Assembly (NCBI GenBank): GCA_041649715.1
Contig: JBAZMP010000003.1
Span: 36,155-100,154 of the forward strand
DNA: 64,000 nt
Source of the DNA: Patescibacteria group bacterium
GTDB taxonomy: Bacteria > Patescibacteriota > Patescibacteriia > JAXHNJ01
Direction of reading: 5' to 3'
Shown: piece after piece, positions 1 through 64,000 of the stretch
How the letters are laid out: every line of letters starts with the position of its first letter
How positions within the stretch are numbered: the first letter of the stretch is position 1
Notes under the pieces: model-generated
What the model saw: the letters and a program-made list of their open reading frames with translations, nothing else
Databases searched by the model: none
What the model was told of the DNA's origin: nothing
Position numbers and translations under genes: made by a program

Positions 1-1192
1 GGGGCAGATCAAGGGCAAGCTCAAGGAATTTCCCGTACAAACCGAGCAAAAAATCCACGGCGGTATTTTCCGTTTCCGGCGCCTTAATCCCGCCGCCCGG
101 CGGACCCTGATTATTGCCCTTGTCTTTCTTTTCCTCTTTTGCGCCAGCATCGTCATCATCGGACAGGTCCGGGAAGGGAACATTTCCGCCCAAGCGAAAG
201 AACAAATGATCAAGGATATTCATGATAAAACTTTTGCGGCCGGCACCGCCCTGACCTATGACGATCTTGGGGGGGCCAAAACGCTCATCGCCGAAGCGCA
301 GGACCTTCTTGGACAGCTGGCCAAAAAAATCGACAAGCAACAGTTCCAAGACCTGCAGAATGAAATTAACGAACAGTATGAAAAAACAAAGCTTGTCGTC
401 AATATCGCCAATCCCGATCTGCTCAAAGACTTAGACGTTTTAGACCCGCCGAATTCCGCCTTGGGAATTTTTTCCTTTGGCAATTTTCTTTATCTTTTTA
501 ACGGCGATGAGATCATCAAAATAGAACGGGAAAGCAAAGACGCGGAAACCCTAAAAACGACCCTTTCCGATATCGGCCTTTTTACCCTCGGCGTCAAGGA
601 AAACACCAACACCCTGCTTTTATACCAGAACAAAAATGGCGTGGTCGCCTACAATACCAACACGAAAAAGTTCTCCCCCTTAAGCATCACCTTTTCAAAC
701 CAGGAAACGAACATCATGGACTTGTCTTTTTATCAGTCCCGCTTTTATTATCTAGATATCAAGAACAACCAGATCTATCGCCACGCCGCGGCCGTCGGCG
801 GCTTCGGAGTAGCGACTCCCTGGATTACGGATTCAAATCTAAATGTCAGCGACGGTGTTTCCCTGGCGGTCGACGGCTCTATCTATCTGCTAAAGAGCAA
901 CGGCCAGGTCCTGGAATTAATTGCCGGCCGGCAGGTGGATTTCTCCTTGGATGAGATCGACCCCAAGCTGACGAAAGGATCAAAGATCTGGACTGATGAA
1001 GGCGCCGCCAATCTTTATATCTTAGACCCGGCCAACAAAAGACTGCTTCAATTCGACAAAAACGGCCAGTTGATAAACCAATACACCAGCGACCAATTCG
1101 CGGATCTGAAAGCCTTTACCGTGAGCGAAAAAGATAAAAAGGCCTATATTTTATCCGGCACAAAAGTATTTCAGATTGATTTGAATATATAG
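1..1192 (+). CDS. Hypothetical membrane-anchored protein, 5'-partial. The reading frame is open from window position 2, so the gene starts upstream of the window.
   Basis: Frame of ORF 206..1192 stays open back to nt 2 (GQIKGKLKEF...). It contains a TM helix (LIIALVFLFLFCASIVIIG) and is followed by a hairpin terminator. Confidence 0.5.
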   Translation, partial: GQIKGKLKEFPVQTEQKIHGGIFRFRRLNPAARRTLIIALVFLFLFCASIVIIGQVREGNISAQAKEQMIKDIHDKTFAAGTALTYDDLGGAKTLIAEAQDLLGQLAKKIDKQQFQDLQNEINEQYEKTKLVVNIANPDLLKDLDVLDPPNSALGIFSFGNFLYLFNGDEIIKIERESKDAETLKTTLSDIGLFTLGVKENTNTLLLYQNKNGVVAYNTNTKKFSPLSITFSNQETNIMDLSFYQSRFYYLDIKNNQIYRHAAAVGGFGVATPWITDSNLNVSDGVSLAVDGSIYLLKSNGQVLELIAGRQVDFSLDEIDPKLTKGSKIWTDEGAANLYILDPANKRLLQFDKNGQLINQYTSDQFADLKAFTVSEKDKKAYILSGTKVFQIDLNI

Positions 1193-1205
1193 ATACTGTC
1201 GAGAA

Positions 1206-1236
1206 GGGCGGATTCCCAAATCCGCCCGCGTTTTTT
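1206..1236 (+). terminator. Intrinsic terminator for the upstream + strand gene: hairpin gggcggatt-ccc-aaatccgccc followed by a T-run.
   Basis: Perfect 9-bp inverted repeat followed by gcgttttttg, 14 nt after the stop at 1192. Confidence 0.55.
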
Positions 1237-1242
1237 GTGGGT

Positions 1243-1272
1243 AAAAAAAGCGGCTCGCCTGACGAGCCGCGC
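1243..1272 (-). terminator. Intrinsic terminator on the minus strand (gcggctcg-cctgac-gagccgc hairpin plus T-run) for gene 1296..1967.
   Basis: 8-bp stem. An A7 run on the plus strand gives a T-run on the minus strand immediately 3' of the hairpin. Same stem sequence as the hairpin at 1973..1999. Confidence 0.45.
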
Positions 1273-1295
1273 AAAAGATCATTTGATATTTGGCT

Positions 1296-1967
1296 TCAAT
1301 CCTGACCTTCATTATCATCCTGGAGAAAACCGACGCCAAAGCCCTCGGTAAGAGAAGCCGGGCCGCGGCCAATCCCTCCGATATCATCCATGGGGATGCT
1401 GTTCCTGGAACCGGCCACGAAACGCTCCGTCGTGATCTCAAGGTTATCCCGCTGTCCGAGAATCAAACAAGATTGCATAATGATCCGGCACAAGACGCAG
1501 TCCAGCAAATGAGCGTTGATCTTCGCCTGAGTATCTTCGGGTAATACCTTCCTCTTCCGGGGCTTGGAAAACTCCTTTAGCTGCCCGAATGGGAAGTGAT
1601 CCGGACGGATCACATCGATCATGGTCACCATATCAGAACTTTGGCGGAATTCTTCCAAACAGTAAGGAAAACGATTTTCCTCCAGATTTTTCGCCAGGAC
1701 TTCAATCGATCGTTGGGCATCACCACTGCTCATAAAGAGCTCAAAGAACTCCTTGTAATCGAATATCCTGATCTTCAAAGCGACCAGGTGCCCCATCAGA
1801 GCGATCGAAGCGGAAGGAAGAATCTTCCATTCCTGAAGCATTTTTGTAAGGAACTCTTCCTGGCTCGGCGCATCATCAACCTTCACGTTTACCCCCTTGG
1901 AATCAGTTTGTGTGTCAAAACTAACTCTTTGTGAAAAAATATTAGCACTAAAATATAATCCTGTCAA
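1296..1967 (-). CDS. Hypothetical protein (no recognisable domain).
   Basis: 223-aa ORF bracketed by two related hairpin terminators. Overlapping plus-strand ORFs are shorter and judged to be shadows. Start codon uncertain. Confidence 0.35.
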   Translation of the reverse strand: MTGLYFSANIFSQRVSFDTQTDSKGVNVKVDDAPSQEEFLTKMLQEWKILPSASIALMGHLVALKIRIFDYKEFFELFMSSGDAQRSIEVLAKNLEENRFPYCLEEFRQSSDMVTMIDVIRPDHFPFGQLKEFSKPRKRKVLPEDTQAKINAHLLDCVLCRIIMQSCLILGQRDNLEITTERFVAGSRNSIPMDDIGGIGRGPASLTEGFGVGFLQDDNEGQD

Positions 1968-1972
1968 GTTTA

Positions 1973-1999
1973 AAAAAAGCGGCTCGCTGGCGAGCCGCT
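1973..1999 (-). terminator. Terminator-like hairpin (gcggctcg-ctgg-cgagccgc) with a T-run on the minus strand. Same stem family as 1243..1272.
   Basis: Identical 8-bp stem to the hairpin at 1250..1270. Preceded on the plus strand by A7. About 100 nt downstream of minus gene 2098..2325. Confidence 0.35.
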
Positions 2000-2097
2000 A
2001 TGTGTATTTGTGTCGTCCTAAAGAGATATTATTTTCCGATTTCTTCTTCCCCTTTTCCAAGACTTCCGGCTCTTTTCCCTTAGTAATGCGTTTTTCT

Positions 2098-2325
2098 TTA
2101 AGGGATGGGCTTGAATTTTTTCTGGATGAAATGACCAGGGGAAGGCGGATCATTCCAATTAAAGAATTTGCCGTCATCAAGCTTATCAGTACAGGCGTAA
2201 GGCAATTCAGTCTCCGGATCATAATGTATACCGGCCCATACGAAAACAGACGCGAATGTATCACCTTTTTTCAATATGACCGAAGAAGATATAGCACCGT
2301 TTATCACTGTAACAGTTACTGGCAT
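2098..2325 (-). CDS. Small hypothetical protein (75 aa).
   Basis: ATG preceded by GGAGGTG at 6-nt spacing on the minus strand. Confidence 0.4.
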   Translation of the reverse strand: MPVTVTVINGAISSSVILKKGDTFASVFVWAGIHYDPETELPYACTDKLDDGKFFNWNDPPSPGHFIQKKFKPIP

Positions 2326-2484
2326 CTCGCACCTCCAATTGTGTTAGCGCAAATTTGACAACGAGCAATTCCTCCACAAACACTTTAACAGAAAGCTGTG
2401 GTAAGTCAAGCAGAGGAAAAATCCGCGCAGGCGCAGAGGCCTGCGCTGTTTTATGGATTTACCGTCATGTTTATATAAAAAAAA

Positions 2485-2538
2485 CAACGCGGGTGTCTCC
2501 GTTCGGCCCGAGCTCACGGCCGAGGGCTGCCCGCGTTG
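2485..2538 (-). repeat. 54-nt GC-rich palindromic element (copy A). It acts as the rplL 3' terminator structure and is repeated in inverted orientation at 25682..25735.
   Basis: caacgcgggtgtctccgttcggcccgagctcacggccgagggctgcccgcgttg, 17 nt after the rplL stop. Nested inverted repeats followed by T-rich sequence on the minus strand. Confidence 0.5.
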
Positions 2539-2554
2539 TTATTGTAAAACGTTG

Positions 2555-2959
2555 TTATTTAAGCGTCACTTTGGCGCCGGCGGTTTCCAGCTTCTTTTTT
2601 ATTTCCGCCGCTTCTTCTTTGGAGGCGCCTTCCTTGACCACCTGTGGGGCCTTATCCACCAGATCCTTGGCTTCCTTCAAGCCTTTCTGGGTGATCTCGC
2701 GGATCACTTTGATGACCGCGATCTTATTGGCGCCACCTTCCGTGATTTCCACGTTAAAGGTGGACTGCTCTTCCGCGGCCGGTCCAGCCGCCGCGCCTGC
2801 GGAGGCCATCATCATCGGGGCCTGGGCCGAAACGCCGAATTTCTCTTCCAGCACTTTCACCAGTTCCGCCAAATCCAGGACCGAGAGTTTTTCAATTTTC
2901 TCGATCATGTCCTTAAATTTTTCCGGAACGGCCACTGTTTTCTTTTCTTCATCTGCCAT
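2555..2959 (-). CDS. rplL: 50S ribosomal protein L7/L12.
   Basis: Characteristic Ala/Glu-rich hinge ([16 protein letters not shown]) and a conserved C-terminal domain ([35 protein letters not shown]). Confidence 0.95.
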
Positions 2960-2986
2960 ATGTTTTTCCTTATTTAATTATATTAT

Positions 2987-3508
2987 TTAATGACTTTTTT
3001 CCTGGATCGCCTTGAGGACATAAACCAGCTTGTTCAAATTTCCTTTTAAAGTATTCACTAAACCGGTCACCGGGCTCTTGATGACGTAAACCAGCTTGTA
3101 CAGTAATTCTTCTTTACTCGGCAGCTTCGCCATCGCCAAGACCTGCTCTTTCCCAATAAGCTTGTTTTCAAAAATACCGCCGACCAACTTAAGATTTTCG
3201 TGGATTTTGGCGAATTCATAACACAATTTAGCCGGCATGACCTCGTCTTCCAGGCCGAACGCCAAAGCAAAGCCGCTCGTCAGTTCATCTAAATTTATGT
3301 CCATCTTTTTTTCCTTGAGGGCTTTTTTCAAAAGGGTTTTTTTGGCGACGAAATATTCCACCTTATTCTCCCGCAATGTTTTTCTCAATAGATTTATTTC
3401 ATTGACCTTGAGCTTCTCATAATTAACGAAAACCAGGGCTTTCATCGCCTCTAAGTCTTTGGCTAATTTCTTTATTTCCAGTTCTTTTTCCTGGCGTGTT
3501 TTTGGCAT
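2987..3508 (-). CDS. rplJ: 50S ribosomal protein L10.
   Basis: MPKTRQEKELEIKKL... is a typical L10 N-terminus, located immediately upstream of rplL. The track ORF starts at TTG 3532, but ATG 3508 is preferred. Confidence 0.9.
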   Translation of the reverse strand: MPKTRQEKELEIKKLAKDLEAMKALVFVNYEKLKVNEINLLRKTLRENKVEYFVAKKTLLKKALKEKKMDINLDELTSGFALAFGLEDEVMPAKLCYEFAKIHENLKLVGGIFENKLIGKEQVLAMAKLPSKEELLYKLVYVIKSPVTGLVNTLKGNLNKLVYVLKAIQEKSH

Positions 3509-3700
3509 AAAAAAGAGGTCTTGACACCGCAAGACCTAGACAAGCATGGAAGTTTAACTTCACGCTTCTGCCTCGGTAGGAGATTAAGCCCCATTGGGGC
3601 GCCTACGGTCTGCGGCCTAAATAATTTGTTAACTTATCCACATTATAACAGAGCTAAAAATAATGTCAAATATCCAAAAAAGAAAGGGCGGTAAAAAACC
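3509..3700 (-). promoter_or_regulatory. Putative rplJ (L10) leader region with a terminator/attenuator-like hairpin (aggtcttg-cggtgt-caagacct followed by T6) directly abutting the start codon.
   Basis: An 8-bp stem plus cttttttATG on the minus strand at 3509..3539, with further GC-rich hairpins at 3545..3620. L10 leaders acting by attenuation are established in Firmicutes. No SD is visible. Confidence 0.35.
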
Positions 3701-3727
3701 GCCCCGTAAACGCTATTCCCTGCCCCC

Positions 3728-4105
3728 TTAAGGGTAAAGAATCAGATACCAATCGCTTTGACCTCGACCAGTGTGGCGGAAACCGATGGGAACCAGGGCC
3801 CTCTTAATGAGAGTCCATTGCCAGTCGCTGGCGCCTCCCGGACTGACGGTTATTTCCGCGCCGCCTTTTCGGATCCGCTCATCATTCAGGCTTGGAATCC
3901 CAGGCTTAAAAGAGTAATTACCTTCCCAGGGCCGACAGTTCAAGGAGATATAACCCCCCTCATCCAAATCATGGAGAACCGGACCAACAACCAAAAGAGC
4001 TTGAATTGATACCCTGCCCTCAACATCCTTATCAATACTTGTCGGCAAACGGGACAATATACCGCGAAGCTGGCTTATCCTCTGACTATTCCGGCTTGGT
4101 TTCAT
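3728..4105 (-). CDS. Hypothetical protein (125 aa), GC-rich.
   Basis: ATG with AGGAGG at 8-nt spacing. It sits where rplA/rplK would normally be. No domain recognised. Confidence 0.4.
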   Translation of the reverse strand: MKPSRNSQRISQLRGILSRLPTSIDKDVEGRVSIQALLVVGPVLHDLDEGGYISLNCRPWEGNYSFKPGIPSLNDERIRKGGAEITVSPGGASDWQWTLIKRALVPIGFRHTGRGQSDWYLILYP

Positions 4106-4193
4106 GAAAACTACCTCCTGACAAAGCTTCCCCGTTATTCAAGCCAACTGTATATCAGTATTTTAGACTTACAACGAAAATAGTCAAATATTA

Positions 4194-4880
4194 TCAATCT
4201 ATAATCGTCCCTTTAAAGCCTTTTCCCTGCAAATAAGCCTTCAAATTAGGCAAATTCGTTCCTTTAATTATGATGACCCGCAAACCAATTTTCTTTGCCA
4301 GTTTCGAGGCCTCCGGATCAAAAGGCGAAGACATCCTCGGCTGCCATTTGGTGCCGATGATTTTCAGATAATCGGCCCACCTTACCTGCTTTAAGGGTTT
4401 GGCGTCCTTGAATTTCCGGGGATCTTTATCATAAACATAATCCTTGTCAAAAAGGTTGATCGCTTCATTCGCCCCAAATTGCTTGGCCAATAGCACCATG
4501 TCCTTGTCTGAAGAACAGCCGGGCTGCCAACCCGAACCAATGATGATCTTTTTATTTGTTTTTACCTTTTCGCAAGGGTTGTAAACGATTTTATCGTACG
4601 CGTAATCGGCAAACATCACTCTCACTAATTCCGCATTCATCTTGGTCGCCGCAATACCAAGCCAGTCGAGATCAATCGGTTTCACTTTACCAAAGGCTTG
4701 GGCTGCCTTATTGTATTCCCTGTTCACCCGGCCGCCGCCGCAAACGATGACAAACCGATGGCCCATTTTGACGAAAGAAAGAATCAGATCGCGGAATTTC
4801 TTTAAGAATTTGACGTTAATCTCGTCGGGTATGATAATCGAACCGCCCAAAGAAATAATAAATGTCTTCATTTTTTTCAA
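4194..4880 (-). CDS. pyrH: UMP kinase (amino-acid kinase family, short archaeal-like form).
   Basis: ISLGGSII, VCGGG and GSGWQPGCSSD motifs of the PyrH/amino-acid kinase fold. Length is 228 aa. Confidence 0.75.
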   Translation of the reverse strand: MKKMKTFIISLGGSIIIPDEINVKFLKKFRDLILSFVKMGHRFVIVCGGGRVNREYNKAAQAFGKVKPIDLDWLGIAATKMNAELVRVMFADYAYDKIVYNPCEKVKTNKKIIIGSGWQPGCSSDKDMVLLAKQFGANEAINLFDKDYVYDKDPRKFKDAKPLKQVRWADYLKIIGTKWQPRMSSPFDPEASKLAKKIGLRVIIIKGTNLPNLKAYLQGKGFKGTIID

Positions 4881-4940
4881 AGTTTAATATATTTAAGGGA
4901 TAATGTATAATTATAGGACAAATCTTAAAATCAATCAATC

Positions 4941-6413
4941 ATGAATATCCTTCCCTTAAGTTTCATTTTCCTCGGCGCCGGCCTTTTTTCCGTCGTCTAT
5001 TACAAATTAACGCCGGATAAAGAGATGCTCAAGGCCCGCCTGCCCAATAAGGTGGGGGCGGCCGGGATCATCCTTTGGCTGATAATCTGCGTGGCTTTTT
5101 ATTTTATCTTTAAGAACAGCCGCGGCTTTGAACGCACGGTCAGTATTTTTACCCTGCTCTTTGCCCTTCTTGTTTTTGAAACCTTTTTCCTGCTTTTGAT
5201 CCGCTGGTTTAAATCAAACCTTCTGGCCGTCTTAATCGCCCTGCTGGCCAGCGGGGTCTTATTCGCTTTTCATAATTATTATCCGACTTTCACTCTGCGC
5301 AACACCCTGATAATCCTGGGCACCCTGGGGGCCACTACCCTCTTGATAAAACTGAATTATCTGAAAACTTGGATTGTTTTCGGACTGGCTTTTCTCTGGA
5401 CCGGCTATGATATCTATACCACCCGCTATTTTTTGCCGAATGTCCTGGTCCCGGTCACCGAACCGCCAAAGACTTTCTTTTTCCCCTCCGTGATCACCGG
5501 CTCCGTCTCTTTGGGCAGCGGGGATTTCATTTTTCTGGTCCTTTTCACCCTTATTATTCTGAAAAAATTCGGAAAATTAGCCGCCTTAATCCTCGTTGCC
5601 GCCCAAACCGCGGGCTTGCTTTTTACCGGGTTATTTCTGGAAAGTGACTCCATCATCCCCTTCCTGGCGGTCATGACACCGATATTCCTGATTATATATT
5701 TAATTTTATTTATTAATTTAAAACCGAAAGAAAAAAATATGCTTAAGATCGGACACCGAGGGGCTTGCGGCTATGAACCTGAAAATACTCTTGCTTCTTT
5801 TGAGAAAGCCCTGGCTTTAAAAGTAGATATGGTAGAGTTTGATGTTTATGTCTGTAAAACCGGCGAAATTGTTATCATTCATGATGATACTTTAGAACGC
5901 ACAACCAATGGCCAGGGGTTGGTTTGGGAAAAAACATTTGGAGAATTGAGGGCCCTCGATGCCGGCCAAGGCGAAAAAATTCCCACTTTGCCGGAAATTC
6001 TGGATTTAATTGATAAAAAAGTAGCGGTAAATATTGAGTTAAAGGGGCCGGGTACCGCCAAACCGGTTGCCGACGTAATAAGAGAATATCTGACTAAGGG
6101 ATGGAAAAATGATCATTTTATCGTTTCCTCCTTTAATCTTGGAGAGTTAGATTCATTTTATCAACTTTTTCCGGATATAAAAATCGCCGCTTTGATAGAA
6201 AATGAACCAAAAGACTTAAAAAATTTTATCAAAGACAAAGGCTATTCCGCGATCAACCCCGGCTTAAAATTTGTCACCCGAGAATTTGTTAATCAGGTTC
6301 ACAAACTCGGTTTAAAAGTCTACGTCTGGACGGTTAATGAAAAAGAAGACCTTGAAAGAATGAAAAAATGGGGCGTTGACGGCGTCTTCTCTAATTATCC
6401 GGATAGAGTGTGA
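4941..6413 (+). CDS. Membrane protein with a C-terminal glycerophosphodiester phosphodiesterase (GDPD) domain.
   Basis: About 250 aa with multiple TM helices, then HRGACGYEPENTLASFEKA...EFDVYVCKTGEIVIIHDDTLERTTNG, the GDPD catalytic signature. Confidence 0.8.
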   Translation: MNILPLSFIFLGAGLFSVVYYKLTPDKEMLKARLPNKVGAAGIILWLIICVAFYFIFKNSRGFERTVSIFTLLFALLVFETFFLLLIRWFKSNLLAVLIALLASGVLFAFHNYYPTFTLRNTLIILGTLGATTLLIKLNYLKTWIVFGLAFLWTGYDIYTTRYFLPNVLVPVTEPPKTFFFPSVITGSVSLGSGDFIFLVLFTLIILKKFGKLAALILVAAQTAGLLFTGLFLESDSIIPFLAVMTPIFLIIYLILFINLKPKEKNMLKIGHRGACGYEPENTLASFEKALALKVDMVEFDVYVCKTGEIVIIHDDTLERTTNGQGLVWEKTFGELRALDAGQGEKIPTLPEILDLIDKKVAVNIELKGPGTAKPVADVIREYLTKGWKNDHFIVSSFNLGELDSFYQLFPDIKIAALIENEPKDLKNFIKDKGYSAINPGLKFVTREFVNQVHKLGLKVYVWTVNEKEDLERMKKWGVDGVFSNYPDRV

Positions 6414-6425
6414 TCTGTTATCATT

Positions 6426-7916
6426 TTGAGGAACAATCAGATGAAAGATTGGCTTAAGAAAAATAAATGGACAATTATTATTTTTATGGCCATTATTTTG
6501 ACGGCTGCTTTTTTACGTTTCTACCGACAGGCAGACTACATGACTTTTTTAGGAGATGAGGGCCGGGACGCCATGGCCGTAAAAAAAATATTAGTGGATC
6601 ATGAATTCCCCCTGATTGGCCCTCCCACTTCCTTTGGCAATATTCATCTTGGCCCTCTTTACTATTATATGATGGCGGCGGTCATGGCTATTTTGGGGCT
6701 TAACCCGGTGGTGGCCGCCGGAATGGTGGCCTTCCTGGGCGTAGCCACCGTCGCTATGATCTTTTATTTAGCCCGTAAGTGGTTTGGCCTTTACGGAGCA
6801 ATAATCGCTTCTTTTTTGTACGCCATTTCACCCATGACCATTATTCTTTCCCGTTCTTCTTGGAATCCGAACCCGGTGCCATTTTTTTCCCTATTAGCTT
6901 TTATTGGCCTGGTAAAAGCCCGGGAAAGCCATAATTATCTCTGGTTGATACTAACCGGTGCGGCCCTCGCTTTTGCCCTGCAAATGCACTATCTGACCCT
7001 TATTCTATTGCCACTTTTTGGTATTCTTTGGTTAATTGAATTGACCAGTCCTACTATTGATAAGAAATATTTTCGGGCAGGTACTATTGTCGCAATAATT
7101 GTATTTCTGCTATTAATGTCACCGCTGATAATTTATGACATGGAATATGATCAAGCTAATCTGCGCGCCTTCTTGGAAATGTTTACCGGTAGCCAAGTGA
7201 TAGGTTTAAATTTTCAAGCCGCGGCCTTGAATATTCCCACTATCTATTTTTTTAATTTAATCAATTTTTATATGGCGGGGGGAAATTTATGGCTGGCGGC
7301 TCTACCAGCTCTAATCATCCTGTTTTTTTCCTATAAAGGATTGAAGGATAAAAAAGACAAAAATTTTTGGGTATTTAAATCGTTAGGCATGTGGCTGGTG
7401 ATTGGTCTAATCGGTTTATCCTTGATCCGTCAAAGGATGAATGACCAATATCTGGAATTTCTAAATTTTGTCCCGTATTTGCTGCTGGGCGGGGTGATAA
7501 ATCTTGTGGCCAGAAGATACCGGCTTGCTATACTGATAATGTTGACTCTGTTTTTGGGATTTATTAATTTACAAAAAAATCCCCTTTTGTACCCGGCCAA
7601 CAAACAGTTGGCCAGAACCCAAGAAATTACTAAATTTATTATTGAACAATCAAATGATCAACCTTTTAATTTTGCCCTAATCCCCTACGGCGGAAATTAT
7701 GATATGGCCTATCAATTTTACTTGTGGAAATTTAGGGCAAACGTACAATCCGTTCTTTCGAATAAAACCAGCCAATTATTTGTCGTCTGTGAATATACCA
7801 TTTGCGAACCAACTACCAGTTCTATATCTGAAATATCAGCTTTTGGCGCAAGTAAAATTGTGGCGGAAAATAATATCAATGGTATAAGAATTTTTAGGCT
7901 AGGTCATGCTAACTAA
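6426..7916 (+). CDS. GT39/GT83-type (ArnT/PMT-like) membrane glycosyltransferase.
   Basis: Polytopic membrane protein with FLGDEGRDAMAVKKIL near the N-terminus, typical of dolichyl/undecaprenyl-phosphate sugar transferases. Confidence 0.7.
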   Translation: MRNNQMKDWLKKNKWTIIIFMAIILTAAFLRFYRQADYMTFLGDEGRDAMAVKKILVDHEFPLIGPPTSFGNIHLGPLYYYMMAAVMAILGLNPVVAAGMVAFLGVATVAMIFYLARKWFGLYGAIIASFLYAISPMTIILSRSSWNPNPVPFFSLLAFIGLVKARESHNYLWLILTGAALAFALQMHYLTLILLPLFGILWLIELTSPTIDKKYFRAGTIVAIIVFLLLMSPLIIYDMEYDQANLRAFLEMFTGSQVIGLNFQAAALNIPTIYFFNLINFYMAGGNLWLAALPALIILFFSYKGLKDKKDKNFWVFKSLGMWLVIGLIGLSLIRQRMNDQYLEFLNFVPYLLLGGVINLVARRYRLAILIMLTLFLGFINLQKNPLLYPANKQLARTQEITKFIIEQSNDQPFNFALIPYGGNYDMAYQFYLWKFRANVQSVLSNKTSQLFVVCEYTICEPTTSSISEISAFGASKIVAENNINGIRIFRLGHAN

Positions 7917-7991
7917 TCAAATAAATCGAAGGATAAAAAAGGGGCGCTTCGTAGGAAGCGCCTTGCTTTGTGTTGAAGGAACGTGACCGGA

Positions 7992-8698
7992 TTACCGGTA
8001 CAGGCTCTTGATCGCACCCCAGGTGCTTTCATCCACGGCGGTAGGCTGGCAAAAAATCTTGGCCACGATGCAACAGGCATCGAATAGCTCGCCGGAGGCA
8101 GCGCCGCATAAGAACGGCGGGTAATCAGCCAGCATCACAGTCGGATAACCAGTCTGCCATACCAGCAAAGCGTTGGAAATAGCATACTGAATCTGGCAAT
8201 GGGTACAATTGTCAAAAGTACCCATGAGGAGGATATTGCTGGTGACGCCGACGGGCGAACCGGCGACATAAGTCACGCGCGCCGCTACGTTAAAGTAGGT
8301 AACCAGGCCGGTGTAGTCGGTTGCACCGCTCCCCCATGATCCGGTACCGGAAAGCCAGAATTGACCGCCGGTGTAGTTGGTGGCGTAATCGATCCAGCCG
8401 TTACCGTAAACGTCAAAGTAACGAGCAGTTTCCACCGCTCCTTCGCTGGCCATGCCCCAAACCTTCCATTGTCCTCCGAGGACTGCGCCATCCCACGACT
8501 GGGCGTTTTCCGTATTGCCCGGCTGACCCGGTCCTAAACCTGCGCACCAGGCTTCCGAAGCCCGGCCGCCGATCATCGTACCGTTGTTTGTGGTGTATAC
8601 CCCATCCTTGGGCGCGTTGTAGCAGACCTGGCCGAAAGCCGGCGCGGCGAAAGCGAGAATCAGCAGACTGACAAGAATCAAATTCAATTTCTTCACGG
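7992..8698 (-). CDS. Secreted Gly/Trp/Tyr/Cys-rich hypothetical protein.
   Basis: Likely GTG start (VKKLNLILVSLLILAFAAPAFGQ signal peptide) preceded by GGAGG at 7-nt spacing. The track ORF extends to 8921 through a TTG. Coding GC is markedly higher than in neighbouring genes. Confidence 0.55.
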
Positions 8699-8866
8699 AA
8701 AAACCTCCGAGCGAAAAGCTTGTCGACCTAATGGCGAATTTAATAAAAGAGCGTTTTTTTACCCGTCCTCCTTCCTGTCTCATGTTATTCTTTTTACAAT
8801 CAAAAATTTCGGCGAGTAAATACAAAATAAACCAAAAATTGGTTTTTGTCAAGGGTAAAGTATTAA

Positions 8867-9904
8867 TCAGTCCAGATACTTCGCCTTGTTGGCGGCGTGC
8901 TCTTCGGCGGTCTTTGACCAAACCGTGGTGCCGTCTTTCTTATTCAAATAAAACAGATACTCATTGGGAGTGGGATAAATCGCCGCTTTGATGGAGGAAA
9001 GCGAAGGATTGCAGATCGGGCCGGGAGGCAAGCCCTTGTTTAAATACGTGTTATAGGCCGAAACGGTTTGTAGATCCTCAAGCGTCGGCTGCAAAGCGGA
9101 CTTGCCGGTGACGTAATTGACCGTGGCGTCAGACTGCATAGGCATGCCTATTTCTATCCGGCGGAAAAAAAGGTCGGCGGCCATTTTACGGTCAGCCTCT
9201 TTCCTGACCTCTTTTTCCAAAATTGAGGCCATGGTCACGATTTCAAAAATGGTCTTGTTCTGATTTTTTATTTCGGCGCGCAATTCTTCCGTTAACTTGC
9301 TGCCGAAATTATCCAGCATTTTTTTTATAATATCCTTGCCGGCAGAATCTTTAAAAATACGGTAAGTATCGGGGAATAAATACCCCTCCAAATCCACGGC
9401 TAGGCTTTTATCGGCTAAAAAAGTGTAATTTTCCTCGGGCAAGATCTCGCGGGAATTTTTTACCCCGGCCGCCGCCAGAAAATCGGCCTTAGAAATAATC
9501 TCCTGCTTTTCCAGATAATCTCCGATCTCCGTGTTCGTCCAGCCTTCGATTATTTTTATGGTCCGCTCGTTAGAAATAAGCTTCCCTTCGCTCAATATCG
9601 CCACTACTTGTTTGATGCTCATGTCCGTGGACAACTGATAGGTGCCGGCCTGCAAGCGGCTAGAAACCCCCTCGATAAAAGTATAAACAAAGAACGCCGT
9701 TTTATTCCTGATCAATCCCTTGGCAATCAGGACGTCGGCGATGACACGGGAACCGTCACCCTTATTGATGGTGATCTCTTTTTCCTCCGTAATTGAACTG
9801 GCCGGCGAGCTGATCAGATAGACGAAATAAAAAAACAGGCCGACAAAAACCAGACCGGCAATGCTGATGATAAGAATGGCGTTGGTTTTCCTTTTGTCTG
9901 CCAT
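8867..9904 (-). CDS. mltG: Endolytic murein transglycosylase MltG (YceG family).
   Basis: N-terminal TM, then a YceG-like domain (VIADVLIAKGLIRNKTAFFVY...GTYQL...). Good SD (GGAGGAA). Confidence 0.85.
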   Translation of the reverse strand: MADKRKTNAILIISIAGLVFVGLFFYFVYLISSPASSITEEKEITINKGDGSRVIADVLIAKGLIRNKTAFFVYTFIEGVSSRLQAGTYQLSTDMSIKQVVAILSEGKLISNERTIKIIEGWTNTEIGDYLEKQEIISKADFLAAAGVKNSREILPEENYTFLADKSLAVDLEGYLFPDTYRIFKDSAGKDIIKKMLDNFGSKLTEELRAEIKNQNKTIFEIVTMASILEKEVRKEADRKMAADLFFRRIEIGMPMQSDATVNYVTGKSALQPTLEDLQTVSAYNTYLNKGLPPGPICNPSLSSIKAAIYPTPNEYLFYLNKKDGTTVWSKTAEEHAANKAKYLD

Positions 9905-9905
9905 A

Positions 9906-10985
9906 TTATAGATATTCCTCCTTCTTTTTTTTCTTCAATATTTCCACGATATTCTTCACTTCCTGCGCTTTTTCCCGCGGACAAATCAATAAAGCGTCTT
10001 TGGTATTGACGATGATCATGTCTTCCACTCCCGCCGTGGCCACCAGCTTTTCCGAAAGATTATAGATAAGACTACCCTTAGTCTGGTAACCGACATGCTC
10101 GCCCAAGATGACATTTTCTTCAGCGGTTTCGCTCAAGACCTCTTTGACCGAACGCCAATGGCCGACGTCGGTCCAGCCGATATCGGCGGGCAGAACCAGC
10201 ATTTTTTCTTTTATCTTTTCCATCAGGCCGAAGTCGATAGAAATGGATTCAAGCCGGGCAAATTCACGTTTGACCGTGGCCTTTTCATTTTTCGTTCCTA
10301 AGGCGTTCTCGATATTTTTTAAAATGAGATAATGCCGCGGCAAATGTTTCCTGAATAGATTCAGCAAATGGTCCACCCGCCAGACAAAGATGGCCGGATT
10401 CCAGAGATAATTCCATTTTTTAAGATAGGATTCCGCGGTTTTCAGGTCCGGTTTCTCCACGAATCTTTTGGCGGCAAAAATCTTGTCTTGGCCGAATTTA
10501 TCTTTTTCATCGCCCATCTCGATATAACCGTAGCCTGTTTCCGGATAGGTGGGATTGATGCCGATCAAAAGCGTGTGGTCGGGATATTTTTTGAGCACCT
10601 TCTCGGCTGTCCTTAATATCCGGATATATTCTTTTTCATTTTTAATGTACTGGTCGGAATTGGCCATGGAAATTGTTTCACTGGGATTTTTTTTATGCAG
10701 GATGACCGCCGTCAGGCCGATCGCCCCGGCCGTGTTCCTGGCCGTCGGCTCCAGCACATAATTCTTTAAAGGCAGATTCGGAATCTGCTTTCCGATCAGG
10801 CGCAAATGCTTTTGGCCGCAGGAAACGTATATATCGGCCAGCGAAAATTCCCGGCGCAGGCGCTTAAAGGTTTTTTGGAGCAAAGTATCGTTGCCGATGA
10901 TTTTCTGGGCTTGCTTGGGCTTGCCCTGACGGCTAAGCGGCCAAAGCCTGGTCCCTCCGCCACCCGCCAATATTATTGCTTTCAT
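9906..10985 (-). CDS. manC: Mannose-1-phosphate guanylyltransferase (GDP-mannose pyrophosphorylase).
   Basis: MKAIILAGGGGTRLWPLS nucleotidyltransferase motif plus the C-terminal domain typical of ManC/CpsB. Confidence 0.8.
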   Translation of the reverse strand: MKAIILAGGGGTRLWPLSRQGKPKQAQKIIGNDTLLQKTFKRLRREFSLADIYVSCGQKHLRLIGKQIPNLPLKNYVLEPTARNTAGAIGLTAVILHKKNPSETISMANSDQYIKNEKEYIRILRTAEKVLKKYPDHTLLIGINPTYPETGYGYIEMGDEKDKFGQDKIFAAKRFVEKPDLKTAESYLKKWNYLWNPAIFVWRVDHLLNLFRKHLPRHYLILKNIENALGTKNEKATVKREFARLESISIDFGLMEKIKEKMLVLPADIGWTDVGHWRSVKEVLSETAEENVILGEHVGYQTKGSLIYNLSEKLVATAGVEDMIIVNTKDALLICPREKAQEVKNIVEILKKKKKEEYL

Positions 10986-10999
10986 ATGATTGGACGAAT

Positions 11000-11635
11000 T
11001 TAGCTCTTTTCTTTTTTCCCCTCAATCAATGGCACGAATTGAAAACCCGAAAATCTTTGTTCTTCAAAATCATCCTCACTTTTTTTGATCCTTAAAACCA
11101 TTTCTTGAATGTCCCGGCCGACCGGAATGACCAGTCTCCCGCCGATCGCGAGCTGATCGCCAAGCGCTTTCGGGATGCCGTTTATGGCGGCGGCCGCCAC
11201 CTGGATACAGTCAAAGGGGGCGAATTCCGACAGGCCGGCTGACCCATCGCCGCAGAACAATTCTATATTTTTGAATTTATATTTCTCCAGGTTTTTCTCG
11301 CCAAAAGTCTTTAACTGGGGTATCCTTTCCACGGCATAAACTTTTCCCTTTTCTCCCACCAAATAGGCGAGCAACCCCGTCGTCCAGGCCGAACCCGAAC
11401 CGACGTCCAAAACCTTCTCTCCTTCCTTTGGCTGCAATAGCTCCAACATAAAAGCGACGGTCAGGGGTTGACTATTGGTCTGACCGTAATTGATAGGCAG
11501 AGGGATATTTTCGGAAAAATCCTCCCTTAATTCCTCGGGCAGAAAATCCCGGCGGTGAATATTTAAAAAAGCCTCTATGATCTTAGGAGTTTTTAAATAA
11601 CCGTCGTCTATTAGCTTTTGGACTAATTGCTGCAT
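11000..11635 (-). CDS. pcm: Protein-L-isoaspartate O-methyltransferase.
   Basis: VLDVGSGSAWTTGLLA SAM-binding motif and overall PCMT architecture. Confidence 0.85.
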   Translation of the reverse strand: MQQLVQKLIDDGYLKTPKIIEAFLNIHRRDFLPEELREDFSENIPLPINYGQTNSQPLTVAFMLELLQPKEGEKVLDVGSGSAWTTGLLAYLVGEKGKVYAVERIPQLKTFGEKNLEKYKFKNIELFCGDGSAGLSEFAPFDCIQVAAAAINGIPKALGDQLAIGGRLVIPVGRDIQEMVLRIKKSEDDFEEQRFSGFQFVPLIEGKKEKS

Positions 11636-11941
11636 ATGATTGATGTATTTAATTTAACCTATTTTTGCTTTTTTGGCAAGGTAAGTGTTTTTAAAGGAAC
11701 AAGATGCAAGAGGCAAGTAACAAATATTTCAATAACCAATATTCAATTTTCAAACCGTTTGCCGACGAACAGTGTTTGGCTATTGGAATTTTGAATTTGG
11801 ATATTGTTTGTATCTTGTGTCACGGTAATTGTTTTTTATACAAACAAACTGGCCCAGAAAGAATAAATAAAACAACCATGGCAAAGAGCCTGAGAGGCTA
11901 AGCTAATAAGCCAAAACTTATTTCTGCTAAAAAATACCCCC

Positions 11942-11970
11942 TTGAAAAAAAATCCAAGGTATGCTATACT
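11942..11970 (+). promoter_or_regulatory. Sigma70-like promoter: TTGAAA, 17-nt spacer, extended -10 TGcTATACT.
   Basis: Near-consensus hexamers at ideal spacing, about 220 nt upstream of 12191. A hairpin plus T-run lies at about 12128..12160, so a short transcript is possible. Confidence 0.35.
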
Positions 11971-12190
11971 TATCTAGTAAAGATACTAAAATAAAAACAA
12001 AAACAAGATACTATCCTCCTCACAATCCTTTTTGGACGCAGGAGGTCTAAAACTAAAAGTACAATTTCAATTAGTATCTTTGCGGACAATCAGGTAACCT
12101 AGCGAAAATCAAGGGTGAAAAGTGTTTTTGAAAAAGAGCACTTTTTTATTCCTATAAATCGGCTCTTTTACGACTAAAATAAAAACAAAA

Positions 12191-12787
12191 ATGAAGACAA
12201 AATATTTAGAAGTTGAGGTTCTGCCTTTTTCTATTCTGCCGGAAAATAACCCGGGCTTCGCCATCCGGCATTTAAGCAAGGAGTACGATCCGACAAAGAA
12301 AAAAACCTTAAACTTGCAAAAAATATCGTTCTATTTATTCCGGACAACTTTTATATTATTGCTGGCTTTTTTCCCGCTTTTTTCTTTTGGGCAGATTACT
12401 TTCAAGCAGGAAATCATCAAACTCACCAATATTGAAAGAAACAGACAGCATCTTCCCCTCCTAACCGATAATCCCCTTTTAGACGCGGCCGCCTTGGCCA
12501 AAGCCAATGACATGATCGCTTTGAATTATTTCAGCCACACTTCGCCCTCTGGCCTTTCTCCCTGGAACTTCATCACCGAAAATGGCTACGAATATAAATT
12601 CGCCGGTGAAAACCTGGCTTTGGATTTTTCCGACCCCCAAAATGCGATGACCGCCTGGCTGCGTTCCCCGAGCCATCGCGACAATATCCTCGATCCGGAT
12701 TTCAAAGAAATCGGTGTGGCCGTGGTCAAGGGCACGGTAGAAAACCAAGAAACAGTCCTGGTCGTCCAATTTTTCGGCACGCGGTAA
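12191..12787 (+). CDS. CAP/SCP/PR-1 (YkwD-like) domain secreted protein.
   Basis: CAP domain motifs (NRQHLPLL, NYFSHTSPSG, GENLA, HRDNILDPDFKEIGVAVV). The N-terminal start is uncertain; a hydrophobic signal-like segment is present. Confidence 0.75.
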   Translation: MKTKYLEVEVLPFSILPENNPGFAIRHLSKEYDPTKKKTLNLQKISFYLFRTTFILLLAFFPLFSFGQITFKQEIIKLTNIERNRQHLPLLTDNPLLDAAALAKANDMIALNYFSHTSPSGLSPWNFITENGYEYKFAGENLALDFSDPQNAMTAWLRSPSHRDNILDPDFKEIGVAVVKGTVENQETVLVVQFFGTR

Positions 12788-12850
12788 AATAAAAGAAGAT
12801 ACCGTCGGATTAAGGGCAAAATCTGCCTCTTTTTATTATTCGCCCAATCC

Positions 12851-12879
12851 TTGACAAATTAAAATTTATTCATTACAAT
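12851..12879 (+). promoter_or_regulatory. Sigma70-like promoter (TTGACA, 17 nt, TACAAT) for the type IV pilus operon.
   Basis: Consensus -35 and a good -10 at 17-nt spacing, about 75 nt upstream of the pilB ORF. Confidence 0.4.
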
Positions 12880-12953
12880 AAACACACTTAAAACACCAAA
12901 ATAAAAAACAAAAATAAACCCTGTGAAAGCGTTTATTTTTTAAGATAAAAAAG

Positions 12954-14714
12954 GTGGCCTTATTCTCTTTTACCCTAACCGACAATCCCTACCGCCGGTT
13001 GGGAAAAATGCTGGAAAAAGAAAAAATCCTCCCAAGGAACGATTTTAAAGAAATCTTTGAGCAATCTAAAAAGGAAAACCGGCCGTTTTTAGCCGTTCTT
13101 TGGGAAAAAGAAGGCCTGCCGGAAGATAAATTGAACCAAGCCTTGGCCCGCTATTTCCGATTACCTGAAGTGCGCTTGCGTGAAAAAACCATTGATCCCG
13201 AGGTTTTAAACCTTATCCCGAAGGAAATAGCCGAGCATGGTTCGATCGTTATCTTTAAAAAAATAAAGAACATCATCTACGTGGCCACGACCAACCCGGA
13301 AAATAAGTTGGTCTTTAATTTTATTAAGAAGAAAACCGGCCTTGACCCGAAAATTTTCATCACCTCCCCGGCTGACCTGAAACAGGCGATAAAAAAATAC
13401 AAAACGGAGATCGCCTCGGAATTTGAGAAAATAATCGACGACAGCATCAAACAGGTTCTCAGCTTGCACGAAAACACGGAAAAACTCGCCCAAGTCGTCC
13501 CGACGATTAAAATGGTTGATACCATAATCGAACAAGCTCTTTTGCAGAACGCTTCCGACATTCATATCGAACCGGTCGCCGAAAAAATAAGCGTGCGTTA
13601 CCGGATCGACGGCCTCCTGCAAAAAATAGTCACTCTCCCCAAACAAATACTCCCGACCGTTGTCACCCGCATAAAAATTCTCGCTAACCTAAAAATTGAC
13701 GAGCACCGCCTGCCTCAAGACGGACGTTTTAAATTCGAATTCAATGAACGGCCGGTCGCCATCCGCGTTTCGGTCATGCCCACCCTCAACGGGGCCAAAG
13801 TAGTTTTGAGACTTTTGGATGTCAAGGAAAAACAATTCAGCCTCCGACGCCTAGGACTGAATGTTAAGGATTTTGTCACGGTCAAGAAAGAAATGATCAA
13901 ACCCCACGGCTTGATCCTCGTGACCGGGCCGACCGGCAGCGGAAAAACAACCACTCTCTATGCAATTTTAAGGATGCTGAATAAAGAAGGCGTGAATATT
14001 TGCACGATTGAAGACCCGATTGAATACGGCCTGGAAGGGATCAATCAAACGCAGATCAATCCCAGCGCCGGCTTAACATTTGCCTCAGGTTTGCGTTCTC
14101 TCGTCCGCCAGGACCCGGACATCATCATGGTCGGCGAAATCCGTGACTTGGAAACGGCCGACATGGCGATCAATGCAGCGATGACCGGCCATCTGGTCTT
14201 ATCAACCCTGCACACCAATTCCGCATTTCTTGTCATCCAGCGCCTGATCGAAATGGGTATTAAGCCGTTTTTGGCCGCTTCCGTGATCAATGTCGTCATG
14301 GGTCAAAGACTGGTGAGAAAAATCTGCCGCTTCTGCAAATCGCAAAGAGGGTCAGCCGAAAAAATCCTGGCCCAATACGGTGGATATTTCGACCTGGAAA
14401 ATGCCCTGGCAAAATTTAAACGACTTAAACTGCTTCCCCCGGTCGGCTATAACTCCCTTTCCGAAATTAAATTTGCCCACGGCAAGGGCTGCCCGAAATG
14501 CCACGGCACCGGTTATTTGGGGCGCATCGGCATCTATGAAATACTGAAGAACAGCTCCCATATTTACCAGACGATATTAAAAGATCCGACGGCCAACGCC
14601 ATCAAAAATGAGGCCTTGAAACACGATATTCTGACCATGACCGAAGACGGTCTTTTAAAAGTGCTAAAAGGTCAAACAACGTTTGAAGAGGTTTTAAGAG
14701 TAACTAAAGAATAA
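12954..14714 (+). CDS. pilB: Type IV pilus assembly ATPase (GspE/PilB family).
   Basis: N-terminal GspII_E domain, Walker A (GPTGSGKTTTLYA), Asp/His boxes and a C-terminal zinc-binding tetracysteine (CPKCHGTGY). The start may be the internal ATG near 13008. Confidence 0.9.
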   Translation: MALFSFTLTDNPYRRLGKMLEKEKILPRNDFKEIFEQSKKENRPFLAVLWEKEGLPEDKLNQALARYFRLPEVRLREKTIDPEVLNLIPKEIAEHGSIVIFKKIKNIIYVATTNPENKLVFNFIKKKTGLDPKIFITSPADLKQAIKKYKTEIASEFEKIIDDSIKQVLSLHENTEKLAQVVPTIKMVDTIIEQALLQNASDIHIEPVAEKISVRYRIDGLLQKIVTLPKQILPTVVTRIKILANLKIDEHRLPQDGRFKFEFNERPVAIRVSVMPTLNGAKVVLRLLDVKEKQFSLRRLGLNVKDFVTVKKEMIKPHGLILVTGPTGSGKTTTLYAILRMLNKEGVNICTIEDPIEYGLEGINQTQINPSAGLTFASGLRSLVRQDPDIIMVGEIRDLETADMAINAAMTGHLVLSTLHTNSAFLVIQRLIEMGIKPFLAASVINVVMGQRLVRKICRFCKSQRGSAEKILAQYGGYFDLENALAKFKRLKLLPPVGYNSLSEIKFAHGKGCPKCHGTGYLGRIGIYEILKNSSHIYQTILKDPTANAIKNEALKHDILTMTEDGLLKVLKGQTTFEEVLRVTKE

Positions 14715-14715
14715 T

Positions 14716-15924
14716 ATGCCCATTTTTTCCTATACCGGCCTGGATAAAAACAATAATTACGTCAAAGCCACCCTGGAGACAGGTAATCTTAAAAAAGCGG
14801 CCCAACTCCTGGAAAAAGAAGGAGTGATACTCGTTAATATCCAAGAAGAAAGAACCCTCAAAAAAACCCTAACCGAACGGCTATTTAACAACGTTACCCG
14901 CCTGGACAAGATCTTTTTCACGCGTCATCTTTCCACCATGCTGGAATCCGGCATTGCTTTGGACCAAGCGATAAAAATCATTGCCGAGCAGACAACCAAT
15001 AAAACCTTTAAAACCACCCTATACGACATCTATAAACGCCTGCAGGGCGGCGAATCATTATTCGAATGTTTGGCCGCGCACCCGAAATATTTTTCCAAAT
15101 TTTACATCAATATCATCCGGGTCGGCGAAAAAAGCGGAAAATTAGACGAAGTTCTGGCCCAGCTTCTGGAGCAGCAGGAAAGCGACTACGAGCTTATTAA
15201 CCGCGCCCGCGGCGCCATGGTTTATCCGGCGGTGATCATCAGCGCTCTTATTGTCATGGTCGTCTTTATGATGACTTTCGTCATTCCGAAGGTCACCAGC
15301 GTTTTGAGCGAATACCACGTCAAGCTGCCGCTGGCTACCCGCATCCTGATCGGCTTGAGCAATTTTATCCTTCATTACGGCTATTATGTTTTTCCCGCCT
15401 TGATTGTTTTGGTCTATCTCTTCTTAAGATGGATAAAAAGCAAAAAGGGCAAAAAACGCTGGGATGCTTTCCTCCTGAAAATCCCGCATTTAAAAAAGAT
15501 CATGGCGGAATTCAATCTTGCCCGCTTTGCCCGATCGATGAGCGCCCTGATGAAAAGTGGGGTGCCGATAGACGAATCCCTGGCTTTGGCGGCCGATGTA
15601 TCCTCTAACACTTTTTACGCCGAATCATTGGCTTCCGGCATCCAGTTTGTCCGCAAAGGAATACCCTTGGCTGAGATTTTAAAAGGCCACCCGAAGCTTT
15701 ATCCCCCTATCACCGTTCGCATGATCGAGGTGGGCGAAAAAACCGGCAAGCTCGACCACATGCTTTCCCGCCTGGCCACTTTTTACGAAAAATCCGTGCT
15801 CAATACGATTGCCAACCTCGCTTCGGTCATCGAGCCGGTTCTCCTGCTCTGCATCGGCCTGGCCGTGGCCTTTGTCGCCATTTCCGTCCTGACCCCCATT
15901 TGGAAATTTTCCGAAACCGTATAA
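14716..15924 (+). CDS. pilC: Type IV pilus platform protein (GspF/PilC family).
   Basis: Duplicated T2SSF domain architecture with 3 TM segments. Immediately follows pilB. Confidence 0.9.
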   Translation: MPIFSYTGLDKNNNYVKATLETGNLKKAAQLLEKEGVILVNIQEERTLKKTLTERLFNNVTRLDKIFFTRHLSTMLESGIALDQAIKIIAEQTTNKTFKTTLYDIYKRLQGGESLFECLAAHPKYFSKFYINIIRVGEKSGKLDEVLAQLLEQQESDYELINRARGAMVYPAVIISALIVMVVFMMTFVIPKVTSVLSEYHVKLPLATRILIGLSNFILHYGYYVFPALIVLVYLFLRWIKSKKGKKRWDAFLLKIPHLKKIMAEFNLARFARSMSALMKSGVPIDESLALAADVSSNTFYAESLASGIQFVRKGIPLAEILKGHPKLYPPITVRMIEVGEKTGKLDHMLSRLATFYEKSVLNTIANLASVIEPVLLLCIGLAVAFVAISVLTPIWKFSETV

Positions 15925-15947
15925 TTAATTAATTTTTTTATAATTTT

Positions 15948-16403
15948 ATGTCACATCTTAAAAAAGGTTTTACTCTCGTCGAAGCGCTCTCGGTGATCGG
16001 CGTTCTTGCCGTCCTGACGGCCATGGCGGTCCCGTCCTACGCCTCGATGAGAAAAAACGTGGTCTTCGGCAATACATTTCAAGAAATAGCCAGTGCCTTA
16101 AGAATGGCCCAGAATAATTCGATGACCGCTCAAGACGGCAATATGTGGGGGGTTAAATTTAATAATGACAGTTATATTATGCTGGAATGTAATGATGAAA
16201 ATTGTTCAAGCCCCTCGAATACAGACACCTATCCGGTCAGCGGCCTAAAAATAATCACGCCGGCCACAAATCCTATTATTTTTAACCGCCTATCAGGCAC
16301 TCTTTACGGGGCCGCGGTCTCCCAAACAATCGCCGTTGAGAATGAGGCGGGATCAAGTGTAAAGAATATCTTCGTTGAACCAAATGGAAAAATTTCCCCA
16401 TAA
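15948..16403 (+). CDS. Type IV (pseudo)pilin with a prepilin N-methylation motif.
   Basis: KKGFTLVEALSVIGVLAVL class III signal peptide with conserved Glu+5. Confidence 0.8.
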   Translation: MSHLKKGFTLVEALSVIGVLAVLTAMAVPSYASMRKNVVFGNTFQEIASALRMAQNNSMTAQDGNMWGVKFNNDSYIMLECNDENCSSPSNTDTYPVSGLKIITPATNPIIFNRLSGTLYGAAVSQTIAVENEAGSSVKNIFVEPNGKISP

Positions 16404-16848
16404 AAATATGCGGAATTCGTTTTCAATAAAAAATAAAGGCTTTTCCGTCGTTGAGATTTTGGTCGCCGTCAGTATGGCCGGTATTATGATCGTTTCCATA
16501 GGCGGTGCCCTGAATTCTATCCATAAATTGAACGCCAGGAGCGAAATAAATGAAAAAGCGATCGCCTACGCGAAACAAACCCTGGAATTAGTCACCGATT
16601 TGAAAAATCATGATTTTGACGCGGATTTATCCAGCGTCGACAGTCTCGCCCTGGAAACCGGGTTTACACGGCCAAGCCCCGCCGTGACCGTGACTCCTCT
16701 TTGCCGTGACGGCAACGGGAACATAATGTCCGCCTGCGGCGCGAGCGTGCCAGACGGCAAAACCGAAAAAGTAACGGTCATTATCCAGTATTCGGGAACG
16801 GAAAAAGCTAAATTATCGACTATTTTTACTGATTGGCGAATTCCATGA
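16375..16848 (+). CDS. Minor pilin-like protein (prepilin-type N-terminal domain).
   Basis: NKGFSVVEILVAVSMAGIMIV prepilin motif. The true start is probably internal (around 16408). Confidence 0.65.
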   Translation: MNQMEKFPHKNMRNSFSIKNKGFSVVEILVAVSMAGIMIVSIGGALNSIHKLNARSEINEKAIAYAKQTLELVTDLKNHDFDADLSSVDSLALETGFTRPSPAVTVTPLCRDGNGNIMSACGASVPDGKTEKVTVIIQYSGTEKAKLSTIFTDWRIP

Positions 16849-17366
16849 AAAAAGTATTCAAAAAAAATAACAAGGGATTCACCCTGATTGAGCTTCTAAT
16901 ATACATGGGCATTTCCACGATTATTGTCGTTGTTTTGACCAGCTTTATGGCTGATGTGTTAAAGAATGCGGCCAAGACAAAAATAACAAAAGAGGTGCAG
17001 CAGAATGCCAGATTTATTACGGCAAAAATTACCCAAGAAATAAGAAACGCCCAAAGTATTAATATCGATACTTTTGACCTTACCTTGAATAATAAAACTC
17101 TATTTTCCTTAAAAGACGACGGCGTCTATTACGATGATGATGTCAGCGACGCTGATCCGGCTTTAAAACTCACGAGCAACCAGGTTAAAATCAACCGAGA
17201 TGCTGACCCAAACGATCCTACGCAATATAATTCACAATTCAAGCCTGTCTCGGGCACAGTTTTTATCAAATTAACGGTGGAACAAGCCAGCCCCAATGCG
17301 AGAAGATCCGAGAGCAGCCAAATCACCCTTTCTTCAGCGGCTGTCCCAAGGGCCTCACTCTATTAA
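16833..17366 (+). CDS. Minor pilin-like protein (prepilin-type N-terminal domain).
   Basis: NKGFTLIELLIYMGISTIIVVVL prepilin motif. Confidence 0.7.
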   Translation: MANSMKKVFKKNNKGFTLIELLIYMGISTIIVVVLTSFMADVLKNAAKTKITKEVQQNARFITAKITQEIRNAQSINIDTFDLTLNNKTLFSLKDDGVYYDDDVSDADPALKLTSNQVKINRDADPNDPTQYNSQFKPVSGTVFIKLTVEQASPNARRSESSQITLSSAAVPRASLY

Positions 17367-17379
17367 ATACTTATTTGGC

Positions 17380-18843
17380 ATGAATATAAGGATATATAAA
17401 AATCAAAGAGGTGTCGTCGCCATTCTTACCTTATTGGCGGTTTCGGTTTTGGCTTTATTAATTATGACCACGATGAGCGTGCTGGCGGCGGATGAATTAA
17501 AAATGTCAATCTCAGAAAGAAATACGGAGAAAACCTTTTACGCGGCTGAGACCGGAATAAACGAGGCGTTGTATCGATTAAGCAAGGATGGTCTTCCCGC
17601 TAATTTTTGTTTATCCTTTGACGGAACTGCTATACCCTGTGCGAATTCCGAAAAAATTGAAGTGAGTTTTTCACTTGATCCAAATAATCCCTATAATCGC
17701 ATTATCAACTCACGAGCCCAAGATATCACCGGCAAAGAAAGAACTTTAAGTTTTACGGCCCAAACGAACAGTTATGCCGCCGGCTTGGATTTTGCCGTTC
17801 ATACTGGAACTGGCGGATTGGAAATGGAGAATAATACAAGGGTTTACGGAAACATTCACAGCAACGGGAATATCTACGGCAGTACCGGTGGCACACCAAA
17901 AAGCGAAATTTACGGAGACATTAAAGTTTCGGGCATAACCACTAATTTGGTCCAAACTTTTTCCTATGATCTACGTTATGCCGACAACACTCTTTTTAAA
18001 CACCTTAACGGAAATCTCCATGCTCATGAAATTGTTGATTCAAAAATCAGCGGCGACGCGTGCTACCAAATTATCAACTCCTCCACGGTTAGCGGTTCAT
18101 CAGAAGTATACGGCTCTAATCCCAATTGTATCAGTGATCCTGCTCCCGCTACTTTTCCCATTACTGATCCTCAAATAGAAAATTGGACAAATGAAATTAA
18201 AGACCATGTAAATGAGGCTATATTAAATGGAACGGGACAATTATTCCCAACAAATAAAACGGTAAATACCTCCGAAACTTGGGGTCCGACCAAGGTAAAC
18301 GGCAATCTAATTATTCAAGGCAGCCCCCAGGGAGTAAATAAGCTAGTTATGAATGATAATCTGTGGGTGATAGGAAATTTAGAAATACAAAATAACGGTC
18401 AGCTCACTTTATTCAAAAATATCTTGGTCAGCGGCAACATAATATTTTACCAAAACTCCACCATCAATCTTGACCCAAGCGTGGGTGAAAACGACGGTTT
18501 AATAATCGTTAATGGAAAAACTGAAATAAAAAACGTGGTTAGCATAAACGGATCAGGGAATAGTAAAAGTTCACTTATGTTAATTTCTACCAACAACTCT
18601 TTGGATACCGATAATCCAGCTATACTCGCTAACAATGTTTCTAATGGTGTTTTATACTATGCGAAAGACGGAAAAATAACCATTGATCAAAACGGCGATT
18701 TATGCGGCACTATTGCCCACACTATCCATTTGAAAAATGGGGCAACTGTTAGATATAAGCCAGACAAACAGATACTGGATATACCACCAAACGATGATAA
18801 TTATACTTTTGGTCCTGTGTCTGGTTCCTGGCAGGAAAAATAG
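17380..18843 (+). CDS. PilX-like large pilus-associated protein (N-terminal TM/pilin-like helix, beta-rich C-terminal region).
   Basis: MNIRIYKNQRGVVAILTLLAVSVLALLIMT resembles PilX N-terminal domains. It is the last gene of the pilus operon. The track ORF begins earlier, at 17296. Confidence 0.5.
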   Translation: MNIRIYKNQRGVVAILTLLAVSVLALLIMTTMSVLAADELKMSISERNTEKTFYAAETGINEALYRLSKDGLPANFCLSFDGTAIPCANSEKIEVSFSLDPNNPYNRIINSRAQDITGKERTLSFTAQTNSYAAGLDFAVHTGTGGLEMENNTRVYGNIHSNGNIYGSTGGTPKSEIYGDIKVSGITTNLVQTFSYDLRYADNTLFKHLNGNLHAHEIVDSKISGDACYQIINSSTVSGSSEVYGSNPNCISDPAPATFPITDPQIENWTNEIKDHVNEAILNGTGQLFPTNKTVNTSETWGPTKVNGNLIIQGSPQGVNKLVMNDNLWVIGNLEIQNNGQLTLFKNILVSGNIIFYQNSTINLDPSVGENDGLIIVNGKTEIKNVVSINGSGNSKSSLMLISTNNSLDTDNPAILANNVSNGVLYYAKDGKITIDQNGDLCGTIAHTIHLKNGATVRYKPDKQILDIPPNDDNYTFGPVSGSWQEK

Positions 18844-18916
18844 TTATCCACACCCCACTATTTTCGATTTTTCCTGTTTCCCAATCCCCTATTTTCATCC
18901 TCAAAATTACCCTCAA

Positions 18917-18950
18917 AAAATCGCCTTCCGCATGGGCGGTTTTTTAGAAA
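18917..18950 (+). terminator. Probable terminator of the pilus operon (ccgc-atgg-gcgg hairpin plus T6).
   Basis: Short GC stem followed by ttttttag, 75 nt after the stop at 18843. Confidence 0.3.
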
Positions 18951-19114
18951 AAATATCACCTCTTATTATCTCGACCAGGGGGAATTAAAGACGGCGCCCT
19001 TCTGGCCGAGGGTCAAAATTGGCTAATCGGGGTTATCCACATCCTCTTTCTCGGTCATAATATTTTTACTAATTTCAGCCAAAAGACCCAAAACGGCCAG
19101 ATTCCTTTTGCCCC

Positions 19115-19143
19115 TTGACAAAACTTGAAAAATGGTCTAAGAT
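19115..19143 (+). promoter_or_regulatory. Possible sigma70 promoter (TTGACA, 17 nt, TAAGAT) upstream of the adhesin gene.
   Basis: Perfect -35 and a moderate -10. It implies a long 5' UTR of about 270 nt. Confidence 0.25.
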
Positions 19144-19423
19144 AATATAAATTATACACATCGTTCTTTCACGCTTTTAAAGGAGGAAAGACAATATCGT
19201 TCTTTACGAAACATGATTGCACCTTAGAAAACCTTAGGAGGAAGGTTAGCTAAAACCAACAAAAAGTAGTAAAAAAGTAAAAACTCGAAAAAATCTAATT
19301 CATTTAAGGAAGTTCACTTAATTTGAGGTATTAAAAGGTTTTTATTGCTTTATGTTGGTTTTTTATTTAAAAAATTTAGATATATAGTATTTAAGTAAAA
19401 TTATTAAACGAGGAGATAAAAAA

Positions 19424-22400
19424 ATGACTAAAATCAATCTTATGCCGAAAAAATCCTGGAAGACAAAAGCCTTCAAAGCTTTAAGTATTGTTGCCCAGGT
19501 GACTTTAATTTTCCAGATGTCCTATTTGGGCGTCTTTTTCGCCCCGAAAACCGCGGAAGCGGCCGCCACCAGTCTTACCACGAACATCCTTTCGTGGCAT
19601 ATCCTTGGCGTGGACAGCAACAGCCCCGTGACTGACGGGCCGCATAAATTCCTTATCCAAGCCCGAATCGCCAATACCGGCGCTCTTCCGGCCACCGGCG
19701 TGCAAACAAATTTCGCTTTCGGCTCCGGGACGGCCAACGCCTATCTCAGTTTGGTTTCAAACGCCGCTTTTCCTTTGAACACTATCAATTCAGGCGCTCA
19801 TAAAGATGTCTTTTATGTCGTGCAAGTAACACCGCCGGCCACGCCGAACTCTCCGAGCAATCCGGTTTTTGATACCAGCCGACCTTTCACCATCACCGCT
19901 ACCTCTCCGGATTCAAGCAACGCTTCGGCCAGCCAGACCTTATACATCGAGCACATCCTTTCCCAGAGCAGAAATCACATTTTATCCTCAACTGTCATAC
20001 CGGCTAATCCCTTGGTCGGCCAGCCTTTCACTGTTCACGTGGAATATGAAACCGCCAGCACTTACTTGGACATCACGCCCCAGATGACCTACAATCCGGC
20101 GGTCGCCACTCTTGATTCCGTTACCACCCATTACGTGACAGACGGCGTGGATGAAAATGATATCTATTCCCAGGATCACGGCAATATTATCCATTCTGAT
20201 TTTCATTTCCGCGCCCAGAGCGCCGGCACGTTGAGTTTTTATTACACCGTTCTTGATCACTCCGGTTCCAGTTTCCATTATAACGACGATTTCAGCGACG
20301 CGATCATTGTCCCGGTGACCCCGCGGCAGAACCTGGAAAAATCCGTGGATAAAGCGACGGCCACGCCGGGTGAAACTATCACTTACACCTTGAAGTATTT
20401 CAACACAGGCAACATCGACCTGACCAATGTGGTCATCACTGATACCTACGACAGTCATTTTACTTTTACTTCCTCTAACCCTGCCCCGAGCGTCGGCAAC
20501 AACGTCTGGAATATCGGCACTCTGCCGGTGGCCGCGGGCGGAACGATCACCATCACGGGCACCCTGACCGGAGTTTTTCCGGCGGGCACGACTAAAGTGC
20601 ATAACTTGGCCGTCATGACCTCTGACCAGGTCGCGCCTGTTCAAGCGACGGCTGACACCACGGTCACGGCGGTCTGCGATTTAAACATAATCAAATCCGT
20701 CGATAAGGCGACGGCTTCAGTCGGTGACACTCTTACCTATACCCTCCGATACGAAAATACCGGCAACACGAAATGCACCGGCACCGGCGTCAAAGTTTAT
20801 GATCCGCTGGATACCTATCTGACCTATGTGACCGGTTCAAAACACATCACCATCACCAATGACGGCGGAAATTTAGGGACTGAACCCGGCCAAGGCGACG
20901 ATTATAACGGCAAAGCTAATATCCTGCTTTATAACGTCCGCGAAGTTGTCTCGGGTGAATACGGCGTCATTACCTTTCAAGCGACGGTAAATACTCCGAC
21001 GGTCTGCGGCGATTTTCAGATCCCCAACAAAGGCAAGATCTGGAGCAATGAAACCGCTTATATCTGGAGCAACGAAGTGAAAACCGATATCCACATGGAC
21101 TGCTACGGTTCGGTATCGGGCTATAAATTCAACGATTTAGACAAAGATGACAATAATAAAGAAACAGGCGAACCTGGATTACCGGACTGGGAAATTTGTC
21201 TTCTTAACGTAAATACTAAGGCGGAAGTTTGCACCACGACTGATGCGAACGGCTACTATAAATTCACCAGTGTTCCGTTTGGCAGTTATCAACTCTACGA
21301 AAAGCAGCAAACCGGCTGGACTCAAAGTTATCCCCTGGAAATTACAAATCCTGGCCAAGATTATAATTTCACTCTTGCCAGCCCCGTTGATCTGACCGGC
21401 AAGAATTTTGGCAATTACCGCAACAGCGGCAATTTAACGCTGGTAAAAGAAGTCATCAATAACAATGGCGGTACGGCCGTGGCTACAAACTGGACATTGA
21501 GCGCCACCGGCCCTACTCCAATTTCTGGAGCCGGAGGGGTTTCCGGTACGGTCATAGCGGGTACCTACGCCCTTTCTGAATCCGCAGGTCCTGCTGGCTA
21601 CCAGGCCAGCGCCTGGAATTGTATCGGCGGTAGCCAAACAGGCAACGACGTCACAATCAATGACGGGGATTCAGCCACCTGCAAGATTACCAATGACGAT
21701 ATCCAGCCGAAATTGACCGTGACCAAAATCGTGGTCAATGACAACGGCGGCACGGCGGTTATCGCTGACTTTCCTTTGTTTGTTAACGCAACGAGCGTTA
21801 CCTCCGGAGTACAAAACGGCTTTAACGCCGGCGCTTACACTGTTTCCGAAACGAATAAAAACGGCTATACCGGAGCAATCACCGGCGACTGCGCGGCTAA
21901 CGGTTCCGTCACTTTAAATGCCGGGGACGTAAAAACCTGCACCATCACCAATGACGATATTTCTGGCAAGATCTCAGGTTATAAACTCGACGATCAAGGG
22001 AACAAGCTTAACGGCTGGGAAATCTGTTATACGAAGCAAGATCTAATTTTACCCGACCAATTATCAGTCCAGATAACTCAGCCGATCTGCGTGCTTACGG
22101 GTGATGGCGACTGGCCAGATGGTTATTATGAATTTACCGGCTTATATGTTGGCGATTATGTGGTGTTTGAAAACTTGCTGTATGGTTGGACGCAACTTGA
22201 ACCACAAGGCGGAGTCCATAATATAACAGTCCAATCAGGAACTGACTCAAAAGACAATAACTTCGTCAACAGACTGAACGACTTCAATGTTGAAATCGTA
22301 AAATCCGCTCCCGCCACTGTAAATGCCGGAGAAAATCTGACCTATACCCTGGACTGGACTGTGACAGGCAATACTCCTGTTAATAACGTTATTATTTCTG

Positions 22401-23869
22401 ATGTTCTGCCGGCGAATACGACCTATGTTTCTGGCGGCGACAACTACGATTCTGCCACCAACACCGTTTCTTGGAACCTCGGCACCGTCAATCCGACGGA
22501 TAACGGTACGGTCTCCTTCACGGTCAAGGTCAACTCCCCGCTCTACAACGGCACGATAATCGATAATGAAGCGGAAATCTGCGGCGAAGCCCAGTTAGTG
22601 GCGGCCACTTTCGCTCTCCAGGCGCCGACACAGAAATGCGACGACGACGACACGTCGACTACGGTAAAATCTGGATTCAACGTCGACGTTGATAAAGACG
22701 GACCGCTGACCGGCAAACCCGGAGAGCAGATTGATTACACCGTCGTCTGGAGCACTTCTGGCAACTCCCCTATTGATAAATTAGTCATTACGGATAACTT
22801 ACCGGCTGACACCACCTTTGTTTCCGCAAGCAATGGCGGCGCGGAAAACAATGGCGTCATCACCTGGGATCTTGGTCCTCAAACCCCGGGCGTACACGGT
22901 ACCTTCACGGTTACTGTCACCCTGAACTCCAACTTGAATCCTGGCAACCAGGTAACCAACGAATCCGAGATCTGCGCTTGGGTGTTTGAAGCGCCAAGCG
23001 GAGAATTGATGGTCTGCGATAAAGACGACACCACTACTCTGATCAAGAAACCGATCCTCGCTATTGAAAAAACAGTTGACCTGGTCTTTGCCAATCCGGG
23101 CAATGTGGCCACCTATACGGTGACCATCACCAATACGGGCAACGAAACCGCTTATAATGTCGTGCTCACCGATACCTTGCCGGCTGGCTTCACCTTTGTG
23201 GAAAACGGCCTTGATACTAAATCCTGGTCCTTAGGCGACCTTGTGCCGGCTGACAGCGTCACCGTAAACTATGAAGTTACGGTCGGCAAAAATGTCACGG
23301 CTGGCTTTTACGACAACTTTGCGGAAGCCAAAGCCGACAACCACGGCAAAATCCACGATATCGCCAGTTTAGAGGTGAGGATTCCGAAAAAACAGTCCTC
23401 GGAAGCCTATCCTATTCTCACGATCGGAAAGAGCGTGGACAAAGCCACGGTCAATCCCAACACCCTCGTCAATTACACCGTGAAAATCGCCAATAAAGGC
23501 GAAGCGACCGCTTATAACGTAATCCTCACCGATAAGTTGCCGGCTGGCTTCACCTTCACGGATACGGGCTTGGGCCAAAAGACCTGGAATCTTGGCAACA
23601 TGACCCCCGGCACCTCCATTACCCTAAATTACGAAGTTTTAGTCGGTAAGGACGTCAAGTCGGGCGATTATAAAAACCTGGCCACGGTGAAAGCGGATAA
23701 TAATGATCCAGTCAGCGCTTCAGTAAACGTCAATGTCAAGCAAGGTGCCGTCTTGGGTCTGACCGGACCTAAATGGTATGAAATCTTCTATTATCTCTTG
23801 GGCCTGTTATTTGTCGCCGGTGGCATCAAAGCCTACCGCAAAATAAACCAGACAGGAGAGACTCGATAA
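19424..23869 (+). CDS. Giant (1481 aa) surface adhesin with multiple DUF11 ('conserved repeat domain') and CnaB/SdrD-B-like modules and a C-terminal cell-wall sorting signal.
   Basis: Signal/TM N-terminus and many DUF11-type repeats (e.g. ITYTLKYFNTGNIDLTNVVITDTYD, ATYTVTITNTGNETAYNVVLTDTLPAGFTF). The C-terminus is VLGLTG + hydrophobic helix + KAYRK. Strong RBS (GAGGAG). Confidence 0.8.
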   Translation: MTKINLMPKKSWKTKAFKALSIVAQVTLIFQMSYLGVFFAPKTAEAAATSLTTNILSWHILGVDSNSPVTDGPHKFLIQARIANTGALPATGVQTNFAFGSGTANAYLSLVSNAAFPLNTINSGAHKDVFYVVQVTPPATPNSPSNPVFDTSRPFTITATSPDSSNASASQTLYIEHILSQSRNHILSSTVIPANPLVGQPFTVHVEYETASTYLDITPQMTYNPAVATLDSVTTHYVTDGVDENDIYSQDHGNIIHSDFHFRAQSAGTLSFYYTVLDHSGSSFHYNDDFSDAIIVPVTPRQNLEKSVDKATATPGETITYTLKYFNTGNIDLTNVVITDTYDSHFTFTSSNPAPSVGNNVWNIGTLPVAAGGTITITGTLTGVFPAGTTKVHNLAVMTSDQVAPVQATADTTVTAVCDLNIIKSVDKATASVGDTLTYTLRYENTGNTKCTGTGVKVYDPLDTYLTYVTGSKHITITNDGGNLGTEPGQGDDYNGKANILLYNVREVVSGEYGVITFQATVNTPTVCGDFQIPNKGKIWSNETAYIWSNEVKTDIHMDCYGSVSGYKFNDLDKDDNNKETGEPGLPDWEICLLNVNTKAEVCTTTDANGYYKFTSVPFGSYQLYEKQQTGWTQSYPLEITNPGQDYNFTLASPVDLTGKNFGNYRNSGNLTLVKEVINNNGGTAVATNWTLSATGPTPISGAGGVSGTVIAGTYALSESAGPAGYQASAWNCIGGSQTGNDVTINDGDSATCKITNDDIQPKLTVTKIVVNDNGGTAVIADFPLFVNATSVTSGVQNGFNAGAYTVSETNKNGYTGAITGDCAANGSVTLNAGDVKTCTITNDDISGKISGYKLDDQGNKLNGWEICYTKQDLILPDQLSVQITQPICVLTGDGDWPDGYYEFTGLYVGDYVVFENLLYGWTQLEPQGGVHNITVQSGTDSKDNNFVNRLNDFNVEIVKSAPATVNAGENLTYTLDWTVTGNTPVNNVIISDVLPANTTYVSGGDNYDSATNTVSWNLGTVNPTDNGTVSFTVKVNSPLYNGTIIDNEAEICGEAQLVAATFALQAPTQKCDDDDTSTTVKSGFNVDVDKDGPLTGKPGEQIDYTVVWSTSGNSPIDKLVITDNLPADTTFVSASNGGAENNGVITWDLGPQTPGVHGTFTVTVTLNSNLNPGNQVTNESEICAWVFEAPSGELMVCDKDDTTTLIKKPILAIEKTVDLVFANPGNVATYTVTITNTGNETAYNVVLTDTLPAGFTFVENGLDTKSWSLGDLVPADSVTVNYEVTVGKNVTAGFYDNFAEAKADNHGKIHDIASLEVRIPKKQSSEAYPILTIGKSVDKATVNPNTLVNYTVKIANKGEATAYNVILTDKLPAGFTFTDTGLGQKTWNLGNMTPGTSITLNYEVLVGKDVKSGDYKNLATVKADNNDPVSASVNVNVKQGAVLGLTGPKWYEIFYYLLGLLFVAGGIKAYRKINQTGETR

Positions 23870-23873
23870 ATCC

Positions 23874-24566
23874 ATGGAAAAACCAGTGGAAAAAACTCCC
23901 GCCGAAAGCGATCCCCGCATTCGGCGGGAGAAAGGTAAATACAGATACTTGAAAATCGGGATAATAATTATTATCCTGGCGGGTATCGGAATTCTGGCCT
24001 ATCCTTTCATCCCCTCCTTAAAGTATGCTTTGAGCAAACCGGGCAATACCTACCCTTACGAAACGAGGTTGCTTTCAGGCAACATAAATCTTGAGGCCCT
24101 GCCGGTGAATAAAAATGTGAATCTTGGCTCTCTGCCGGATATCAAGACCTTAAAAAGAATTCCCGACGATAATCGGCTGGTCATCCCTAAAATCGGCGTG
24201 GATGTCGCTATCGTGGAAGGACAAAACGAAGAAACGGCCTTGCTTAAAGGCGCCTGGCGCAACCCGAAAACTTCCAACCCGGAAAATGGCGGCAATACGG
24301 TCATTTCGGGCCATCGGTTTCGCTTTCGGCCGCCGAATAACACCACCTTTTATCTTTTGGATAAACTGGCGGTCGGCGATACTTTCATCATTTACTGGAA
24401 AGGGGTAGAATACGATTATCAGATTTCGGAAACAAAGATTGTCGCTCCGACGGCAGTAGAAATACTTAATAACACGGCGAACTCCCAAGTAACCCTGTTC
24501 TCATGCACTCCCCTCTTTACCACCAGACAAAGGCTGGTGGTGATCGGACAGCTGGTTGAATGGTAA
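23874..24566 (+). CDS. Sortase family transpeptidase.
   Basis: N-terminal TM anchor, catalytic His (TVISGHR), TLFSCTP (TLxTC) active-site Cys motif and a downstream Arg. It starts 5 nt after the adhesin stop. Confidence 0.85.
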   Translation: MEKPVEKTPAESDPRIRREKGKYRYLKIGIIIIILAGIGILAYPFIPSLKYALSKPGNTYPYETRLLSGNINLEALPVNKNVNLGSLPDIKTLKRIPDDNRLVIPKIGVDVAIVEGQNEETALLKGAWRNPKTSNPENGGNTVISGHRFRFRPPNNTTFYLLDKLAVGDTFIIYWKGVEYDYQISETKIVAPTAVEILNNTANSQVTLFSCTPLFTTRQRLVVIGQLVEW

Positions 24567-24590
24567 ATTAATATTTAAATAGACAAAAAA

Positions 24591-25610
24591 ATGAAAAAAT
24601 TAATGCTGGCCATTACGCTTCTTGCTTTGGCGCTTTCGCCCATAAAGGGAGAGGCTAAAAATCACGGGGGCGTCGCCTCAATCGAAATTTCGCCTGTTAA
24701 CGGCGAAGTGAAGGCGGGAGAGAGTCTGACCCTAAGGCTTACCGCCAAAGACAGCGCCGGTCTGACTTGGGACATCTCGCCAAACGCTTATTTCCAAATC
24801 AATGACCCCCGCGGTTCCCTCAAGAATAATAAATATCTGGCCGGCAAAATCGGCACCTGGAATTTAAGCGTGACCTATGGTAATTTCAGCGCGAAGACAA
24901 CCGTCAAGGTACTGCCAGGCAACCTTGCCACTATCATCATAAATCCGAATTCAAAACCTGAAATCATCGATTTGGGAGCGACCAGAACTTTTAACGCCCA
25001 GGGTTTTGATAAGATGAATAACCTTTTGACAGGCTTGCTTTTTACCTGGTCACAGGAAGATGACTTAGGTGATATCAACCAAAAAGGCGTTTTTACCGCC
25101 AAAGACACCGGCGAGGGAAAAATAATCGCGAGCCTTAACGGTGTTTCCGGCTTCTCGGCCATAAAAGTCAAAGAAAAAACATTGTTGCCGGCGGCCGCGA
25201 ATACAACCAACACCAATACCGCCAGACCAACAACGGCCGTGAATACCAACGCCAATGATAATAATAACAGCAATGTCAACGGCCAGGTCGCCGGAGTGGA
25301 GACAGCCGCGGCCGCGGAAACGACGGAGACAAAAGATGAATGTAAAACGCTCGCCTGGTACTGGTGGGTTTTGATCATGCTCGCGTTTTTCGCCGTTTTG
25401 ATCCTCTATTACTTTTTAATCCGCAAATCAAAAGGCGGCTGGTGGTGGATTTTCCCGCTGATTTTAATAGCCGGCGTAGTCTGGCTCTATTACCAGTACT
25501 CCTGCAACAAATACGGCTGGTGGCCCTGGGTTTCCATCATTATGGCCATACTAATCTCACTTTTCCGGCCAAAGAAGTATTTTGAAGAGCCAAAATCTCC
25601 GACTTTCTAA
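24591..25610 (+). CDS. Secreted Big_2 (bacterial Ig-like) domain protein with a Trp-rich C-terminal double TM anchor.
   Basis: Signal peptide, two Ig-like repeats (IEISPVNGEVKAGESLTL..., IIINPNSKPEIIDLGATRTFNAQGFD...), an Asn/Thr-rich linker and two C-terminal TM helices. Confidence 0.6.
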   Translation: MKKLMLAITLLALALSPIKGEAKNHGGVASIEISPVNGEVKAGESLTLRLTAKDSAGLTWDISPNAYFQINDPRGSLKNNKYLAGKIGTWNLSVTYGNFSAKTTVKVLPGNLATIIINPNSKPEIIDLGATRTFNAQGFDKMNNLLTGLLFTWSQEDDLGDINQKGVFTAKDTGEGKIIASLNGVSGFSAIKVKEKTLLPAAANTTNTNTARPTTAVNTNANDNNNSNVNGQVAGVETAAAAETTETKDECKTLAWYWWVLIMLAFFAVLILYYFLIRKSKGGWWWIFPLILIAGVVWLYYQYSCNKYGWWPWVSIIMAILISLFRPKKYFEEPKSPTF

Positions 25611-25636
25611 ATATCATCAAATCTAAAAATACAAGA

Positions 25637-25668
25637 AAAACCTCTTCCTTTTGGAAAGAGGTTTTTCG
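25637..25668 (+). terminator. Intrinsic terminator (aacctcttcc-tttt-ggaaagaggtt followed by tttc).
   Basis: 10-bp stem and T-run, 27 nt after the stop at 25610. Confidence 0.55.
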
Positions 25669-25681
25669 GATATTAATGGCT

Positions 25682-25735
25682 CAGCGCGGACAGCCTTCGG
25701 CCGTGAGCTCGGGCCGAACGGAGACATCCGCGCTG
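25682..25735 (+). repeat. 54-nt GC-rich palindromic element (copy B). It is the inverted copy of 2485..2538 with compensatory stem substitutions.
   Basis: cagcgcggacagccttcggccgtgagctcgggccgaacggagacatccgcgctg; its reverse complement matches copy A at about 49/54 nt. Followed by ttatttcaatatt. Confidence 0.5.
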
Positions 25736-25803
25736 TTATTTCAATATTCCTGTTTATTTTTAAAAAAAATAACGCCGGTCTTGAGCGCCCGCGTTGTAAC
25801 TTT

Positions 25804-26619
25804 TTAGAAGATTAGAAAATATACAATCACGATTATCGCCAGGACTAACCGGTAATAGGCAAAAATATTTAGCGAGTGATTTTTTAAATAATTCAAAAGA
25901 AATCTGACCGCCCAGTAGCCGGCCAAGGCGGCGGCCAAAAATCCTAAGAGATAAATAATCATCTCATGACCGCTGAAAGAATGGGAAAATAGTTCCGTCA
26001 TCTTTTTCACCACCGCCCCGAAAATCACCGGGATAGAAAGCAAAAAGGAAAATCTCGCCGCTTCCTCCCTTTTCAATTTCTGGGTCATACCGGCCAAGAT
26101 GGTTATCCCGGAACGGGATACACCGGGTATTAAAGCGATGGCCTGGCACAAACCGATGATAATCGCCCCGTTTAAACCCATCTCTTTCAATCCTTTTGTC
26201 TTTTGGCTGTATTTTTCCAAAATCAGGAATAGAAGACCGACGAGAATCATCATGACTGCCACTAAAAATGGCGAGCGGAAAATCGTCTCGGCTTTATCTT
26301 CGAGTAAAAAACCGAATATACCGGCGGGAATGGCGGCCACTAAAATAAACCAGGCTAACCGCTGATTTTCGTCATTTTTTAAGTCCCACTTGACCAAGCT
26401 TTTGAAAAATGCGGACAAATAGGCTATAATATCCTTAGAGAAAAAAACCACCAGGGCCAAGAGGGTGCCGGCATGCAAGATCACGTCAAAGCTCAAGTCA
26501 TCCTGCAGCCGGAAATTTAGCAAGCGATGCAGAATGACCAAATGGCCGGAACTCGAGATAGGCAAAAACTCCGTCAGCCCCTGAATGCCTCCGAAAAAGA
26601 TTGAGTAAATATAGTCCAT
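25804..26619 (-). CDS. uppP: Undecaprenyl-diphosphatase (BacA/UppP).
   Basis: GLTEFLPISSSGHL and GVSRSG motifs; 8-TM architecture. Confidence 0.85.
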   Translation of the reverse strand: MDYIYSIFFGGIQGLTEFLPISSSGHLVILHRLLNFRLQDDLSFDVILHAGTLLALVVFFSKDIIAYLSAFFKSLVKWDLKNDENQRLAWFILVAAIPAGIFGFLLEDKAETIFRSPFLVAVMMILVGLLFLILEKYSQKTKGLKEMGLNGAIIIGLCQAIALIPGVSRSGITILAGMTQKLKREEAARFSFLLSIPVIFGAVVKKMTELFSHSFSGHEMIIYLLGFLAAALAGYWAVRFLLNYLKNHSLNIFAYYRLVLAIIVIVYFLIF

Positions 26620-26622
26620 AAA

Positions 26623-27060
26623 ATGATATATCCTAAATTAATACTTATTCCTTTGATCGTCGGCCTGATCAGTTTCGGCCTGAAGATCATTATTAAAGCG
26701 ATCAAGGGCACTTTTTCTTGGGAACTGTCGGCCACTTACGGCGGCATGCCCTCCATCCACACCGCCTTTGTCGTTTCTCTCTCTACCGTCGTAGCGCTCT
26801 ACGACGGGATTTTCAGCGCCACTTTCGCCATGTCTGCCATCTTCAGCCTGATTATCATCCGGGACGCCGTGGGTTACCGCCGTTACCTGGGGATCCATTC
26901 AAAAGTCTTAAACAGCGTCATCCAGGAATTACCCCACAAAGAGCGAGTAAAATTTCCGCCCCACCTCCAGGAACAGCTGGGCCACACGCCCTTACAGGCG
27001 GTGATCGGCGCCCTCATCGGTTTTATCGCGGCTATTCTTCTTTATATCATTATTCCTTGA
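26623..27060 (+). CDS. Divergent PAP2-family membrane protein (DUF212, acid phosphatase/vanadium-haloperoxidase-related).
   Basis: GGMPSIHTAFV and GYRRYLG motifs typical of DUF212. Confidence 0.6.
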   Translation: MIYPKLILIPLIVGLISFGLKIIIKAIKGTFSWELSATYGGMPSIHTAFVVSLSTVVALYDGIFSATFAMSAIFSLIIIRDAVGYRRYLGIHSKVLNSVIQELPHKERVKFPPHLQEQLGHTPLQAVIGALIGFIAAILLYIIIP

Positions 27061-27104
27061 ATCTAAAACTTGTTTAGTCCGGCCCTGGAAGAACGGGTCT
27101 TTTT

Positions 27105-27929
27105 TTATTTTTGACATTTTGGGCAATAAAATGTCCCTCGTCCGCCTTGGGCAATCCTTTCTACTTTGCCGGGGCACCGAAAACATTTTTTTCCTTTCCG
27201 GCCGTAGACTTTTAGGAATCGTTCAAAATCTCCTGGCTGACCATGAGCATCCAGGTAAGAATCAGCTGACGTTCCGCGCCGCTTTATTGAAGCCTGCAAC
27301 ACTTTTTTTATAGCCGAATACAGAAGCTGGCGTTCTTTTGGGGTTAGTGTTTTTACTTTCCGGGTAGGTTTTATTCTGGCATAATAACAGGCCTCGGCGG
27401 CATATATGTTCCCGATACCCGAAATAAAACCCTGGTCCATAAGCAAAGGCTTGATCGGCGCGTTTTTCTTTTTATCCAGCCGGGAATTGAAAACTTTAAA
27501 GGTAAAATCCTTATTCAAAGGTTCGGGCCCGTATTTCATCGTTTTAAACATCTCTTCAAGGCCACTTTTATCAAATATCTTGATGTAACCAAATTTTCGT
27601 AGATCATTAAAAAATAATTTTCGGCCATTATTCAGATTAAAAATTACGCGGGTAAATTTGTCCGGGGCGGCCGCCGCCTTCGAAATGATCAGCTGTCCGG
27701 TAATCTTCAGGTGAAATACTAGATATAGGCCGCCGGCCAGTTCCATAATTAAAAGCTTGGCGCGGCGGCCGACGCTTTTGATAATTTTGCCCTCTATTTT
27801 ATTCCTAAAAGTCCTGCCTAAAAAACCGACCGTCTTCGGCTCTAAAATTTCCACGGCGGTTATCTTTTTGCCGCGCAAGATTATATTCAAATCTTTTTTT
27901 ATCGTTTCGACTTCCGGTAATTCGGGCAT
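27105..27929 (-). CDS. mutM: Formamidopyrimidine-DNA glycosylase (Fpg/MutM).
   Basis: MPELPEVETI N-terminus (catalytic Pro2/Glu3), H2TH domain and a C-terminal zinc finger (CFRCPGKVERIAQGGRGTFYCPKCQ). Confidence 0.85.
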   Translation of the reverse strand: MPELPEVETIKKDLNIILRGKKITAVEILEPKTVGFLGRTFRNKIEGKIIKSVGRRAKLLIMELAGGLYLVFHLKITGQLIISKAAAAPDKFTRVIFNLNNGRKLFFNDLRKFGYIKIFDKSGLEEMFKTMKYGPEPLNKDFTFKVFNSRLDKKKNAPIKPLLMDQGFISGIGNIYAAEACYYARIKPTRKVKTLTPKERQLLYSAIKKVLQASIKRRGTSADSYLDAHGQPGDFERFLKVYGRKGKKCFRCPGKVERIAQGGRGTFYCPKCQK

Positions 27930-27930
27930 G

Positions 27931-28983
27931 TTATAACTTTTTTATTTCATTTAATAAACTAACAAGGATCTCTTTTTCTTTTACCGTTTTAATAATTTTC
28001 CCTTTTCTGAAAATAATCCCTATCCCTTTTCCACCGGCCACGCCGATATCCGCTTCCCTCGCCTCGCCCGGACCGTTGACGGCGCAGCCCATAACGGCAA
28101 TCTTAATCGGTTTTTTTACATCTTTGGTCGCTTTTTCCACTTTTTTCGCCAGAGAGATTAAATCAATCTGGGTCCGACCGCAGGTCGGGCAAGAAATAAT
28201 CTCCCGTCCTCTTTTTCTTAAATCCAGCGCTTTCAAAATCTCCCAAGCAACCCTTACTTCTTCTATCGGGTCTGCTGTCAGAGAAACCCTAATTGTACCC
28301 CCTATTCCGCTAGCCAACAAAGACCCTAAACCCACAGCAGATTTAATCGTCCCGGAAAATAGAGGCCCAGCTTCGGTAATACCGATATGCAAAGGATAAT
28401 CAACTTTTTGCGACAATAACCCGTAGGCCTCAATCGTTTGCGGCACATCAGTTGATTTAATAGAAATGACAATATTTTTAAAATTGAATTTTTCCAGAAG
28501 CCTGATATTTCTTAAAGCCGAATCCACTAAACCTTTGGCGGTAACATGTCCGTAATCCCTTTTAAGAATTTCTTGCTCCAATGAACCGCTGTTAACGCCG
28601 ACGCGAATGGGAATCCCTTCTTTTTTAGCCGCCAAAACGACGGCGGCGAGTCTTTCTTCCCCACCGATATTGCCAGGATTAATTCTAATTTTATCCACCC
28701 CTTGTTTAATTGATTCCAAGGCCAGTCGAAAATCAAAATGAATATCCGCGACCAAAGGGATATTTATCTGCTTTTTTATTCGGCCTAAAACTTTGGCGGC
28801 CGCCATATCCAAGACCGCCACCCGGACAATTTCGCAACCCTCTTTCTCCAAAGAATTAATCTGTTTAGCGGTGGCGGAAACATTATGCGTATCAGTACTG
28901 CACATAGACTGAACTAATATCGGATTTAATCCGCCGATTTTCCGGTTGCCGATTTTTATAACTTTCGTTTTTCTGCCAATCAT
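27931..28983 (-). CDS. ispG: 4-hydroxy-3-methylbut-2-enyl diphosphate synthase (IspG/GcpE), MEP pathway.
   Basis: TIM-barrel N-domain (VQSMCSTDT) and C-terminal 4Fe-4S cysteine motif (CPTCGRT...GCAVNGPGE). Confidence 0.85.
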   Translation of the reverse strand: MIGRKTKVIKIGNRKIGGLNPILVQSMCSTDTHNVSATAKQINSLEKEGCEIVRVAVLDMAAAKVLGRIKKQINIPLVADIHFDFRLALESIKQGVDKIRINPGNIGGEERLAAVVLAAKKEGIPIRVGVNSGSLEQEILKRDYGHVTAKGLVDSALRNIRLLEKFNFKNIVISIKSTDVPQTIEAYGLLSQKVDYPLHIGITEAGPLFSGTIKSAVGLGSLLASGIGGTIRVSLTADPIEEVRVAWEILKALDLRKRGREIISCPTCGRTQIDLISLAKKVEKATKDVKKPIKIAVMGCAVNGPGEAREADIGVAGGKGIGIIFRKGKIIKTVKEKEILVSLLNEIKKL

Positions 28984-29075
28984 ATATTTAATAATAGCTT
29001 AAAAAAAGAAGGGGGTAAAGCCGGAAAAAATTATCCTTACCCCCTTTTGTCTGTTCGCCTGATGAAAGAATGCCC

Positions 29076-29318
29076 TCAATCATCAAGAAAAGGACAATAC
29101 GTGCCCCGCTTTTCTCCGCGGGCGCATCTGACTAGGGCCACGCCAGGCTTGATACAAATAAGCGGAATCGCCGCTTCAACCGGCCTCGGGACAGTTAAAA
29201 CTCGCCTGCCCCTTTCTTTTCTCGTCCGGCCGATCTCCTTGGCCTTGTAACCCATGTCACGCAGTGCTTTACGGACTTGCTTCTCATTCGCCCCCTTCTC
29301 AAGAATCACATCCATCAT
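29076..29318 (-). CDS. Small hypothetical protein (80 aa) with a C-terminal Cys cluster.
   Basis: Strong RBS (AAAGGAGGTT, 2-nt gap, ATG). No family recognised. Confidence 0.4.
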   Translation of the reverse strand: MMDVILEKGANEKQVRKALRDMGYKAKEIGRTRKERGRRVLTVPRPVEAAIPLICIKPGVALVRCARGEKRGTYCPFLDD

Positions 29319-29494
29319 AACCTCCTTTAGGTAACATTTTGTGCTCCCACCTTATCAAATAATAAAACGAGTGTCAATATCTAAATAATACAAAAAAACT
29401 ATCTTCCCTGGCCGGGGTAGCAAAGACGCTTGTCTTATTTTAGAGTAAAGACAAATCCCCTTGCTACCGTGCGTCAAAAAAGATAGTCCAAAAA

Positions 29495-29668
29495 TTAAAG
29501 ATCCGCCGGCTTAACCGTGCTTCTTTTATTTTCTTTGCAGCGTCTGCAAGCTTCATCAAGCAACATCACTACTTTCTTATCCAGGGCATCGATCAATTCA
29601 CCGGATGTGTGACAACCCTTGGTTTTAATCGTTTCTTTTACTTTTGAGGCGACAACGAGATTGGCCAT
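29495..29668 (-). CDS. 57-aa histone-fold-like small protein (DUF1931-like). Not in the supplied ORF track because it is under 60 aa.
   Basis: Manual translation gives MANLVVASKVKETIKTKGCHTSGELIDALDKKVVMLLDEACRRCKENKRSTVKPADL. The pattern (VSxDA..L.....L...A...A...GRKTVK..D-like: KRSTVKPADL) mirrors archaeal histone HMf and bacterial DUF1931 single histone folds. Preceded by a G-rich SD-like GGGGGTG. Confidence 0.45.
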   Translation of the reverse strand: MANLVVASKVKETIKTKGCHTSGELIDALDKKVVMLLDEACRRCKENKRSTVKPADL

Positions 29669-29793
29669 TTCTTACACCCCCTTTCTGTCCTAATTATAGC
29701 GTCTTAATAAATAAATTAGATTATGGGTAAAGAGAATAATCTCTTTATTTCCCTTAATTCTAGCATATATTGACAAATCAAGGCAAAACAGCT

Positions 29794-30987
29794 TCAGTCG
29801 CGAAAAAGAATGCTTTCTTTGGAATATATTTTTGTGGCGATAACCACGGAAAGAACGGCAAAAACCAGCAAACTGCCTAAAGTGGCGACAATATGCATAG
29901 AATCATAAACGCCCATTAAATTTTCCTTAAAGAGCAAAACAGCATTAACCACTGGAATAAAATAATAGGCGGTAATGGGTTTAAATCCCGGATATGAACC
30001 TAGCAGGGCTACCGGCAGCACCGTCGCGATATAAAAAGGCATGACATAATTTTGGGCCTCTTTGTAGCTTTTGGCGAAGATGGCGACAGCCAGAAGCAGA
30101 CCGGCGAACATGATGGATAAGATGATGCCGATACCAAGCATCAGAAAAACCGTGGAAGGAGAAATACTGAATTCAAAAGCGCCCACACTTTCTCCGAAAT
30201 TCGGCGGCCAGATTTTAAAAGCGGCGTACATGCTCCCGATGGACAAAACCACGGAAGTAATGGAGGCGGTTGCCACCGCTAAAAATTTCCCGGTGACAAT
30301 CTTAATTCTTGACAAAGGGGTCAGAAGCAAAGCCTCCAGGGTTTTCCGCTCTTTTTCCCCCGCGGAAATATCAATCGCAATATACATGCCGCCGATAAAA
30401 GTAAACAAGACGATAAACATGGGCAGCAATAACCCCAAGAAAAATCCCCCCTTCTCTTTTTCCGAAGCCAAATCTTCCGGCTTAACGGTAATACTCTGCA
30501 ATAAACTTGGATCCAGGCGGGCCTCTACGAGCTTTTGACTGGCTAAAGCTTGATTAAAAACCACAAGCAAGCTACTAATTTTGCTAAAAGCGGTGGTAGA
30601 TTTGGTCTCCGTGCTTTTCTGCATTACCGCAATTTCCACCGGTATACCCGCTTTTATTTTTTCCTCAAAATCAGCCGGCGGAGTGACAATCACCTGTATT
30701 TCTCCGGTGTTTAATTTCCCCTTTAAATCACCGCCCCCGGTCTTAATTTCCACTTTATCCTGCGCTTGCAAAAAATTCACCAGGGAGGGCGCTTTTTCCT
30801 GGTTTTCTATGGCCACGACCGCCACCTGCTTTTCCGCCGATTTAATCTGCTCTTGCGCAATTTTCATACTGCCGATCATCATCAAGGGCATAAAAACAAT
30901 CGGCATGACAATAGAAACCATCAAAGTCCTTCTGTCCCTGATCGTATCTTTTAATTCCTTTTTCCAAACCGATAATATTTGTCTCAT
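29794..30987 (-). CDS. ABC-2 family transporter permease (NatB-like).
   Basis: N-terminal TM, large extracytoplasmic domain, C-terminal 5-TM ABC-2 permease region. 4-nt overlap with the upstream ATPase gene. Confidence 0.7.
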   Translation of the reverse strand: MRQILSVWKKELKDTIRDRRTLMVSIVMPIVFMPLMMIGSMKIAQEQIKSAEKQVAVVAIENQEKAPSLVNFLQAQDKVEIKTGGGDLKGKLNTGEIQVIVTPPADFEEKIKAGIPVEIAVMQKSTETKSTTAFSKISSLLVVFNQALASQKLVEARLDPSLLQSITVKPEDLASEKEKGGFFLGLLLPMFIVLFTFIGGMYIAIDISAGEKERKTLEALLLTPLSRIKIVTGKFLAVATASITSVVLSIGSMYAAFKIWPPNFGESVGAFEFSISPSTVFLMLGIGIILSIMFAGLLLAVAIFAKSYKEAQNYVMPFYIATVLPVALLGSYPGFKPITAYYFIPVVNAVLLFKENLMGVYDSMHIVATLGSLLVFAVLSVVIATKIYSKESILFRD

Positions 30988-31856
30988 TTTTTAATTACAA
31001 ATTCGTAAATAAGGACAAAAACAATGATAATGACAAAAATAATTATCCTACCCAAAGAATTTCTTTTGCCGAAATATTTCTTGAAAAATGATTGCTGACC
31101 CAAATTTTCCGCCTTTTTTCTCTCTGGTTCATAATCGGTTTCTTCGCCGACCTGTTTCACAAAAGCCTCTTCCAAATCGCGAGCACCTGTTCTATTTTTT
31201 ATATTATTTATTGTATCCACGGCCAGTATTTTCCCTTTGTGCATGATGGCCACTCGGTCGCAGAGCTTTTCCGCGTTGTACATTTCATGGGTGGACAATA
31301 TGACCAACTTGCCCTCACTTTTCGCTTTCTTCATGAATTCAATCACGGTCCGCGAGGCCAGAACATCCAAGCCCGCGGTCGGCTCGTCAAAGATAATCAC
31401 GGCCGGATCGTGGATCACCGAGCGGGCAATGGCCACTTTCTGCTTCATGCCGGTGGAAAACTTGCCGGCCCGCCGGTCGGCAAAACTCCTCATATTTAAA
31501 ATTTCAATAAGATAATTTATTCTTTTTTCTAACACCTCATCTTTTAGGCCATACAATTCCCCGTAATATCGCAGATTCTCCCTGGCGGTAAAACGGTCGT
31601 AAAGACCAATGTCGGTGGTCAGCAATCCCAAAGAAGCCCGCACTTGTTCCGGCTGCTTCTTTATGTCAAAACCATTCACTTCAGCCGTGCCAGAAGTGGC
31701 CTGCAAAACCGTGGCCACAACCCTGATGGTTGTGGTCTTACCTGCCCCGTTGGGCCCCAGCAAACCAAAAATCTCGCCGTCCTTAGCCTCAAAACTGATA
31801 TTATCAACGGCGGTGAAATTTTTGAATTTTTTGGTGAGATTAACGACTTTAAGCAT
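30984..31856 (-). CDS. ABC transporter ATP-binding protein (NatA-like) with a short C-terminal hydrophobic tail.
   Basis: Walker A GPNGAGKTTT, signature LSGGQ-like FSTGMKQK, Walker B IIFDEPTAGLD. Confidence 0.85.
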   Translation of the reverse strand: MLKVVNLTKKFKNFTAVDNISFEAKDGEIFGLLGPNGAGKTTTIRVVATVLQATSGTAEVNGFDIKKQPEQVRASLGLLTTDIGLYDRFTARENLRYYGELYGLKDEVLEKRINYLIEILNMRSFADRRAGKFSTGMKQKVAIARSVIHDPAVIIFDEPTAGLDVLASRTVIEFMKKAKSEGKLVILSTHEMYNAEKLCDRVAIMHKGKILAVDTINNIKNRTGARDLEEAFVKQVGEETDYEPERKKAENLGQQSFFKKYFGKRNSLGRIIIFVIIIVFVLIYEFVIKK

Positions 31857-31860
31857 AAGA

Positions 31861-32670
31861 TTATTTCACGCAAACGTCCCTTCGGTTAAAATACCACAAA
31901 CCGGCTAAAGTGAAAACGACAAAAACGCCCCCAAAAACCAGGACATCGGTAAAAACAATCGGTTTTCCGGCCAGAATATCCCCGCCGCGGTAATAATAAA
32001 ACAAGGTGTAATGCTTCAGCCAGGATATCTTTTCCCAATACAAAGCGACAAAATTCATGATGTAAAAAGCCAAAGTCAGGCAGGCGCTCAACGCGACCAC
32101 CTTGCCTTTATTCGAGGAGATGGCGGAAAAGAAAAAAGAATATCCGAAAATCGCCAGACTGAAAAAAAATAATACTGTCATCGTATTGACTATCGCGCTC
32201 CAGTTTACGACAATCGCCTTGTCCCAAAGACTGGGCAGCCAAAAACCCAAAAGAGTCGCTCCTTCCAAAATTAAAATCGCGATAATAAAAACCAAAATGT
32301 ACGTTAGGGCGATTTTCAGCCGGCTGATGGGCCGAGCCAAAAGCAGTTCAATCGTCCCCTTTTCAATGCCTTCCGCGATCATCCGGGCGGCAAAATACGC
32401 AATAAAAAACAAAACCACGATAATCCACATCAGGTTTAAATATTCCATTCCGATGTAACTGGTAAAAGTGAATTTGCCGGTAGCATCCACTCCGAAGGCT
32501 TTCATAAAAGCCTCGGGAAACTGCTTGATATATTCTTCAAGATTTAACCCTGACTTGGCAAACATCGGGTATAGAAGAGCCATCAGGAGGCTGTAAATAA
32601 GCAAGCCAAGGCCGTAACCTATCAGACTCCTTTTGTTGTCTTTTATAACCTTAGTAAACAAATTGAACAT
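31861..32670 (-). CDS. ABC-2 type transporter permease.
   Basis: 6-TM hydrophobic protein immediately downstream of an ABC ATPase. Confidence 0.65.
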   Translation of the reverse strand: MFNLFTKVIKDNKRSLIGYGLGLLIYSLLMALLYPMFAKSGLNLEEYIKQFPEAFMKAFGVDATGKFTFTSYIGMEYLNLMWIIVVLFFIAYFAARMIAEGIEKGTIELLLARPISRLKIALTYILVFIIAILILEGATLLGFWLPSLWDKAIVVNWSAIVNTMTVLFFFSLAIFGYSFFFSAISSNKGKVVALSACLTLAFYIMNFVALYWEKISWLKHYTLFYYYRGGDILAGKPIVFTDVLVFGGVFVVFTLAGLWYFNRRDVCVK

Positions 32671-32673
32671 TTT

Positions 32674-33555
32674 TTATTCTCCTTGGTAATACTTTAAAAA
32701 TACTTCTTCCAAATTAGGCTCGTTAAAATGTACATCCGAGATATCGTACTGCCCCAGTATCTTTATAATCTGATTGACTTCTCCGGTCAGATAAAGCTGC
32801 AGATATTTTTCTTCCTGAAGCTTGATTTCCACCCCGGGCAGTTTAAAATCCTGCGGCCGATAAGCCTGCCGGAAAAAAATTTCCACGATCCTGGTCTTGG
32901 CCTGGGAAAGCTCTTCCACGCTTTTTAAGGCAATCAATTTCCCCTCCTTTAAGATCGCCACCCGGTCGCAGATTTTTTCCACCTCGGATAAAATATGGGA
33001 AGACATAAAAATTGTCGTTCCTTCTTTTATCATTTCTTGAATGATTTTGTTAAATTCAATCTGGATTAAAGGGTCTAGACCGCCCGTTGGCTCGTCTAAA
33101 ATCAAAAGTTTGGGTTTGCCGGATAAAGCCTGCAGCACCCCGATTTTTTGCCTGTTGCCCTTTGATAAATCGCTGACCCTTCTTTTCAAATCGATATCCA
33201 ATCTCTCCGTCAATTCTTTCACCCACTCTTTATTCAAGCCGCCATAAAAAGCAGCCAGGAATTTTGTCAGGTATTCGCCGGAATAACGGTCATATAATTT
33301 GACATCACCCGCCAGATACCCTACTTTCTTCATTATTTCTACCCGACTTTTTTGGCAGTCAAGACCAAAGACAGAAGCCCTTCCTTCCGTGGGACGGATA
33401 AAACCCATCAGCATTCTGATGGTGGTTGTTTTACCGGCGCCATTAGGCCCTAAAAAACCGAAGATCTCCCCTTCTTTTACCTCCAGGTTAAGGCCGTCAA
33501 CCGCCTTAATTTTGCCGCGATCAAAAGTCTTTGTTAAATTTTCGGTTTTAATCAT
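32674..33555 (-). CDS. ABC transporter ATP-binding protein.
   Basis: Walker A GPNGAGKTTT, signature LSKGNRQK, Walker B LILDEPTGGLD. Confidence 0.85.
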   Translation of the reverse strand: MIKTENLTKTFDRGKIKAVDGLNLEVKEGEIFGFLGPNGAGKTTTIRMLMGFIRPTEGRASVFGLDCQKSRVEIMKKVGYLAGDVKLYDRYSGEYLTKFLAAFYGGLNKEWVKELTERLDIDLKRRVSDLSKGNRQKIGVLQALSGKPKLLILDEPTGGLDPLIQIEFNKIIQEMIKEGTTIFMSSHILSEVEKICDRVAILKEGKLIALKSVEELSQAKTRIVEIFFRQAYRPQDFKLPGVEIKLQEEKYLQLYLTGEVNQIIKILGQYDISDVHFNEPNLEEVFLKYYQGE

Positions 33556-33560
33556 AATGT

Positions 33561-33608
33561 TGTTTAAATTCTAAATTCTAATCTCGAAATCCGAAACAAT
33601 TTCTAAGC
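33561..33608 (-). repeat. GGATTT-family repeat element. This copy is the left inverted repeat flanking gene 33780..34436.
   Basis: Its reverse complement, gcttagaaattgtttcggatttcgagattagaatttagaattta, matches the right flank 34640..34700 (tttcggattt...agaatttaggattta) at roughly 80% identity. Confidence 0.45.
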
Positions 33609-33779
33609 ACTAATATTCCAAACTCTAGTTACTATCACCCGTCACCCTGAATTTTTTTCAGTGTCCCTATCGTTACCGTTGTTTTAACCAACTTAATGGA
33701 AGTAATAAGAGATAAACAGTGTTTTCAAAAGGCGATTTGTCAGTTACATAGCTTAAAGTTAGTCTAAATTTATTAACTA

Positions 33780-34436
33780 TCAGGATTGTATAAAATCATT
33801 ATCTTTATATTCTAAATCGTTAAAATAATCACACGAATATCCCAGTTTTTTTTCTTCACCGCCCCAGCTATTACATGTGGCTATTTTATTACCCTCTCTA
33901 TCATAGTATATCTCACCCATGTCTGTAACCCAAGCACTTACCTGATATATTCTGCCGTATTTTTTAGTATTCCAAGAAACAATTTCATAATGGTTATCTT
34001 CCCATAAATTCCATGAATTAGAACTATATTGACTTTTTATATTATTTACAACAGTCATGTTAACCTTATCATCATCTGTGTTTGACGAGGGTTTTTGAGT
34101 GAAAAGATATAGTACGACACAAATTATGCCATAAACTAACCCGATAAATAATAACGTCAGCAGTAGTGATTTAACGAGATTTTTTTTATTAATAAACACA
34201 AAATAACAAGAAATGATGTATATTGCTATTAGGTATATTAGATTAAAAATAATGAAGATTGGCCAAGAATCTGGGACAGCACCCATAAACATATATTTAT
34301 AAGTTGACAGACGAGATAAAAAACTCGCTTCAATTAAATCAGTAAAAAACCAGACGGCAACAACTGTAATTATTATTAGTCCAAAAAATATTAATAGTTT
34401 CTTTTTTACTGGTTTTAAAAATTTTAAGATGAACAT
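33780..34436 (-). CDS. Hypothetical membrane protein, strongly AT-rich, flanked by inverted repeats.
   Basis: 3 N-terminal TM helices plus a Trp/Tyr/Cys-containing C-terminal domain. Coding GC is about 30% versus about 47% in neighbours. Confidence 0.5.
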   Translation of the reverse strand: MFILKFLKPVKKKLLIFFGLIIITVVAVWFFTDLIEASFLSRLSTYKYMFMGAVPDSWPIFIIFNLIYLIAIYIISCYFVFINKKNLVKSLLLTLLFIGLVYGIICVVLYLFTQKPSSNTDDDKVNMTVVNNIKSQYSSNSWNLWEDNHYEIVSWNTKKYGRIYQVSAWVTDMGEIYYDREGNKIATCNSWGGEEKKLGYSCDYFNDLEYKDNDFIQS

Positions 34437-34631
34437 ATTATTATAACTTAATTATAAGTCGGGTAACTAGAGGTCTCGTCATACGACGGGGTAAAGATTT
34501 GCACTCAAAAATTTAAGATTCCCGCCCGCCAAAGCGAGCTGATATTAATTAGAGTTGCAGAAGGGTTTTTTATACAAAAGAGTTGTAAGGGCAGGAGATG
34601 CTGAAACAAGTCCAGCATGGCGCATACGGAA

Positions 34632-34700
34632 ACGGGTTTCGGATTTGGAATTTCGGATTTAGGATTTGTTTAGAATTTAGGATTTAGGATTTCGGATTTT
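34632..34700 (+). repeat. GGATTT-family repeat element with internal tandem 9-11 nt units. This copy is the right inverted repeat of the 33780..34436 cassette.
   Basis: gaaacgggtttcggatttggaatttcggatttaggatttgtttagaatttaggatttaggatttcggatttt. Degenerate tandem units with irregular period. Confidence 0.45.
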
Positions 34701-34705
34701 ACAAT

Positions 34706-35704
34706 TTAATACCAGTCAATGTTGAGAGAAGCGGCGCCCATATCAACGTTCATCTCAATCTTTTTCGTGGTTTGATCATAATTCTCCGACTGGTAAGTAT
34801 TGTCGTCCAATTTCTCAAAATCGGAAAGATCCTTGCTGGATACGCCGGAGTCAATTTTAACTTTAGCGCCGACATCTTTGGGCAGTAAAATATCCGTGGA
34901 CGAAGCCCCGGTCTCAAGGGTAAAAGTAACATCTTCCACTAAATTGCCGAATTTGATCTCGGCGGAAGTGGCGCCCGAATTAATTTCAAGTTTTGAAAGC
35001 ATCACTTGAGAAAAATCCAAATTCATGTCCATCGCCCCCACGCCCAGGGTCAATTCCAAAGGCACTTTATCCGTCAGATTAACCGCCAGATCATTACGGC
35101 TTGAGCCGAACCAGTTTGACCAATGACGATTGGCTTTTGTGGTAAGGCTGTAAGTTAACTTCCCGCCCGTTGTCTCTTTTGTGGTGGTTAATTCCGTTAT
35201 ATTCGAGTCTAACTGCCCGGCAATGAAAAATTGGGAGCCGCCCTTGATGGTCAGATTGCCGGCGCCGGCGTCCAGAGTAACTTCACCGCTGGTTATCTCC
35301 GGAACTAAAGTTTCCGAAAACTCATAGGTCTTCACTTCCCGGTTGGTATCCGGCCAAAATATGGTGCTAAAGACAATGCCGCCCACGATCAGAATGACAA
35401 CTATCCCCCCGAAAATTGTTCCCATTATCCCCCGCCGAGTCAGCATGGATAAGGCAATAACGATAAGAATGACCGGCCAGAAACGCCAAATATTTTCCAT
35501 ATTGACGGAAAACCAGCCGAAATTATTGCCTAAAAAAGCGATGCCGGCAAAAAGCAGTATTAAGGCCCAGAAAAACCGGCCCATATCCCATCCCTTGCGT
35601 TTGTCATAATGGTGGTGATAATGAATTTCTTTTGGTTCGACTGACGGTTCTTCTTTTTTTACCTCGTTTTGTGTTTGATTTTGTTCTGTCTTTTGCTCTT
35701 CCAT
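34706..35704 (-). CDS. LiaF-like membrane protein (N-terminal DUF5668-like TM module plus C-terminal DUF4097/'toastrack' putative adhesin domain).
   Basis: His-rich N-terminus, LILLFAGIAFL...WPVILIVIALSMLTRR TM pair, then a beta-rich C-terminal domain. Confidence 0.55.
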   Translation of the reverse strand: MEEQKTEQNQTQNEVKKEEPSVEPKEIHYHHHYDKRKGWDMGRFFWALILLFAGIAFLGNNFGWFSVNMENIWRFWPVILIVIALSMLTRRGIMGTIFGGIVVILIVGGIVFSTIFWPDTNREVKTYEFSETLVPEITSGEVTLDAGAGNLTIKGGSQFFIAGQLDSNITELTTTKETTGGKLTYSLTTKANRHWSNWFGSSRNDLAVNLTDKVPLELTLGVGAMDMNLDFSQVMLSKLEINSGATSAEIKFGNLVEDVTFTLETGASSTDILLPKDVGAKVKIDSGVSSKDLSDFEKLDDNTYQSENYDQTTKKIEMNVDMGAASLNIDWY

Positions 35705-35888
35705 AAATTTATTTATTTATAATATATATTGTTCAAATAAATATCTGATTGCTTCCCGAAGAGGATATAATATTAATAATAGTCCGAATAATATCCCCTG
35801 TTTCTTGCTGATAACACCGTATATTACCAGGAATATATCAGTGATTAATAGAGAGGCAAAGGCAATAATAAACGTCCACATAAAAAGG

Positions 35889-36452
35889 CTATTTTCTTCG
35901 AAAAATCATAAAAAGAGCGATCGCAATCAAAATCAGCGGCCAGAGCTTCCAGGAACCGATCATGTTCGCGTAAAAAATCAGGGATAAAACCGTCAAAATT
36001 GTGGCCGGGATCAACAAAGGTTTCATCGCCCTTTGCGAACCGAAATAAGTGACAAAAAAAGCCAGGCCGGGAACCAAGATAAAAGTCGGCCACAAATACT
36101 CCATATATTGCCAGCTGGCCGAATTCATGATAAAGAAAAACAGCCCCAGGAAAGTAAGAATTGAACCGGGGATCAATATTCCATAAAGCTTACTTTTTTC
36201 TCCGGCCACGAAAAACCAGACGAAAAAAGCCAGGCCGGGGACCAAAACGAAAATCGGCCACCAGTACTCCCAGTTCCAATTAGGCAGAAAATTAGCCGCC
36301 AAAAAAGCGACGCCCAATATCAACAAAATCACGGCGGGAAAAACGGTCGCTTTTTTGCCTTTTGGTTCTTCTTTTGTATTATTCTGTTCTTCCATTTTAT
36401 TATTTAATAGTTGATAATTATATTTGACACTAGACACGAAGACACCCGACAC
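35889..36452 (-). CDS. Membrane protein with two DUF5668-like (LiaF/PspC C-terminal type) TM-hairpin modules.
   Basis: Repeats of the ...FLAANF...WxxWWPIFVLVPGLAFFV... module, ending LWPLILIAIALFMIFRRK. Confidence 0.5.
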   Translation of the reverse strand: MSGVFVSSVKYNYQLLNNKMEEQNNTKEEPKGKKATVFPAVILLILGVAFLAANFLPNWNWEYWWPIFVLVPGLAFFVWFFVAGEKSKLYGILIPGSILTFLGLFFFIMNSASWQYMEYLWPTFILVPGLAFFVTYFGSQRAMKPLLIPATILTVLSLIFYANMIGSWKLWPLILIAIALFMIFRRK

Positions 36453-36505
36453 AATAAATTTTAAATGCTATTCTTCATGTCTTTATGTCTTCTTGTCTTC
36501 AAGTC

Positions 36506-36712
36506 TTATTTTTTTCGGCGAAAAAGCATCACTAAAGCAATAACAATTAGGATCACCGGCCAAAGCTTGCCGATATCAAAAGAGGTGATGTAGTTTTCCA
36601 GAAGAAAGAATATACCGATAGCCAGCAGGATAAGGGCGCCGGTGATGTTACGTTTATCATTCTTATTTTCTTTAACCGGCTGATTATTCTCTGGCTTTTG
36701 TTCTTCATTCAT
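36506..36712 (-). CDS. Small membrane protein (68 aa) with a single DUF5668-like TM hairpin.
   Basis: ILLAIGIFFLLENY...KLWPVILIVIALVMLFRRKK; same C-terminal module as its three neighbours. Confidence 0.5.
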   Translation of the reverse strand: MNEEQKPENNQPVKENKNDKRNITGALILLAIGIFFLLENYITSFDIGKLWPVILIVIALVMLFRRKK

Positions 36713-36735
36713 AAATTTTATAATTATTTAATAAA

Positions 36736-37221
36736 TTAGCTTCGGCGCCTAAAAAGCATGACTAAGGCCATTAATATCAGTATTACCGGCCAAAGCTTGC
36801 CCCAGTTTAACCAGGTGGTAAAATTTGCCGCCAGGAAAAACACGCCGATAACCAGCAGGATGATCGCGGGCCAAGCCCGGCGTTCAATTCTCTTTTTTTC
36901 TTCGGGCGTGCAGCATTCCTCCTCTTTTTTTTCGTCTTTGCTGAAAGCTTCTTTTATTTCTTCCGCTTTGCCCTTCACCTCGCTGGCAAATTGATTCACC
37001 GCTTCTTTGCTGCCGGCTTTGACGGCCTCACCCTCGCCTGGGTTTTGCGGCACGACAATCCACAGAATAACATAGGCCAAAACTCCGGCGCCGCCGGCCA
37101 GGACGATAACCACGAAAATAATTCGGACCAAGGTTACATCCAGATCGAAATACTCGGCTAAACCGGCGCAGACGCCGGCGATAATCTTGTCTTTGTTAGA
37201 ACGATAAAGTTTCTTGTCCAT
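36736..37221 (-). CDS. PspC-domain envelope stress protein with a C-terminal DUF5668-like module.
   Basis: LYRSNKDKIIAGVCAGLAEYFDLDVTLVRIIFVV is the PspC domain signature; C-terminal ...KLWPVILILMALVMLFRRRS. Confidence 0.75.
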   Translation of the reverse strand: MDKKLYRSNKDKIIAGVCAGLAEYFDLDVTLVRIIFVVIVLAGGAGVLAYVILWIVVPQNPGEGEAVKAGSKEAVNQFASEVKGKAEEIKEAFSKDEKKEEECCTPEEKKRIERRAWPAIILLVIGVFFLAANFTTWLNWGKLWPVILILMALVMLFRRRS

Positions 37222-37379
37222 GTTGGTAATTTATAATTAATAATGTATAATTTATAATTTTTCGTGATTCGGAAGATATGCCGATAGACCATTGACGATA
37301 AACGTAACCATTAACGCCGCCTGAGAACGAAAGGATAATATCTTAATATCTTAATCGCTTAGTCGCCCAATATCAAGCG

Positions 37380-38513
37380 CTACTGCGTCGTCTTCTCAAA
37401 CCGGAAAGTCTTCCAGGCGATTAAAAAAGTCACCACAATCCAACCCCCAAGCATCAGTAATTGCATCTTGATATCGCCCAGACCGGCGTTATTATTCGCC
37501 ACATCCCTTAACGCTTCAATCAGGGGGGTTAAGGGCAGATATTTAGTCACCTGGTAGACGGCCGGGGGTAAAACTTCAGAGGGATAAAAAACGCCGGACA
37601 AAAACATCATGGGCATAAAAACCGCCTGGGCCATGGCGCCAGCCGCGTTCACGGTCTTGGCGATTCCGGCGATAGTAAAGCCGATACTCAAGAAAATCAA
37701 ACTGCCCAAAAGAGACAATCCATACATCAAAAATATATTGCCGTAAAAATGCACATTATAGGCAAATTTTGCCACTCCCACAATCAGGCTTAACTGAATA
37801 ACCGCCAGAATCAAGTAGGAAAAAACCTGGGCTACCAGAAAATCGCGAACCTTCAAGGGGGTGGCCGTCAGCCTTTTAAGCAGCTTCTGTTCCCTGTATT
37901 TGACGATCTCCGAAGAAATGCCGATGATGGCGGCCGACATCACGGCCATGGCCATAATGCCCGGGGTAAGCATGTCAAGATACGAAATTTCCTTGGCCTT
38001 TAAACTCTCCGCTTTCATCACAAAACTTTTTGAAACACCGGCCAACTGAAAATTCACTTCGTCGATAAACTGGTTCAAGGTGCTTAATATAATGGAATTG
38101 GTCTGGACATTAGCCTCGTTGTAATAAACCTGTATATCGGTCGGAGTGGGCAAGGCCTGTGACGGGACAGCCTTAACATTAACCGCTATTTCCGGCGCTT
38201 TAAAGTTTTCCGGGATAACAATAACAAAATCCAGATCGCCCTGTTCCAATACTTTTTTCGCTTCATCAATGTTTGTATACTGGCTTTCTATCTGGAAAAA
38301 TTCAATCTTTTTCAAACCGTCGGCAAACTGGGCCGAAACCGGCGAATTGGCTTTATCAATCAGCGCCACTTTAGAGTGACCGATGTCATTAAAATTAAAA
38401 AGGCCGAAAATAACGATAAACATGGTCGGAAAAAGCAGGGTCCAAAACAAAGCCTGCTTGTCCCGAAAAGTCATTTTCAAATTGGCAACTAGCAATTTTC
38501 CGATAGTCTTCAT
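37380..38513 (-). CDS. ABC-2 family transporter permease.
   Basis: N-terminal TM, extracytoplasmic domain, 5 C-terminal TMs. 1-nt gap to the upstream ATPase gene. Confidence 0.7.
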   Translation of the reverse strand: MKTIGKLLVANLKMTFRDKQALFWTLLFPTMFIVIFGLFNFNDIGHSKVALIDKANSPVSAQFADGLKKIEFFQIESQYTNIDEAKKVLEQGDLDFVIVIPENFKAPEIAVNVKAVPSQALPTPTDIQVYYNEANVQTNSIILSTLNQFIDEVNFQLAGVSKSFVMKAESLKAKEISYLDMLTPGIMAMAVMSAAIIGISSEIVKYREQKLLKRLTATPLKVRDFLVAQVFSYLILAVIQLSLIVGVAKFAYNVHFYGNIFLMYGLSLLGSLIFLSIGFTIAGIAKTVNAAGAMAQAVFMPMMFLSGVFYPSEVLPPAVYQVTKYLPLTPLIEALRDVANNNAGLGDIKMQLLMLGGWIVVTFLIAWKTFRFEKTTQ

Positions 38514-38514
38514 A

Positions 38515-39435
38515 TTATTCCCTTAATTTTTTGCCGGTTAGTTCCAAAAAAACATCCTCCAGGTTGGCGTGCAATACTTCTTCATCCTGTATTTTGAATC
38601 TGTCTTTTTGCGCCAGGGCGATGATTTTCGGCAGAATCTCCGATCCGCGGGTAACCTTTAAGCTGTAAGAATGGTTCGGACCCTTATTCACTTCAAACAC
38701 GCCGGGAATTTCATTTATGTTTTCCAGACAAACTTCGCAATCAGTAGAAAAATTGATGACTGACGAAGCTTTTAGATTATGAATTAAGTTGACCGGCGTA
38801 TCCATGGCGGCAATCTTGCCTAAATCCATGATCGCCACCCGATCGCAAAGAACTTGCGCTTCCTCCATATAATGGGTGGTTAAAACAATGGTCTTTCCCC
38901 GGCTATTTATCTGCCGAATAAAATCCCAAATATTGTGTCTGGCTTGCGGATCAAGACCGGTGGTCGGTTCGTCCAAAAAGACGATTTCCGGATCATTGAC
39001 CAGAGTGGCGCAAATGGAAAAACGCTGTTTCTGGCCACCCGAGAGCTGACGAACCAATGATTTCTTTTTTTCGGTCAAACCGACGATTGAAAGCAATTTA
39101 TCTGCGTCCGCTTTCAAACCATAAAAAGAACCGAAGAGTTCCAGTATTTCCTTCAAGTTTAAATTATCAAAATAGGAAGAAGCCTGCAGCTGGACCCCGA
39201 TTTTTGACTTAACTCCGTCTAAATATTCATGCGTATCCATATCCAGGACATAGGTCTTGCCGGAGGTAGGTTTTTGAATCCCTTCAATAATTTCAAGACA
39301 AGTGGTTTTGCCGGCTCCATTAGGACCCAAGATGCCAAAAATTTCTCCTTTGCTTACGTCAAAGGAAATATTATCCACCGCGATCAAATCGCCGAACTTC
39401 TTGGTTAAATTTTCCACCCTGATGACTTTTGGCAT
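38515..39435 (-). CDS. ABC transporter ATP-binding protein (DrrA-like with C-terminal extension).
   Basis: Walker A GPNGAGKTT, signature LSGGQKQR, Walker B VFLDEPTTGLD. Confidence 0.85.
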   Translation of the reverse strand: MPKVIRVENLTKKFGDLIAVDNISFDVSKGEIFGILGPNGAGKTTCLEIIEGIQKPTSGKTYVLDMDTHEYLDGVKSKIGVQLQASSYFDNLNLKEILELFGSFYGLKADADKLLSIVGLTEKKKSLVRQLSGGQKQRFSICATLVNDPEIVFLDEPTTGLDPQARHNIWDFIRQINSRGKTIVLTTHYMEEAQVLCDRVAIMDLGKIAAMDTPVNLIHNLKASSVINFSTDCEVCLENINEIPGVFEVNKGPNHSYSLKVTRGSEILPKIIALAQKDRFKIQDEEVLHANLEDVFLELTGKKLRE

Positions 39436-39494
39436 TATCGTATTCCGAGATTTAGATCCGTGATTTTAATCTCGGATCTTGATTAGTTAATCGC

Positions 39495-39917
39495 TTAATC
39501 TTTCTTTTCCGTATAGTTAAGAACACCGCTCCACTTGGCCTGGCTGCCATCCGGATTAATCACGCCCAATATATAATGGCCGGCCGGCCAAGACGGCATC
39601 CAAGTCTGCAAATAGCCGGGATTAAAGACAAAAGCTTCTATTCTGATCATTTCCGGCGATTGTATAAATACTTTTGTTTCCCGCACAAAACCCGCCCCGT
39701 AAATGGTAATCTGCTGCTTGCCTTCCGTGGTTACCTCGGAGGGATAAACGTAGTCAATGCGCAAAGAGATATTATTTTCACCCTGATCTAGATTGACGGC
39801 TTGCCCTTGATTACGTCGGACAAAATTTAAATAGTCTCCCGACTTATTTCCCGCAAAACAACCAGTCAATATTACCGGTAAAATTAATGTACTAATAAAA
39901 AAAGCCAATTTTCTCAT
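39495..39917 (-). CDS. Hypothetical lipoprotein.
   Basis: Signal peptide with lipobox (ILTGC). Confidence 0.55.
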   Translation of the reverse strand: MRKLAFFISTLILPVILTGCFAGNKSGDYLNFVRRNQGQAVNLDQGENNISLRIDYVYPSEVTTEGKQQITIYGAGFVRETKVFIQSPEMIRIEAFVFNPGYLQTWMPSWPAGHYILGVINPDGSQAKWSGVLNYTEKKD

Positions 39918-39952
39918 TAGCCTATTTTAGCCTATTTTTCTATTTTTGACAA

Positions 39953-40438
39953 CTAAAAAAAGACCTGCCAAAGAAAGACCCCAACCATTATGAATATCAG
40001 GGATATTTTTGTCAATAACCCCGCTATAAACCCCAAAAAAGCGCCAAAACCGGCCCTAAGCGCGTGTTTTACCTCTTTGCCGGCTAAAAGGACTTCCAGG
40101 CAAAAAGCCCCTAAGATAGGGCCGATTATGAGGCCGGTGAAACCACCAATAGAAAGTCCAATTATACCCCCTCCTATGCCCCCTATAATCCCCCATTTTG
40201 AAGCGCCCATTTTCTTGGCGCCGTAGATCGTCGCCAAATAATCAAAAACATAAGCAAGAATAACCAGACCCAAAAAAATAATATTGGTGGCCAAAGAAAC
40301 CTTTTCAAAATGCGTGTAAGCGCTTAAAATAAAAATCCCCAGCCAAACTAAGGGTAGGTCGGGCAAGAATGGAAAAAACAAGCCGGTCATACCGGCGCAG
40401 ATTAATATTACGGTGATAACGATAATCAAAATATACAT
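39953..40438 (-). CDS. DUF456-family membrane protein.
   Basis: Gly-rich 4-TM small protein (GIIGGIGGGIIGLSIGGFTGLIIGPILG). Confidence 0.55.
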   Translation of the reverse strand: MYILIIVITVILICAGMTGLFFPFLPDLPLVWLGIFILSAYTHFEKVSLATNIIFLGLVILAYVFDYLATIYGAKKMGASKWGIIGGIGGGIIGLSIGGFTGLIIGPILGAFCLEVLLAGKEVKHALRAGFGAFLGFIAGLLTKISLIFIMVGVFLWQVFF

Positions 40439-40487
40439 CTATTTTTCGCTACCGCTAAATTTCTCGACAATAAAACTGACCGGATTC

Positions 40488-42509
40488 CTATCTGTCATAA
40501 TTCGCCAAAAAGTTTTCTCTATCGGTAATTTTGTTTATCTCACTAATCAACTGCTCGGTCAAAATCTGCGGTTCCAGTTTTCGCCATCTATTTTCGATAG
40601 CTGTTTTACGGAAAGTAATATTAATCAATGGCGTAATATCCATCAACTTTAATATCCATTTCAACCTTGTCGGTGTTTCATCGATATATTTAATATATTG
40701 GTCTCTTACAAGTTTTGAATAATATTCAACGAATTGTATAGAATACTCGATTGATCCACTTTCCCAAGTAATTCGGCTGATTTCATGTTTATCTTGAAGG
40801 GTCAATTTATTCTTGCCAATAAATTTGATGATTGTTTGTTTATCCTTTAGATTTACCCCGGGATTAAAAATCGTATATATGATCGGCAAAGTCAATTTTC
40901 CTTCCGCGATATCATTATGTGATGTGCTTTTCATTCCCTTGCTCAAGTCAGACATTTGTTCTGGAAAAATTAAATCGCCCAAATCGTTCCTGATCATCTG
41001 TACCAAACCGAATATTTTTGAGATATAAATGCAGGCGCTTTCTGTTTCTTTTTTATTATAAAACTGCGCCCCGACATTGGTTGATTTAACAGCCATGCGG
41101 CCTATCTCTTCATAAAAAGCCCCGCAAATGCCATAAATCCGGTTAAAGTATTTCTTTAAAGCCGATTCTAAATTATTTTCCTGGATAAACCCTAATAAAT
41201 CCTTATTATTTGTAAATGTTAAATCAATATCAATCGGCTGTCCTAAATACATTATATATTGGACATCATTCAGGGCTGAAAGTAACTGTTTAGATGGTTC
41301 TTCCTTATCTCTGGTTAATTCGTATAACAAAACTAATGAGAGACAATGACCTATTGCACCCAGCAAAAAAGCGTTTTTTCTGCTTCCAAATTTTTTATGG
41401 AGTGTTTTTTCTCCCTGGCGACTGTCAGAATCGTCAAAAACATCATCAATGGCGTAAGTATTCAGCCAATTATATATTTCGAGAATGGCGCCCATTTGAT
41501 AAACAAAACTTTCATGAAAATATTTTTGTGAGGCAATAATATGATGACTAACCAAATCATAAAGCTCAAAAAAGATCGTCGGCCGAGTTTTCTTCTTTCC
41601 TTGTTTTCTTCCTTGAATTTCTTGGGCCGGAATATTAAACCAGTAGGCTATCATGCCAGAAATATCCTTAATATTTTTCTTTCCCTCGAAATAACTTAAA
41701 TACTTGCTGATAGAATGATAAAGAAATGGAACCAAGCTATTAAAATCTTCCTCAATTATTTGTTTGACGATTTTCGCGCGTTCATATTCTAAATTACATA
41801 TTTGACGGTAAGTAAATGGAACATCGAATTTTGTTTTACTGTTTTCAAAAACTTTGGTATTCAAGGCATATTTATTATAATCCGCATATTCCCCGCTTTT
41901 CTCCAGAATTTTCGCCACCACTGATATATCCGCATAATGACGAAGCTCCTTATCAACAGAATAATTAATAATCCCCTCCCTGGCGTAAATGGATTTATAA
42001 TATTTATCCAAATACTCAATAATTTTATTCTCAAATTGATCTTTATTTTCACAATAAAGAACAGCCGTGTGCGTGAATTTATCATTGTTTTTGGCAAATT
42101 CCGAGACTTCTTTGCTGGTTGTCAATATGGCGCCGATACTAAAAGTCACCATCCACTGGGCTGAATAGTAATCAAGGTGTTCCAAATTTTCTACTAACAT
42201 TATTGTCGGTTTTTCCTTACCAATCGCATAGCCGCATTCCCATGTACTATCCGTTCCGGCCGCTCCATTATTCTCCGTGTCATACATTTTCATGTAAGCA
42301 AGTATGGCATTACATTTATTTATTTCGCCTAAATCTTTTGTCGCAATTCTAATGGGAATTTTTCTCTGATCGGAGTAGTCTTCATCGATCAAGGCGGGCT
42401 GAAACAAATCTAACTTTTTATTAAAGAATGGCGAATATTCATCTTTAAAATTTTGTCTCCATAACTTTATTCCTGACGCTAAGTATATTTTATATCTTGT
42501 TACTGGCAT
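40488..42509 (-). CDS. Fusion protein: N-terminal nucleoside 2-deoxyribosyltransferase-like (NDT/SLOG-fold) domain plus C-terminal trans-polyprenyl diphosphate synthase-like domain.
   Basis: N-terminus: KIYLASG...CNAILAYM...NGAAGTDSTWECGYAIGKEKPTIML (NDT signature DxGTxxExGyAxaxgKP). C-terminus: GKKKTRPTIF (GKxxRP), first Asp-rich motif AIDDVFDDSDSRQGEKTLHKKFG (cf. IspB LLHDDVVDESDMRRGKATANAAFG), second motif region MIRNDLGDL...HNDIAEGKLTLPIIY (SARM degenerated to NDxxD, then GKxTLP). The gene is markedly AT-rich. Confidence 0.6.
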   Translation of the reverse strand: MPVTRYKIYLASGIKLWRQNFKDEYSPFFNKKLDLFQPALIDEDYSDQRKIPIRIATKDLGEINKCNAILAYMKMYDTENNGAAGTDSTWECGYAIGKEKPTIMLVENLEHLDYYSAQWMVTFSIGAILTTSKEVSEFAKNNDKFTHTAVLYCENKDQFENKIIEYLDKYYKSIYAREGIINYSVDKELRHYADISVVAKILEKSGEYADYNKYALNTKVFENSKTKFDVPFTYRQICNLEYERAKIVKQIIEEDFNSLVPFLYHSISKYLSYFEGKKNIKDISGMIAYWFNIPAQEIQGRKQGKKKTRPTIFFELYDLVSHHIIASQKYFHESFVYQMGAILEIYNWLNTYAIDDVFDDSDSRQGEKTLHKKFGSRKNAFLLGAIGHCLSLVLLYELTRDKEEPSKQLLSALNDVQYIMYLGQPIDIDLTFTNNKDLLGFIQENNLESALKKYFNRIYGICGAFYEEIGRMAVKSTNVGAQFYNKKETESACIYISKIFGLVQMIRNDLGDLIFPEQMSDLSKGMKSTSHNDIAEGKLTLPIIYTIFNPGVNLKDKQTIIKFIGKNKLTLQDKHEISRITWESGSIEYSIQFVEYYSKLVRDQYIKYIDETPTRLKWILKLMDITPLINITFRKTAIENRWRKLEPQILTEQLISEINKITDRENFLANYDR

Positions 42510-42540
42510 AGATCAATTATACTGAAAATAGTCAATAAAA

Positions 42541-42966
42541 TCAAATAAAATCCGCTATATTTGAAATCTGAGAAGAATCACTTATTTTTTCGGCACGCCT
42601 TTTCTCCCATTCCCTCACTTTTTCTTCATTAAATCCAAAATAATGACCGATTTCGTGAAGAATAACTTTATGGATTAACTTCTTGATATTTTCTTCTTCC
42701 GGTCCGGCTAAACTCTCAATCGGTTTTTTAAAAAGAGTGATTTTATCCGGCAACACGCCACTGTAACCTCGGCTTCGCCGGGTCAAAGGTATTCCCTGGT
42801 AAAGCCCTAAAAGCAATCCATTAAATTTTATCCCCCGCTCTTGCAAAGTGGCAACTCGGGGCTCATCTTCTAAAACAAAGGCTAAATTCTCTATTTTTTG
42901 ACGCAAGGCTTCCGGCAAGGACAAAATCGCTTCATTGATATATTTTACAAACTGAACTTGATTCAT
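42541..42966 (-). CDS. Zincin-like metallopeptidase family protein (DUF1025/Zn-dependent protease-like).
   Basis: HEIGHYFG (HExxH) near the C-terminus of a 141-aa protein. Confidence 0.65.
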   Translation of the reverse strand: MNQVQFVKYINEAILSLPEALRQKIENLAFVLEDEPRVATLQERGIKFNGLLLGLYQGIPLTRRSRGYSGVLPDKITLFKKPIESLAGPEEENIKKLIHKVILHEIGHYFGFNEEKVREWEKRRAEKISDSSQISNIADFI

Positions 42967-43086
42967 TAAATTATTCTAGCATTTATTAACAAAAGTAAAA
43001 ACCTCGCCTTTTTCCACCCTAAAGTGAACTAAGACGAGGTTTCATATATCACGAAAGAGACGCTCTAGAAAGGACGTACAAATATG

Positions 43087-43644
43087 CTAACAGTCAAGGA
43101 CTTCCTCACGAACAGCCAAAAATTTGTTTTCTCCCGGTAACTTAACATCAAGCCACCAGCGCATCAAGTTCACTTTGCCGAACGGATCGGCGTCGAGTAA
43201 CGCAATAAAGTCATCCCGGACTGAACCACACAGAGCTATAACCGATTCTTCCTTATGTTCTTCAGGGTATTCCCTGACAAAAGTTTCGGCCTGGGCTCGG
43301 TCAGGACAACTTAGATGTCTGCGCTTGAATATTTTAAGCACTTCTCTGGGAGTAATTTCGGTGCTTACCGGGACTAATTCAAAAATCACTTTTTTCTTGC
43401 CTTTGCCCTTAATGGGAAAATCCTCTATCGTCGTTGGATTTCTGGATTTAGTCTGATTGCTTCCTTCAATCGATTGCCAACGCGGATCGTCGGAGTTTAC
43501 CTCGCAAACGAAACGCGGTTTGAAGACGAATAACTGAAGAAGTTCAATCCACTCGTCCAAACTACGCGATCCCTCTTGGACCATTTTGAGAGCCGAGGCT
43601 AGCAACTTGCCAGCTCGTTCCCAGGAATTCTTGCTGCTTCCCAC
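43087..43644 (-). CDS. Hypothetical protein (185 aa).
   Basis: GTG start with AGGAGG at 7-nt spacing. No domain recognised. Confidence 0.45.
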   Translation of the reverse strand: MGSSKNSWERAGKLLASALKMVQEGSRSLDEWIELLQLFVFKPRFVCEVNSDDPRWQSIEGSNQTKSRNPTTIEDFPIKGKGKKKVIFELVPVSTEITPREVLKIFKRRHLSCPDRAQAETFVREYPEEHKEESVIALCGSVRDDFIALLDADPFGKVNLMRWWLDVKLPGENKFLAVREEVLDC

Positions 43645-43942
43645 AGCTTTTCCTCCTGTCTAAGGCTTTCGCTACTAAACCGGACATGACGAATGACCGG
43701 CACTCCCATACCTTGGGAGATTTCGCGGCTTTGGCTTTGGTAGCCGCAGCGCCAACACCACTCCACTCAATCCTTACTAAAAGAGCCCGTAAAGAAGTGA
43801 GGTAGGCACTGCAGCCAAACTTGCCGATGAATTTTAAAAGAGTTTATTATATTCTCACGGATCCGCAATTCTGTCAATTTTAGCTTGTGGATAAATTTTT
43901 TGGTTATCTAACGTATAAATTATTAAATAGTCCAAGCCAGTT

Positions 43943-43972
43943 TCGGATTTTGAGTTTAGAATTTTTTATTTA
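43943..43972 (+). repeat. Third copy of the GGATTT-family element (gtttcggattttgagtttagaattttttattta), overlapping the 3' end of gene 43966..44226.
   Basis: Matches reverse-complemented 33571..33600 and 34640..34680 (tttcggattt-[ct]gag-[at]ttagaattt). Confidence 0.35.
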
Positions 43973-44226
43973 CGGATTCCCCTCTTTATCAGCTCCGCTT
44001 CAATGGCATGGGCCAGGCGGTTGCCGATCCCATCAATTTTTTCCAAACCCGTAAGCCAGGTGTGTTTATAAATCTCATCCGCTCCTTGATTTAAATTTTC
44101 TAAAGCCTTGGCCGCTTTTCTCAAAGAAATTACGCGAAATTTATTCTTGCCGGAAATCTCCTGTTTATCCGCTTTAGCGCGGAATACCGCGGCGATCTCA
44201 TAATTTATCTTCGGGTTATGTTCCAT
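43966..44226 (-). CDS. Helix-hairpin-helix DNA-binding protein resembling the N-terminal 8-kDa/HhH domain of family X DNA polymerases.
   Basis: NYEIAAVFRAKADKQEISGKNKFRVISLRKAAKALENL ... GIGNRLAHAIEAELIKRG parallels PolX N-terminal lyase/HhH segments. Confidence 0.5.
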   Translation of the reverse strand: MEHNPKINYEIAAVFRAKADKQEISGKNKFRVISLRKAAKALENLNQGADEIYKHTWLTGLEKIDGIGNRLAHAIEAELIKRGIRK

Positions 44227-44286
44227 AATTTAATCTTATCAGAAAAACAAAAAAAGCGTAAATAAGCGCTTTGAATAATTGAATAC

Positions 44287-45672
44287 TTATTCTTCCCGGC
44301 CCTTTTCCGGATAAACTACTTCTGGCTGTAGGCCTAAGGCTTTCCGCGGCCGACGACCTTTTTCATCTTTTCCCATAGTCCGTTCTAGAACTTCCTCTTT
44401 GCGGATTGACCCTAGGGTGATGCTTACTCCCTCTTTTTCCGCCTGCTCAAGCATTTCCGGCCGGAAGCCGGCGGGAGTGACCATAATAGAACCTTTATGC
44501 TCGTGCAAAACCTGCATCATTTTTTTCCCGTGCGGAAGAGATTCAAGCCCTACCATCGGCTCATCAATGAAGTTTTTGGTAATGGTGCGCGGCTCATCAT
44601 CCTTATCATAAAACGGTGATCTTGCCCCCATCTTCTTAAGAGGACCCGCCAGTACCTTCAGCTTCGGATACATTTCTCCTAACGGAATATATTGAAAAAC
44701 ATATCGCGGACCATTGCCTTTTATTTCTCCGCTTTGGGTTAATTCTTTCTCGCGTTCATCAAATTCGTAAGCGGCATCCGCCCGGACGAACTGTAGATTG
44801 ACTTTTGAACCGAAATTATACTGATCCAATAATTTCAGGACTTGGCCGACAAAATCTTTCTCGCGGTATTTTTCCTCGGCAGTGATTTTTGTGTGCAGAA
44901 AAATTTCCAATCCCCTTCTGGCCTGCCTGGGCGCCTGTACATCCTCGGGAACCAACTCTTTCACCATTTTTAAATATTCTTCCAAAGTCGGAGCGTTCTC
45001 AATATCCTTTTTATTATATGAATGAACCACTACCGGTTCGCCGTCAGTTCTCATTTTAATGTCGCACTCAAAACCGCCAATCCCCTTTTCCAAATTTTCC
45101 CGGGTTTTCTCCACTTTAAAGCGGGGATCTTTCAAGGCAAACATCAAGGGAGTATCCAGTCCCACTTTTTCCGCCAGCTTCATTAACTTTTCCGTGCCGG
45201 GCTTCGGTTCATCAAATTTTCCTCGGTGCAGGATAACGTTCCGACGCGGTAAATATTCGGAAACCATTCTTCGCAAAACATGGGCCTGCAAACGCCTCAT
45301 TAAAGTCGTTTCCAATCCCACAAAATCATTTCCCGCGCCTTCCGAGAATCCGCCGGCTTCTTTCTTTAAACTCTCAATCTCATCAGGAGATTTTTCCAAC
45401 TCTAAATCTTTGAGGACAAAATCAGAAGAAATTCTAAGCATGTTTTTTACCTCTTCCTCGTCAACCTTATTTCTATTCATCCACGCCTGGAAATCTACTT
45501 TTTCGGCTTTTTCTCCTTCACCCATATAAAAATACTGCCCCTTGAAATATTCGACGGGGTCAGAGTCAATTTTTGCTAATTCTTCTACTAAAACCTGGCG
45601 GTAGTTATCGCCTTGCGTTTTTTCAAACCACTCGGGTAAATTGGGTCTAAATTCGCGGTTTTCCGGATTCAT
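44287..45672 (-). CDS. Hypothetical protein with a central GDPD-like (PLC-like phosphodiesterase) segment.
   Basis: FECDIKMRTDGEPVVVHS resembles the GDPD E-x-D...DG.PVV.HD core, but with HS in place of HD. The rest is unassigned. Confidence 0.35.
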   Translation of the reverse strand: MNPENREFRPNLPEWFEKTQGDNYRQVLVEELAKIDSDPVEYFKGQYFYMGEGEKAEKVDFQAWMNRNKVDEEEVKNMLRISSDFVLKDLELEKSPDEIESLKKEAGGFSEGAGNDFVGLETTLMRRLQAHVLRRMVSEYLPRRNVILHRGKFDEPKPGTEKLMKLAEKVGLDTPLMFALKDPRFKVEKTRENLEKGIGGFECDIKMRTDGEPVVVHSYNKKDIENAPTLEEYLKMVKELVPEDVQAPRQARRGLEIFLHTKITAEEKYREKDFVGQVLKLLDQYNFGSKVNLQFVRADAAYEFDEREKELTQSGEIKGNGPRYVFQYIPLGEMYPKLKVLAGPLKKMGARSPFYDKDDEPRTITKNFIDEPMVGLESLPHGKKMMQVLHEHKGSIMVTPAGFRPEMLEQAEKEGVSITLGSIRKEEVLERTMGKDEKGRRPRKALGLQPEVVYPEKGREE

Positions 45673-45753
45673 GTATTTATCTTAGCACAAAACCTTAGCG
45701 CGTTTTATAGAAGAAGTCAAGGTTGATTATAACAGGATTTTATTCTATAATTT

Positions 45754-46149
45754 ATGAATATGGAACAGCCAAAAACTTCTCCGAAAATCCTGCGTGAATT
45801 TTACTTCTGGGCCGGCATCATCGCCACCATCACCTACCGGGCGATTATTGTTTTAAACAATTATTCCGCCTTCTGGGTGAAAATCTTCTGGTATATCGGT
45901 ACCATCGGCTTTGTCCTATATTTCTACCATCGTTATCAAATTTCGCATCGCCGGGACAAACTGGTGGACGAACACGATCTAGTCAACAAAGTGAGCGGCT
46001 TCAACGCCAGCGAGGACGATAAAAAAGCGATGACCTATATCTTTTCCACCCTTGCTTCCAGCAAGGAAAGATGGAATTACGTCGTTATCTTCGTGTCTTC
46101 CGGGATCGCCCTTGTCTTGGGCGTAATATATGATTTTATCCTAAAATAA
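45754..46149 (+). CDS. Hypothetical membrane protein (131 aa).
   Basis: 3 predicted TM helices. Confidence 0.45.
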   Translation: MNMEQPKTSPKILREFYFWAGIIATITYRAIIVLNNYSAFWVKIFWYIGTIGFVLYFYHRYQISHRRDKLVDEHDLVNKVSGFNASEDDKKAMTYIFSTLASSKERWNYVVIFVSSGIALVLGVIYDFILK

Positions 46150-46215
46150 TTTTATCAAGTAAAAAAGACCGACCCCAGATAGCCGGCCTTTTTATCTATT
46201 GATATCTAATAAATT

Positions 46216-47151
46216 TTAATCATTCTGACCCGCCTGATTTTGATTCTGGTTCTGATTCATGTTCCGGTTCTGATTCTGATTTTGGTTGCTATTCTGATTG
46301 GAATTAACGCTGGCGTTAGTGTTACTGTTAACATTCCTATTGGCGTTAGTGTTCGTATTCGCGTTGGTATTGTTGTTCAACCAGGAGCCAAGGCGTTCCT
46401 TGACCTTCGCTTTCACTTCCTGGCCGTAATTATTTACTTCATTTTTCACTTGATTCTTAAATTCCTTGGCCTCGGCCGTCCCCTGGACATGTTCAATGGC
46501 ATTCTCTATCCCTTTGGCCGAGTTTTCCATGGCGTTCAAGATCGCACTCTGGGCGCTTTCAGGCGCTTTATCATAAACTTCCTGCAAGACCGCTTGCTGC
46601 CGCGTCTCGTTTTCTTTCAATTTTTCTACCAGAGCCTCGACATCCTTGCCGCTATCCTTGGCGGCTTTTAGCTTTTCCACGACCTTGTCAATTTTAGCCT
46701 GAAAGCGGGGCGCCAATTTCTGGGCCAATTCACACTTGTCTTTCACTTCGCAGAGTTTTTTAAGCTCTAATATCCTCCGGTTGGCAAACTTGAGGTCTAG
46801 CTCGGCTTTTTTCTCATCCGAAAAAGCAAAAAACGATTGCACGCTTTCCCACCAGGTTTTTAAGAAATACAAAGGCGAATCCGGCAATAAAGTCACCTCC
46901 TCGTCCTGCTGCTGGCCGACAACTATCTTATTAACATTGCTGTTGCCATTAACGTTGACATTGGAATTTACGTTAGCATTTAGGTTGGCATTCAGATTCG
47001 CATTGGCATTTAGATTAACATTAGTATTGATATTTGTGTTTGAGTTCTGATTTTCATTGCTATTTTGCGTGGCAATCAAGTTGTCTTCGGCCGATAAAAC
47101 AAAGGGGCAAAGCAGGGCGGAAAAAAGAACGAAAATGAATAATTTTTTCAT
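46216..47151 (-). CDS. Secreted DUF5667-type protein with Asn-rich low-complexity termini and a central coiled-coil.
   Basis: Signal peptide; (N-x)n tracts at both ends (NANLNANLNANVNSNVNVNGNSNVN; NTNANTNTNANRNVNSNTNASVNSNQNSNQNQNQNRNMNQNQNQNQ); LPDSPLYFLKTWWE motif typical of DUF5667. Confidence 0.6.
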   Translation of the reverse strand: MKKLFIFVLFSALLCPFVLSAEDNLIATQNSNENQNSNTNINTNVNLNANANLNANLNANVNSNVNVNGNSNVNKIVVGQQQDEEVTLLPDSPLYFLKTWWESVQSFFAFSDEKKAELDLKFANRRILELKKLCEVKDKCELAQKLAPRFQAKIDKVVEKLKAAKDSGKDVEALVEKLKENETRQQAVLQEVYDKAPESAQSAILNAMENSAKGIENAIEHVQGTAEAKEFKNQVKNEVNNYGQEVKAKVKERLGSWLNNNTNANTNTNANRNVNSNTNASVNSNQNSNQNQNQNRNMNQNQNQNQAGQND

Positions 47152-47168
47152 AGTTTTTTTCTAGTTAC

Positions 47169-47477
47169 TTATCTAAATATTAAGTAAAATACCAGACAAA
47201 CTATAAATAAGATAAATATTACCGCCAAACTGATCAACAGGGTGAATATCGCCTCCTTATAGTTTTTTTGCAAAGCCAGGTAGACCGGATAGCCTAAAAC
47301 CAATAAACCCGAAACGGCGGCGCTGAAAACAAGGAGAGTCAGGACCAAAACACCCGTGAAAGCTCCTGATCCGGAAAACCATTTTTCCATCCCTTGCATA
47401 AAGAAAACGACTAAAACGATATAAACCACCTCCAAGACTCCACCCAGTATGCCAAATTTTAGACTTTTGGAATTCAT
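47169..47477 (-). CDS. Small membrane protein (102 aa).
   Basis: 3 TM helices. Confidence 0.45.
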   Translation of the reverse strand: MNSKSLKFGILGGVLEVVYIVLVVFFMQGMEKWFSGSGAFTGVLVLTLLVFSAAVSGLLVLGYPVYLALQKNYKEAIFTLLISLAVIFILFIVCLVFYLIFR

Positions 47478-47598
47478 GATGTTTTTAATTAAAATATTAA
47501 ATATATAAACTGTAAAGCGACGGCCTGTTTTGAATTTTGGATTTTAAGCATTTGATTTTGTTTTGTGCTTTGGATTTTGGAATTAGGGTTTGAACGAG

Positions 47599-47937
47599 CT
47601 ACATCTGGAAACTTCCCCTTTCCCCCATTTCCATTTCCAACCAATCTTTCCGAGAGTCATCCCACTTATAAGCCTTGAAAGTGTGGACAAATTCGTCTTT
47701 AGAATAAATATATTCCACCGTGGTATGACTGCCGATTCTCTTGGAGCCCAGGCCCTTTTTGTCTAAAACGACGGGATGAGTGACAAATTCAAGTTTCATC
47801 TTTCCCAAGGGGCCCTTGAATTCTAATATTTCAACTTCTCCGGGCCGGTCATCGCCTATAGGCTCCTTTCTCTCGTCGGTAACTTCAAAAGAATCCTTTA
47901 CCTGTCCCTTAATTCCTTCCCATTTTTCCTTGGTCAT
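47599..47937 (-). CDS. Hypothetical protein (112 aa).
   Basis: Clean ORF. No domain recognised. Confidence 0.45.
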   Translation of the reverse strand: MTKEKWEGIKGQVKDSFEVTDERKEPIGDDRPGEVEILEFKGPLGKMKLEFVTHPVVLDKKGLGSKRIGSHTTVEYIYSKDEFVHTFKAYKWDDSRKDWLEMEMGERGSFQM

Positions 47938-47972
47938 ATTCTTATAATATCACGAAAATGAAGAAAGTAAAA

Positions 47973-48539
47973 TTATCGCTGGAGTTTTTTCTCCCGCGCT
48001 TTCTGCGAATAAACGCACCCGCAGTAATGTTGGCGGTAAAAACCCTCTTCCTTCGCTTTTTCGCAGGAATGGCGGAAACCGTCATTTTTCTTAAAATCCC
48101 GGTCTAAATAACGCACGCCGTATTCCTCGGCTAATTTTTGCCCTGTTTTATTGATTTCAGCCGAGTTTTTGTACCGGGAAACAGTCAGAGTGGTGCCGAA
48201 AAAATCATAAGCGCCGGTGTGCGCGTAATTAGCCGCGATATCCAGTCTTTGCCAAAAACAGACCCTGCAGCGCTTCCCGCCCTCCGGTTCGTTTTCCAGA
48301 CCAGCCGTCTCTTTAAACCAATTTTGGGGATCATATTTATATTCCACAAAGTCAAAATGATTGTCTTCGCAATACCTTTTTATCTCGGCCACTCTTTTTA
48401 AATATTCTTCCAGAGGATGAATGTTTGGGTTATAAAAAAACGCCGTGATTTCAAATTCATCTTGAAGTTTCTCAAAGACATAAGCGGCGCAGGGCGCGCA
48501 GCAGACATGTAGCAATAATGATGGTATATAGTCAGGCAT
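47973..48539 (-). CDS. queH: Epoxyqueuosine reductase QueH (DUF208).
   Basis: LLLHVCCAPC motif and C-terminal Cys cluster (CRVCF...CGCVYS). Confidence 0.8.
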   Translation of the reverse strand: MPDYIPSLLLHVCCAPCAAYVFEKLQDEFEITAFFYNPNIHPLEEYLKRVAEIKRYCEDNHFDFVEYKYDPQNWFKETAGLENEPEGGKRCRVCFWQRLDIAANYAHTGAYDFFGTTLTVSRYKNSAEINKTGQKLAEEYGVRYLDRDFKKNDGFRHSCEKAKEEGFYRQHYCGCVYSQKAREKKLQR

Positions 48540-49278
48540 TTTTATTTTCCAATAACTTTTCCCAGTTGATTTTCAAAACGCCGTATATAATCAGAATCGT
48601 CGAAACCAGCGTTATTATTTCATTATAAAAATTTCCGTTTTCCAGACCCAGGCTGTTTAAACCCGTTTTACCCAGATAAAGAGTGGCGGCAATCATTATC
48701 GCTTTGCCCAGGAATCCCGGGATGAATGCCTTGATAAAATTATAGCGCACCAAGCCCAGGGGGATGAAAATCAGATCATCTGGCAAAGGCGTGAGTCCGA
48801 ATATAAAAATAAATAAAGGCGTGAGACGCGGATGACTCCTGATCCAAGCGTGGATTTTTTCGTACTTTTCCCGATGGTGTTTGTCCGTCAGGCGGCCGCC
48901 GGCATAACCCAACAGATAAGAAATAATTTCACCCAGGGCGGCCCCAAAACCTGAAAGCAGGGACAACCACCAAATATTCAAGCCCGCTGTGGCCAGTAAA
49001 AATACGAAACCGACATAAGGGACCATAATAAATAAACTGGCGCTGCCCACTAGGGAAATAACAAAGGCGCCTAAATAACCGTGAGCCCGGGCAAAACTTT
49101 CCAGGCGGGCATTGAAACCGTCAATATTATTCTGAAATTCCGGAAACAAAAAATAGATCAGGCCGTAAGCCAAGATCAATAAAAGAGAAATGATGAGAAA
49201 CCAGTCCTTGCCTTTCATACTTGATCGCTTAATATCGACTAACGGGATTAATTTACCAGAAACGGCCATTTTTTTCAA
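48532..49278 (-). CDS. DedA/TVP38 family membrane protein.
   Basis: GAALGEIISYLLGYAGG motif. Overlaps queH by 8 nt, so they form an operon. The true ATG is probably at 49269. Confidence 0.7.
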   Translation of the reverse strand: MKKMAVSGKLIPLVDIKRSSMKGKDWFLIISLLLILAYGLIYFLFPEFQNNIDGFNARLESFARAHGYLGAFVISLVGSASLFIMVPYVGFVFLLATAGLNIWWLSLLSGFGAALGEIISYLLGYAGGRLTDKHHREKYEKIHAWIRSHPRLTPLFIFIFGLTPLPDDLIFIPLGLVRYNFIKAFIPGFLGKAIMIAATLYLGKTGLNSLGLENGNFYNEIITLVSTILIIYGVLKINWEKLLENKNA

Positions 49279-49283
49279 GCCTA

Positions 49284-49311
49284 TTGAATTAATTTATAAA
49301 AACAATATAAT
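49284..49311 (+). promoter_or_regulatory. Candidate sigma70 promoter (TTGAAT, 16 nt, TATAAT) pointing into a 378-bp gene-free region.
   Basis: Good hexamers. It would drive a plus-strand transcript with no ORF, ending at the stem+T6 at 49422..49428 or the hairpin+T-run at 49620..49655. Confidence 0.3.
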
Positions 49312-49317
49312 AATAAC

Positions 49318-49428
49318 CAGTTCTTAGGAAATACCAAAACGGGCAAAACCAGGGAAAAATCGAAAAAACCTTCAATACTCCAGGGGAGGGTTCATCGACG
49401 TTTTCCAAAAGGGTTTTGCCCGTTTTTT
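49318..49428 (+). ncRNA. Candidate small structured RNA of unknown class (11-bp terminal stem cgggcaaaacc/ggttttgcccg closing about 60 nt, followed by T6).
   Basis: Perfect long-range 11-bp pairing (49340..49350 with 49412..49422) immediately followed by tttttt. It lies downstream of the promoter-like element at 49284..49311. No match to tmRNA, RNase P or SRP motifs by eye. Confidence 0.2.
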
Positions 49429-49656
49429 AAAGCCAAAAACCCCTTGATTTTTCCCTAAAAACCTGGTACAATACCAATAGAGAATACTTCTTGTGCCTCC
49501 TTCACCCCCATCGTCAGGAGAAACCTGCTTACTCGACGCTGAGCTCGTTTCTCCCCTGTACTAGAGGTAACGTTTCGGGCCAACCTCCTAAAACGTTACC
49601 TCATTTTTTAAAATAAAACGTGCTTGTTTCAGGCACGATTTTTATTTTTTTAAAAT

Positions 49657-50151
49657 CTACTGGTTATTCTTTACAAAAAAATCAAAATCTCTTTGTTTTA
49701 TTTTTCGCCACGAATCCTTAAAACGAGCCCGATTCCCCCATTGTCTTTTTATGAGAAAAAAGATCAGGCCCAGCGGTAAAATAAAAAGTCCTATTTTTTT
49801 AAAGCCAGTTCTTCGCAGCTTGCCTTTTAGGATCGGGCTTCTTGAACCGGCGAAAAACAGTTGGCCCCTGGTTGCCTCTAAAACTTTCTCTAAAAGCTTA
49901 GAGCCGATCTTTTTTCCCCGGTGTCTGTCAAAGACATAAATTAGGGATAATTCTGACCATTGTTTTTTTAGCCGGGTAACCGCGGTAAAACCAACCAGCT
50001 CCTCTTTATCATAAGCGAAAAAAAACTGCCCCCGCTTGATCATCCGCTTTATCTCATCAAACGAATAGGGGCTGAAATTCTCGTGCTCGGCCGTGACCTG
50101 GGCGATTTTTTTGATGTCTTCTTCGGATTTTATGGCCTGAATGATTTCCAT
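49657..50151 (-). CDS. GNAT family N-acetyltransferase.
   Basis: VFDRHRGKKIGSKLLEKV acetyl-CoA binding motif (R/Q-x-x-G-x-G/A). Confidence 0.7.
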   Translation of the reverse strand: MEIIQAIKSEEDIKKIAQVTAEHENFSPYSFDEIKRMIKRGQFFFAYDKEELVGFTAVTRLKKQWSELSLIYVFDRHRGKKIGSKLLEKVLEATRGQLFFAGSRSPILKGKLRRTGFKKIGLFILPLGLIFFLIKRQWGNRARFKDSWRKIKQRDFDFFVKNNQ

Positions 50152-50158
50152 CTTACTT

Positions 50159-51424
50159 TTACGGCTTAAAATATTTTTTACCCGTCAATCTCTTGGGCAG
50201 ATAATCTTGCTTGCCCTCTTCCGCGTCATAATCATGCGAATACTTATAATTTTTGCCATAACCCAGCTCTTTCATTAGATCCGTCACCGCGTTGCGCATA
50301 TTAAGCGGCACCGGTTCATTCAGAGTTTCCTGTACGTCTTTTTTGGCGGCTATCAAGCCCATATAGGTTGAATTATTTTTCAAGGCTAAGGCTAAATAGA
50401 CCGCCACGTGGGCTAAATTAATCTGGCACTCCGGCAAACCCACTTGGTCGCAGGCATTAAAACAAGCCGCCGCCAGGGGCAAAGCATTTGGATCAGCCAA
50501 AGAAATATCTTCCGAAGCGAAAATTACCATTCGCCGAGCAATATATAAAGGATCCTGGCCCGCCTCAATCATACGCGCCAGCCAATACAAAGCAGCGTCG
50601 GGGTCTGAACCCCTCATAGACTTGATGAAGGCCGAAATAATGTTATAATACTCCTCTCCCTTTTTATCAAAATATATCGCTTTGTGTTGCAAAGCTTCTT
50701 TAATATCCTCGAATTTAATATGACGAAAACCAGACTTGTCTGGTCGGGCCGCTTTGACGGCCAACTCAATCGCGTTTAGAGCGGAGCGCGCGTCACCGTT
50801 GGCCCCGGTTAAAAGCAAGCCCAAGGCCTTCTTCTCCAGCCTTACTTTATATTTACCCAAACCGACTTTTTGGTCTTTTAAAGCATTTTTGATAATTTTG
50901 CCCAAGTCATCTTCGCCTAAAGCTTCCAAGACGAAAACACGTGAGCGGGACAATAGCGGGGCGATCACTTCGAAAGAAGGATTCTCGGTGGTGGCGCCGA
51001 TAAAAACGATTATTCCCTGCTCCACGTGAGGCAGTAAAGCATCCTGCTGGGCTTTGTTCCAGCGGTGAATTTCATCGACGAATAAAATAGTGCGTTGGTT
51101 CTTAAATTTTCTTCTTTCTTTCGCTTCCTTAATGACATTCATTAAAACATCCTTGCCGGAAGTGACGGCCGAGATCTGGACAAAAACGCTTTTTGTCATG
51201 TGGGCGATGATCCGGGCCAACGTCGTTTTCCCCGAACCCGGCGGCCCCCATAAGATCAAAGAAAATAATTCGTCATTTTCGATCGCCTGCCTTAATATCT
51301 TTCCCTGGCCGACGATCTTTTCCTGGCCGGCAAAACCGGAAAAATCCCGCGGCCGCAGCCGGTCGGCTAAAGGCGCTTCACGGGCTAATTCTTTGTCTAA
51401 TTTTAGGTCAAATAAATCGGGCAT
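50159..51424 (-). CDS. rarA: Replication-associated recombination protein A (RarA/MgsA AAA+ ATPase).
   Basis: LILWGPPGSGKTTLARIIA Walker A, FVDEIHR Walker B/sensor, C-terminal MgsA domain. Confidence 0.85.
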   Translation of the reverse strand: MPDLFDLKLDKELAREAPLADRLRPRDFSGFAGQEKIVGQGKILRQAIENDELFSLILWGPPGSGKTTLARIIAHMTKSVFVQISAVTSGKDVLMNVIKEAKERRKFKNQRTILFVDEIHRWNKAQQDALLPHVEQGIIVFIGATTENPSFEVIAPLLSRSRVFVLEALGEDDLGKIIKNALKDQKVGLGKYKVRLEKKALGLLLTGANGDARSALNAIELAVKAARPDKSGFRHIKFEDIKEALQHKAIYFDKKGEEYYNIISAFIKSMRGSDPDAALYWLARMIEAGQDPLYIARRMVIFASEDISLADPNALPLAAACFNACDQVGLPECQINLAHVAVYLALALKNNSTYMGLIAAKKDVQETLNEPVPLNMRNAVTDLMKELGYGKNYKYSHDYDAEEGKQDYLPKRLTGKKYFKP

Positions 51425-51425
51425 A

Positions 51426-51974
51426 TTATTTGAAATAGTAATGTTTATATCCTTTCTTTTTCATCAGCATGGCATGGTATCTTAAATGCTTGATAAAATC
51501 TTTCTGACTAATGCCAAGTTTACAAAAAATATAGAGAATTTTGTTATTATTCTGTTGGTTGTCTTTGCCCTGTATTTCCACCTCGACAAAATTACCCAAA
51601 CCCCTAACTTTATCCAAACAGATCTCTGCGTTCCGATAAATATAGTATTCTCTTATTTTTTCTACCACCACAATTTTTTTGGCCCCTAACAGGTTCAAAA
51701 TCCTAGTCAGCATTCCGTAATCGTAAACAACTAATTCATTCTCCTCGCCGGCCGTGGCGCTGATATACCGATGATACTCCAGCCTCGCCTGACCGCTGAT
51801 TTTATCATAACGGGTACGCAAAACACCCCGACCTAAGGGAGTAAACCTCCTGGCCTGAGGTAAATAATAAGTATCAATCTGGTGCTTTATCACTTTCTTT
51901 CTTGCCCCTATTTTCCGAAGTCTAGACTTAACGGCTTTTAAATCCTTAGCCCTGGCTTTTATTTCAATTTCCAT
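51426..51974 (-). CDS. CYTH-domain protein (class IV adenylate cyclase/triphosphatase-like).
   Basis: MEIEIKARAKD N-terminal ExExK motif and later FVEVEIQG acidic motifs of the CYTH fold. Confidence 0.55.
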   Translation of the reverse strand: MEIEIKARAKDLKAVKSRLRKIGARKKVIKHQIDTYYLPQARRFTPLGRGVLRTRYDKISGQARLEYHRYISATAGEENELVVYDYGMLTRILNLLGAKKIVVVEKIREYYIYRNAEICLDKVRGLGNFVEVEIQGKDNQQNNNKILYIFCKLGISQKDFIKHLRYHAMLMKKKGYKHYYFK

Positions 51975-52049
51975 GACTATAATATTAACACTTTATTTAG
52001 AAAGAAAAAACCTCTGATTTTAAAGAGGTCATATTTATTTTTGTTTTAG

Positions 52050-52739
52050 TTAAGCGCCGAATCTGCGCTGCCTTCGGGAATATTCTGCAATCGCCTCATC
52101 TAAATCTTTCTCGCTAAAATCCGGCCAATGCTTCTTGATAAAATATAGCTCGGAATATGAGGATTGCCAGGTTAAAAAATTGGACAGCCTCATTTCTCCT
52201 GAAGTCCTGATGATCAGATCCGGATCCGGCATACCGGCCGTGTATAGATTTTCCGCGACCAGTTTTTCCGTGATTTTAACCGGGTTAATTTTTTTCGCCA
52301 CTATTTTTTTTACGGCGTCGATAATCTCCGGCCGGCCGCCATAGTTGATGGCGATATTCAAAATGCCGCGAGTGTTGTTTTTTGTCAATGCCATGGTTTC
52401 CCCGATCGCTTTCTGCAGATCTTTTGACAATTCTTTTATCCGCCCGATGACCTGGACTTTCACATTTTTTTTATGAAGGCTTCTGATATCGGTGGTTAAG
52501 CCGTGTTTCAGCAACCTCATCAGATAGGCCACTTCTTTTTTGGAACGGTTCCAGTTTTCCGTAGAAAAAGCGTAAACAGTCAGAATTTTAATCCCCTTCT
52601 TCAGGCATAAATCCCCCATTTTCATGATCTTGTCGTAACCCTTTTTGTGGCCGTACAAAGTCGGCAAACCGCGCGCGCGGGCCCAGCGCCGGTTACCGTC
52701 CATAATGATGCCTAAATGTCGAGGGATTTTTTCGGCCAT
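52050..52739 (-). CDS. uppS: Undecaprenyl diphosphate synthase (cis-isoprenyl transferase).
   Basis: HLGIIMDGNRRWA motif and FSTENW/RxxxE motifs. Confidence 0.85.
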   Translation of the reverse strand: MAEKIPRHLGIIMDGNRRWARARGLPTLYGHKKGYDKIMKMGDLCLKKGIKILTVYAFSTENWNRSKKEVAYLMRLLKHGLTTDIRSLHKKNVKVQVIGRIKELSKDLQKAIGETMALTKNNTRGILNIAINYGGRPEIIDAVKKIVAKKINPVKITEKLVAENLYTAGMPDPDLIIRTSGEMRLSNFLTWQSSYSELYFIKKHWPDFSEKDLDEAIAEYSRRQRRFGA

Positions 52740-52973
52740 AAAAAAGAATTTTTTCGTAATATTAATGGATTAGTTCTATTCTAACCGATATTTTTTGTTT
52801 GGTCAAGTAAGCCAAAATTTGACTAAAATAAGACCAGTTGATAGGATATTAATATCAAAAAATTTCTGGCGGGGTATGGCCTCGAAGGCATCGGCGCACG
52901 CTTCGCCCCGCAAAATTTTAACTCCATTAAAATTATACGGGGTAAAGGTGCGTTCAAGAAGAGCGGGTCGCAC

Positions 52974-53046
52974 CGGGGTATGGCCTAATTGGCAAGGCGC
53001 ACGCTTCGGGTGCGTGAGATTCTGGGTTCAACTCCCAGTACCCCGA
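52974..53046 (+). tRNA. tRNA-Pro (anticodon CGG).
   Basis: Manual cloverleaf: 7-bp acceptor with C1-G72, D-arm with G18G19, anticodon stem cacgc/gcgtg with loop ttCGGgt (U33, G37), 5-nt variable loop, T-arm ctggg-TTCAACT-cccag, A73. CCA is not encoded. Confidence 0.85.
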
Positions 53047-53293
53047 TGCGACCCGCTGGTTCACCCTGTCATACTATGGGGTGCCACGGGTTTATCCCGT
53101 GGCAACTCCCCCGGTACCCAATTATATTATTTCCTAAAAACAGCAAATCCTTCAAAAGGCTGTTTTTTATTTTAGAAATTCTAACAATTAAACCAAGCCA
53201 AGTATAATGTTTTTTGAAGCAACAAATCAGTAAGTCTGTATAAAAAATGCTTTTACAAAACGTTAAATTAGATATCATAAAAATAGACCGACA

Positions 53294-53322
53294 CTTGCAA
53301 AAATCGTGAAAATATGGTAAAA
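53294..53322 (+). promoter_or_regulatory. Sigma70-like promoter (TTGCAA, 17 nt, extended -10 TGgTAAAAT) for the 1243-aa gene.
   Basis: Good hexamers at 17-nt spacing, about 75 nt upstream of the ATG at 53400. Confidence 0.4.
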
Positions 53323-53399
53323 TATATTAATTCAACCTTAATTTCTTATCATACATATCTTAAAGCAAACTCTTATAAGTATTATATATTTTTACGGCG

Positions 53400-56300
53400 A
53401 TGAATGAAACTGGGGCAAAAGAAAACCAACCAGACGTTTTAGACGTTTTAGAAACAAGCGCTGAAGAACCAAAAAAGAAAGAAACGCAAGAGGATATCTC
53501 ACGAGATTCTCTCATTCCCCGGCTGTCTAACCAAAAAGCAGCCATGGATTTTAATATTGAATCAAGGGCGAGGTTAATCCAAAGTATTTTTCACTCTCTA
53601 GAAAATGGAGTTGAACCCGGTGTAACATTGCCAGAAAAGGAAATGCTAAAACCCGAGGCAGTACTAAGAAAAATTGAAAAAAACATATCTCGACTATCTA
53701 ATCCCACTATTGATGATATCTCGAGTGTGCTTACCTCCTCGGGCATGGAAATGGCTGGTATCAAGTCAGGTCTTCTTATCGATAGAACTAAAATCGAATC
53801 TCTTGCTAATGATAAAAAAAATCTAGGTGATAAAAATGATGAATTTTCCGCCAGATTGGCCGCCGAAGAGAAAAGAAATTTTTTTGTTAAAATATTCCGG
53901 GGGAAAATGAGACGGGAGTTGGCAGACCAGATTAAAGAAATATCCGTTCAAAGGACGAAAACTGAATTCCTGATTGAAGATAGCCAGTCAGCGGCTAATG
54001 ACACCGAAAGTGTAATAGAACGTATATCAAAGCTAAGACAAGACCTTTGCCTTAAAGCCTCTCAACAACTATTCCAGGAAGTAATTGAACAGTATAACCA
54101 GTTCCATGAAAATTTAACGACTCCCGAGGTAAAACAAGCGTTAAATAGCGATCTAATCGCCAAAGAAGTGGAACCAGCCCTTTGGATATTGATCTCCAAC
54201 GAAGATCTTACCGTAGAAGAGGCAAACGAATATATTGAACTCTTAAAAGCTCAGTTGGCCGAAGACAACCAAAGGCATTGGGATGAACCGCCCGAAAAAG
54301 AAGAAGTCAGGCGCCAGCGAAGAAAAAGAATAGAAGAACTTAACCAACAATCAGATTATCAGCTGAGAGATATCGGCAATCGAGTTGACCGCCAAGAATC
54401 TTTAGCGGCGGATAATCACTATAACGAGATATTTAATTTTCTGCTCCGGGAAGAAACAAGAAGCAAGGTAGAACAGCTCTATAATTCACTGAAAGATTCT
54501 TTAAGCCCTGAATTACAAAACGAATTTGAAAGAATATTTACTGAAAAAAACATGATTTTAGATAATAATAATTTACCAATTAAAGAATTCGACAGACTTA
54601 CGGGGCTGGAACGATGGCAGATCGTTAAAAATTTTACCAAAAATTCAAATATCATATCAAGAGAAACTTTTTCGCGTACGGAAAAAATCATCATCAACAG
54701 GCTATTCAAGGAAGAGCTTTTTCCCGGCGGCCGAGAATCATGGTCGGGAACCTACGCCGCGATAAAACTCGGGGCGCTTGAAAATCCCGAGGCATTACCG
54801 CTTATGCTAAGACACATTGAATCTTCAGGCGTCGGACATACTAATAATGCGGTCGCATATGAAATGGAAAAACTGATGCAAAAAAGCAATCCGACTGAAC
54901 TTCAACAAGTCTTGGAAGCTTTACCTAAAAATAAAAGAGCTTTACTCCAAACCATGGTTGACGAAAATTCATACATGAGCCGTTTCGGCCGTTGCAACTC
55001 TCGCTATATTACCTGCGATCTTTTGCAAAAAGGCGACATAACGCTTAAACAAGAACAATATGCGAAATTATTAGAAGAGACCGGACTGCCTGAAGAAGAA
55101 TTAGGGGAATTTTATCTTTTATTCGGAGACAGGGAAAAGATATTGGAACAAATCAAAAAAGTGTCTGAACTGGCGGGTGAAGATAAAAAACAAGCAATCA
55201 ATAATTATTTTGAAGTGCTAACTTCGTATATTGAGCCCGAATCCCCGGAATCTCTAAAAATCATTGATGCCTTGTCAAACGAATTGGAGGTTCCCAAAAC
55301 AGATCTTCTTGTTCGTTGCGTGGAAAAATTTGAGAAACCTCGCCGAAACCATATACTAAGAAAAGTGGTATCACCCGATGATAAGGATTATGCGAGCTTC
55401 CCTCTCGCTTTTTCCAAACTATATTTTGGCTTAGAAAAAGACTCTCTTGAAAAATTAGCTAAAGTTTATCAAACAAAAAGTTTACAAACCAGCAGCCTCG
55501 AAAGAGAATTTTTTCTTGAAGGGCTTTTATTACTCAAGGGGAAGGAAAACGGCAAAATCGTTCTGGATATTTTATTAGATAGATACAAAGGGGCAAAAGA
55601 TGATCCCAAAAGAATGAGACGCATATTTCAAACTCTTTCGACGCTTGATGGTTTTGGCGAATACGGCCTGGCGGTACCAAATCCAGACAAAGAAATGAAG
55701 ATAAACCAAGAAATCTTTAATCTGCAAAATCAATATTCACAAACACAAGATAAAGCGGGGCGAAAAGTAATAAAAAATCGGATTGAAGGGTTAAATAGCG
55801 ACCGGCAAAATCTGACGGGATTAAAAGGTATTGAAGACGCCATGATAGAAAAAGTGGTCTCGGTCGCGTGCCGACGGCTGGAATTACCGCCAGAATTTCA
55901 AAAAAAGATAGAGAATAATTTAGACGAGTTGCTGAAAAACGGCGTATTTGAAATAGTCCCAACTTTAGCGGGAAAATATGAAGAAAAGGACGAAAGAGAA
56001 ACTAAAAATCTTCTAAAAATAATAACTTCTCATATTATAGAAGGTGACTTCAAATCATGGCGATATTCACACGAGCGAAGCGAAAAACAATTATCTGGCT
56101 TGACAGAAGAACAAAAAGATTATTGGATAAAAGCATCAGAACCCGTCACTCTTGAAATCGAATCCTCTAGAGACGAGAAAGAAAAACGGGCAGAAGAGTT
56201 GAGGGCAGCCCAAGAAATAATTTTAAATGCCAAAGAGCATATAATAAATTCGCAACCGGACTTTGATTTTTCGAAAGAAAGAGCACGAACACTGACAGAA

Positions 56301-57131
56301 AAAACAAAGGAATTAACGGAAAAAATTAAATTAGCTACTTCTCCAGACGAAAAACAAAAATTGATTGCTGAAAAAAGGAATGCTCAAGCGATAGCGACAT
56401 TAATCAATGGCCTCCTGGAAATTGAAAACGCAACCCCGCAATCTTTCGCCCGCGAAAAAATAGTTACACAAGCTAGAGAATTATCCGAAAAAATGGTCGA
56501 GCTAAATATGCCGCTAGCCAATCTGGATTTGGAACAAATGGAGAAAATATTTACCGTTGGGGATATAAAAAGCGTAAAAGCTTACGAATCGGATGATCCG
56601 CTAACCTTACTAAATATAGGGGTGGAACCGCAAGAAACCTGCCAATCGTGGAGAAACGGAGGATTTAATGAATGTTTACTGGCTTATGTGGCTGATAGTA
56701 ATAAAAAGGTTATTAATGTCGCCGATGAAGAAGGCCGAATTATCGCTCGCAGCGTTATCAAACTTAATGATTACAAAAATGAAAACGACACCGAATCTAA
56801 AACACAGAAAAAAACTATACTTTTGGAAAAACCGTATTCTTTGCGGCCGAATATAGAAGTTTACCGCGCTTTTGCGCGCGTACTATTAGCAAAAGCCCAG
56901 GGTCTTGATTCTTCGATTACTCTAAGTAATGGCTTGGATCAAGACATTATCAAAATTTTTGAAGAAGAGGCGCGCGCTTTCGGATATGAAATAAATGAGG
57001 GTAAATTTGAGATTTATATACCGCCGAGCTTGAACAAATACGAATATAGCGATTCATTAGGCGGTAAAATCGAATGGTTTGACAGATATCAAACAATTAA
57101 TGCAACGACATTTGAAAAAATTAAGTCATAA
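53400..57131 (+). CDS. Large (1243 aa) cytoplasmic hypothetical protein. Lys/Glu-rich, predicted helical/coiled-coil, no recognisable catalytic motif.
   Basis: Uninterrupted 3.7-kb ORF with no signal peptide. AT-rich (about 38% GC). Immediately downstream of tRNA-Pro and followed (4-nt gap) by a Rieske protein gene. Confidence 0.6.
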   Translation: MNETGAKENQPDVLDVLETSAEEPKKKETQEDISRDSLIPRLSNQKAAMDFNIESRARLIQSIFHSLENGVEPGVTLPEKEMLKPEAVLRKIEKNISRLSNPTIDDISSVLTSSGMEMAGIKSGLLIDRTKIESLANDKKNLGDKNDEFSARLAAEEKRNFFVKIFRGKMRRELADQIKEISVQRTKTEFLIEDSQSAANDTESVIERISKLRQDLCLKASQQLFQEVIEQYNQFHENLTTPEVKQALNSDLIAKEVEPALWILISNEDLTVEEANEYIELLKAQLAEDNQRHWDEPPEKEEVRRQRRKRIEELNQQSDYQLRDIGNRVDRQESLAADNHYNEIFNFLLREETRSKVEQLYNSLKDSLSPELQNEFERIFTEKNMILDNNNLPIKEFDRLTGLERWQIVKNFTKNSNIISRETFSRTEKIIINRLFKEELFPGGRESWSGTYAAIKLGALENPEALPLMLRHIESSGVGHTNNAVAYEMEKLMQKSNPTELQQVLEALPKNKRALLQTMVDENSYMSRFGRCNSRYITCDLLQKGDITLKQEQYAKLLEETGLPEEELGEFYLLFGDREKILEQIKKVSELAGEDKKQAINNYFEVLTSYIEPESPESLKIIDALSNELEVPKTDLLVRCVEKFEKPRRNHILRKVVSPDDKDYASFPLAFSKLYFGLEKDSLEKLAKVYQTKSLQTSSLEREFFLEGLLLLKGKENGKIVLDILLDRYKGAKDDPKRMRRIFQTLSTLDGFGEYGLAVPNPDKEMKINQEIFNLQNQYSQTQDKAGRKVIKNRIEGLNSDRQNLTGLKGIEDAMIEKVVSVACRRLELPPEFQKKIENNLDELLKNGVFEIVPTLAGKYEEKDERETKNLLKIITSHIIEGDFKSWRYSHERSEKQLSGLTEEQKDYWIKASEPVTLEIESSRDEKEKRAEELRAAQEIILNAKEHIINSQPDFDFSKERARTLTEKTKELTEKIKLATSPDEKQKLIAEKRNAQAIATLINGLLEIENATPQSFAREKIVTQARELSEKMVELNMPLANLDLEQMEKIFTVGDIKSVKAYESDDPLTLLNIGVEPQETCQSWRNGGFNECLLAYVADSNKKVINVADEEGRIIARSVIKLNDYKNENDTESKTQKKTILLEKPYSLRPNIEVYRAFARVLLAKAQGLDSSITLSNGLDQDIIKIFEEEARAFGYEINEGKFEIYIPPSLNKYEYSDSLGGKIEWFDRYQTINATTFEKIKS

Positions 57132-57134
57132 ATT

Positions 57135-57464
57135 ATGAATTCGTTAACAACCTTATTAAAACAAGGCTTGATGTATCCCTATCGTTTTATCAAAGGCAGA
57201 GGTCAAAAAACTATGATTACTATCGATCAAATCAAACCTAACGAAGGGGCTATCGTCGAAGAACAAGGAAAGAAAATTGCCGTGTACAAAGATAACAGTG
57301 GCAACATCATAAAAATGTCGCCTGTCTGCACCCACCTAAGTTGTATTATCGGCTGGAATGAAACGGAAAAAACCTGGGACTGTCCTTGCCACGGTTCTCG
57401 CTTCGACGCTTCCGGCCATGTCATTAACGGCCCGGCCAAAAAGAATCTTGAGCCGAAAAACTGA
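57135..57464 (+). CDS. Rieske [2Fe-2S] domain protein (bc-complex-type cluster-binding boxes).
   Basis: CTHLSC (box I) and CPCHGS (box II) separated by 16 aa; GPA motif downstream. 109 aa with no TM anchor. Confidence 0.75.
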   Translation: MNSLTTLLKQGLMYPYRFIKGRGQKTMITIDQIKPNEGAIVEEQGKKIAVYKDNSGNIIKMSPVCTHLSCIIGWNETEKTWDCPCHGSRFDASGHVINGPAKKNLEPKN

Positions 57465-57486
57465 TTAATTTTAAAGTTTAAAAAAA

Positions 57487-57522
57487 GAAAGCCCCGATTT
57501 TCCGAGGCTTTCTTTTTTATAT
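57487..57522. terminator. Bidirectional intrinsic terminator (gaaagcc-ccgattttccg-aggctttc with A-run 5' and T-run 3') between the convergent Rieske and copA genes.
   Basis: 7-bp stem flanked by aaaaaaa and tttttt. Confidence 0.5.
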
Positions 57523-59739
57523 ATGCTTTTGTCCTCGGTATCCCTTCATTAGAAGCGCGTTCAAAACCACACTGACCGAAGAAAAAGCCATGGCGGCCGC
57601 GGCAAACGCCGGGTTTAAAAGCCAGCCGGTCAAAGGATATAAAACTCCCGCGGCAATGGGAATGGTAAAGATATTATAAATAAAAGCCCAAAAAAGATTC
57701 TGTTTGATTTTTTTCAGGGTATAATTGCTTAAATCCATCGCCTTTATCACCTGCCGCAGATCATCTTTGATTAAAATAATGTCTCCGGTTTCCATGGCCA
57801 CATCCGTGCCGGAACCTAAAGCCAGCCCCAAATCCGCCTGCGCCAAAGCTGGCGCGTCATTAATACCGTCGCCCACCATAGCCACTATTTTTCCGCCAGC
57901 TTGGAGTTTTTTGATTTCGGCGGATTTATCTTGGGGCAGCACTTCGGCTAATACCTTGTCAATTCCCACTTTTTCGGCGATCGCTCGGCCGACCCGTTTA
58001 TTGTCGCCGGTAATGATCATGACTTCCTTATTCATTTTATGCAGAAGATCGACCGCATCTTTTGAATTTTCTTTAAGAGTATCTGCGACACCAATTAACC
58101 CGATTATTTCCGAGTCGTGTGCGAGTATCATGGCCGTCTGCCCTTGATTTTCTAAAGCCGCCAGCTTATCCTCAACTAAGGAAAAATCAATCTCATTATC
58201 AAGCATTAATTTTCTGGTTCCTAATATAATATTATGATTGTTTAATTCGCCTGTAACTCCTTGGCCGGGTACCGCCTTAAAATTTTTAACCGCTGACATT
58301 TCAATTTTTTCTTCTTTCGCTTTTTTAACGATGGCTTGGGCCAAAGGATGTTCGGAATTATTCTCAATGGATGCGGCTATTTGCAGGATACTTTTAACCT
58401 TTAACTGTGAACTTGGAACCCGAAAAATTTCAGTGACAATCGGCTCTCCACGAGTTAAGGTGCCAGTTTTATCAAAAACAACCGTGTTAATTTTGTGGGC
58501 CGTTTCGAGAGCTTTGGCGTTTTTTATCAAAATCCCTTGTTGCGCGGCCAAACCCGTCCCCATCATTACCGCCACGGGGGTGGCCAGTCCCAAGGCGCAG
58601 GGGCAAGCGATGATTAAAACAGAAACCAGAACGGATAGGGCAAAAACTAAAGATTGACCGGCGATCAGCCAGACAATAAACGACAAAAGACTAAGGCCGA
58701 TTACGGCCGGCACAAAATAATAGGCGACTTTGTCGGCCAGGGCTTGAATCGGGGCCTTGGAGCCCATCGCCTCTTCCACTAAACGGATGATCTGTGAAAG
58801 CATAGTCGCTTCCCCGACCGCCAGGGCTTTTATTTTTAACACGCCGTTTTGATTGACTGTGGCTCCGATTACTTTGTCGCCGGCTCTTTTTTCTTTCGGC
58901 AGACTTTCGCCGGTAATCGCTTTTTCATCCACACTGGAATCACCTTCAACCACGACGCCGTCCACCGGGATTTTTTCGCCGGGTCTGACTAAAACAATAT
59001 CACCGATTTTAACTTCGTTTATTTTAATTCTTACTTCTTGGCCGTTTTTGATGATAACCGCTTCCTTTGCCTGTAAACCGGCCAGTTTTTTAACGGCCTG
59101 CCCCGTCCGGCCTTTGGTCAGGCCTTCTAGATATTTGCCTAACGAAATAAAAATCAAAATAAAAATTGCACTTTCATAATATATGGTAGGCATGCCAATG
59201 GATCCCTTGAGCAAGAAAATGACGGAAACAATTACGCTATAAAAATAAGCCACGACGGTGCCCATGAAAATCAAAGAATCCATGTTCGGCGATAATCTTA
59301 CTAATCCCTTGAGACCGGTGCGTAAAAGATTAAAATTTACGCTCATCACCATAGTCGCCAGAATAAATTCCGCATAAGGGCGGTAAGTCTCCCCTAAAAC
59401 CGGCAAACCGAGCATTTCTCCCATCACGAGATAAATAACCGGCAAGCCGAAAATCAGCGACAGGAAGAAACTTTTTCTTAATTTTTTCACGTCGCCGACT
59501 TCATGATGATGCTCGTGGCTATCCCCTTCCTCAACCACTCCATACCCCAGCTTCTTGATTTCCGACTTTATCTTATCCAGAGAGATCAAGTCCATATCAA
59601 ACTCTACTTGCGCTTTTTCCGAGGCGAAATTGATGTTAAAAAGTTTGATTCCCGGCATTTGGCGCAAAGCGTGTTCGATATTAACCGCGCAGGTCACGCA
59701 GCTCATGCCGGTTAATTTTATGCTGATTTTATGTATCAT
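57517..59739 (-). CDS. copA: Copper-translocating P1B-type ATPase.
   Basis: N-terminal HMA domain (GMSCVTCA), CPC motif ([13 protein letters not shown]), DKTGTLT phosphorylation site, [10 protein letters not shown]. The track ORF extends to 59841; ATG 59739 is preferred as it avoids overlap. Confidence 0.9.
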
Positions 59740-59743
59740 AAAT

Positions 59744-61120
59744 TTAGTTTTTCGCCACCACCTCAATGGTGCCGACCACCATCCCCATCCAGCAGCTGAA
59801 TTTGTATTTGCCGGCAGGCGGCGGCTGAAATTCCTTGACACTCGTTTTCCCGACCGTCAAATCGATCTGCCCGAGAAAAAGGCTTTTTCCAATCACCTTG
59901 TTGGTACAGCCCGAAGTGCCGGTATCCTGGATCTCCCAACGGACCGGAATTCCTTCTTTAACTTTAAAATAATTCGGGAAATAACCGGCGGCCGAAGCCT
60001 CCATTTTTATGACCTGTTTGCCGGAGATTACAGGCGGGAAACCATCCTCGCTGGCCTGCGCCTGATTATTGGTTTTAAAGTTTAAATTGTTCAAAGAAGG
60101 CCAGCCCAAAACGTTAAATTGAGCGTTGAGGTTAAATAAGGCGAAAAACAAGACTAATACCCCGGCGGTTTTCAAAAAAAGATTGGCAAACTTCTTATGA
60201 CTGAAGAATTTCACGCCAGCCAGACCGATCAACAATAAAGGAATGGTCGTGCCTAAAGCGAAAAAAAACATAATTAAAGCGCCCTGCCAGAAACTGCCGG
60301 AAAGTAGTGCCAAGCCTTGACTAGTGATGGTAAAACCGCAAGGCAAGAAAAAAGTGGCTGCTCCGGCCAGCAAGGGAAAATACCGACCTTTGAATTTTCT
60401 TTCATCGCTTAGACGGCTAGTCAAACCCTTGGGCAAAGAAAATTGAAAAGCTCTTAGAGCTTTTACGCCCAGCATCTGCAGGCCCAGGAGAAACATCAAC
60501 ACGGAAACCGCCATCACCAAAATAGAGGTGAAAGTCAGGGATATTTTAAGCTGACCGCCAAGCACGCCTAAAACACCGCCCAAAACCGCATAAGAAATCA
60601 GCCGGCCGGCGTTAAACATCAAATGCGGCTGTAATTTTTTAAAAGTGGAATCCGTCTGGCCGTAAAGATCCAGCCATTGCTTGGACAAAGACAATATAAT
60701 CCCACCGACTAAAGCGGCGCAGGAGGTCAGACCGGCAAGCCCCCCGAAAGCGAAAAAAGTGGGCAGCGAGGACTGCGCCTGGACATTAACTAAGGAGCTG
60801 AAGCCCAGACGGTTCAGCAGGAAGAAAAACAAGATTATTCCCAAAGAAATTAGAGAAATTTTCAAAATACTTGTCTTAGATTTTTCCCCCATATTTTCTG
60901 CTTCTAACTCAAAAAAAGTGTAGCCGTCTTTTTGAAAAAGTTTATTTAAATCCGCTAACGAGGGAATTTCCCCTTCTATCGCTGCCTGCTCTTTTTTCAA
61001 GGAAACATTAACTTTCTTCACGCCTTTGATTTCAGAGATTTTTCTTTCCACCAATAAAACGCAGGATGAGCAGTGCATCCCTTTGATTCCGTAGATCTTT
61101 TTCCGAGTATTAATTTCCAT
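59744..61120 (-). CDS. HMA-domain membrane protein with a DsbD/CcdA-like TM core and a C-terminal cupredoxin-like domain.
   Basis: N-terminal [11 protein letters not shown] motif, about 8 TM helices, and a C-terminal beta-rich domain with Cys/His/Met (GCTNKV...SCWMGMVVG). Confidence 0.55.
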
Positions 61121-61393
61121 TTATTTGTTGCTGATTTTAGTCACCTTTAAAATCTCGGCGATCATTTCCTGCTTTCTCTTTTCGTTTTTGGCGGCCATGG
61201 CCGTTTTAAAACAGGTATTCAGGTGATTCTCCATCAGCATCTGATGGGCGGATTTTAGTAATCCGATCACCGCCAGATTCTGCTGCATGATGTCGATGCA
61301 ATAGCGGTCCTCTTCAACCATCCTGATAATCTTGGCGATTACGCTTCCCGCTTTCTTGAAATTAATGAGCGCATTTTCTTTTTGGCTAATCAT
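61121..61393 (-). CDS. csoR: CsoR/RcnR/FrmR family metal-sensing transcriptional repressor.
   Basis: DUF156 architecture with RYCIDIMQQ...H...NTC (C-H-C metal ligands). First gene of the copper operon. Confidence 0.75.
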   Translation of the reverse strand: MISQKENALINFKKAGSVIAKIIRMVEEDRYCIDIMQQNLAVIGLLKSAHQMLMENHLNTCFKTAMAAKNEKRKQEMIAEILKVTKISNK

Positions 61394-61483
61394 AGATATT
61401 TTATTTATTAATTAACCTTATCCACACCCCCACCATAGGTATAGGTATAGTATAATCCCTAATAATGCGGCGGTCAAGTCCCC

Positions 61484-61600
61484 TGTTTAGATCGGATTAA
61501 GAATCCGATCTACTCGAACACGTACAAAATTGACTTGGTATTGCGTGAAGACGGGATTCAGAATCCCGCCAGCAGGGCAGGTCGGATTCTGAATCCGACC
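61484..61600 (-). repeat. Cluster of three related hairpins (gatcggatt-aagaa-tccgatc; gggattc-agaa-tcccgcc; ggtcggattc-tgaa-tccgacc) 3' of gene 61662..62996, members of the GGATT repeat family.
   Basis: Three perfect or near-perfect inverted repeats within 120 nt sharing a cggattc/gaatccg core. A T-rich tract lies at 61612..61650. Confidence 0.4.
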
Positions 61601-61661
61601 TTCTCAAATAAAAAAAGAAGACCCCTTTTTACGGAGTCCTCTTTTTATATCTATTTGTAAA

Positions 61662-62996
61662 TTATTTTTTCAGGAGGAAAGCGAGGCCGCTCAAACCGAT
61701 TAAAACGATCAAATAACTCGTGATATCGGTGCCGGCTTTGGGCAAAGTTTCCTCTTCTACTGTTTCAGCCGCTACCTGGGCGGTATCTTCCGCGCCGGCG
61801 ACCATACCTTCGACGACTTGATCTTTTATTTCGGTGGCGTTATCCGGTTGGCTGACAACGGCTGGCTCGTTCTTCGGCTCAGATTTGGGCTCATCTGAAG
61901 GAGCCGGTAAACCTTCTTCTTCCTCTTCTTCAACTGCTTCAACCACCGTATTTTCCTTATCATTATCTTCTGTCTCCTGATTTACGTCATTCGTATCATT
62001 ACCCTGGGGCTTAAGAAATTCATAACTCTGGCAAACGAAATCTGTATTGTAATAAAGCTCAAAAATTGCTTTGTCATTTTCATCGACAACTCCGCTCCTG
62101 TCAAAATCCGCTAACGAATTCTGGCCGGCCATATATTCGCTAAAGAAAGACAAGTCAGAAAGATTTACCTTGTAGTCGCCGTTAAAATCCGGGCAAAGAC
62201 CGACAAAATCTATTAGTCTTGACTCATCACAAGTAAAAGATTTGTGGAAATAGAGATTAAAAACCGCAAGGTCATAATCATTGACATAACCGTCGCCATC
62301 GAAATCGGCCAGCGCATGATAATTACCGGCGACGTTTATCTCCGAAGGATAATGACTGACAAACCAGGAGAAATCAGACAAATCAACTGAGTTAGATTCG
62401 TTGGTTTCCACAAAATTCGGAAAACAATCTAAGATTGGTTCTACCGGCGTGCTCACTCCCGTACCGACAGGCACAACGCAGACATAGTTCGTGTTGTAAT
62501 AAACCTCAAAGATAGCCGCGTCAAATTCGTCGACGTCGCCGTCCTGATCAAAATCGGCTTCACCGGTATTGTTTTCAGTTTTATAGGCGGAAAAATAACT
62601 AAGATCAGACAGATCCACAACTCCACTATTGTCATAATCCGGACAAAGAGTATTGAAGTTCGGCACATTCGGACAACCCGCAAACGGCTTGTTAGAATAA
62701 ATCTCAAAAATAGCCCGATCAAAACTATCCACATTACCGTCGCCGTTAACATCCGCTAAAGCATCATAATTGCCGCTTCCGTTTTCCACGGAAGGATAAT
62801 GTGTGCCGAAAAAGCCAAAGTCAGATAAATTGACGTTGCCGTCGTTGTTAAAATCCGGAAAACATCCTGTCCAAGGAGACGCCACCTGAGCCGAGGTTGA
62901 TTTAGGCGCCAAAAAGAGACCCAAGACCGTCATTGAAATGGCGAAAACCGCCACGCTGGCGATATTCAAGGCCTTACTAAGATTGATTTTTTTCAT
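61662..62996 (-). CDS. Secreted surface protein with four dockerin-like Ca-binding repeat pairs and a C-terminal LPKAG sortase sorting signal.
   Basis: Signal peptide; repeats DFNNDGNVNLSDFGFF / DVNGDGNVDSFDRAIFEIY, recurring four times; acidic linker; then EETLPKAG + TM helix + KK. Confidence 0.65.
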   Translation of the reverse strand: MKKINLSKALNIASVAVFAISMTVLGLFLAPKSTSAQVASPWTGCFPDFNNDGNVNLSDFGFFGTHYPSVENGSGNYDALADVNGDGNVDSFDRAIFEIYSNKPFAGCPNVPNFNTLCPDYDNSGVVDLSDLSYFSAYKTENNTGEADFDQDGDVDEFDAAIFEVYYNTNYVCVVPVGTGVSTPVEPILDCFPNFVETNESNSVDLSDFSWFVSHYPSEINVAGNYHALADFDGDGYVNDYDLAVFNLYFHKSFTCDESRLIDFVGLCPDFNGDYKVNLSDLSFFSEYMAGQNSLADFDRSGVVDENDKAIFELYYNTDFVCQSYEFLKPQGNDTNDVNQETEDNDKENTVVEAVEEEEEEGLPAPSDEPKSEPKNEPAVVSQPDNATEIKDQVVEGMVAGAEDTAQVAAETVEEETLPKAGTDITSYLIVLIGLSGLAFLLKK

Positions 62997-63185
62997 AATT
63001 TTTCCCTTAGATTAGCTAATTATTATTAAATATTTACTTACTTGTTATTTAGTTATTCTAAGCTAAAATAGATAAGATAATATAGTATAACCCGTTATGT
63101 TAGCGCAAATTTCATTTATTGTCAAGGGGGTATTAAACGAAGAAACCCTCGGCCGTTTCCCCGGCCTTCGGGCTCCTTCTATATC

Positions 63186-64000
63186 TTATTCGATTTTTAC
63201 TGAATTATATTTCTTGGCTACCGCTACCTTTCTAAAGCCGTAAGCGCCGAAAGCCGCCACCGTGATCACTAAGACATACATCAGGTAATCCGTGACATTA
63301 CTGCCCGCTTGGGGCAGGGTTTCGTCACCGGCCACTTCGCCTTCATCCTCGGCGCCTAAAACCGCCCCTTTCTTGGTAATCGCAACGTCGGCCGTGTCCT
63401 TGACCGGCTTAAGGTCGTCGGCGGAAACCTGGGCGGTATTAGTGTAGGTGCCAGGCGTAACCGTCGTGCCCGCGGTCACCGTGTAAATGAAATTCATCTC
63501 TTCTCCGACCTTCAGATCATTGAAGAACCAGGAGCCGTCTGAACCGTCGTCATAAGTGAAACCGGCCGGCATGTTGTCCGCTAACCGGACATTATAAGCG
63601 GTGGCGGTCCCTGTATTCTCTATGGTCACGATATAATTGATCTTGCTGCCGGGATAATAAGTGCCGGCTTCCACGGATTTTTCAATCGTGAGTTTGGGAG
63701 AGGTGATCTCCGGCGTTACCGGCGGAGGCAGAGGCTCGGGTTCCGGCTCCACAATGGTGCAGGTGGCCGAGCAGGTCTGGTCGCCGGTGGCACCATCGGT
63801 ATTATCACATTCCTCTGCGCCGTTCTTGATGTTATCGCCGCAGTACGGGACCGTTTCCAAAAGACATTGATCAGTGCAAGTTTGGTGCTCTCCGACGCCA
63901 TCCGTGTTATCGCACTCTTCCGCGCCGTTCTTGATGTTATCGCCGCAAGATGGCCCGGTTACCTCGGCGTAATCGCAAGCCGTGGTGCAATATTGGCAGG
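63186..64000 (-). CDS. Surface protein, 5'-partial: Myxococcus-type Cys-rich repeats (CGDNIKNGAEECDNTDG), a DUF11 domain and a C-terminal LPQAG sortase sorting signal.
   Basis: Frame open to the window end (…CQYCTTACDYAEVTGPSCGDNIKNGAEECDNTDGVGEHQTCTDQCLLETVPYCGDNIKNGAEECDNTDGATGDQTC…). DUF11-like ITKKGAVLGAED...; ETLPQAG + TM + RK tail. Confidence 0.6.
   Translation of the reverse strand, partial: CQYCTTACDYAEVTGPSCGDNIKNGAEECDNTDGVGEHQTCTDQCLLETVPYCGDNIKNGAEECDNTDGATGDQTCSATCTIVEPEPEPLPPPVTPEITSPKLTIEKSVEAGTYYPGSKINYIVTIENTGTATAYNVRLADNMPAGFTYDDGSDGSWFFNDLKVGEEMNFIYTVTAGTTVTPGTYTNTAQVSADDLKPVKDTADVAITKKGAVLGAEDEGEVAGDETLPQAGSNVTDYLMYVLVITVAAFGAYGFRKVAVAKKYNSVKIE

What the first reader, a model, noticed from the sequence alone, without database searches (positions are those of the whole stretch)
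2485..2538. 54-nt GC-rich palindromic element present twice in inverted orientation with compensatory stem changes
Copy A (2485..2538, after the rplL stop) and copy B (25682..25735, after the adhesin/sortase/Big_2 block and its terminator) are reverse complements of each other at about 49/54 nt. The outer stem differs by paired substitutions (cagcgcggA...Tccgcgctg versus caacgcggG...Cccgcgttg), which preserves base pairing. Both copies read in the same sense relative to the gene they follow and are followed by T-rich sequence. This points to a conserved structured RNA element, either a complex terminator or a REP-like element, rather than chance similarity.
Basis: seen in the sequence. Interest (0 to 1): 0.6.

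Follow-up and report, generated by a model that had tools for sequence, protein, structure and literature searches.

The report
Tiny mobile hairpin inside terminator loops
The two 54-nt GC-rich palindromes are ordinary gene-end hairpins of this candidate-phyla-radiation bacterium, each carrying a precisely inserted 28-nt hairpin module in its loop; the same module recurs almost letter for letter in intergenic hairpins of unrelated bacteria, so it behaves like one of the smallest mobile DNA elements described.

Summary
Copies at 2485-2538 (sense on the minus strand, after rplL) and 25682-25735 (plus strand) are reverse complements at 49/54 nt. Four of the five differences form two compensatory stem pairs.

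Each copy is a composite of two layers:
- **Outer layer:** a lineage-specific 26-nt hairpin (9-bp stem, 8-nt loop) at gene 3' ends.
- **Inner layer:** a 28-nt module, CCYTCGGCCGTGAGCTCRGGCCGAACGG, inserted in the loop at CAG^AGACA.

The closest relatives carry the same hairpins at the same two loci without the module, so these are empty sites. The module occurs in 31 places in reference genomes (Desulfobacterota MAGs, Ca. Komeilibacteria and others) and in more than 118 metagenome contigs. It is intergenic in the 33 instances checked (31 reference-genome places and both window copies), sits in about 30 unrelated flank contexts, and usually lies at a hairpin apex after a G. Exact 28-nt presence/absence pairs exist in five unrelated contexts. 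A derivative sits in frame inside a dus gene.

There is no Rfam family, no arrays, no neighbouring transposase and no match in phage or plasmid collections.

Copy A, followed by U8, probably still terminates rplL transcription. The module itself is best read as a tiny non-autonomous mobile palindrome. What mobilises it is unknown.

The parts
2485..2538 (-). Composite hairpin A: host stem CAACGCGGG (2530-2538) / CCCGCGTTG (2485-2493), loop remnants CAG (2527-2529) and AGACA (2494-2498), with the 28-nt module between them
   Evidence: the orthologous hairpin without the module is in L154
2499..2526 (-). 28-nt module, copy A: CCCTCGGCCGTGAGCTCGGGCCGAACGG (the common C...G subtype)
2477..2484 (-). 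U8 tract directly after the 3' arm of hairpin A (A8 on the plus strand); together with the stem this gives the features of an intrinsic terminator for rplJ-rplL
   Evidence: function inferred
2425..2446 (.). Second, canonical GC-rich hairpin with T-runs on both strands (bidirectional terminator-like), about 40 nt downstream of hairpin A; conserved in relative L154
2555..2959 (-). rplL (ribosomal protein L7/L12), the gene that copy A follows; the L10 leader lies at 3501-3633 upstream of rplJ
25682..25735 (+). Composite hairpin B: host stem CAGCGCGGA (25682-25690) / TCCGCGCTG (25727-25735), loop remnants CAG (25691-25693) and AGACA (25722-25726), with the 28-nt module between them
   Evidence: exact empty site CAGCGCGGACAGAGACATCCGCGCTG in L155 and L156
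25694..25721 (+). 28-nt module, copy B: CCTTCGGCCGTGAGCTCGGGCCGAACGG (T...G, the only instance of this combination among 119 unique copies)
25635..25667 (.). Simple AT-rich hairpin terminator of the ORF at 24591-25610; it lies upstream of hairpin B and is conserved in relatives
25762..25796 (-). Degenerate third member of the host hairpin family (AACGCCGG...CCCGCGTTG on the plus strand) followed on the minus strand by U8: the terminator-like element of the convergent uppP gene; orthologous to intact hairpins in L155 and L156
24591..25610 (+).
25804..26619 (-). uppP (undecaprenyl-diphosphatase), convergent with the ORF upstream of copy B

Best explanation
Each 54-nt element is a two-layer composite.

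**Layer 1 (host).** A short GC-rich hairpin, CARCGCGGR-N8-YCCGCGYTG, that this CPR lineage carries at gene 3' ends. At rplL it is followed by U8 and most likely acts as the first of two tandem intrinsic terminators.

**Layer 2 (guest).** A 28-nt imperfect palindrome, CCYTCGGCC-GTGAGCTCR-GGCCGAACGG, inserted precisely into the 8-nt loop between CAG and AGACA. An equally consistent description is 27 nt plus a duplicated G. The insertion adds a second helix on top of the host stem.

The guest is a tiny, non-autonomous, sequence-specific insertion module. It is dispersed in intergenic hairpins of Desulfobacterota, at least three CPR lineages and probably others.

**Shown:**
- exact presence/absence at orthologous and paralogous sites;
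- about 30 independent insertion contexts;
- a G immediately 5' of the insertion (consensus C-N-G^A-G);
- a preference for hairpin apices;
- nesting of modules within module-like hairpins;
- an in-frame coding insertion of a derivative.

**Inferred:**
- It moves as DNA and is mobilised in trans by an enzyme that recognises the hairpin. My best guess is an HUH/Y1-type single-strand DNA transposase cutting 3' of CNG at the target and 3' of the module's own terminal CGG (about 0.3; no such gene was found nearby).
- Within the window, the second copy arose either by a second insertion or by loop-tract gene conversion between the paralogous hairpins.
- Once inserted, the module is simply transcribed as part of the 3' hairpin, raising predicted stability from about -16 to about -30 kcal/mol. 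There is no evidence of a dedicated host function.
For: **Empty sites in relatives.**
- L154 (RplL 90% identical) has ...CAATAACAACGCGGCCTAGAAAGGCCGCGTTG... at the rplL stop. This is the same outer stem without the module.
- L155 and L156 (UppP 85% identical) have CAGCGCGGACAGAGACATCCGCGCTG at the copy-B position. This matches window B minus exactly 28 nt.
- More distant relatives have unrelated simple terminators.
- No module occurs in about 72 kb of relatives' DNA.

**Distribution.**
- 31 exact 23-mer hits in GTDB species genomes, up to 9 per genome.
- 119 unique instances in 29-32 flank clusters.

**Precise indels and target site.**
- Exact 28-nt filled/empty pairs with 0 flank mismatches in 5 unrelated contexts, and more with 1-3 mismatches.
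- G at position -1 in 28 of 29 clusters and C at -3 in 21 of 29.
- Flanks are more self-complementary than control windows 120-380 nt away (p = 2e-4).

**Nesting and coding insertion.**
- Nested composites.
- A 24-nt mini-hairpin indel at one locus.
- An in-frame 66-nt derivative in dus that is absent from 5 homologs.

**Host hairpin and folding.**
- Host hairpin stem covariation.
- Fold energies.
Against: - No mobilising enzyme was identified. tblastn with RayT and IS200 TnpA sequences (recalled from memory) over 1.1 Mb of flanks found only one IS200-like gene, and its end hairpins are unrelated to the module.
- Neighbouring genes are unenriched housekeeping genes.
- Module orientation shows no bias relative to local GC skew (47:45). 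This argues weakly against IS200/IS605-style lagging-strand targeting.
- Only two copies lie in this 64-kb window, so activity in this genome is low or past.
- Filled/empty variation within a repeat family needs only one insertion per family.
- At rplL the relative's loop (CCTAGAAAGG) differs from the CAG/AGACA loop around the module, so copy A could result from gene conversion rather than a fresh insertion.
- Terminator function is inferred from sequence only. The simple terminator scanner does not call the composite hairpins because of its loop limit.
Confidence: 0.78

Rival explanations
1. The whole 54-nt unit is one conserved structured RNA (a complex terminator or cis-regulatory 3' element) maintained by selection on RNA structure.
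For: - Sense orientation after the upstream gene at both window copies, and after tRNA and tmRNA genes in Komeilibacteria.
- Compensatory outer-stem changes.
- U8 directly after copy A.
- Stable folds.
- Linked C..G / T..A variants within the module, 84:34:1:0.
Against: - The closest relatives keep the outer hairpin but lack the inner 28 nt at both loci.
- In other genomes the module lies in either orientation relative to genes: about 17 same sense, 8 antisense, 3 in divergent promoter regions.
- There is no sense/antisense folding asymmetry.
- No Rfam hit, even at E <= 10.
- The module sequence is almost invariant instead of covarying. The linked variants are equally explained by two subfamilies of a mobile element.
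Confidence: 0.08
2. It is a classical REP/REPIN element mobilised by a RAYT (REP-associated tyrosine transposase) encoded elsewhere in each genome.
For: - It is an intergenic, GC-rich imperfect palindrome of REP size with a bulged stem.
- It is multicopy in Desulfobacterota MAGs.
- It inserts without an evident target duplication.
- REPs and RAYTs are reported to show lateral transfer between distant taxa (PMC3116915).
Against: - No RAYT-like ORF in 1.1 Mb around about 150 copies, although REPs characteristically flank their RAYT (PMC3116915).
- Copies are overwhelmingly singlets, not inverted doublets.
- There are only 2 copies in this 64-kb window.
- Near-identity across phyla is unlike the species-specific REP classes.
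- No strand bias relative to GC skew.
Confidence: 0.15
3. The module spreads not by transposition but by recombination or template switching between hairpin repeats: gene conversion of loop tracts, or replication template switches at palindromes. On this view the window's two copies reflect one conversion event.
For: - The two host hairpins are paralogous and share the identical CAG...AGACA loop context.
- At rplL the relative's loop differs, as expected if a B-like loop plus module replaced it.
- Filled and empty copies coexist within repeat families.
Against: - About 30 flank contexts have no homology to one another beyond C-N-G^A-G.
- Insertions occur in AT-rich repeats, terminator loops, a gene's stop-codon region and inside dus, where no homologous donor tract exists.
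- Boundaries are identical to the nucleotide in every context.
Confidence: 0.12
4. Chance similarity, or an assembly, vector or chimera artefact.
For: Palindromes can be mis-assembled, and most of the sequences are MAGs or metagenome contigs.
Against: - 0 matches expected by chance.
- The same window sequence is carried by independent ENA, NCBI, JGI and Logan records.
- The module is embedded in conserved, genome-specific flanks across many studies.
- No hits in plasmid or phage collections.
Confidence: 0.01

Closest known systems
REP / REPIN elements with RAYT transposases (Proteobacteria)
   Same: Short GC-rich imperfect palindromes in intergenic space, often at gene 3' ends. Thought to be non-autonomous and mobilised in trans without target duplication. 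They can build mosaic clusters (PMC3116915, PMC3184786).
   Different: - 28 nt occurring as a single hairpin rather than an inverted doublet.
- No RAYT found near any copy.
- Low copy number in this genome.
- Nearly identical sequence in different phyla.
- Inserted specifically into hairpin loops.
Cyanobacterial small dispersed repeats (SDR; Elhai et al. 2008, Genome Res 18:1484). The paper was not readable here; it is cited via PMC2884548 and PMC3116915, and the details are from my own knowledge.
   Same: Mobile-looking repeats of about 20-30 bp, too small to encode anything. They are seen as precise presence/absence differences, are found inside other repeats, and have no known mechanism.
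   Different: Different sequence and different phyla. The SDRs are described mainly within tandem heptamer repeats of cyanobacteria, not at hairpin apices of terminators and MITE-like repeats.
Yeast mitochondrial palindromic GC clusters (e.g. GC42)
   Same: GC-rich palindromes of 30-45 nt in AT-rich genomes, with sporadic presence/absence. Their hairpin structure is constrained, and units merge and shuffle into composite palindromes. They insert at AG-containing targets, and the mechanism is unresolved (PMC4478555).
   Different: Those elements are organellar and eukaryotic, and AG target-site duplication is reported for them. Here there is at most a 1-nt G duplication, and the hosts are bacteria.
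Rickettsia palindromic elements (RPE) and other MITE-like repeats (Correia, SPRITE, RUP)
   Same: Palindromic selfish repeats. RPEs insert in frame in protein genes, as the 66-nt derivative does in dus. SPRITE is a mobile element resembling a Rho-independent terminator (PMC3184786).
   Different: Those elements are about 100-170 nt, and MITEs have terminal inverted repeats plus target duplications. The module is 28 nt with no target duplication of 2 nt or more.
IS200/IS605-family 'peel-and-paste' transposition and its hairpin-only derivatives (PATEs)
   Same: Recognition of a hairpin, insertion 3' of a short specific sequence without duplication, and precise excision. The consensus C-N-G at the target resembles the module's own 3' end, CGG.
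   Different: - A single hairpin instead of distinct left and right ends.
- No TnpA linked to any copy.
- No replication-strand bias by the GC-skew proxy.
Intrinsic (Rho-independent) terminators
   Same: The outer 9-bp GC stem followed directly by U8 after rplL, with tandem arrangement alongside a second canonical terminator.
   Different: After insertion the 'loop' is 36 nt and folds into a second helix. Copy B has only a weak U-tract and sits behind another terminator.

Membership tests
Intrinsic terminator | GC-rich stem immediately followed by a U-tract, downstream of a gene in sense orientation | tested here: met
   Copy A has a 9-bp stem followed by U8, 16 nt after the rplL stop. Copy B has the tail UUAUUUCAAUAUU, which is only a weak match.
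Intrinsic terminator | Compact hairpin (loop about 3-8 nt) | tested here: not met
   The host hairpin without the module has an 8-nt loop (L155, L156). The composite has 36 nt between the arms, and the scanner does not call it.
Intrinsic terminator | Transcript 3' ends at the U-tract in vivo | not testable with these tools
   No RNA data are available for this uncultured organism.
REP / REPIN-RAYT | Repetitive, extragenic, palindromic, 20-40 nt | tested here: met
   The module is intergenic in all 33 instances examined (31 reference-genome places and both window copies), is an imperfect palindrome, and is multicopy in Desulfobacterota MAGs. There are only 2 copies in this window.
REP / REPIN-RAYT | A RAYT gene flanked by the REPs | tested here: not met
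   tblastn with an E. coli RayT sequence (recalled from memory) against 1.1 Mb of module-bearing loci gave a best E-value of 0.14. Whole genomes could not be searched, so a distant RAYT is not excluded.
REP / REPIN-RAYT | Organisation mainly as inverted doublets (REPINs) | tested here: not met
   Nearly all loci hold a single module. The few multi-module loci are nested or spaced 200-900 nt apart.
MITE | Terminal inverted repeats plus target-site duplication, size about 50-400 bp | tested here: not met
   Filled/empty pairs show an exact 28-nt difference with at most a 1-nt (G) ambiguity. Some host repeats that carry the module (for example the 155-nt family with CTTAG ends) are MITE-like.
IS200/IS605-type hairpin element | Insertion 3' of a specific short target, without duplication | tested here: met
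   G at -1 in 28 of 29 flank clusters and C at -3 in 21 of 29; no duplication of 2 nt or more.
IS200/IS605-type hairpin element | Y1 (HUH) transposase present and orientation bias relative to replication | tested here: inconclusive
   One IS200-like TnpA was found in L050, with unrelated end hairpins. Orientation relative to local GC skew is 47:45.
Any Rfam RNA family | Covariance-model match | tested here: not met
   There are no hits at gathering score in the window or in 18 loci. At E <= 10 there are only hairpin-shaped noise matches.
CRISPR repeat | Regularly spaced arrays of the repeat | tested here: not met
   Each locus has one match, rarely two at irregular spacing.
Very small mobile repeats (SDR-like; descriptive class) | Repeat of 30 nt or less showing precise presence/absence at otherwise identical sites in several unrelated contexts | tested here: met
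   Two orthologous empty sites exist. Five exact paralogous or orthologous pairs exist.

The most novel reading that the evidence does not exclude
The 28-nt module is an active mobile element mobilised in trans, and among the smallest in bacteria. It targets C-N-G^A-G motifs exposed at hairpin apices (terminator loops, other repeats, even coding DNA), and builds nested 'Russian-doll' palindromes. It has crossed between Desulfobacterota and several CPR lineages living in the same sediments and groundwaters. Its mobilising enzyme would then be a new or unrecognised hairpin-loop-specific DNA transposase or nuclease. Its sharing pattern might also trace physical associations between CPR episymbionts and their hosts.
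Probability: 0.3. Interest if true: 0.8.

Novelty: new variant of a known kind. Interest (0 to 1): 0.62.

Why it matters
- **Cross-phylum identity.** A 28-nt sequence that inserts precisely, without encoding anything, and is kept nearly identical from Desulfobacterota to ultra-small CPR genomes implies a conserved trans-acting machinery that has not been identified. It may be a hairpin-loop-specific DNA insertion activity.
- **Origin of composite repeats.** The finding gives a concrete, checkable example of how complex palindromic repeats and MITE-like families are assembled by nesting of mini-hairpins.
- **Effect on gene ends and genes.** It shows how terminator hairpins, and even protein genes, are remodelled by such elements.
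- **Annotation.** Practically, the composite hairpins should not be annotated as a new regulatory RNA.
- **Possible marker.** The module could serve as a marker for horizontal exchange between CPR bacteria and co-resident Desulfobacterota.

Tried and rejected
- **Rfam.** Gathering-score search on the window and 18 loci, and an E <= 10 search around copy A, found nothing but hairpin noise.
- **Literature search for the sequence.** Full-text search for the core as DNA or RNA returned 0 papers.
- **Plasmids, phages, viral contigs.** BLAST of the core against plasmids and phages gave only chance hits in NRPS genes and the like. IMG/VR scans with exact and loop-degenerate patterns returned 0.
- **Strand of function.** There is no sense-versus-antisense MFE asymmetry, so G-U evidence for an RNA-level role is absent.
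- **Alternative pairing or pseudoknot (GCCY/RGGC plus CCGU/ACGG).** This idea came from the strict linkage of positions 3 and 18 (84 C/G, 34 T/A, 1 T/G, 0 C/A) and from one variant. I do not adopt it, because subfamily inheritance in a mobile element explains the linkage equally well.
- **Transposases.** The RAYT and IS200 TnpA searches and the neighbour-gene Pfam enrichment found no association.
- **Replication-strand bias.** The GC-skew proxy showed none.
- **Integron attC and CRISPR-repeat readings.** Rejected: no R'/R'' core sites, no cassette context, no arrays.
- **Lineage-specific ORFs next to copy A.** Pfam scan of the two small ORFs found no families.
- **Contig walking.** I could not walk the 235-kb source contig beyond about 7 kb outside the window.

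Full report
**Observation.** In the sense of the upstream gene they read:
- A = CAACGCGGG-CAG-CCCTCGGCCGTGAGCTCGGGCCGAACGG-AGACA-CCCGCGTTG (minus strand, 2538->2485, 16 nt after the rplL stop).
- B = CAGCGCGGA-CAG-CCTTCGGCCGTGAGCTCGGGCCGAACGG-AGACA-TCCGCGCTG (plus strand, 25682-25735).

They share 49 of 54 positions. Four differences are two compensatory pairs in the outer stem, and the fifth is C/T in the inner part. A 25-nt core occurs exactly twice in the window, against 0 in 100 shuffles. The repeat finder extends the similarity to 66 nt. Both fold into long hairpins of -30 to -32 kcal/mol. Copy A is followed directly by U8, and copy B by UUAUUUCAAUAUU.

**Local anatomy.**
- rplL (2555-2959, minus strand) belongs to an rplJ-rplL operon with an L10 leader at 3501-3633.
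- About 40 nt beyond hairpin A lies a second, canonical, bidirectional terminator-like hairpin at 2425-2446.
- Copy B lies between convergent genes: a 339-aa membrane-anchored ORF (24591-25610) and uppP (25804-26619).
- Copy B sits behind that ORF's own simple terminator at 25635-25667.
- A degenerate third hairpin with the same stem motif, plus U8 on the minus strand (25762-25796), follows uppP.
- The window is part of a 235-kb contig of a Patescibacteria (CPR) MAG.

**The inner part is found far outside this genome.**
- An exact 23-mer of the core occurs at 31 places in GTDB species genomes. Most are in Desulfobacterota/Syntrophobacteria MAGs, with up to 9 places per genome. Two are in Ca. 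Komeilibacteria CG11 (one just after the tmRNA gene, one between tRNA genes). One each lies on short contigs binned as Verrucomicrobiales and Planctomycetaceae, where mis-binning is possible.
- One AT-rich contig (L103) is Peregrinibacteria-like by its Dus protein.
- Across 119 unique instances the conserved block is G|CCYTCGGCCGTGAGCTCRGGCCGAACGG, while the flanks fall into about 30 unrelated clusters.
- The block is intergenic in all 33 instances examined (31 reference-genome places and both window copies). Its orientation relative to neighbouring genes is mixed.
- Nothing similar is in Rfam, plasmids, phages or IMG/VR, or in the searchable literature.

**Empty sites in relatives.**
- The closest relative recovered for rplL is L154 (RplL 90% identical). 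At the same position it has ...CAATAACAACGCGGCCTAGAAAGGCCGCGTTG...: the same outer stem with a plain loop. Further downstream it has the same second terminator.
- For copy B, the orthologous intergenic region in L156 (same sample as L154) and L155 (an NCBI MAG), both 85% identical in UppP, reads CAGCGCGGACAGAGACATCCGCGCTG. This is window copy B minus exactly the 28 nt CCTTCGGCCGTGAGCTCGGGCCGAACGG, inserted between CAG and AGACA of an 8-nt loop.
- More distant relatives have unrelated simple terminators at both places.
- About 72 kb of relatives' DNA contains no module.

So the 54-nt element has two layers. The outer layer is a small lineage-specific hairpin family, CARCGCGGR-N8-YCCGCGYTG. It has 9 stem pairs, two of them with compensatory changes, and 92% of cells are paired against 29-54% when the partner is slid. 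The inner layer is the widespread 28-nt module.

**Behaviour of the module elsewhere.**
- Joining the 14 nt on each side of every module and searching for that junction found exact (0-mismatch) empty counterparts in five unrelated contexts, and near-exact ones in at least seven more. The contexts include AT-rich repeats, MITE-like families and GC-rich hairpins.
- Among 29 independent flank clusters, the base before the module is G in 28 and position -3 is C in 21. The two bases after it are most often A-G. The 20-nt flanks pair with each other more strongly than adjacent control windows (Mann-Whitney p = 2e-4). The module therefore sits preferentially at hairpin apices.
- Because the module ends in G and follows a G, 27 nt plus a 1-nt duplication is equally possible.
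- In GC-rich genomes, module-like hairpins are nested inside one another: an outer unit alone 3 times and with an insert 11 times; a middle unit empty once and filled 18 times.
- One locus differs from its ortholog by a 24-nt mini-hairpin with the same GAGCTC loop.
- In L050 the module overlaps the stop codon of a gene.
- In L103 a 66-nt module-derived palindrome sits in frame inside dus. It adds 22 residues that are absent from five homologs.

**What it is not.**
- There are no CRISPR-like arrays and no attC features.
- tblastn with RayT and IS200 TnpA (both sequences recalled from memory) over 1.1 Mb of module-bearing DNA found only one IS200-like gene, whose own end hairpins are unrelated.
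- 145 neighbouring ORFs hit 179 Pfam families, none enriched (at most 4 members) and no transposase family among the 25 most-represented families listed.
- Module orientation is unrelated to local GC skew, 47:45.
- Sense and antisense strands fold equally well.
- Positions 3 and 18 of the module are strictly linked (C/G 84, T/A 34, T/G 1, which is window copy B, and C/A 0). This could mean an alternative pairing, but two subfamilies of a mobile element explain it as well, so I do not build on it.

**Mechanism.**

Shown:
- precise insertion-type polymorphism;
- many independent contexts;
- a sequence preference (C-N-G^A-G) and a structural preference (hairpin apex);
- nesting.

Inferred:
- The module is non-autonomous DNA moved by a trans-acting enzyme that recognises its hairpin. 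The absence of a target duplication of 2 nt or more, the hairpin, and the resemblance between the target C-N-G and the module's own 3' CGG point to an HUH/Y1-type single-strand mechanism. That is my best guess, at about 0.3. The lack of a linked gene and of strand bias keep it a guess.
- In the window, the second copy may be a second insertion, or a loop-tract gene conversion between the paralogous hairpins. At rplL the relative's loop differs from CAG/AGACA.
- Functionally, hairpin A plus U8 has the features of the first of two tandem rplL terminators. The module raises predicted hairpin stability from about -16 to about -30 kcal/mol. There is no evidence that the host needs it.

**Comparison and novelty.** The closest known elements are the following.
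- REP/REPIN-RAYT elements (PMC3116915).
- Cyanobacterial small dispersed repeats (Elhai 2008, cited in PMC2884548 and PMC3116915; the paper itself was not readable here).
- Yeast mitochondrial GC clusters such as GC42, which also merge into composite palindromes (PMC4478555).
- Rickettsia RPEs, pneumococcal SPRITE and MITEs in general (PMC3184786).

The module works like these: it is selfish, palindromic and trans-mobilised. It fails the defining tests for REP/RAYT (no RAYT nearby, singlets) and for MITEs (no TIR/TSD, too small). I rate it a new variant of a known kind. It is unusual for its 28-nt size, its loop targeting and its near-identity across phyla.

**Caveats.**
- All sequences are MAGs or metagenome contigs.
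- Taxonomic labels of the short contigs may be wrong.
- Whole genomes could not be scanned, so copy numbers per genome and the mobilising gene remain open.
- Terminator activity is untested.

Noticed in passing
window 34636-34699, 43940-43971, 33565-33597, 11774-11805, 47560-47591: AT-rich GGATTT/GAATTT-type short repeats (family D2). Very similar repeats form the host flanks of the 28-nt module in other AT-rich metagenome contigs (L074, L128, L079, L093, L059, L129). The window's own copies carry no module.
   Followed up: partly
window ~1193-2480 (L001 10480-11767): A segment of about 1.3 kb lies between rplL and the convergent 744-aa gene. It carries two small ORFs (75 aa at 2098-2325 minus strand; about 196-223 aa at 1296-1967 minus strand), each with its own promoter-like and terminator-like signals and no Pfam family. 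The segment is absent in relatives L152 and L153, where rplL abuts the 744-aa gene.
   Followed up: partly
L103 2311-2376: An in-frame 66-nt palindromic insertion derived from the module (antisense orientation) lies inside the tRNA-dihydrouridine synthase gene of a Peregrinibacteria-like contig. It adds RSASPFEAPRPSGPSGSSRPRG, which is absent from five homologs. This behaviour resembles Rickettsia palindromic elements.
   Followed up: yes
L139 vs L022 (same locus in two assemblies); L004, L014, L031, L033 etc.: A MITE-like family of about 155 nt in a Rifle Deltaproteobacteria MAG (MGQK01) has ends CTTAGTGCTTCGATTC...GAATCGAAGGACTTAG and copies that are 98-100% identical. L139 carries an extra 24-nt mini-hairpin, CGACTTCGGCGAGCTCAGCCGAGC, relative to L022.
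   Followed up: partly
L050 287-314 and 1736-2161: The module overlaps the last codons and stop of a PEP-CTERM-like protein gene. An IS200-like TnpA gene 1.4 kb away has its own CCACCRGCTCTGCYGGTGG end hairpins, which are unrelated to the module.
   Followed up: yes
all module copies (positions 3 and 18 of the 28-mer): The two variable positions are strictly linked: C/G 84, T/A 34, T/G 1 (window copy B), C/A 0. Both subtypes occur in the same genomes and flank families. This is either an alternative base pair (GCCY/RGGC) or two element subfamilies.
   Followed up: partly
window 3501-3633 (-) and 52974-53046 (+): Rfam L10 leader upstream of rplJ (60 bits) and one tRNA gene. These are the only Rfam hits in the window.
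   Followed up: no
It has an N-terminal signal-like segment and C-terminal hydrophobic segments.
   Followed up: partly
L008 2190-2250; L028 7084-7209: In Ca. Komeilibacteria the module sits in a repeat of about 98 nt immediately downstream of the tmRNA gene and between tRNA-Ala and tRNA-Val. In both places it is in the sense of transcription and is followed by TTTTATATAAA.
   Followed up: partly

Follow-up and report, generated by a model that had tools for sequence, protein, structure and literature searches.

The plus strand of the 64-kb stretch of Patescibacteria DNA that we analysed, referred to below as the window, carries two neighbouring sets of cell-surface genes. The first, operon 1 (12851-18945, +), amounts to a minimal cassette for a type IV filament, and the second, operon 2 (19115-25667, +), encodes an adhesin, a sortase and a membrane protein. 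All the pilus, adhesin and sortase genes named in an earlier sequence-only reading of this DNA were recovered by Pfam matches and gene calls, at the positions and on the + strand given there. As that reading had also noted, the pilus block physically adjoins the giant adhesin and sortase on this strand, across a gap of 580 bp (18844-19423). The cassette consists of six co-directional, tightly packed genes (12954-18843) with intergenic distances of -4 to 23 nt. The near-consensus promoter proposed upstream of them at 12851 is borne out as a sigma-70-type TTGACA-17-TACAAT sequence (12851-12879, +; 11/12 matches), joint best in a 15-kb scan, and TTGACA boxes occupy the equivalent place upstream of pilB in the related loci L011 and L002.

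The first gene of the cassette (12954-14714, +) has a GTG start and encodes a PilB-type assembly ATPase of 586 aa with an N-terminal MshEN domain (Pfam T2SSE, 1e-127; MshEN, 1e-9). Its 535 bits against the PilB model TIGR02538 represent a family-level match, under the equivalog cut-off of 675, and its NCBIfam score for type IVa PilB is slightly above that for GspE; the ComGA model gives 257 bits, under its cut-off. Identity to the PilB proteins of relatives is 57-84%. Control by c-di-GMP through the MshEN domain was considered and set aside, as the RLGxx...Q motif is degenerate when inspected by eye. The second gene (14716-15924, +) encodes the PilC/GspF platform protein (Pfam T2SSF, 1e-58, two stretches), whose best NCBIfam model is GspF TIGR02120 (343 bits, under its cut-off) and which reaches 151 bits with the ComGB model, also under the cut-off.

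Three small prepilin genes follow. Prepilin 1 (15948-16403, +; 151 aa; G↓FTLVE; N_methyl) is GspH/FimU-like by NCBIfam; prepilin 2 (16408-16848, +; 146 aa; G↓FSVVE; N_methyl), identified by motif scan and gene call, is a minor pilin with a ComGE-like N-terminus; and prepilin 3 (16845-17366, +; 173 aa; G↓FTLIE; N_methyl, 1e-7), also identified by motif scan, is a minor pilin with an HpsC/ComGF/GspJ-like N-terminus. The scan found the class III prepilin cleavage motif G↓F(T/S)xxE in these three ORFs and in no others in the window. Prepilin 1 had previously been labelled the major pilin. It is indeed a prepilin, and its gene directly follows pilC, the place of the major pilin in ComG-type operons, but the major role is not secured: its best NCBIfam match is the minor pseudopilin GspH (2.7e-8), with GspG and ComGC at ~1e-3, and its L055 orthologue gives a weak Pfam GspH match. 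The main fibre subunit would be either prepilin 1 or the product of a gene outside the window.

The last gene of the cassette (17380-18843, +) encodes a large PilX/GspK-type pilin of 487 aa, a candidate tip protein with a weak PilX_N match (E 0.0022) and the sequence G↓VVAIL, which is without Glu5. In the AF2 model (pLDDT 83, pTM 0.79), a helix (residues 9-67) leads into a pilin sheet and then into a beta-solenoid that extends to residue 480. Foldseek ranks ComZ of Thermus thermophilus first (6qvi; E 6e-7, prob 1.0, TM only ~0.2); ice-binding proteins come next and, more weakly, the tapirin C-terminal domain (E 3e-3). A profile of 16 large-pilin homologues searched against all PDB sequences gave no ComZ match at E <= 1. 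The protein thus models as a ComZ-like beta-solenoid tip pilin, which would be confined to the filament tip because the solenoid is too bulky for other positions. It is fast-evolving, with 34-52% identity where PilB has 60-84%. Both this pilin with all its close homologues (pI 4.3-5.2) and the three small pilins are acidic, and the set therefore has no electropositive character overall. The solenoid probably forms a binding surface, for which a host or surface ligand is more likely than DNA. Since prepilin 1 is GspH-like and the PilX-like protein is ComZ-like, the cassette resembles an assembly motor plus a four-pilin priming and tip set of the GspH/I/J/K type, a resemblance established in part.

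As the sequence-only reading had stated, pilT, pilM/N/O and a prepilin peptidase gene are missing from the window. None of the ORFs scanned across the 64 kb belongs to such a family or gives the Peptidase_A24 or DiS_P_DiS matches of PilD, and PilB is the sole T2SSE-family protein. The ComG operon of Bacillus and Streptococcus is similarly compact, with genes for an ATPase and a platform protein and then several prepilins, the last of them larger, and without PilM/N/O and PilT. The cassette shares its gene order, compact monoderm form and lack of PilM/N/O and PilT; however, PilB is full length here (586 aa, with MshEN) whereas ComGA is short, and there are four pilins instead of five. Within the Patescibacteria superphylum, the T4P-1 and T4P-2 systems of the saccharibacterium Nanosynbacter lyticus TM7x likewise combine PilB and PilC with several divergent pilins, among them a large pilin that carries an accessory domain, lacks the canonical PilD signal and has been proposed as a tip adhesin (PMC11623550). 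The TM7x pilus genes are scattered over several loci, and by analogy the PilM/N/O and PilT genes may lie elsewhere in the present genome. Two differences from the TM7x systems described there are that their locus one also holds PilT, PilM/N/O and PilD, none of which occurs in the 64-kb window, and that their large pilins carry jelly-roll or beta-propeller domains in place of a beta-solenoid (PMC11623550).

The match to ComZ bears on the possibility that the filament is a DNA-uptake pilus, with the adhesin next to it by coincidence. The Thermus competence locus has the gene order pilA1-4 and comZ, part of which is mirrored here by three small pilins and then the large one. The Thermus set likewise pairs small minor pilins with a ~500-residue pilin (PMC6561018; PDB 6qvi), and ComZ joins a GspK-like pilin domain to a triangular beta-solenoid, can be placed only at the tip and is without typical prepilin features (PMC6561018). 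Structurally, the large pilin matches ComZ best (E 6e-7), and the secondary match to the solenoid of ice-binding proteins has also been reported for ComZ (PMC6561018). The ComZ-like tip and the three small pilins would then act as a DNA receptor that feeds a ComEC channel encoded elsewhere, supplying nucleotides to a biosynthesis-poor organism. The gene order also resembles comGA-GG (ComGA and ComGB at the scores given above, under the cut-offs), and type IV pili of CPR bacteria have been suggested to take up DNA (PMC7143001). However, the resemblance to ComZ is at the fold level only (Foldseek E 6e-7, TM-scores only ~0.2) and no similarity appears at the sequence level. The large pilin, its homologues and the small pilins are all acidic, any DNA binding is putative, and the fast evolution of the large pilin fits adaptation to a host or ligand better than DNA binding. 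In TM7x, mutants in one pilus system, T4P-2, kept competence and lost host binding (PMC11623550), and the window contains no comEC, comEA or dprA. The pilins here lie in one cassette with pilB and pilC, unlike in Thermus, which is a diderm, while the present host is a monoderm-like CPR organism. A competence pilus is possible but unlikely.

Operon 2 opens with the gene of a 1481-aa fibrillar adhesin (19424-23869, +; DUF11, 5e-72 in 6 stretches; DUF7507 in 4; SpaA_2 in 2). From N- to C-terminus the protein comprises a signal peptide, a unique domain (~residues 48-290), a stalk of CLIPPER/DUF11, SdrD_B/SpaA and SpaA_2 repeats, and a sorting signal at the C-terminus (VLGLTGPKWYEIFYYLLGLLFVAGGIKAYRK) made up of LGLTG, a hydrophobic TM segment and a basic tail. 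No counterpart of the N-terminal domain was found in relatives. Judged from its sequence, the protein appears to be a CLIPPER (DUF11) fibrillar adhesin, having tandem stalk repeats, the length of a long secreted protein and anchoring signals; this family has been described in 10.1101/2025.04.25.650565. Specifically, it resembles the Gram-positive sortase-anchored CLIPPER/SpaA adhesins in its signal peptide and distal non-repeat domain (10.1101/2025.04.25.650565), as well as in its tandem CLIPPER/CnaB-like stalk, its LxxTG, TM and basic-tail signal and the sortase with His, Cys and Arg motifs next door. The sorting motif reads LGITG in L005 and L006, and LAATG, LAETG, LATTG, LSDTG, LPETG or LVATG elsewhere among relatives. 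The use of LGLTG here, with LAxTG, LPETG or LSDTG in relatives, is a point of difference from the Gram-positive systems.

The membrane-anchored sortase (23874-24566, +; Pfam Sortase, 1e-24) also departs from these systems, as it falls under all NCBIfam class cut-offs. It passes TIGR01076 alone (76 bits, cut-off 39), scores 82 against a cut-off of 160 for class C, 62/165 for class D, 62/160 for class E and 37/158 for GN, and gives no match to the class A or B models at E <= 0.01. The translation contains the His, Cys and Arg motifs ISGHR, TLFSCTP and RQR and shows no DP[WFY] lid motif. The nearest solved structures are class C sortases (E ~1e-13); assignment as a class C, pilus-polymerising sortase was rejected, given a class-model score at half of the cut-off and the lack of the lid motif. 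NCBI labels the sortases of relatives inconsistently, some as class D and others as class E. Further sortase-substrate-like proteins with LPKAG and LPQAG signals are encoded ~37 kb away in the window, and the sortase is therefore probably not dedicated to the adhesin locus.

Directly after the sortase lies a conserved gene (24591-25610, +) whose 339-aa product begins with a signal peptide, ends in a Trp-rich region of several TM segments and matches no Pfam or NCBIfam family. A homologue comes immediately after the sortase in four loci, L005 and L006 at 60-68% identity and L051 and L052 at 33-34%, and is the second gene after it in L007/L008 (27%); in L053, the gene after the sortase has no detectable similarity to it. 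Such a Trp-rich membrane protein after the sortase in most relatives, together with the long conserved leader described below, further distinguishes the locus from Gram-positive sortase systems. A strong two-way terminator hairpin (25635-25667; 14-bp stem, dG -19.5 kcal/mol, z -5.4) separates the operon from a convergent bacA, and a bacA or DUF212 gene also comes next in L005, L006, L007/8, L051, L052 and L053. The one or more adhesins, the sortase and the next gene form the conserved core. Although the adhesin and sortase belong to the operon as first drawn, its proposed end at 24566 is too early, since the 339-aa gene and the terminator are part of it too.

The 580-bp gap contains signals of its own. 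An intrinsic terminator-like hairpin with a U-run (18913-18945, +; dG -14.7 kcal/mol, z -3.8), overlooked by a simple terminator scan, closes the pilus cassette, and L011 has a different hairpin and U-run at the matching place. An exact-copy count and alignment revealed two exact TTATCCACA boxes (18844-18852 and 19033-19041, +), which are DnaA-box-like; the window holds 5 exact copies against 0.48 expected. The first box lies right at the PilX stop codon, as it does in several lineages with the pilus-then-adhesin order, and the second, ahead of the adhesin promoter, is an invariant block across all five of the relatives aligned. A replication origin as their cause was rejected, as the cumulative GC skew declines nearly without interruption across the window and does not turn near 19 kb; no dnaA is present among the scanned ORFs of the window. 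Promoter scan and alignment place the adhesin operon's own promoter, TTGACA-17-TAAGAT, at 19115-19143 (+). It is nearly identical in L011, L005 and L009, L012 has a TTGACA box at the matching place, and the adhesins of L051, L052 and L053 are preceded by similar CTTGACAAA-N14-TAAG(A/G/T)T sequences. Downstream, DNA conservation outlines a non-coding leader of ~275 nt (19150-19423, +) with a long A/U-rich hairpin (19254-19360) and, after it, a U-run (MFE z -2.7); the RNAalifold consensus has a stem of 23 bp in which a few changes are two-sided. Rfam returned no known RNA or riboswitch over the whole window at gathering thresholds or in the gap at E <= 5, and an nhmmer search of the window and of 55 loci found no further leader copies ahead of other surface genes. 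Both promoter and leader are kept in L011, L009 and L012 and in L005, which has no pilus genes upstream.

Comparison with relatives, which had been proposed as a check on the synteny, gave a divided answer: the order recurs in three lineages, but each block also occurs alone elsewhere. A pilus cassette, a gap of ~600-720 bp and a DUF11 giant are found in L011, L009 and L012/L013. Within the four lineages with this order PilB has diverged to 60% identity, and those that keep the adjacency are all collinear over >20 kb, so that the order may be simply inherited. The cassette is absent upstream of the adhesin-sortase loci L005, L051, L052 and L053; in L005, signal-peptidase-like, LamG and dockerin genes stand in place of the pilus genes. 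Conversely, the orthologous six-gene cassettes of L002, L003 and L055 and six distant cassettes of like architecture (L022, L025, L026, L039, L040 and L043) stand alone, with neither an adhesin match nor, by an HMM of 120 sortases, a sortase match. The distribution is patchy at both levels of relatedness: at the near level, L011/L006 (housekeeping proteins ~75-90% identical) has the cassette and the equally close L005 does not; at the far level, L012 (~50-64%) has it and L053 (~50-63%) does not. Among 5.8 billion proteins, no PilB exceeds 64% identity except that of L011, the 64% match itself coming from another assembly, which argues against a relocated orthologue in the L005 lineage. We infer the links between L011 and L006 and between L009 and L007/8 from a shared sample, similar GC and matching identity levels; the contig ends have no sequence overlap, and the sortase after the giant gene is presumed in these lineages. 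A metagenome scan with a PilC alignment, which returned mostly distant cassettes (31-40% identity) and short contigs, served as a negative control only.

Together, these data favour, at a probability of roughly 0.65, two autonomous neighbouring cell-surface operons of known kinds, held in clade-level synteny in a Patescibacteria (CPR) genome. The sequence signals argue for separate transcription units, since a terminator follows the PilX-like gene and the adhesin has its own promoter and leader, both kept in L005 with no pilus genes upstream. As each block is also found alone, the pilus-adhesin pair is not an obligate genetic unit; and as the operons look separate and are neighbours in some relatives only, the locus is an ordinary surface-gene neighbourhood and no proven joint attachment machine. 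The adjacency would be synteny inherited within one clade. Under this two-operon reading, PilB and PilC would polymerise prepilins first processed by a PilD encoded elsewhere, while the adhesin would be secreted by the Sec route, and the co-encoded sortase, by established sortase chemistry, would cut the LGLTG signal and link the protein to cell-wall precursors. The two could cooperate, the pilus making long-range contact before the covalently anchored adhesin engages at close range; any such cooperation would arise from their shared surface nature, and co-transcription provides no evidence for it. A functional partnership in attachment is plausible, but gene order alone does not demonstrate it. 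Read-through of the modest terminator at 18913-18945 is possible, and the TTATCCACA box at the PilX stop codon in several lineages makes some shared regulation possible as well.

The sequence-only reading had gone further and proposed a coordinated attachment module. The adjacency and its partial recurrence hold, but of the two observations that the reading had named as refuting the module, each is borne out in part: the arrangement is not shared by all relatives, and the sequence suggests that the blocks are transcribed independently. The proposal thus has partial support. On this view, selection keeps the pilus and the adhesin-sortase genes together for sequential action on one host, capture or retraction by the pilus preceding covalently anchored adhesion at close range, with co-regulation, for example, through the intergenic region. 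The recurrence of the adjacency in L011, L009 and L012/13 and the unusually conserved intergenic region, where TTATCCACA boxes mark the PilX stop and precede the adhesin promoter, are in line with it. Two precedents also exist. For Saccharibacteria, a two-step model places pilus contact before close-range surface adhesins (PMC11623550), although a targeted text search of that paper, where sortase is mentioned once, returned no link between the TM7x pilus and a sortase-anchored adhesin locus. In the monoderm Caldicellulosiruptor, the tapirins are non-pilin surface adhesins encoded beside a type IV pilus locus (10.1101/359786); however, they bind cellulose and are not sortase substrates of the present kind, and here the solenoid lies within a pilin while the neighbouring adhesin is a CLIPPER stalk protein. 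Against such selection, the lineages that keep the adjacency are collinear over >20 kb and may simply have inherited it, the blocks stand apart in L005, L051, L052, L053, L002, L003 and L055, the adhesin promoter and leader persist without pilus genes, and a terminator closes the pilus cassette. We hold a selected module to be unlikely.

A bolder version is quite improbable: a two-stage host-capture unit selected in one clade, its regulation joined through the DnaA-box-like TTATCCACA sites and a new structured RNA, a leader or attenuator whose length varies among relatives from roughly 275 to 600 nt. Adhesin display would then be tied to pilus expression or the cell cycle, and the fast-evolving solenoid tip pilin and a swapped adhesin N-terminal domain would jointly set the host range. 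Finally, a type II-secretion-like pseudopilus that helps large surface proteins such as the giant adhesin to cross the wall or S-layer would explain the linkage and could draw on the best matches of PilC to GspF and of prepilin 1 to GspH, on a cassette without an obvious major pilin or PilT and on the large secreted proteins that flank such cassettes in the window and L002, but it is very improbable. The adhesin has an ordinary signal peptide and sortase signal, four loci have the adhesin-sortase unit and no cassette, and the type IVa PilB score of PilB slightly exceeds its GspE score. Secretin and GspC/L/M were not found, and an outer membrane is presumed absent from CPR bacteria (PMC7143001).

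On the preferred reading of two autonomous operons, the blocks being separable, experimenters should treat the pilus and the adhesin as independent variables. An attached life on other microbes is the prevailing view of CPR/Patescibacteria, and the locus joins several candidate parts of the host interface: a pilus tipped by a bulky solenoid, a wall-anchored stalk adhesin of great length whose tip domain is lineage-specific, and a sortase lineage outside the usual classes. For cultivable relatives, it offers as modest leads the leader RNA conserved ahead of the adhesin, the sorting motifs of LxxTG type in this sortase lineage and a pilus cassette that is present or absent at one fixed chromosomal site.

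The pilus cassette (12954-18843, + strand) consists of six co-directional genes with intergenic spacings of -4 to 23 nt, and lies behind a promoter at 12851 (+; TTGACA-17-TACAAT, 11/12 matches). TTGACA boxes are also present at the equivalent position in L011 and L002, two of the relatives' loci (L-numbers) compared with the window. The first two genes encode PilB (12954-14714, +; T2SSE 1e-127, with MshEN at the N-terminus) and PilC (14716-15924, +; T2SSF 1e-58), followed by three prepilins, each with a canonical G↓F(T/S)xxE site, a motif that our scan found nowhere else in the window, and by a large pilin of 487 aa (+) with a weak PilX_N match. Genes and promoter are as the sequence-only reading had described them. 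Additionally, the pilD, pilT and pilM/N/O families were absent among the ORFs scanned in the 64-kb window, in agreement with the earlier statement that pilT, pilM/N/O and a prepilin peptidase are missing from it. One gene had been labelled a major pilin; a prepilin is indeed present, but the label is doubtful, since prepilin 1 best matches the minor pseudopilin GspH (2.7e-8, versus ~1e-3 for GspG and ComGC). Its orthologue in L055 matches GspH too, weakly. The cassette looks like a motor and platform with a four-pilin priming/tip set. The genes for PilD and possibly for the main fibre subunit would lie outside this locus, the usual situation in Saccharibacteria, whose pilus loci are scattered (PMC11623550).

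A model of the large pilin built from 16 homologues (pLDDT 83, pTM 0.79) predicts a long N-terminal helix, a pilin sheet and a beta-solenoid. Among solved structures its top match is ComZ, a Thermus competence pilin (E 6e-7), followed by ice-binding-protein solenoids and tapirin; since the TM-scores are ~0.2 and the sequence profile has no match in the PDB, the resemblance of the modelled pilin to ComZ is at fold level only. ComZ, like the modelled pilin, joins a pilin domain to a solenoid; specifically, its GspK-like pilin domain is reported to carry an ice-binding-protein-like solenoid, and the protein to fit at the pilus tip only (PMC6561018). That the cassette encodes a competence pilus is a serious rival explanation, which we consider rather unlikely. 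As the ligand of the solenoid pilin, we favour a host or surface over DNA, because the solenoid pilins are acidic (pI 4.3-5.2), change far more rapidly than the motor proteins when identities to relatives are compared, and have a parallel in TM7x, where a large pilin with an accessory domain promotes binding to the host (PMC11623550).

The giant adhesin (1481 aa, DUF11/CLIPPER-SpaA type) starts 580 bp past the cassette and is followed by the sortase gene (23874-24566); family matches and coordinates bear out the placement of both genes downstream of the pilus operon on the + strand. The block extends beyond the sortase to a conserved 339-aa membrane protein, p339 (24591-25610), and then a strong hairpin (25635-25667). 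The adhesin's signal peptide is kept in relatives, while its N-terminal domain of ~240 residues (~48-290; window 19565-20290) has no equivalent in the related loci. The relatives carry a different, Cys-containing domain behind the same signal peptide, so the tip domain has been swapped. The stalk contains CLIPPER/DUF11, SdrD_B/SpaA and SpaA_2 domains; CLIPPER is the new name of DUF11, a stalk domain with isopeptide bonds that is typical of fibrillar adhesins (10.1101/2025.04.25.650565). The C-terminus shows VLGLTG, a hydrophobic segment and KAYRK, and the relatives end in the same layout with LGITG, LAATG, LAETG, LATTG, LSDTG, LPETG or LVATG, so LGLTG is a variant of an LxxTG signal.

The sortase contains His, Cys and Arg motifs and no visible lid motif; its nearest solved structures are class C enzymes (~1e-13), with every NCBIfam class score below cut-off. 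It is probably not private to the adhesin locus, since two further window proteins, ~37 kb away, bear sorting-signal-like tails and are likely substrates: a dockerin-domain protein (61662-62996, -; LPKAG + TM + KK) and a small DUF11 protein (63186-63860, -; LPQAG + TM + RK). p339, which falls into no family, comprises a signal peptide, a ~200-residue ectodomain, a Thr/Asn-rich linker and a Trp-rich multi-TM tail. Its homologue directly follows the sortase in L005 (10642-11664), L006 (1669-2673), L051 (10642-11730) and L052 (10653-11690), and is the second gene after it in L007/L008; p339 may be a sortase partner.

The 580-bp gap (18844-19423) holds a terminator-like hairpin (18913-18945; dG -14.7 kcal/mol, z -3.8), overlooked by a simple terminator scan; a terminator after the large pilin is present in L011 too. 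Alignment of the gap from five genomes reveals an invariant TTATCCACA box, a near-identical adhesin promoter (CTTGACAAA...TAAGAT), and a long leader whose DNA sequence is conserved and which includes a 23-bp A/U-rich stem ahead of a U-run (hairpin 19254-19360). The leader spans 19150-19423 in the window, 11783-12163 in L011, 3854-4278 in L005, 11594-12016 in L012 and 6673-7292 in L009; it has no match in Rfam and may act as an attenuator or a small RNA. A second leader hairpin of the relatives (CCCGCUGA...AGCGGGA) is deleted in the window. Box, promoter and leader all persist in L005, which has signal-peptidase-like, LamG and dockerin genes upstream rather than pilus genes; similar promoters lie ahead of the adhesins in L051, L052 and L053. 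The terminator after the large pilin, together with an adhesin promoter and leader retained without pilus genes, points to two transcription units. TTATCCACA is the exact DnaA-box consensus and occurs five times in the window (3634, 18844, 19033, 43886(-) and 61418) against 0.48 expected, always between genes; five relatives keep the copy that precedes the adhesin promoter unchanged, and the copies at positions 18844 and 61418 are part of a longer match, TTATCCACACCCC. A replication origin at these boxes was rejected, as GC skew gives no origin in the window.

The gene content of the window, by family scan of its ORFs, is consistent with a small CPR genome, with L10 leader and L10, YceG, a sugar-nucleotidyl transferase, PCMT, BacA, Fpg, GcpE, ABC-2 transporters, LiaF/PspC proteins, DUF5667 and numerous family-less ORFs. 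The sortase operon is surrounded by several undecaprenyl-carrier genes (25804-27060, 40488-42509, 52050-52739), which encode BacA, a DUF212 PAP2-like phosphatase, a polyprenyl synthase fusion and UppS. A 1243-aa ORF (53400-57131, +) with no Pfam family, obvious signal peptide or sorting signal sits where the AT skew of the window is most positive. A membrane-anchored CAP/SCP-domain gene (12191-12787) is kept immediately upstream of the first surface block, be it pilus cassette or adhesin (L011 4649-5245; L005 148-744; L053 6200-6694; L055 3382-4068; L002 8494-9831); in L007/L008 a CAP-domain protein instead lies downstream of the sortase.

The order pilB, pilC, three small prepilins and one large pilin is common to L011 (84% PilB identity to the window), L009 (70%), L055 (61%), L012/13 (60%), L003 from Kerfeldbacteria (59%) and L002 (57%), and recurs in looser form in distant metagenome loci; the cassette is conserved in its own right. 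In L009, an IS200-type transposase gene (Y1_Tnp, 3128-3634) is inserted between prepilins 1 and 2. The L002 record (CAYVOI010000001.1, 876 kb), titled 'uncultured Gammaproteobacteria', has CPR-typical genes (DUF5671 and the cassette at 57% PilB identity) and is probably mislabelled.

Comparative synteny gives a divided answer on the pilus-adhesin order. In L011, L009 and L012/13, a giant ORF homologous to the adhesin begins 600-720 bp past the large pilin on the same strand; each of these ORFs is truncated by a contig end. The order is absent from L002 (PaaX/Cas2-like and collagen-repeat genes downstream, no adhesin), L003 (DUF1761 and a Mur ligase) and L055 (an unrelated giant multicopper-oxidase-like gene on the opposite strand), and 2-7 kb of sequence downstream of each of six distant cassettes has no match to the sortase or adhesin. 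Seen from the sortase, L005, L006, L007/8, L051, L052 and L053 share one conserved arrangement: adhesin(s), sortase and next gene, then bacA and/or a DUF212 gene. In L005, L051 and L053, which also lack the pilus-adhesin order, the upstream framework (CAP or NTP-transferase/PCMT) abuts the adhesin with no pilus genes; L052, likewise without that order, has only further CLIPPER proteins upstream. A full cassette is absent within 10 kb in L052 (Kerfeldbacteria), which encodes a PilT-sized 349-aa T2SSE protein (15096-16145, -) ~5 kb downstream of the adhesin-sortase unit. Cassette presence is patchy at two divergence depths: L011/L006 (75-90% flanking housekeeping identity) have it whereas the equally close L005 (79-85%) does not, and L012 (47-64%) has it whereas L053 (41-63%) does not. 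The only PilB above 64% identity in a large protein database is that of L011, so the L005 lineage shows no relocated copy. Every lineage with the adjacency is collinear with the window for tens of kilobases, and inheritance by itself can account for this adjacency.

The most likely account, with a probability of about 0.65, is a tip-capped pilus beside an independently wall-fixed adhesin. PilB and PilC would build a thin filament with GspH/I/J-like pilins as its primer and the solenoid pilin as its cap and binding element. The adhesin, independently of the pilus, would be exported, cut at LGLTG by the sortase and anchored to the wall, where it would form a long stalk stabilised by isopeptide bonds and ending in a lineage-specific tip. 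Cooperation of pilus and adhesin in attachment is plausible, but gene order is not evidence for it. Of the coordinated attachment module proposed in the sequence-only reading, the physical adjacency is real, but the linkage is clade-limited and separable, and sequence signals favour two units. The components are all of known kinds (CPR type IV pili, CLIPPER fibrillar adhesins, sortase anchoring), and the literature searched holds no report of their linkage in Patescibacteria. The more original leads are the conserved leader, the TTATCCACA box enrichment, the sortase lineage with its possible membrane partner, and a pilus cassette that is present in some relatives and absent from others at a fixed site.

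Follow-up and report, generated by a model that had tools for sequence, protein, structure and literature searches.

Two candidate sortase–cargo pairs with unusual recognition motifs on a Patescibacteria contig

The 64,000-nucleotide stretch of genomic DNA analyzed here (hereafter the window), from an ultra-small CPR bacterium, most likely holds parts of two enzyme–cargo pairs, ordinary except for their recognition motifs, and not one system with three cargos. Judging from sequence, we lean toward two dedicated pairs, one formed by the sortase srt1 and a giant adhesin ending in LGLTG, the other by a second sortase, srt2, and two LPxAG proteins (Table 1). By analogy with known systems, classical cell-wall anchoring of the cargo is probable for both pairs. 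The original prediction had assigned three cognate cargos with a common LPxAG-like motif to a single sortase. This assignment was not supported, as srt2 lies beyond the window end, motif and enzyme co-vary, and the adhesin pentapeptide is of the L-x-x-T-G type; since the window shows only srt1, the second sortase was invisible from its letters alone. The suggested CPR/Patescibacteria membership was correct, srt1 being 100% identical to an NCBI entry named "MAG: sortase [Patescibacteria group bacterium]" on a 235,657-bp contig. About 74 kb of this 235-kb contig was covered, and the rest of the genome may encode further sortases or cargos. The locus is a variant of a known system, CPR sortases being already known as common (they occur in more than half of CPR genomes; PMC6744442), and what it adds is modestly new, namely a conserved VLG box and a rare clade of sortases associated with LPxAG.

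Table 1. Positions of the main features, numbered from the first letter of the window; extended coordinates continue the same numbering on the source contig.
Feature	Position	Strand	Basis
Giant fibrillar adhesin, 1481 aa, proposed srt1 substrate: leader aa 1-46; tip domain aa 47-300; six DUF11/CLIPPER domains (aa 304-407, 420-524, 956-1052, 1096-1182, 1212-1305, 1332-1432); SdrD_B/SpaA aa 566-646; two SpaA_2 (aa 668-755, 763-841)	19424..23869	+	ORF and Pfam/NCBIfam matches
N-terminal secretion leader of adhesin, extended, MTKINLMPKKSWKTKAFKALSIVAQVTLIFQMSYLGVFFAPKTAEA	19424..19561	+	N-termini compared
Putative binding (tip) domain, aa 47-300, all-beta	19562..20323	+	sequence comparison
VLG box of adhesin, aa 1443-1445, overlapping the pentapeptide	23750..23758	+	
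Predicted sortase pentapeptide LGLTG, aa 1444-1448	23753..23767	+	orthologue conservation, family register
Hydrophobic stop-transfer helix (about aa 1453-1468) and basic tail KAYRKINQTGETR	23780..23866	+	
Sortase srt1, 230 aa, N-terminal membrane helix, conserved YPFxPxxxY segment	23874..24566	+	
srt1 His147	24312-24314	+	
srt1 Cys211	24504-24506	+	
srt1 Arg220	24531-24533	+	
Third gene of putative operon: secreted Ig-like region, low-complexity linker, Trp-rich polytopic C-terminal membrane domain	24591..25610	+	
14-bp palindromic hairpin between convergent genes	25635..25667	.	pattern match
LPKAG-anchored protein, 444 aa, proposed srt2 substrate: four dockerin-type-I modules, acidic linker, LPKAG, TM helix, KK	61662..62996	-	
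LPKAG pentapeptide	61731-61745	-	
LPQAG-anchored protein, 3' part of 916 aa, proposed srt2 substrate: 11 Cys-rich DUF4215/myxo repeats, SpaA_4, one DUF11	63186..64000 (full gene to extended coordinate 65936)	-	
LPQAG pentapeptide	63303-63317	-	
VLG box of LPQAG protein	63354-63365	-	
Sortase srt2, 210 aa	66257-66889 (extended coordinates, outside window)	-	

Profile matches, alignment and a structural model identify srt1 as a bona fide sortase with predicted transpeptidase activity. Its scores exceed the curated cutoffs, with 86.9 bits (cutoff 26.6) for PF04203 and 76 bits (cutoff 39.35) for TIGR01076. The alignment that had been proposed as a check of the catalytic triad showed H147, C211 and R220 to be invariant in 33 srt1 homologues. 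The announced sortase was thus genuine, but its motif had been misread as TLxTC: it is TLFSC in srt1, the other 32 aligned homologues having T before the Cys. The AF2 model (pLDDT 85.4) comprises a helix at residues 14-53 followed by a sortase beta-barrel.

The adhesin and srt1 genes are tightly coupled. As predicted, the srt1 ATG lies 5 nt past the last base of the adhesin stop codon, leaving a 4-nt spacer (23870-23873), and an RBS-like GGAG is found ahead of srt1 within the 3' end of the adhesin gene. The same adjacency, with its 4-nt coupling, is conserved at three other loci (L001, L168 and L169). The product of the third gene retrieved no significant family in Pfam/NCBIfam profile searches, and its C-terminal domain adjoins srt1 homologues in 31 of 80 loci and also in L168, L169 and L170. 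These three genes, a CLIPPER/SpaA adhesin, srt1 and an Ig-like/Trp-rich membrane protein, would form an operon (19424-25610, plus strand) that is complete in the window, and the downstream hairpin is likely to serve as terminator for both this operon and uppP.

The multi-DUF11 adhesin was recovered as predicted, down to its VLGLTG, helix and basic tail. Over its six DUF11 stretches the total score is 239.9 bits, each stretch being confirmed on sub-fragments (Pfam), and the A-strand pattern L-x-[IV]-x-K, as a pattern only, stands at four of the six starts (aa 420, 956, 1212 and 1332). DUF11 corresponds to the CLIPPER isopeptide stalk domain (10.1101/2025.04.25.650565). Tandem stalk domains in a secreted, anchored protein characterize CLIPPER/DUF11 fibrillar adhesins and are found here, which supports a fibrillar, stalk-type surface protein. 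The likeness to CLIPPER/SpaA fibrillar adhesins (10.1101/2025.04.25.650565) extends to the whole layout, with a stalk of tandem DUF11/CLIPPER, SpaA_2 and SdrD_B domains, a tip without repeats at the N-terminus and a sorting domain at the C-terminus; whereas CLIPPER adhesins have intramolecular isopeptide bonds, the present one is known from domain matches and its tip belongs to no family. From inspection, the leader would be cleaved after AEA. The tip domain that follows had no match in a Pfam profile search. It is 79%, 70% and 61% identical to the N-termini of other adhesins (L022, L046 and L032, respectively) and is missing from the closest adhesin orthologue (L001), and on these comparisons it appears to be swapped between distant CPR lineages. 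Its AF2 model from a single sequence reached a pLDDT of 50.5 and was left out of the fold search.

The adhesin C-terminus (...VKQGAVLGLTGPKWYEIFYYLLGLLFVAGGIKAYRKINQTGETR) displays VLGLTG, then the hydrophobic helix, then a basic tail beginning at K1469. Its pentapeptide departs from the canonical L-P-x-T-G and is of the L-x-x-T-G type. The conservation check proposed for the C-terminal motifs was positive here, LG[LI]TG being invariant across the orthologues of L001, L168 and L169. Indeed, VLG[LI]TGPKWYEIFY is invariant in these three proteins, while their preceding 280 aa are only 63-70% identical. Moreover, LGLTG-PKWY-E-IFYY is in register with the srt1-family consensus h-x-x-T-G-x4-[DE]-hydrophobic. 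By analogy, the scissile bond would lie between T1447 and G1448. It could be argued that the adhesin escapes sortase processing, VLGLTG being decayed or coincidental, the protein simply TM-tethered and srt1 devoted to cargos encoded elsewhere in the genome. In line with this view, neither of the LPXTG-anchor HMMs TIGR01167 and PF00746 recognized the tail, even with the threshold relaxed to E <= 10, only 1 of 72 family cargos has G at position 2, and LGLTG overlaps a widespread VLG box that is perhaps kept for a structural reason. We nevertheless regard an unprocessed adhesin as improbable: a 16-residue segment spanning the motif stays unchanged across three orthologues, in contrast to their TM helix and tail, the coupling to srt1 is conserved, the TG-x4-acidic-hydrophobic register recurs in 70+ family cargos, and the clade has no other srt1-linked cargo.

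At the other end of the window, the two minus-strand proteins with ETLP[KQ]AG, a TM helix and a basic tail were also found as announced, the former ending in EEETLPKAG + TM + KK and the latter in DETLPQAG + TM + basic tail. Both pentapeptides deviate from the canonical L-P-x-T-G; the LPKAG tail, taken by itself, passes TIGR01167 (18.4 bits, cutoff 15.9), and the LPQAG tail stays below the PF00746 cutoff (14.7 versus 20 bits). From the cargo side, a homologue search with the C-terminal 175 aa of the LPQAG protein returned a single 145-aa match and was uninformative on the srt2 link. The tripartite signal of pentapeptide, hydrophobic stretch and basic tail is common to these two proteins and the adhesin, and a scan of every window ORF for this combination retrieved the three of them plus one spurious 61-aa ORF. 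On the source contig, srt2 is located 321 nt upstream of the LPQAG gene, about 2.3 kb past the window end. It is 27% identical to srt1 and scored 47.4 bits on TIGR01076 (class C 51, D 33, E 32 and F 17). Its triad (H122, C191, R200) is invariant in 14 srt2 homologues, and its motifs read FGHSSS and TLVTCWPPGT. Enzymes of this type form a tiny clade, with 14 clusters at 90% identity and three representatives at 50%. Together, srt2, the 916-aa LPQAG protein and the dockerin-repeat LPKAG protein would make up, in this order, a second module on the minus strand that begins outside the window and has its cargo half inside.

Two pairs are also favored by the co-variation of motif and enzyme. All eight cargos adjoining srt2 homologues, from five genomes, carry LP[KQR]AG (two LPKAG, three LPQAG and one LPRAG in four other genomes, plus the two described here). 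In contrast, position 4 in 79 cargos adjoining srt1 homologues is T in 75, S in four and A in none. Likewise, among proteins encoded upstream of srt1 relatives at 80 GTDB loci, 68 have h-x-x-T-G and four x-x-x-S-G ahead of a TM helix and basic tail, and none has AG; for position 2 of the srt1-family cargos (n = 72), A was counted 26 times, P 22 times and other residues 24 times, with a single Gly as in the local adhesin. The association of motif with sortase family is supported by Fisher's exact test (p = 1.7e-11 per cargo; p = 1.8e-7 with a conservative per-locus count), although it could partly reflect shared ancestry since the srt2 side is represented by just five phylogenetically clustered genomes (49-76% identity). 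Both sortase–cargo pairs are kept in two other genomes (L001 with L163, and L168 with L164), and no srt2-type gene was detected by tblastn in any of the 80 srt1 loci. A metagenome scan with the srt2 profile yielded only two close relatives, neither with cargos on its contig (1.2 and 2.4 kb). The remaining 78 loci encode distant sortases (<=33% identity) with TG cargos (TPATG, LPVTG, IPVTG, VPVTG and LGRTG), and the TCWPP motif alone is therefore no predictor of Ala at P1.

Adjacency by itself is no proof of exclusivity, given that the targets of housekeeping sortases are encoded by unlinked genes. In staphylococci and streptococci, an LPxTG-type SrtA processes LPxAG proteins (PMC3436756, PMC2657157), as exemplified by Staphylococcus aureus and Streptococcus uberis, and srt1 might therefore accept LPxAG too. 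As a housekeeping enzyme of relaxed specificity, it would then anchor LGLTG, LPKAG and LPQAG proteins alike, with T or A at position 4. The features common to the three cargos (tripartite signal, unusual N-terminal leader and VLG/VAG box) and the very permissive position 2 of the srt1 family (A, P, T, V, E or G) would fit such an enzyme. However, a dedicated second sortase stands directly upstream of the two LPxAG genes, Ala at position 4 is confined to srt2-linked cargos in the above counts, and the two gene sets lie about 38 kb apart on opposite strands. We consequently hold a single enzyme for all three cargos to be unlikely; with two dedicated pairs, the LPQAG and LPKAG proteins would most likely be processed by srt2, not srt1, and cut after Ala.

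The proposed HMM classification of srt1 succeeded at the superfamily level but failed at the class level, since srt1 falls below every NCBIfam class-specific cutoff tested (class C 82.2 versus 160, class D 62.2 versus 165, class E 61.8 versus 160, SrtD 65.1 versus 140 and class GN 36.7 versus 158). Against the PDB, Foldseek placed sortase C1 first (E about 7e-13) with SrtA, SrtE and SrtD close behind, the best structural matches being class C enzymes (4g1j/3rbi). By PDB sequence search and Foldseek, classes C, A, D and E lie within one order of magnitude, too close for srt1 to be placed in any class. A pilus-type (class C-like) polymerase that links adhesins, with or without minor subunits, into a covalent fibre in place of wall anchoring was rejected as highly improbable: class C sortases are the closest to srt1 by HMM and structure and their pilus islands share SpaA-like cargo domains with the local adhesin, which also has isopeptide-type domains, but the class C score is about half of the cutoff with A, D and E almost equal, srt1 ends 10 residues past Arg220 (...RQRLVVIGQLVEW) without a C-terminal membrane helix, its sole linked cargo is one 1481-aa protein in place of a set of small pilin genes, and the cluster has no separate housekeeping sortase.

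On the model of S. aureus SrtA, a classical anchoring pathway can be proposed for the srt1 pair. The N-terminal leader would direct export of the adhesin, and the C-terminal helix with the basic tail would retain it in the membrane. Cys211 of membrane-anchored srt1, assisted by His147 and Arg220, would then attack LGLT|G to form a thioacyl intermediate, from which the adhesin would be passed to an amino group of the lipid II stem peptide. The protein would end covalently bound to peptidoglycan with its variable tip domain outward, where it may contribute to host attachment.

Among known systems, srt1 and its cargo resemble the class A/E housekeeping sortases of Gram-positive bacteria, which have the same fold, His-Cys-Arg triad and N-terminal anchor as srt1 and whose LPXTG/LAXTG cargos combine leader, pentapeptide, helix and basic tail as here. 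The srt1-family consensus L-[AP]-x-T-G covers both of these types; A at position 2, as in the class E cognate LAxTG, is the residue found in 26 of 72 family cargos, and G that of the local one. The present case differs by its scores below class cutoffs, its local motif LG[LI]TG, its Patescibacterium host and the tight operon coupling of srt1 to a single giant cargo. Specificity goes with gene linkage in other multi-sortase bacteria, such as S. aureus with SrtA (LPXTG) and SrtB (NPQTN, isd locus) or Bacillus anthracis with SrtA/B/C. Similarly, two divergent paralogues are found here, each beside cargos with their own motif variant, but unlike in the SrtA/SrtB partition the two variants are told apart by the P1 residue, T or A, within a motif that is otherwise LPxxG-like. 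Multi-sortase genomes with partitioned specificity are described in PMC3208642. The LPxAG substrates of SrtA (PMC3436756; PMC2657157) have the same Ala-4 pentapeptide, TM helix and basic tail, but they are occasional substrates of a general sortase in staphylococci and streptococci, whereas LPxAG is the rule for srt2-linked cargos and absent from srt1-linked ones. Finally, the 'Pam pilus' of a 2026 preprint is an unrelated donor-strand-exchange system.

Patescibacteria/CPR live attached to other microbes, and their display of very large surface proteins is largely unstudied. In the literature searched (sortases in Patescibacteria/CPR/Parcubacteria, LPXAG), we found no description of CPR sortase motifs, these enzymes being handled at the level of gene presence only. 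The locus offers concrete candidate enzyme–substrate pairs, i.e. an operon-coupled sortase with a giant isopeptide-type adhesin whose non-canonical LG[LI]TG is conserved, and a rare paralogue whose adjoining cargos all have LPxAG. If the partition between T and A is true, it would reveal a naturally occurring sortase selective for Ala at P1, which is relevant to sortase-mediated ligation. CPR surface proteomes could then also be predicted better, given that the giant adhesin escapes the LPXTG models now in use. If the partition is false, the locus is no more than a further adhesin anchored by a sortase. A more far-reaching reading, which we put forward tentatively, is a CPR-specific sortase grammar in which the srt2 clade would be a new LPxA|G-specific class, the srt1 clade, widespread in CPR, would read a relaxed h-x-x-T-G, and leader, VLG box and Trp-rich protein would constitute a dedicated secretion/anchoring route. 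As part of this reading, the extended leader and VLG box, found on both kinds of cargo, may be undescribed for Gram-positive substrates.

The VLG box is only three residues long, lies 3-10 residues past the DUF11 match and comes after the final CLIPPER domain of most sortase cargos in CPR. It occurs in its strict form in 53 of 74 srt1-family cargo tails and as relaxed V[LI][GA] in 64, compared with 0.055 expected per 50 aa from protein bodies. A KxGAVLG segment had been taken for a shared stalk module; this was rejected in favor of a short box just past DUF11 that is widespread in the family, the true shared stalk module being the DUF11/CLIPPER domain itself. The extended leader follows the pattern [WF]K[TA]LN[IV]...G.F and is common to the adhesin, the other two cargos and large cargos at other CPR loci.

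The three sorting-signal proteins of the window are linked by gene position to two sortases rather than one: the giant adhesin to srt1, encoded just behind it, and the LPKAG and LPQAG proteins to a second enzyme, srt2, encoded directly upstream of their genes beyond the window. The ORFs of the adhesin, of srt1 and of the two minus-strand cargos are as originally described, and a scan of all window ORFs for a pentapeptide with a C-terminal hydrophobic stretch and a basic tail finds these three proteins only, plus one spurious 61-aa ORF. The guess of a CPR (Patescibacteria) origin was right, since srt1 is identical to an NCBI protein of a 'Patescibacteria group bacterium' MAG. Observed in this system, and described below, are the arrangement of the genes, the catalytic residues and the sortase fold, the conservation of the motifs and their co-variation with the enzymes. 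On the model of the established sortase pathway, each cargo would be exported via its leader, held in place by the helix and basic tail at its C-terminus, cut by its own cognate sortase exclusively (between T and G of LGLTG by srt1, between A and G of LPxAG by srt2) and passed to lipid II as the presumed acceptor, hence into peptidoglycan. The CPR system would work like Gram-positive sortase anchoring, and two paralogues with linked, motif-specific cargos resemble SrtA/SrtB-type partitioning. The cleavage specificities of the two pairs are predictions from sequence and analogy.

Features of the two sortase-cargo pairs (window coordinates unless a contig is named)
Feature	Position	Strand	Size or residues	Remarks
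Adhesin	19424..23869	+	1481 aa	
Adhesin leader	19424-19561	+	aa 1-46	
Adhesin N-terminal (tip) domain	19562-20323	+	aa 47-300	no family
Adhesin DUF11			aa 304-407, 420-524	
Adhesin SdrD_B			aa 566-646	
Adhesin SpaA_2			aa 668-755, 763-841	
Adhesin DUF11			aa 956-1052, 1096-1182, 1212-1305, 1332-1432	
Adhesin C-terminus			LGLTG = aa 1444-1448	KQGAVLGLTG, hydrophobic stretch, KAYRK...; sorting-signal peptide KQGAVLGLTGPKWYE
srt1	23874..24566	+	230 aa	Pfam Sortase domain, 86.9 bits
Gene after srt1	24591-25610	+	339 aa	signal peptide, Ig-like region, Asn/Thr-rich linker, Trp-rich polytopic C-terminus, no family
LPKAG protein	61662..62996	-	444 aa	sorting-signal peptide EEETLPKAGTDIT
LPQAG protein	ORF ending at 63186, runs off window end	-		sorting-signal peptide DETLPQAGSNVT
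srt2	extended 66257-66889 = L081 (source contig) 6108-6740	-	210 aa	321 nt upstream of LPQAG gene
VLG box, adhesin	23750-23758	+		also tails in relative loci L002-L079
VLG box, LPQAG protein	63354-63365	-		
Extended leader	19424-19561			adhesin
Extended leader	62880-62996	-		
Extended leader	L081 7061-7200			also large-cargo N-termini in relative loci L004-L056, L164-L167

With only 27% identity to srt1, srt2 carries the motifs FGHSSS and TLVTCWPPGT, and its His/Cys/Arg residues are invariant across its family. In the beta7-beta8 loop at the P1 pocket, it reads WPPG and srt1 TPLF. The srt2 family is tiny, with 14 clusters at 90% identity and, in a search of 1.84 billion representatives, just 3 matches at E <= 1e-30 before the bit score falls from 184 to 103. 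Among five srt2 homologues whose contexts were fetched, four have readable sorting-signal cargos nearby, namely five DUF11/CLIPPER proteins and one without a Pfam match, which end in SLPKAG, ELPKAG, ELPQAG (three times) and ELPRAG. Counting the window's two, the LPxAG tail is found in 8/8 srt2-linked cargos from five genomes. Each sortase family goes with its own motif type without exception (Fisher's exact p = 1.7e-11 per cargo, or a conservative 1.8e-7 per locus, the srt2 genomes being related and the effective sample therefore small). The original prediction had one promiscuous sortase serve all three cargos through an LPxAG-like motif, which is possible because SrtA enzymes take occasional LPxAG substrates (PMC3436756, PMC2657157), but is disfavoured by the presence of a dedicated srt2 at the LPxAG genes and by the occurrence of AG in 0/79 cargos of srt1-type versus 8/8 of srt2-type sortases. 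Both sortase-cargo pairs are kept in two other genomes, the MAG JBDRMK01 (loci L001 and L163) and run SRR22387909 (loci L168 and L164). Since distant sortases sharing the TCWPP motif have TG-type neighbours, Ala at P1 (motif position 4) is, as far as these sequences tell, confined to the narrow srt2 clade.

The LPQAG protein, complete on the source contig, has 916 aa with 11 Cys-rich DUF4215/myxo repeats, a SpaA_4 and one DUF11 domain. Four dockerin-type-I modules and an acidic linker make up the LPKAG protein. As a predicted wall-anchored protein with dockerins only, it is unusual and hints at a cohesin-like partner, either on its own cell or on that of a host. In the related MAG (L163 9339-15023), the srt2 orthologue is followed by a 1894-aa RHS/YD-repeat protein without sorting signal, then by a DUF4215/CLIPPER protein that is cut off before its C-terminus by the end of the fetched stretch.

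On the srt1 side, ORFs with a C-terminal helix and a basic tail were taken from 80 loci, where the genes 5' of the srt1-type sortase mostly encode very large proteins. Their tails follow the pattern V-L-G-(0-25 aa)-h-x-x-T-G-x4-[D/E]-hydrophobic (e.g. VLGAELPETG, VLGEELPKTG, VLGLATTG, VLAETG, VLGEAVDTG), and those with a recognisable motif have TG in 68/72 cases, SG in 4/72 and AG in 0/72, with L at pentapeptide position 1 in 57 and A (26), P (22), T (9), V (9), E (4), G (1) or I (1) at position 2. The adhesin end, LGLTG-PKWY-E-IFYY, is in register with this consensus, its Gly at position 2 being unusual. The three orthologues closest to the adhesin (L001, L168, L169; sortases 68-71% identical) have the stretch VLG[LI]TGPKWYEIFY invariant, with 63-70% identity over the 280 residues before it and a variable TM helix and basic tail; the motif, on whose conservation the original prediction hinged, is therefore conserved. 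That the adhesin is merely tail-anchored would fit both this Gly and the absence of any match between its tail and LPXTG-anchor HMMs, even at E <= 10, but the invariant motif block speaks against it, as does the conserved coupling of adhesin and srt1 across a 4-nt spacer. In the window, a GGAG stands inside the adhesin's last codons. On two unrelated metagenome contigs (L119 2204-3139, L141 5137-5970), a protein with ELLGRTG, a TM helix and a basic tail is encoded directly 5' of a TCWPPWSN-type sortase, which is an independent instance of a sortase-linked motif with Gly as its second residue.

As for the enzyme itself, His147, Cys211 and Arg220 of srt1 are invariant in an alignment of 33 homologues (42-73% identity), which bears out the triad assumed at the outset; the catalytic motif is TLFSC, and T precedes the Cys in all other aligned sequences. 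The AF2 model (pLDDT 85.4) displays an N-terminal helix, then a beta-barrel, and matches solved structures of class C, A, E and D sortases with nearly equal strength (E about 1e-12 to 1e-11), and a PDB sequence search likewise favours no single class. None of the NCBIfam class models reached its cutoff with srt1, the best being class C (82 bits vs 160). From triad, fold and sub-cutoff scores, srt1 is therefore a genuine sortase of a CPR-typical clade that is not assignable to classes A-F by the methods used. A role as class C-like pilus polymerase is disfavoured by this sub-threshold score, by the lack of a C-terminal helix in srt1 and by the single giant cargo. The srt1 clade is a large one: the protein search gave 264 clusters, and 421 loci were confirmed across GTDB species representatives, in agreement with the published presence of sortase genes in over half of all CPR genomes (PMC6744442).

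The putative substrate of srt1 is built, according to Pfam, of six DUF11 stretches (239.9 bits), two SpaA_2 and one SdrD_B/SpaA domain, mapped by sub-fragment scans; NCBIfam is concordant (TIGR01451 for the adhesin, TIGR01076 for the sortase). DUF11, lately renamed CLIPPER, was shown to be a stalk domain with isopeptide bonds in fibrillar adhesins (10.1101/2025.04.25.650565). The tip domain shares 79% aa and 70% nt identity with the N-terminus of the adhesin at locus L022, whose sortase is merely 42% identical, and 70% and 61% identity with its counterparts at L046 and L032; it is missing from the closest orthologue (L001). This distribution suggests modular exchange of the putative binding domain or strong selection on it. 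A single-sequence AF2 model of the tip was of too poor quality and left unused.

The KxGAVLG segment, originally taken for a shared stalk module, is instead a short VLG box after the last CLIPPER domain: in the adhesin, VLG (aa 1443-1445) comes after a DUF11 match that extends to aa 1432. The strict form VLG is present in 53/74 srt1-family tails and relaxed V[LI][GA] in 64/74, for an expectation of 0.055 VLG per 50 aa in protein bodies, and VLG is also found in 6/8 srt2-linked tails. In most CPR sortase cargos, it lies 0-25 residues upstream of the pentapeptide. Since it is similar to the way in which an internal CLIPPER A-strand begins (PILTIGK vs AVLGLTG), we speculate that it may be a vestigial repeat boundary. 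At the other end, large cargos of both sortase families have in common an extended leader (basic stretch, [WF]K[TA]LN[IV], about 10 aa, [SG][LMF][IVL]G.F..P, then an A.A site), and small cargos have plain signal peptides. No family model matched this leader, which may be analogous to the YSIRK-type leaders that LPXTG proteins of Gram-positive bacteria carry. Earlier papers mention sortases and 'sortase motifs' for CPR surface proteins (PMC6744442, PMC5220378, PMC4736985), and our literature search found no paper that defines CPR sortase motifs. What is new here is that a giant CLIPPER adhesin bears a conserved LG[LI]TG signal and that a rare sortase clade has only LPxAG cargos linked to it; the VLG box and the shared extended leader are new as well.

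The adhesin-srt1 unit probably also takes in the next gene and probably ends at a 14-bp hairpin (25635-25667). The Trp-rich membrane domain of the 339-aa product (WYWW...WWWIFP...YYQYSC..WWPW) is found with srt1 homologues in 31/80 loci, and the protein may be a sortase-associated membrane factor. The sortase cluster is followed by genes for UppP/BacA, an undecaprenyl-diphosphatase (25804-26619, -), and a DUF212 protein (26623-27060, +), as in many distant CPR loci (e.g. L002, L010, L022, L032, L168, L170), a synteny that connects the sortase with genes for lipid-carrier recycling. The adhesin gene is directly preceded by a type IV pilus gene set (12954-18843, +), which encodes PilB-like and PilC-like proteins, three prepilin-type proteins that bear N_methyl motifs, and a PilX_N-like protein of 515 aa; in L001, ORFs of 198, 488 and 188 aa precede the adhesin and resemble this set by size alone. 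Directly 3' of srt1 homologues in L170 (7912-9477) and about 40 other CPR loci, a protein of about 500 aa is encoded, with a C-terminal membrane domain bearing a conserved 'RIQH' motif and an N-terminal half homologous to a 198-aa protein of the window (12191-12787, +), the short form being the only one in the window clade and lying away from srt1. Finally, a copper-handling cluster (57517-61393, -; CsoR-type repressor, HMA-DsbD-cupredoxin membrane protein, P-type ATPase) is found immediately downstream of the LPKAG gene, and a 1243-aa ORF (53400-57131, +), with no Pfam match on record, is conserved in a second sample (L082).
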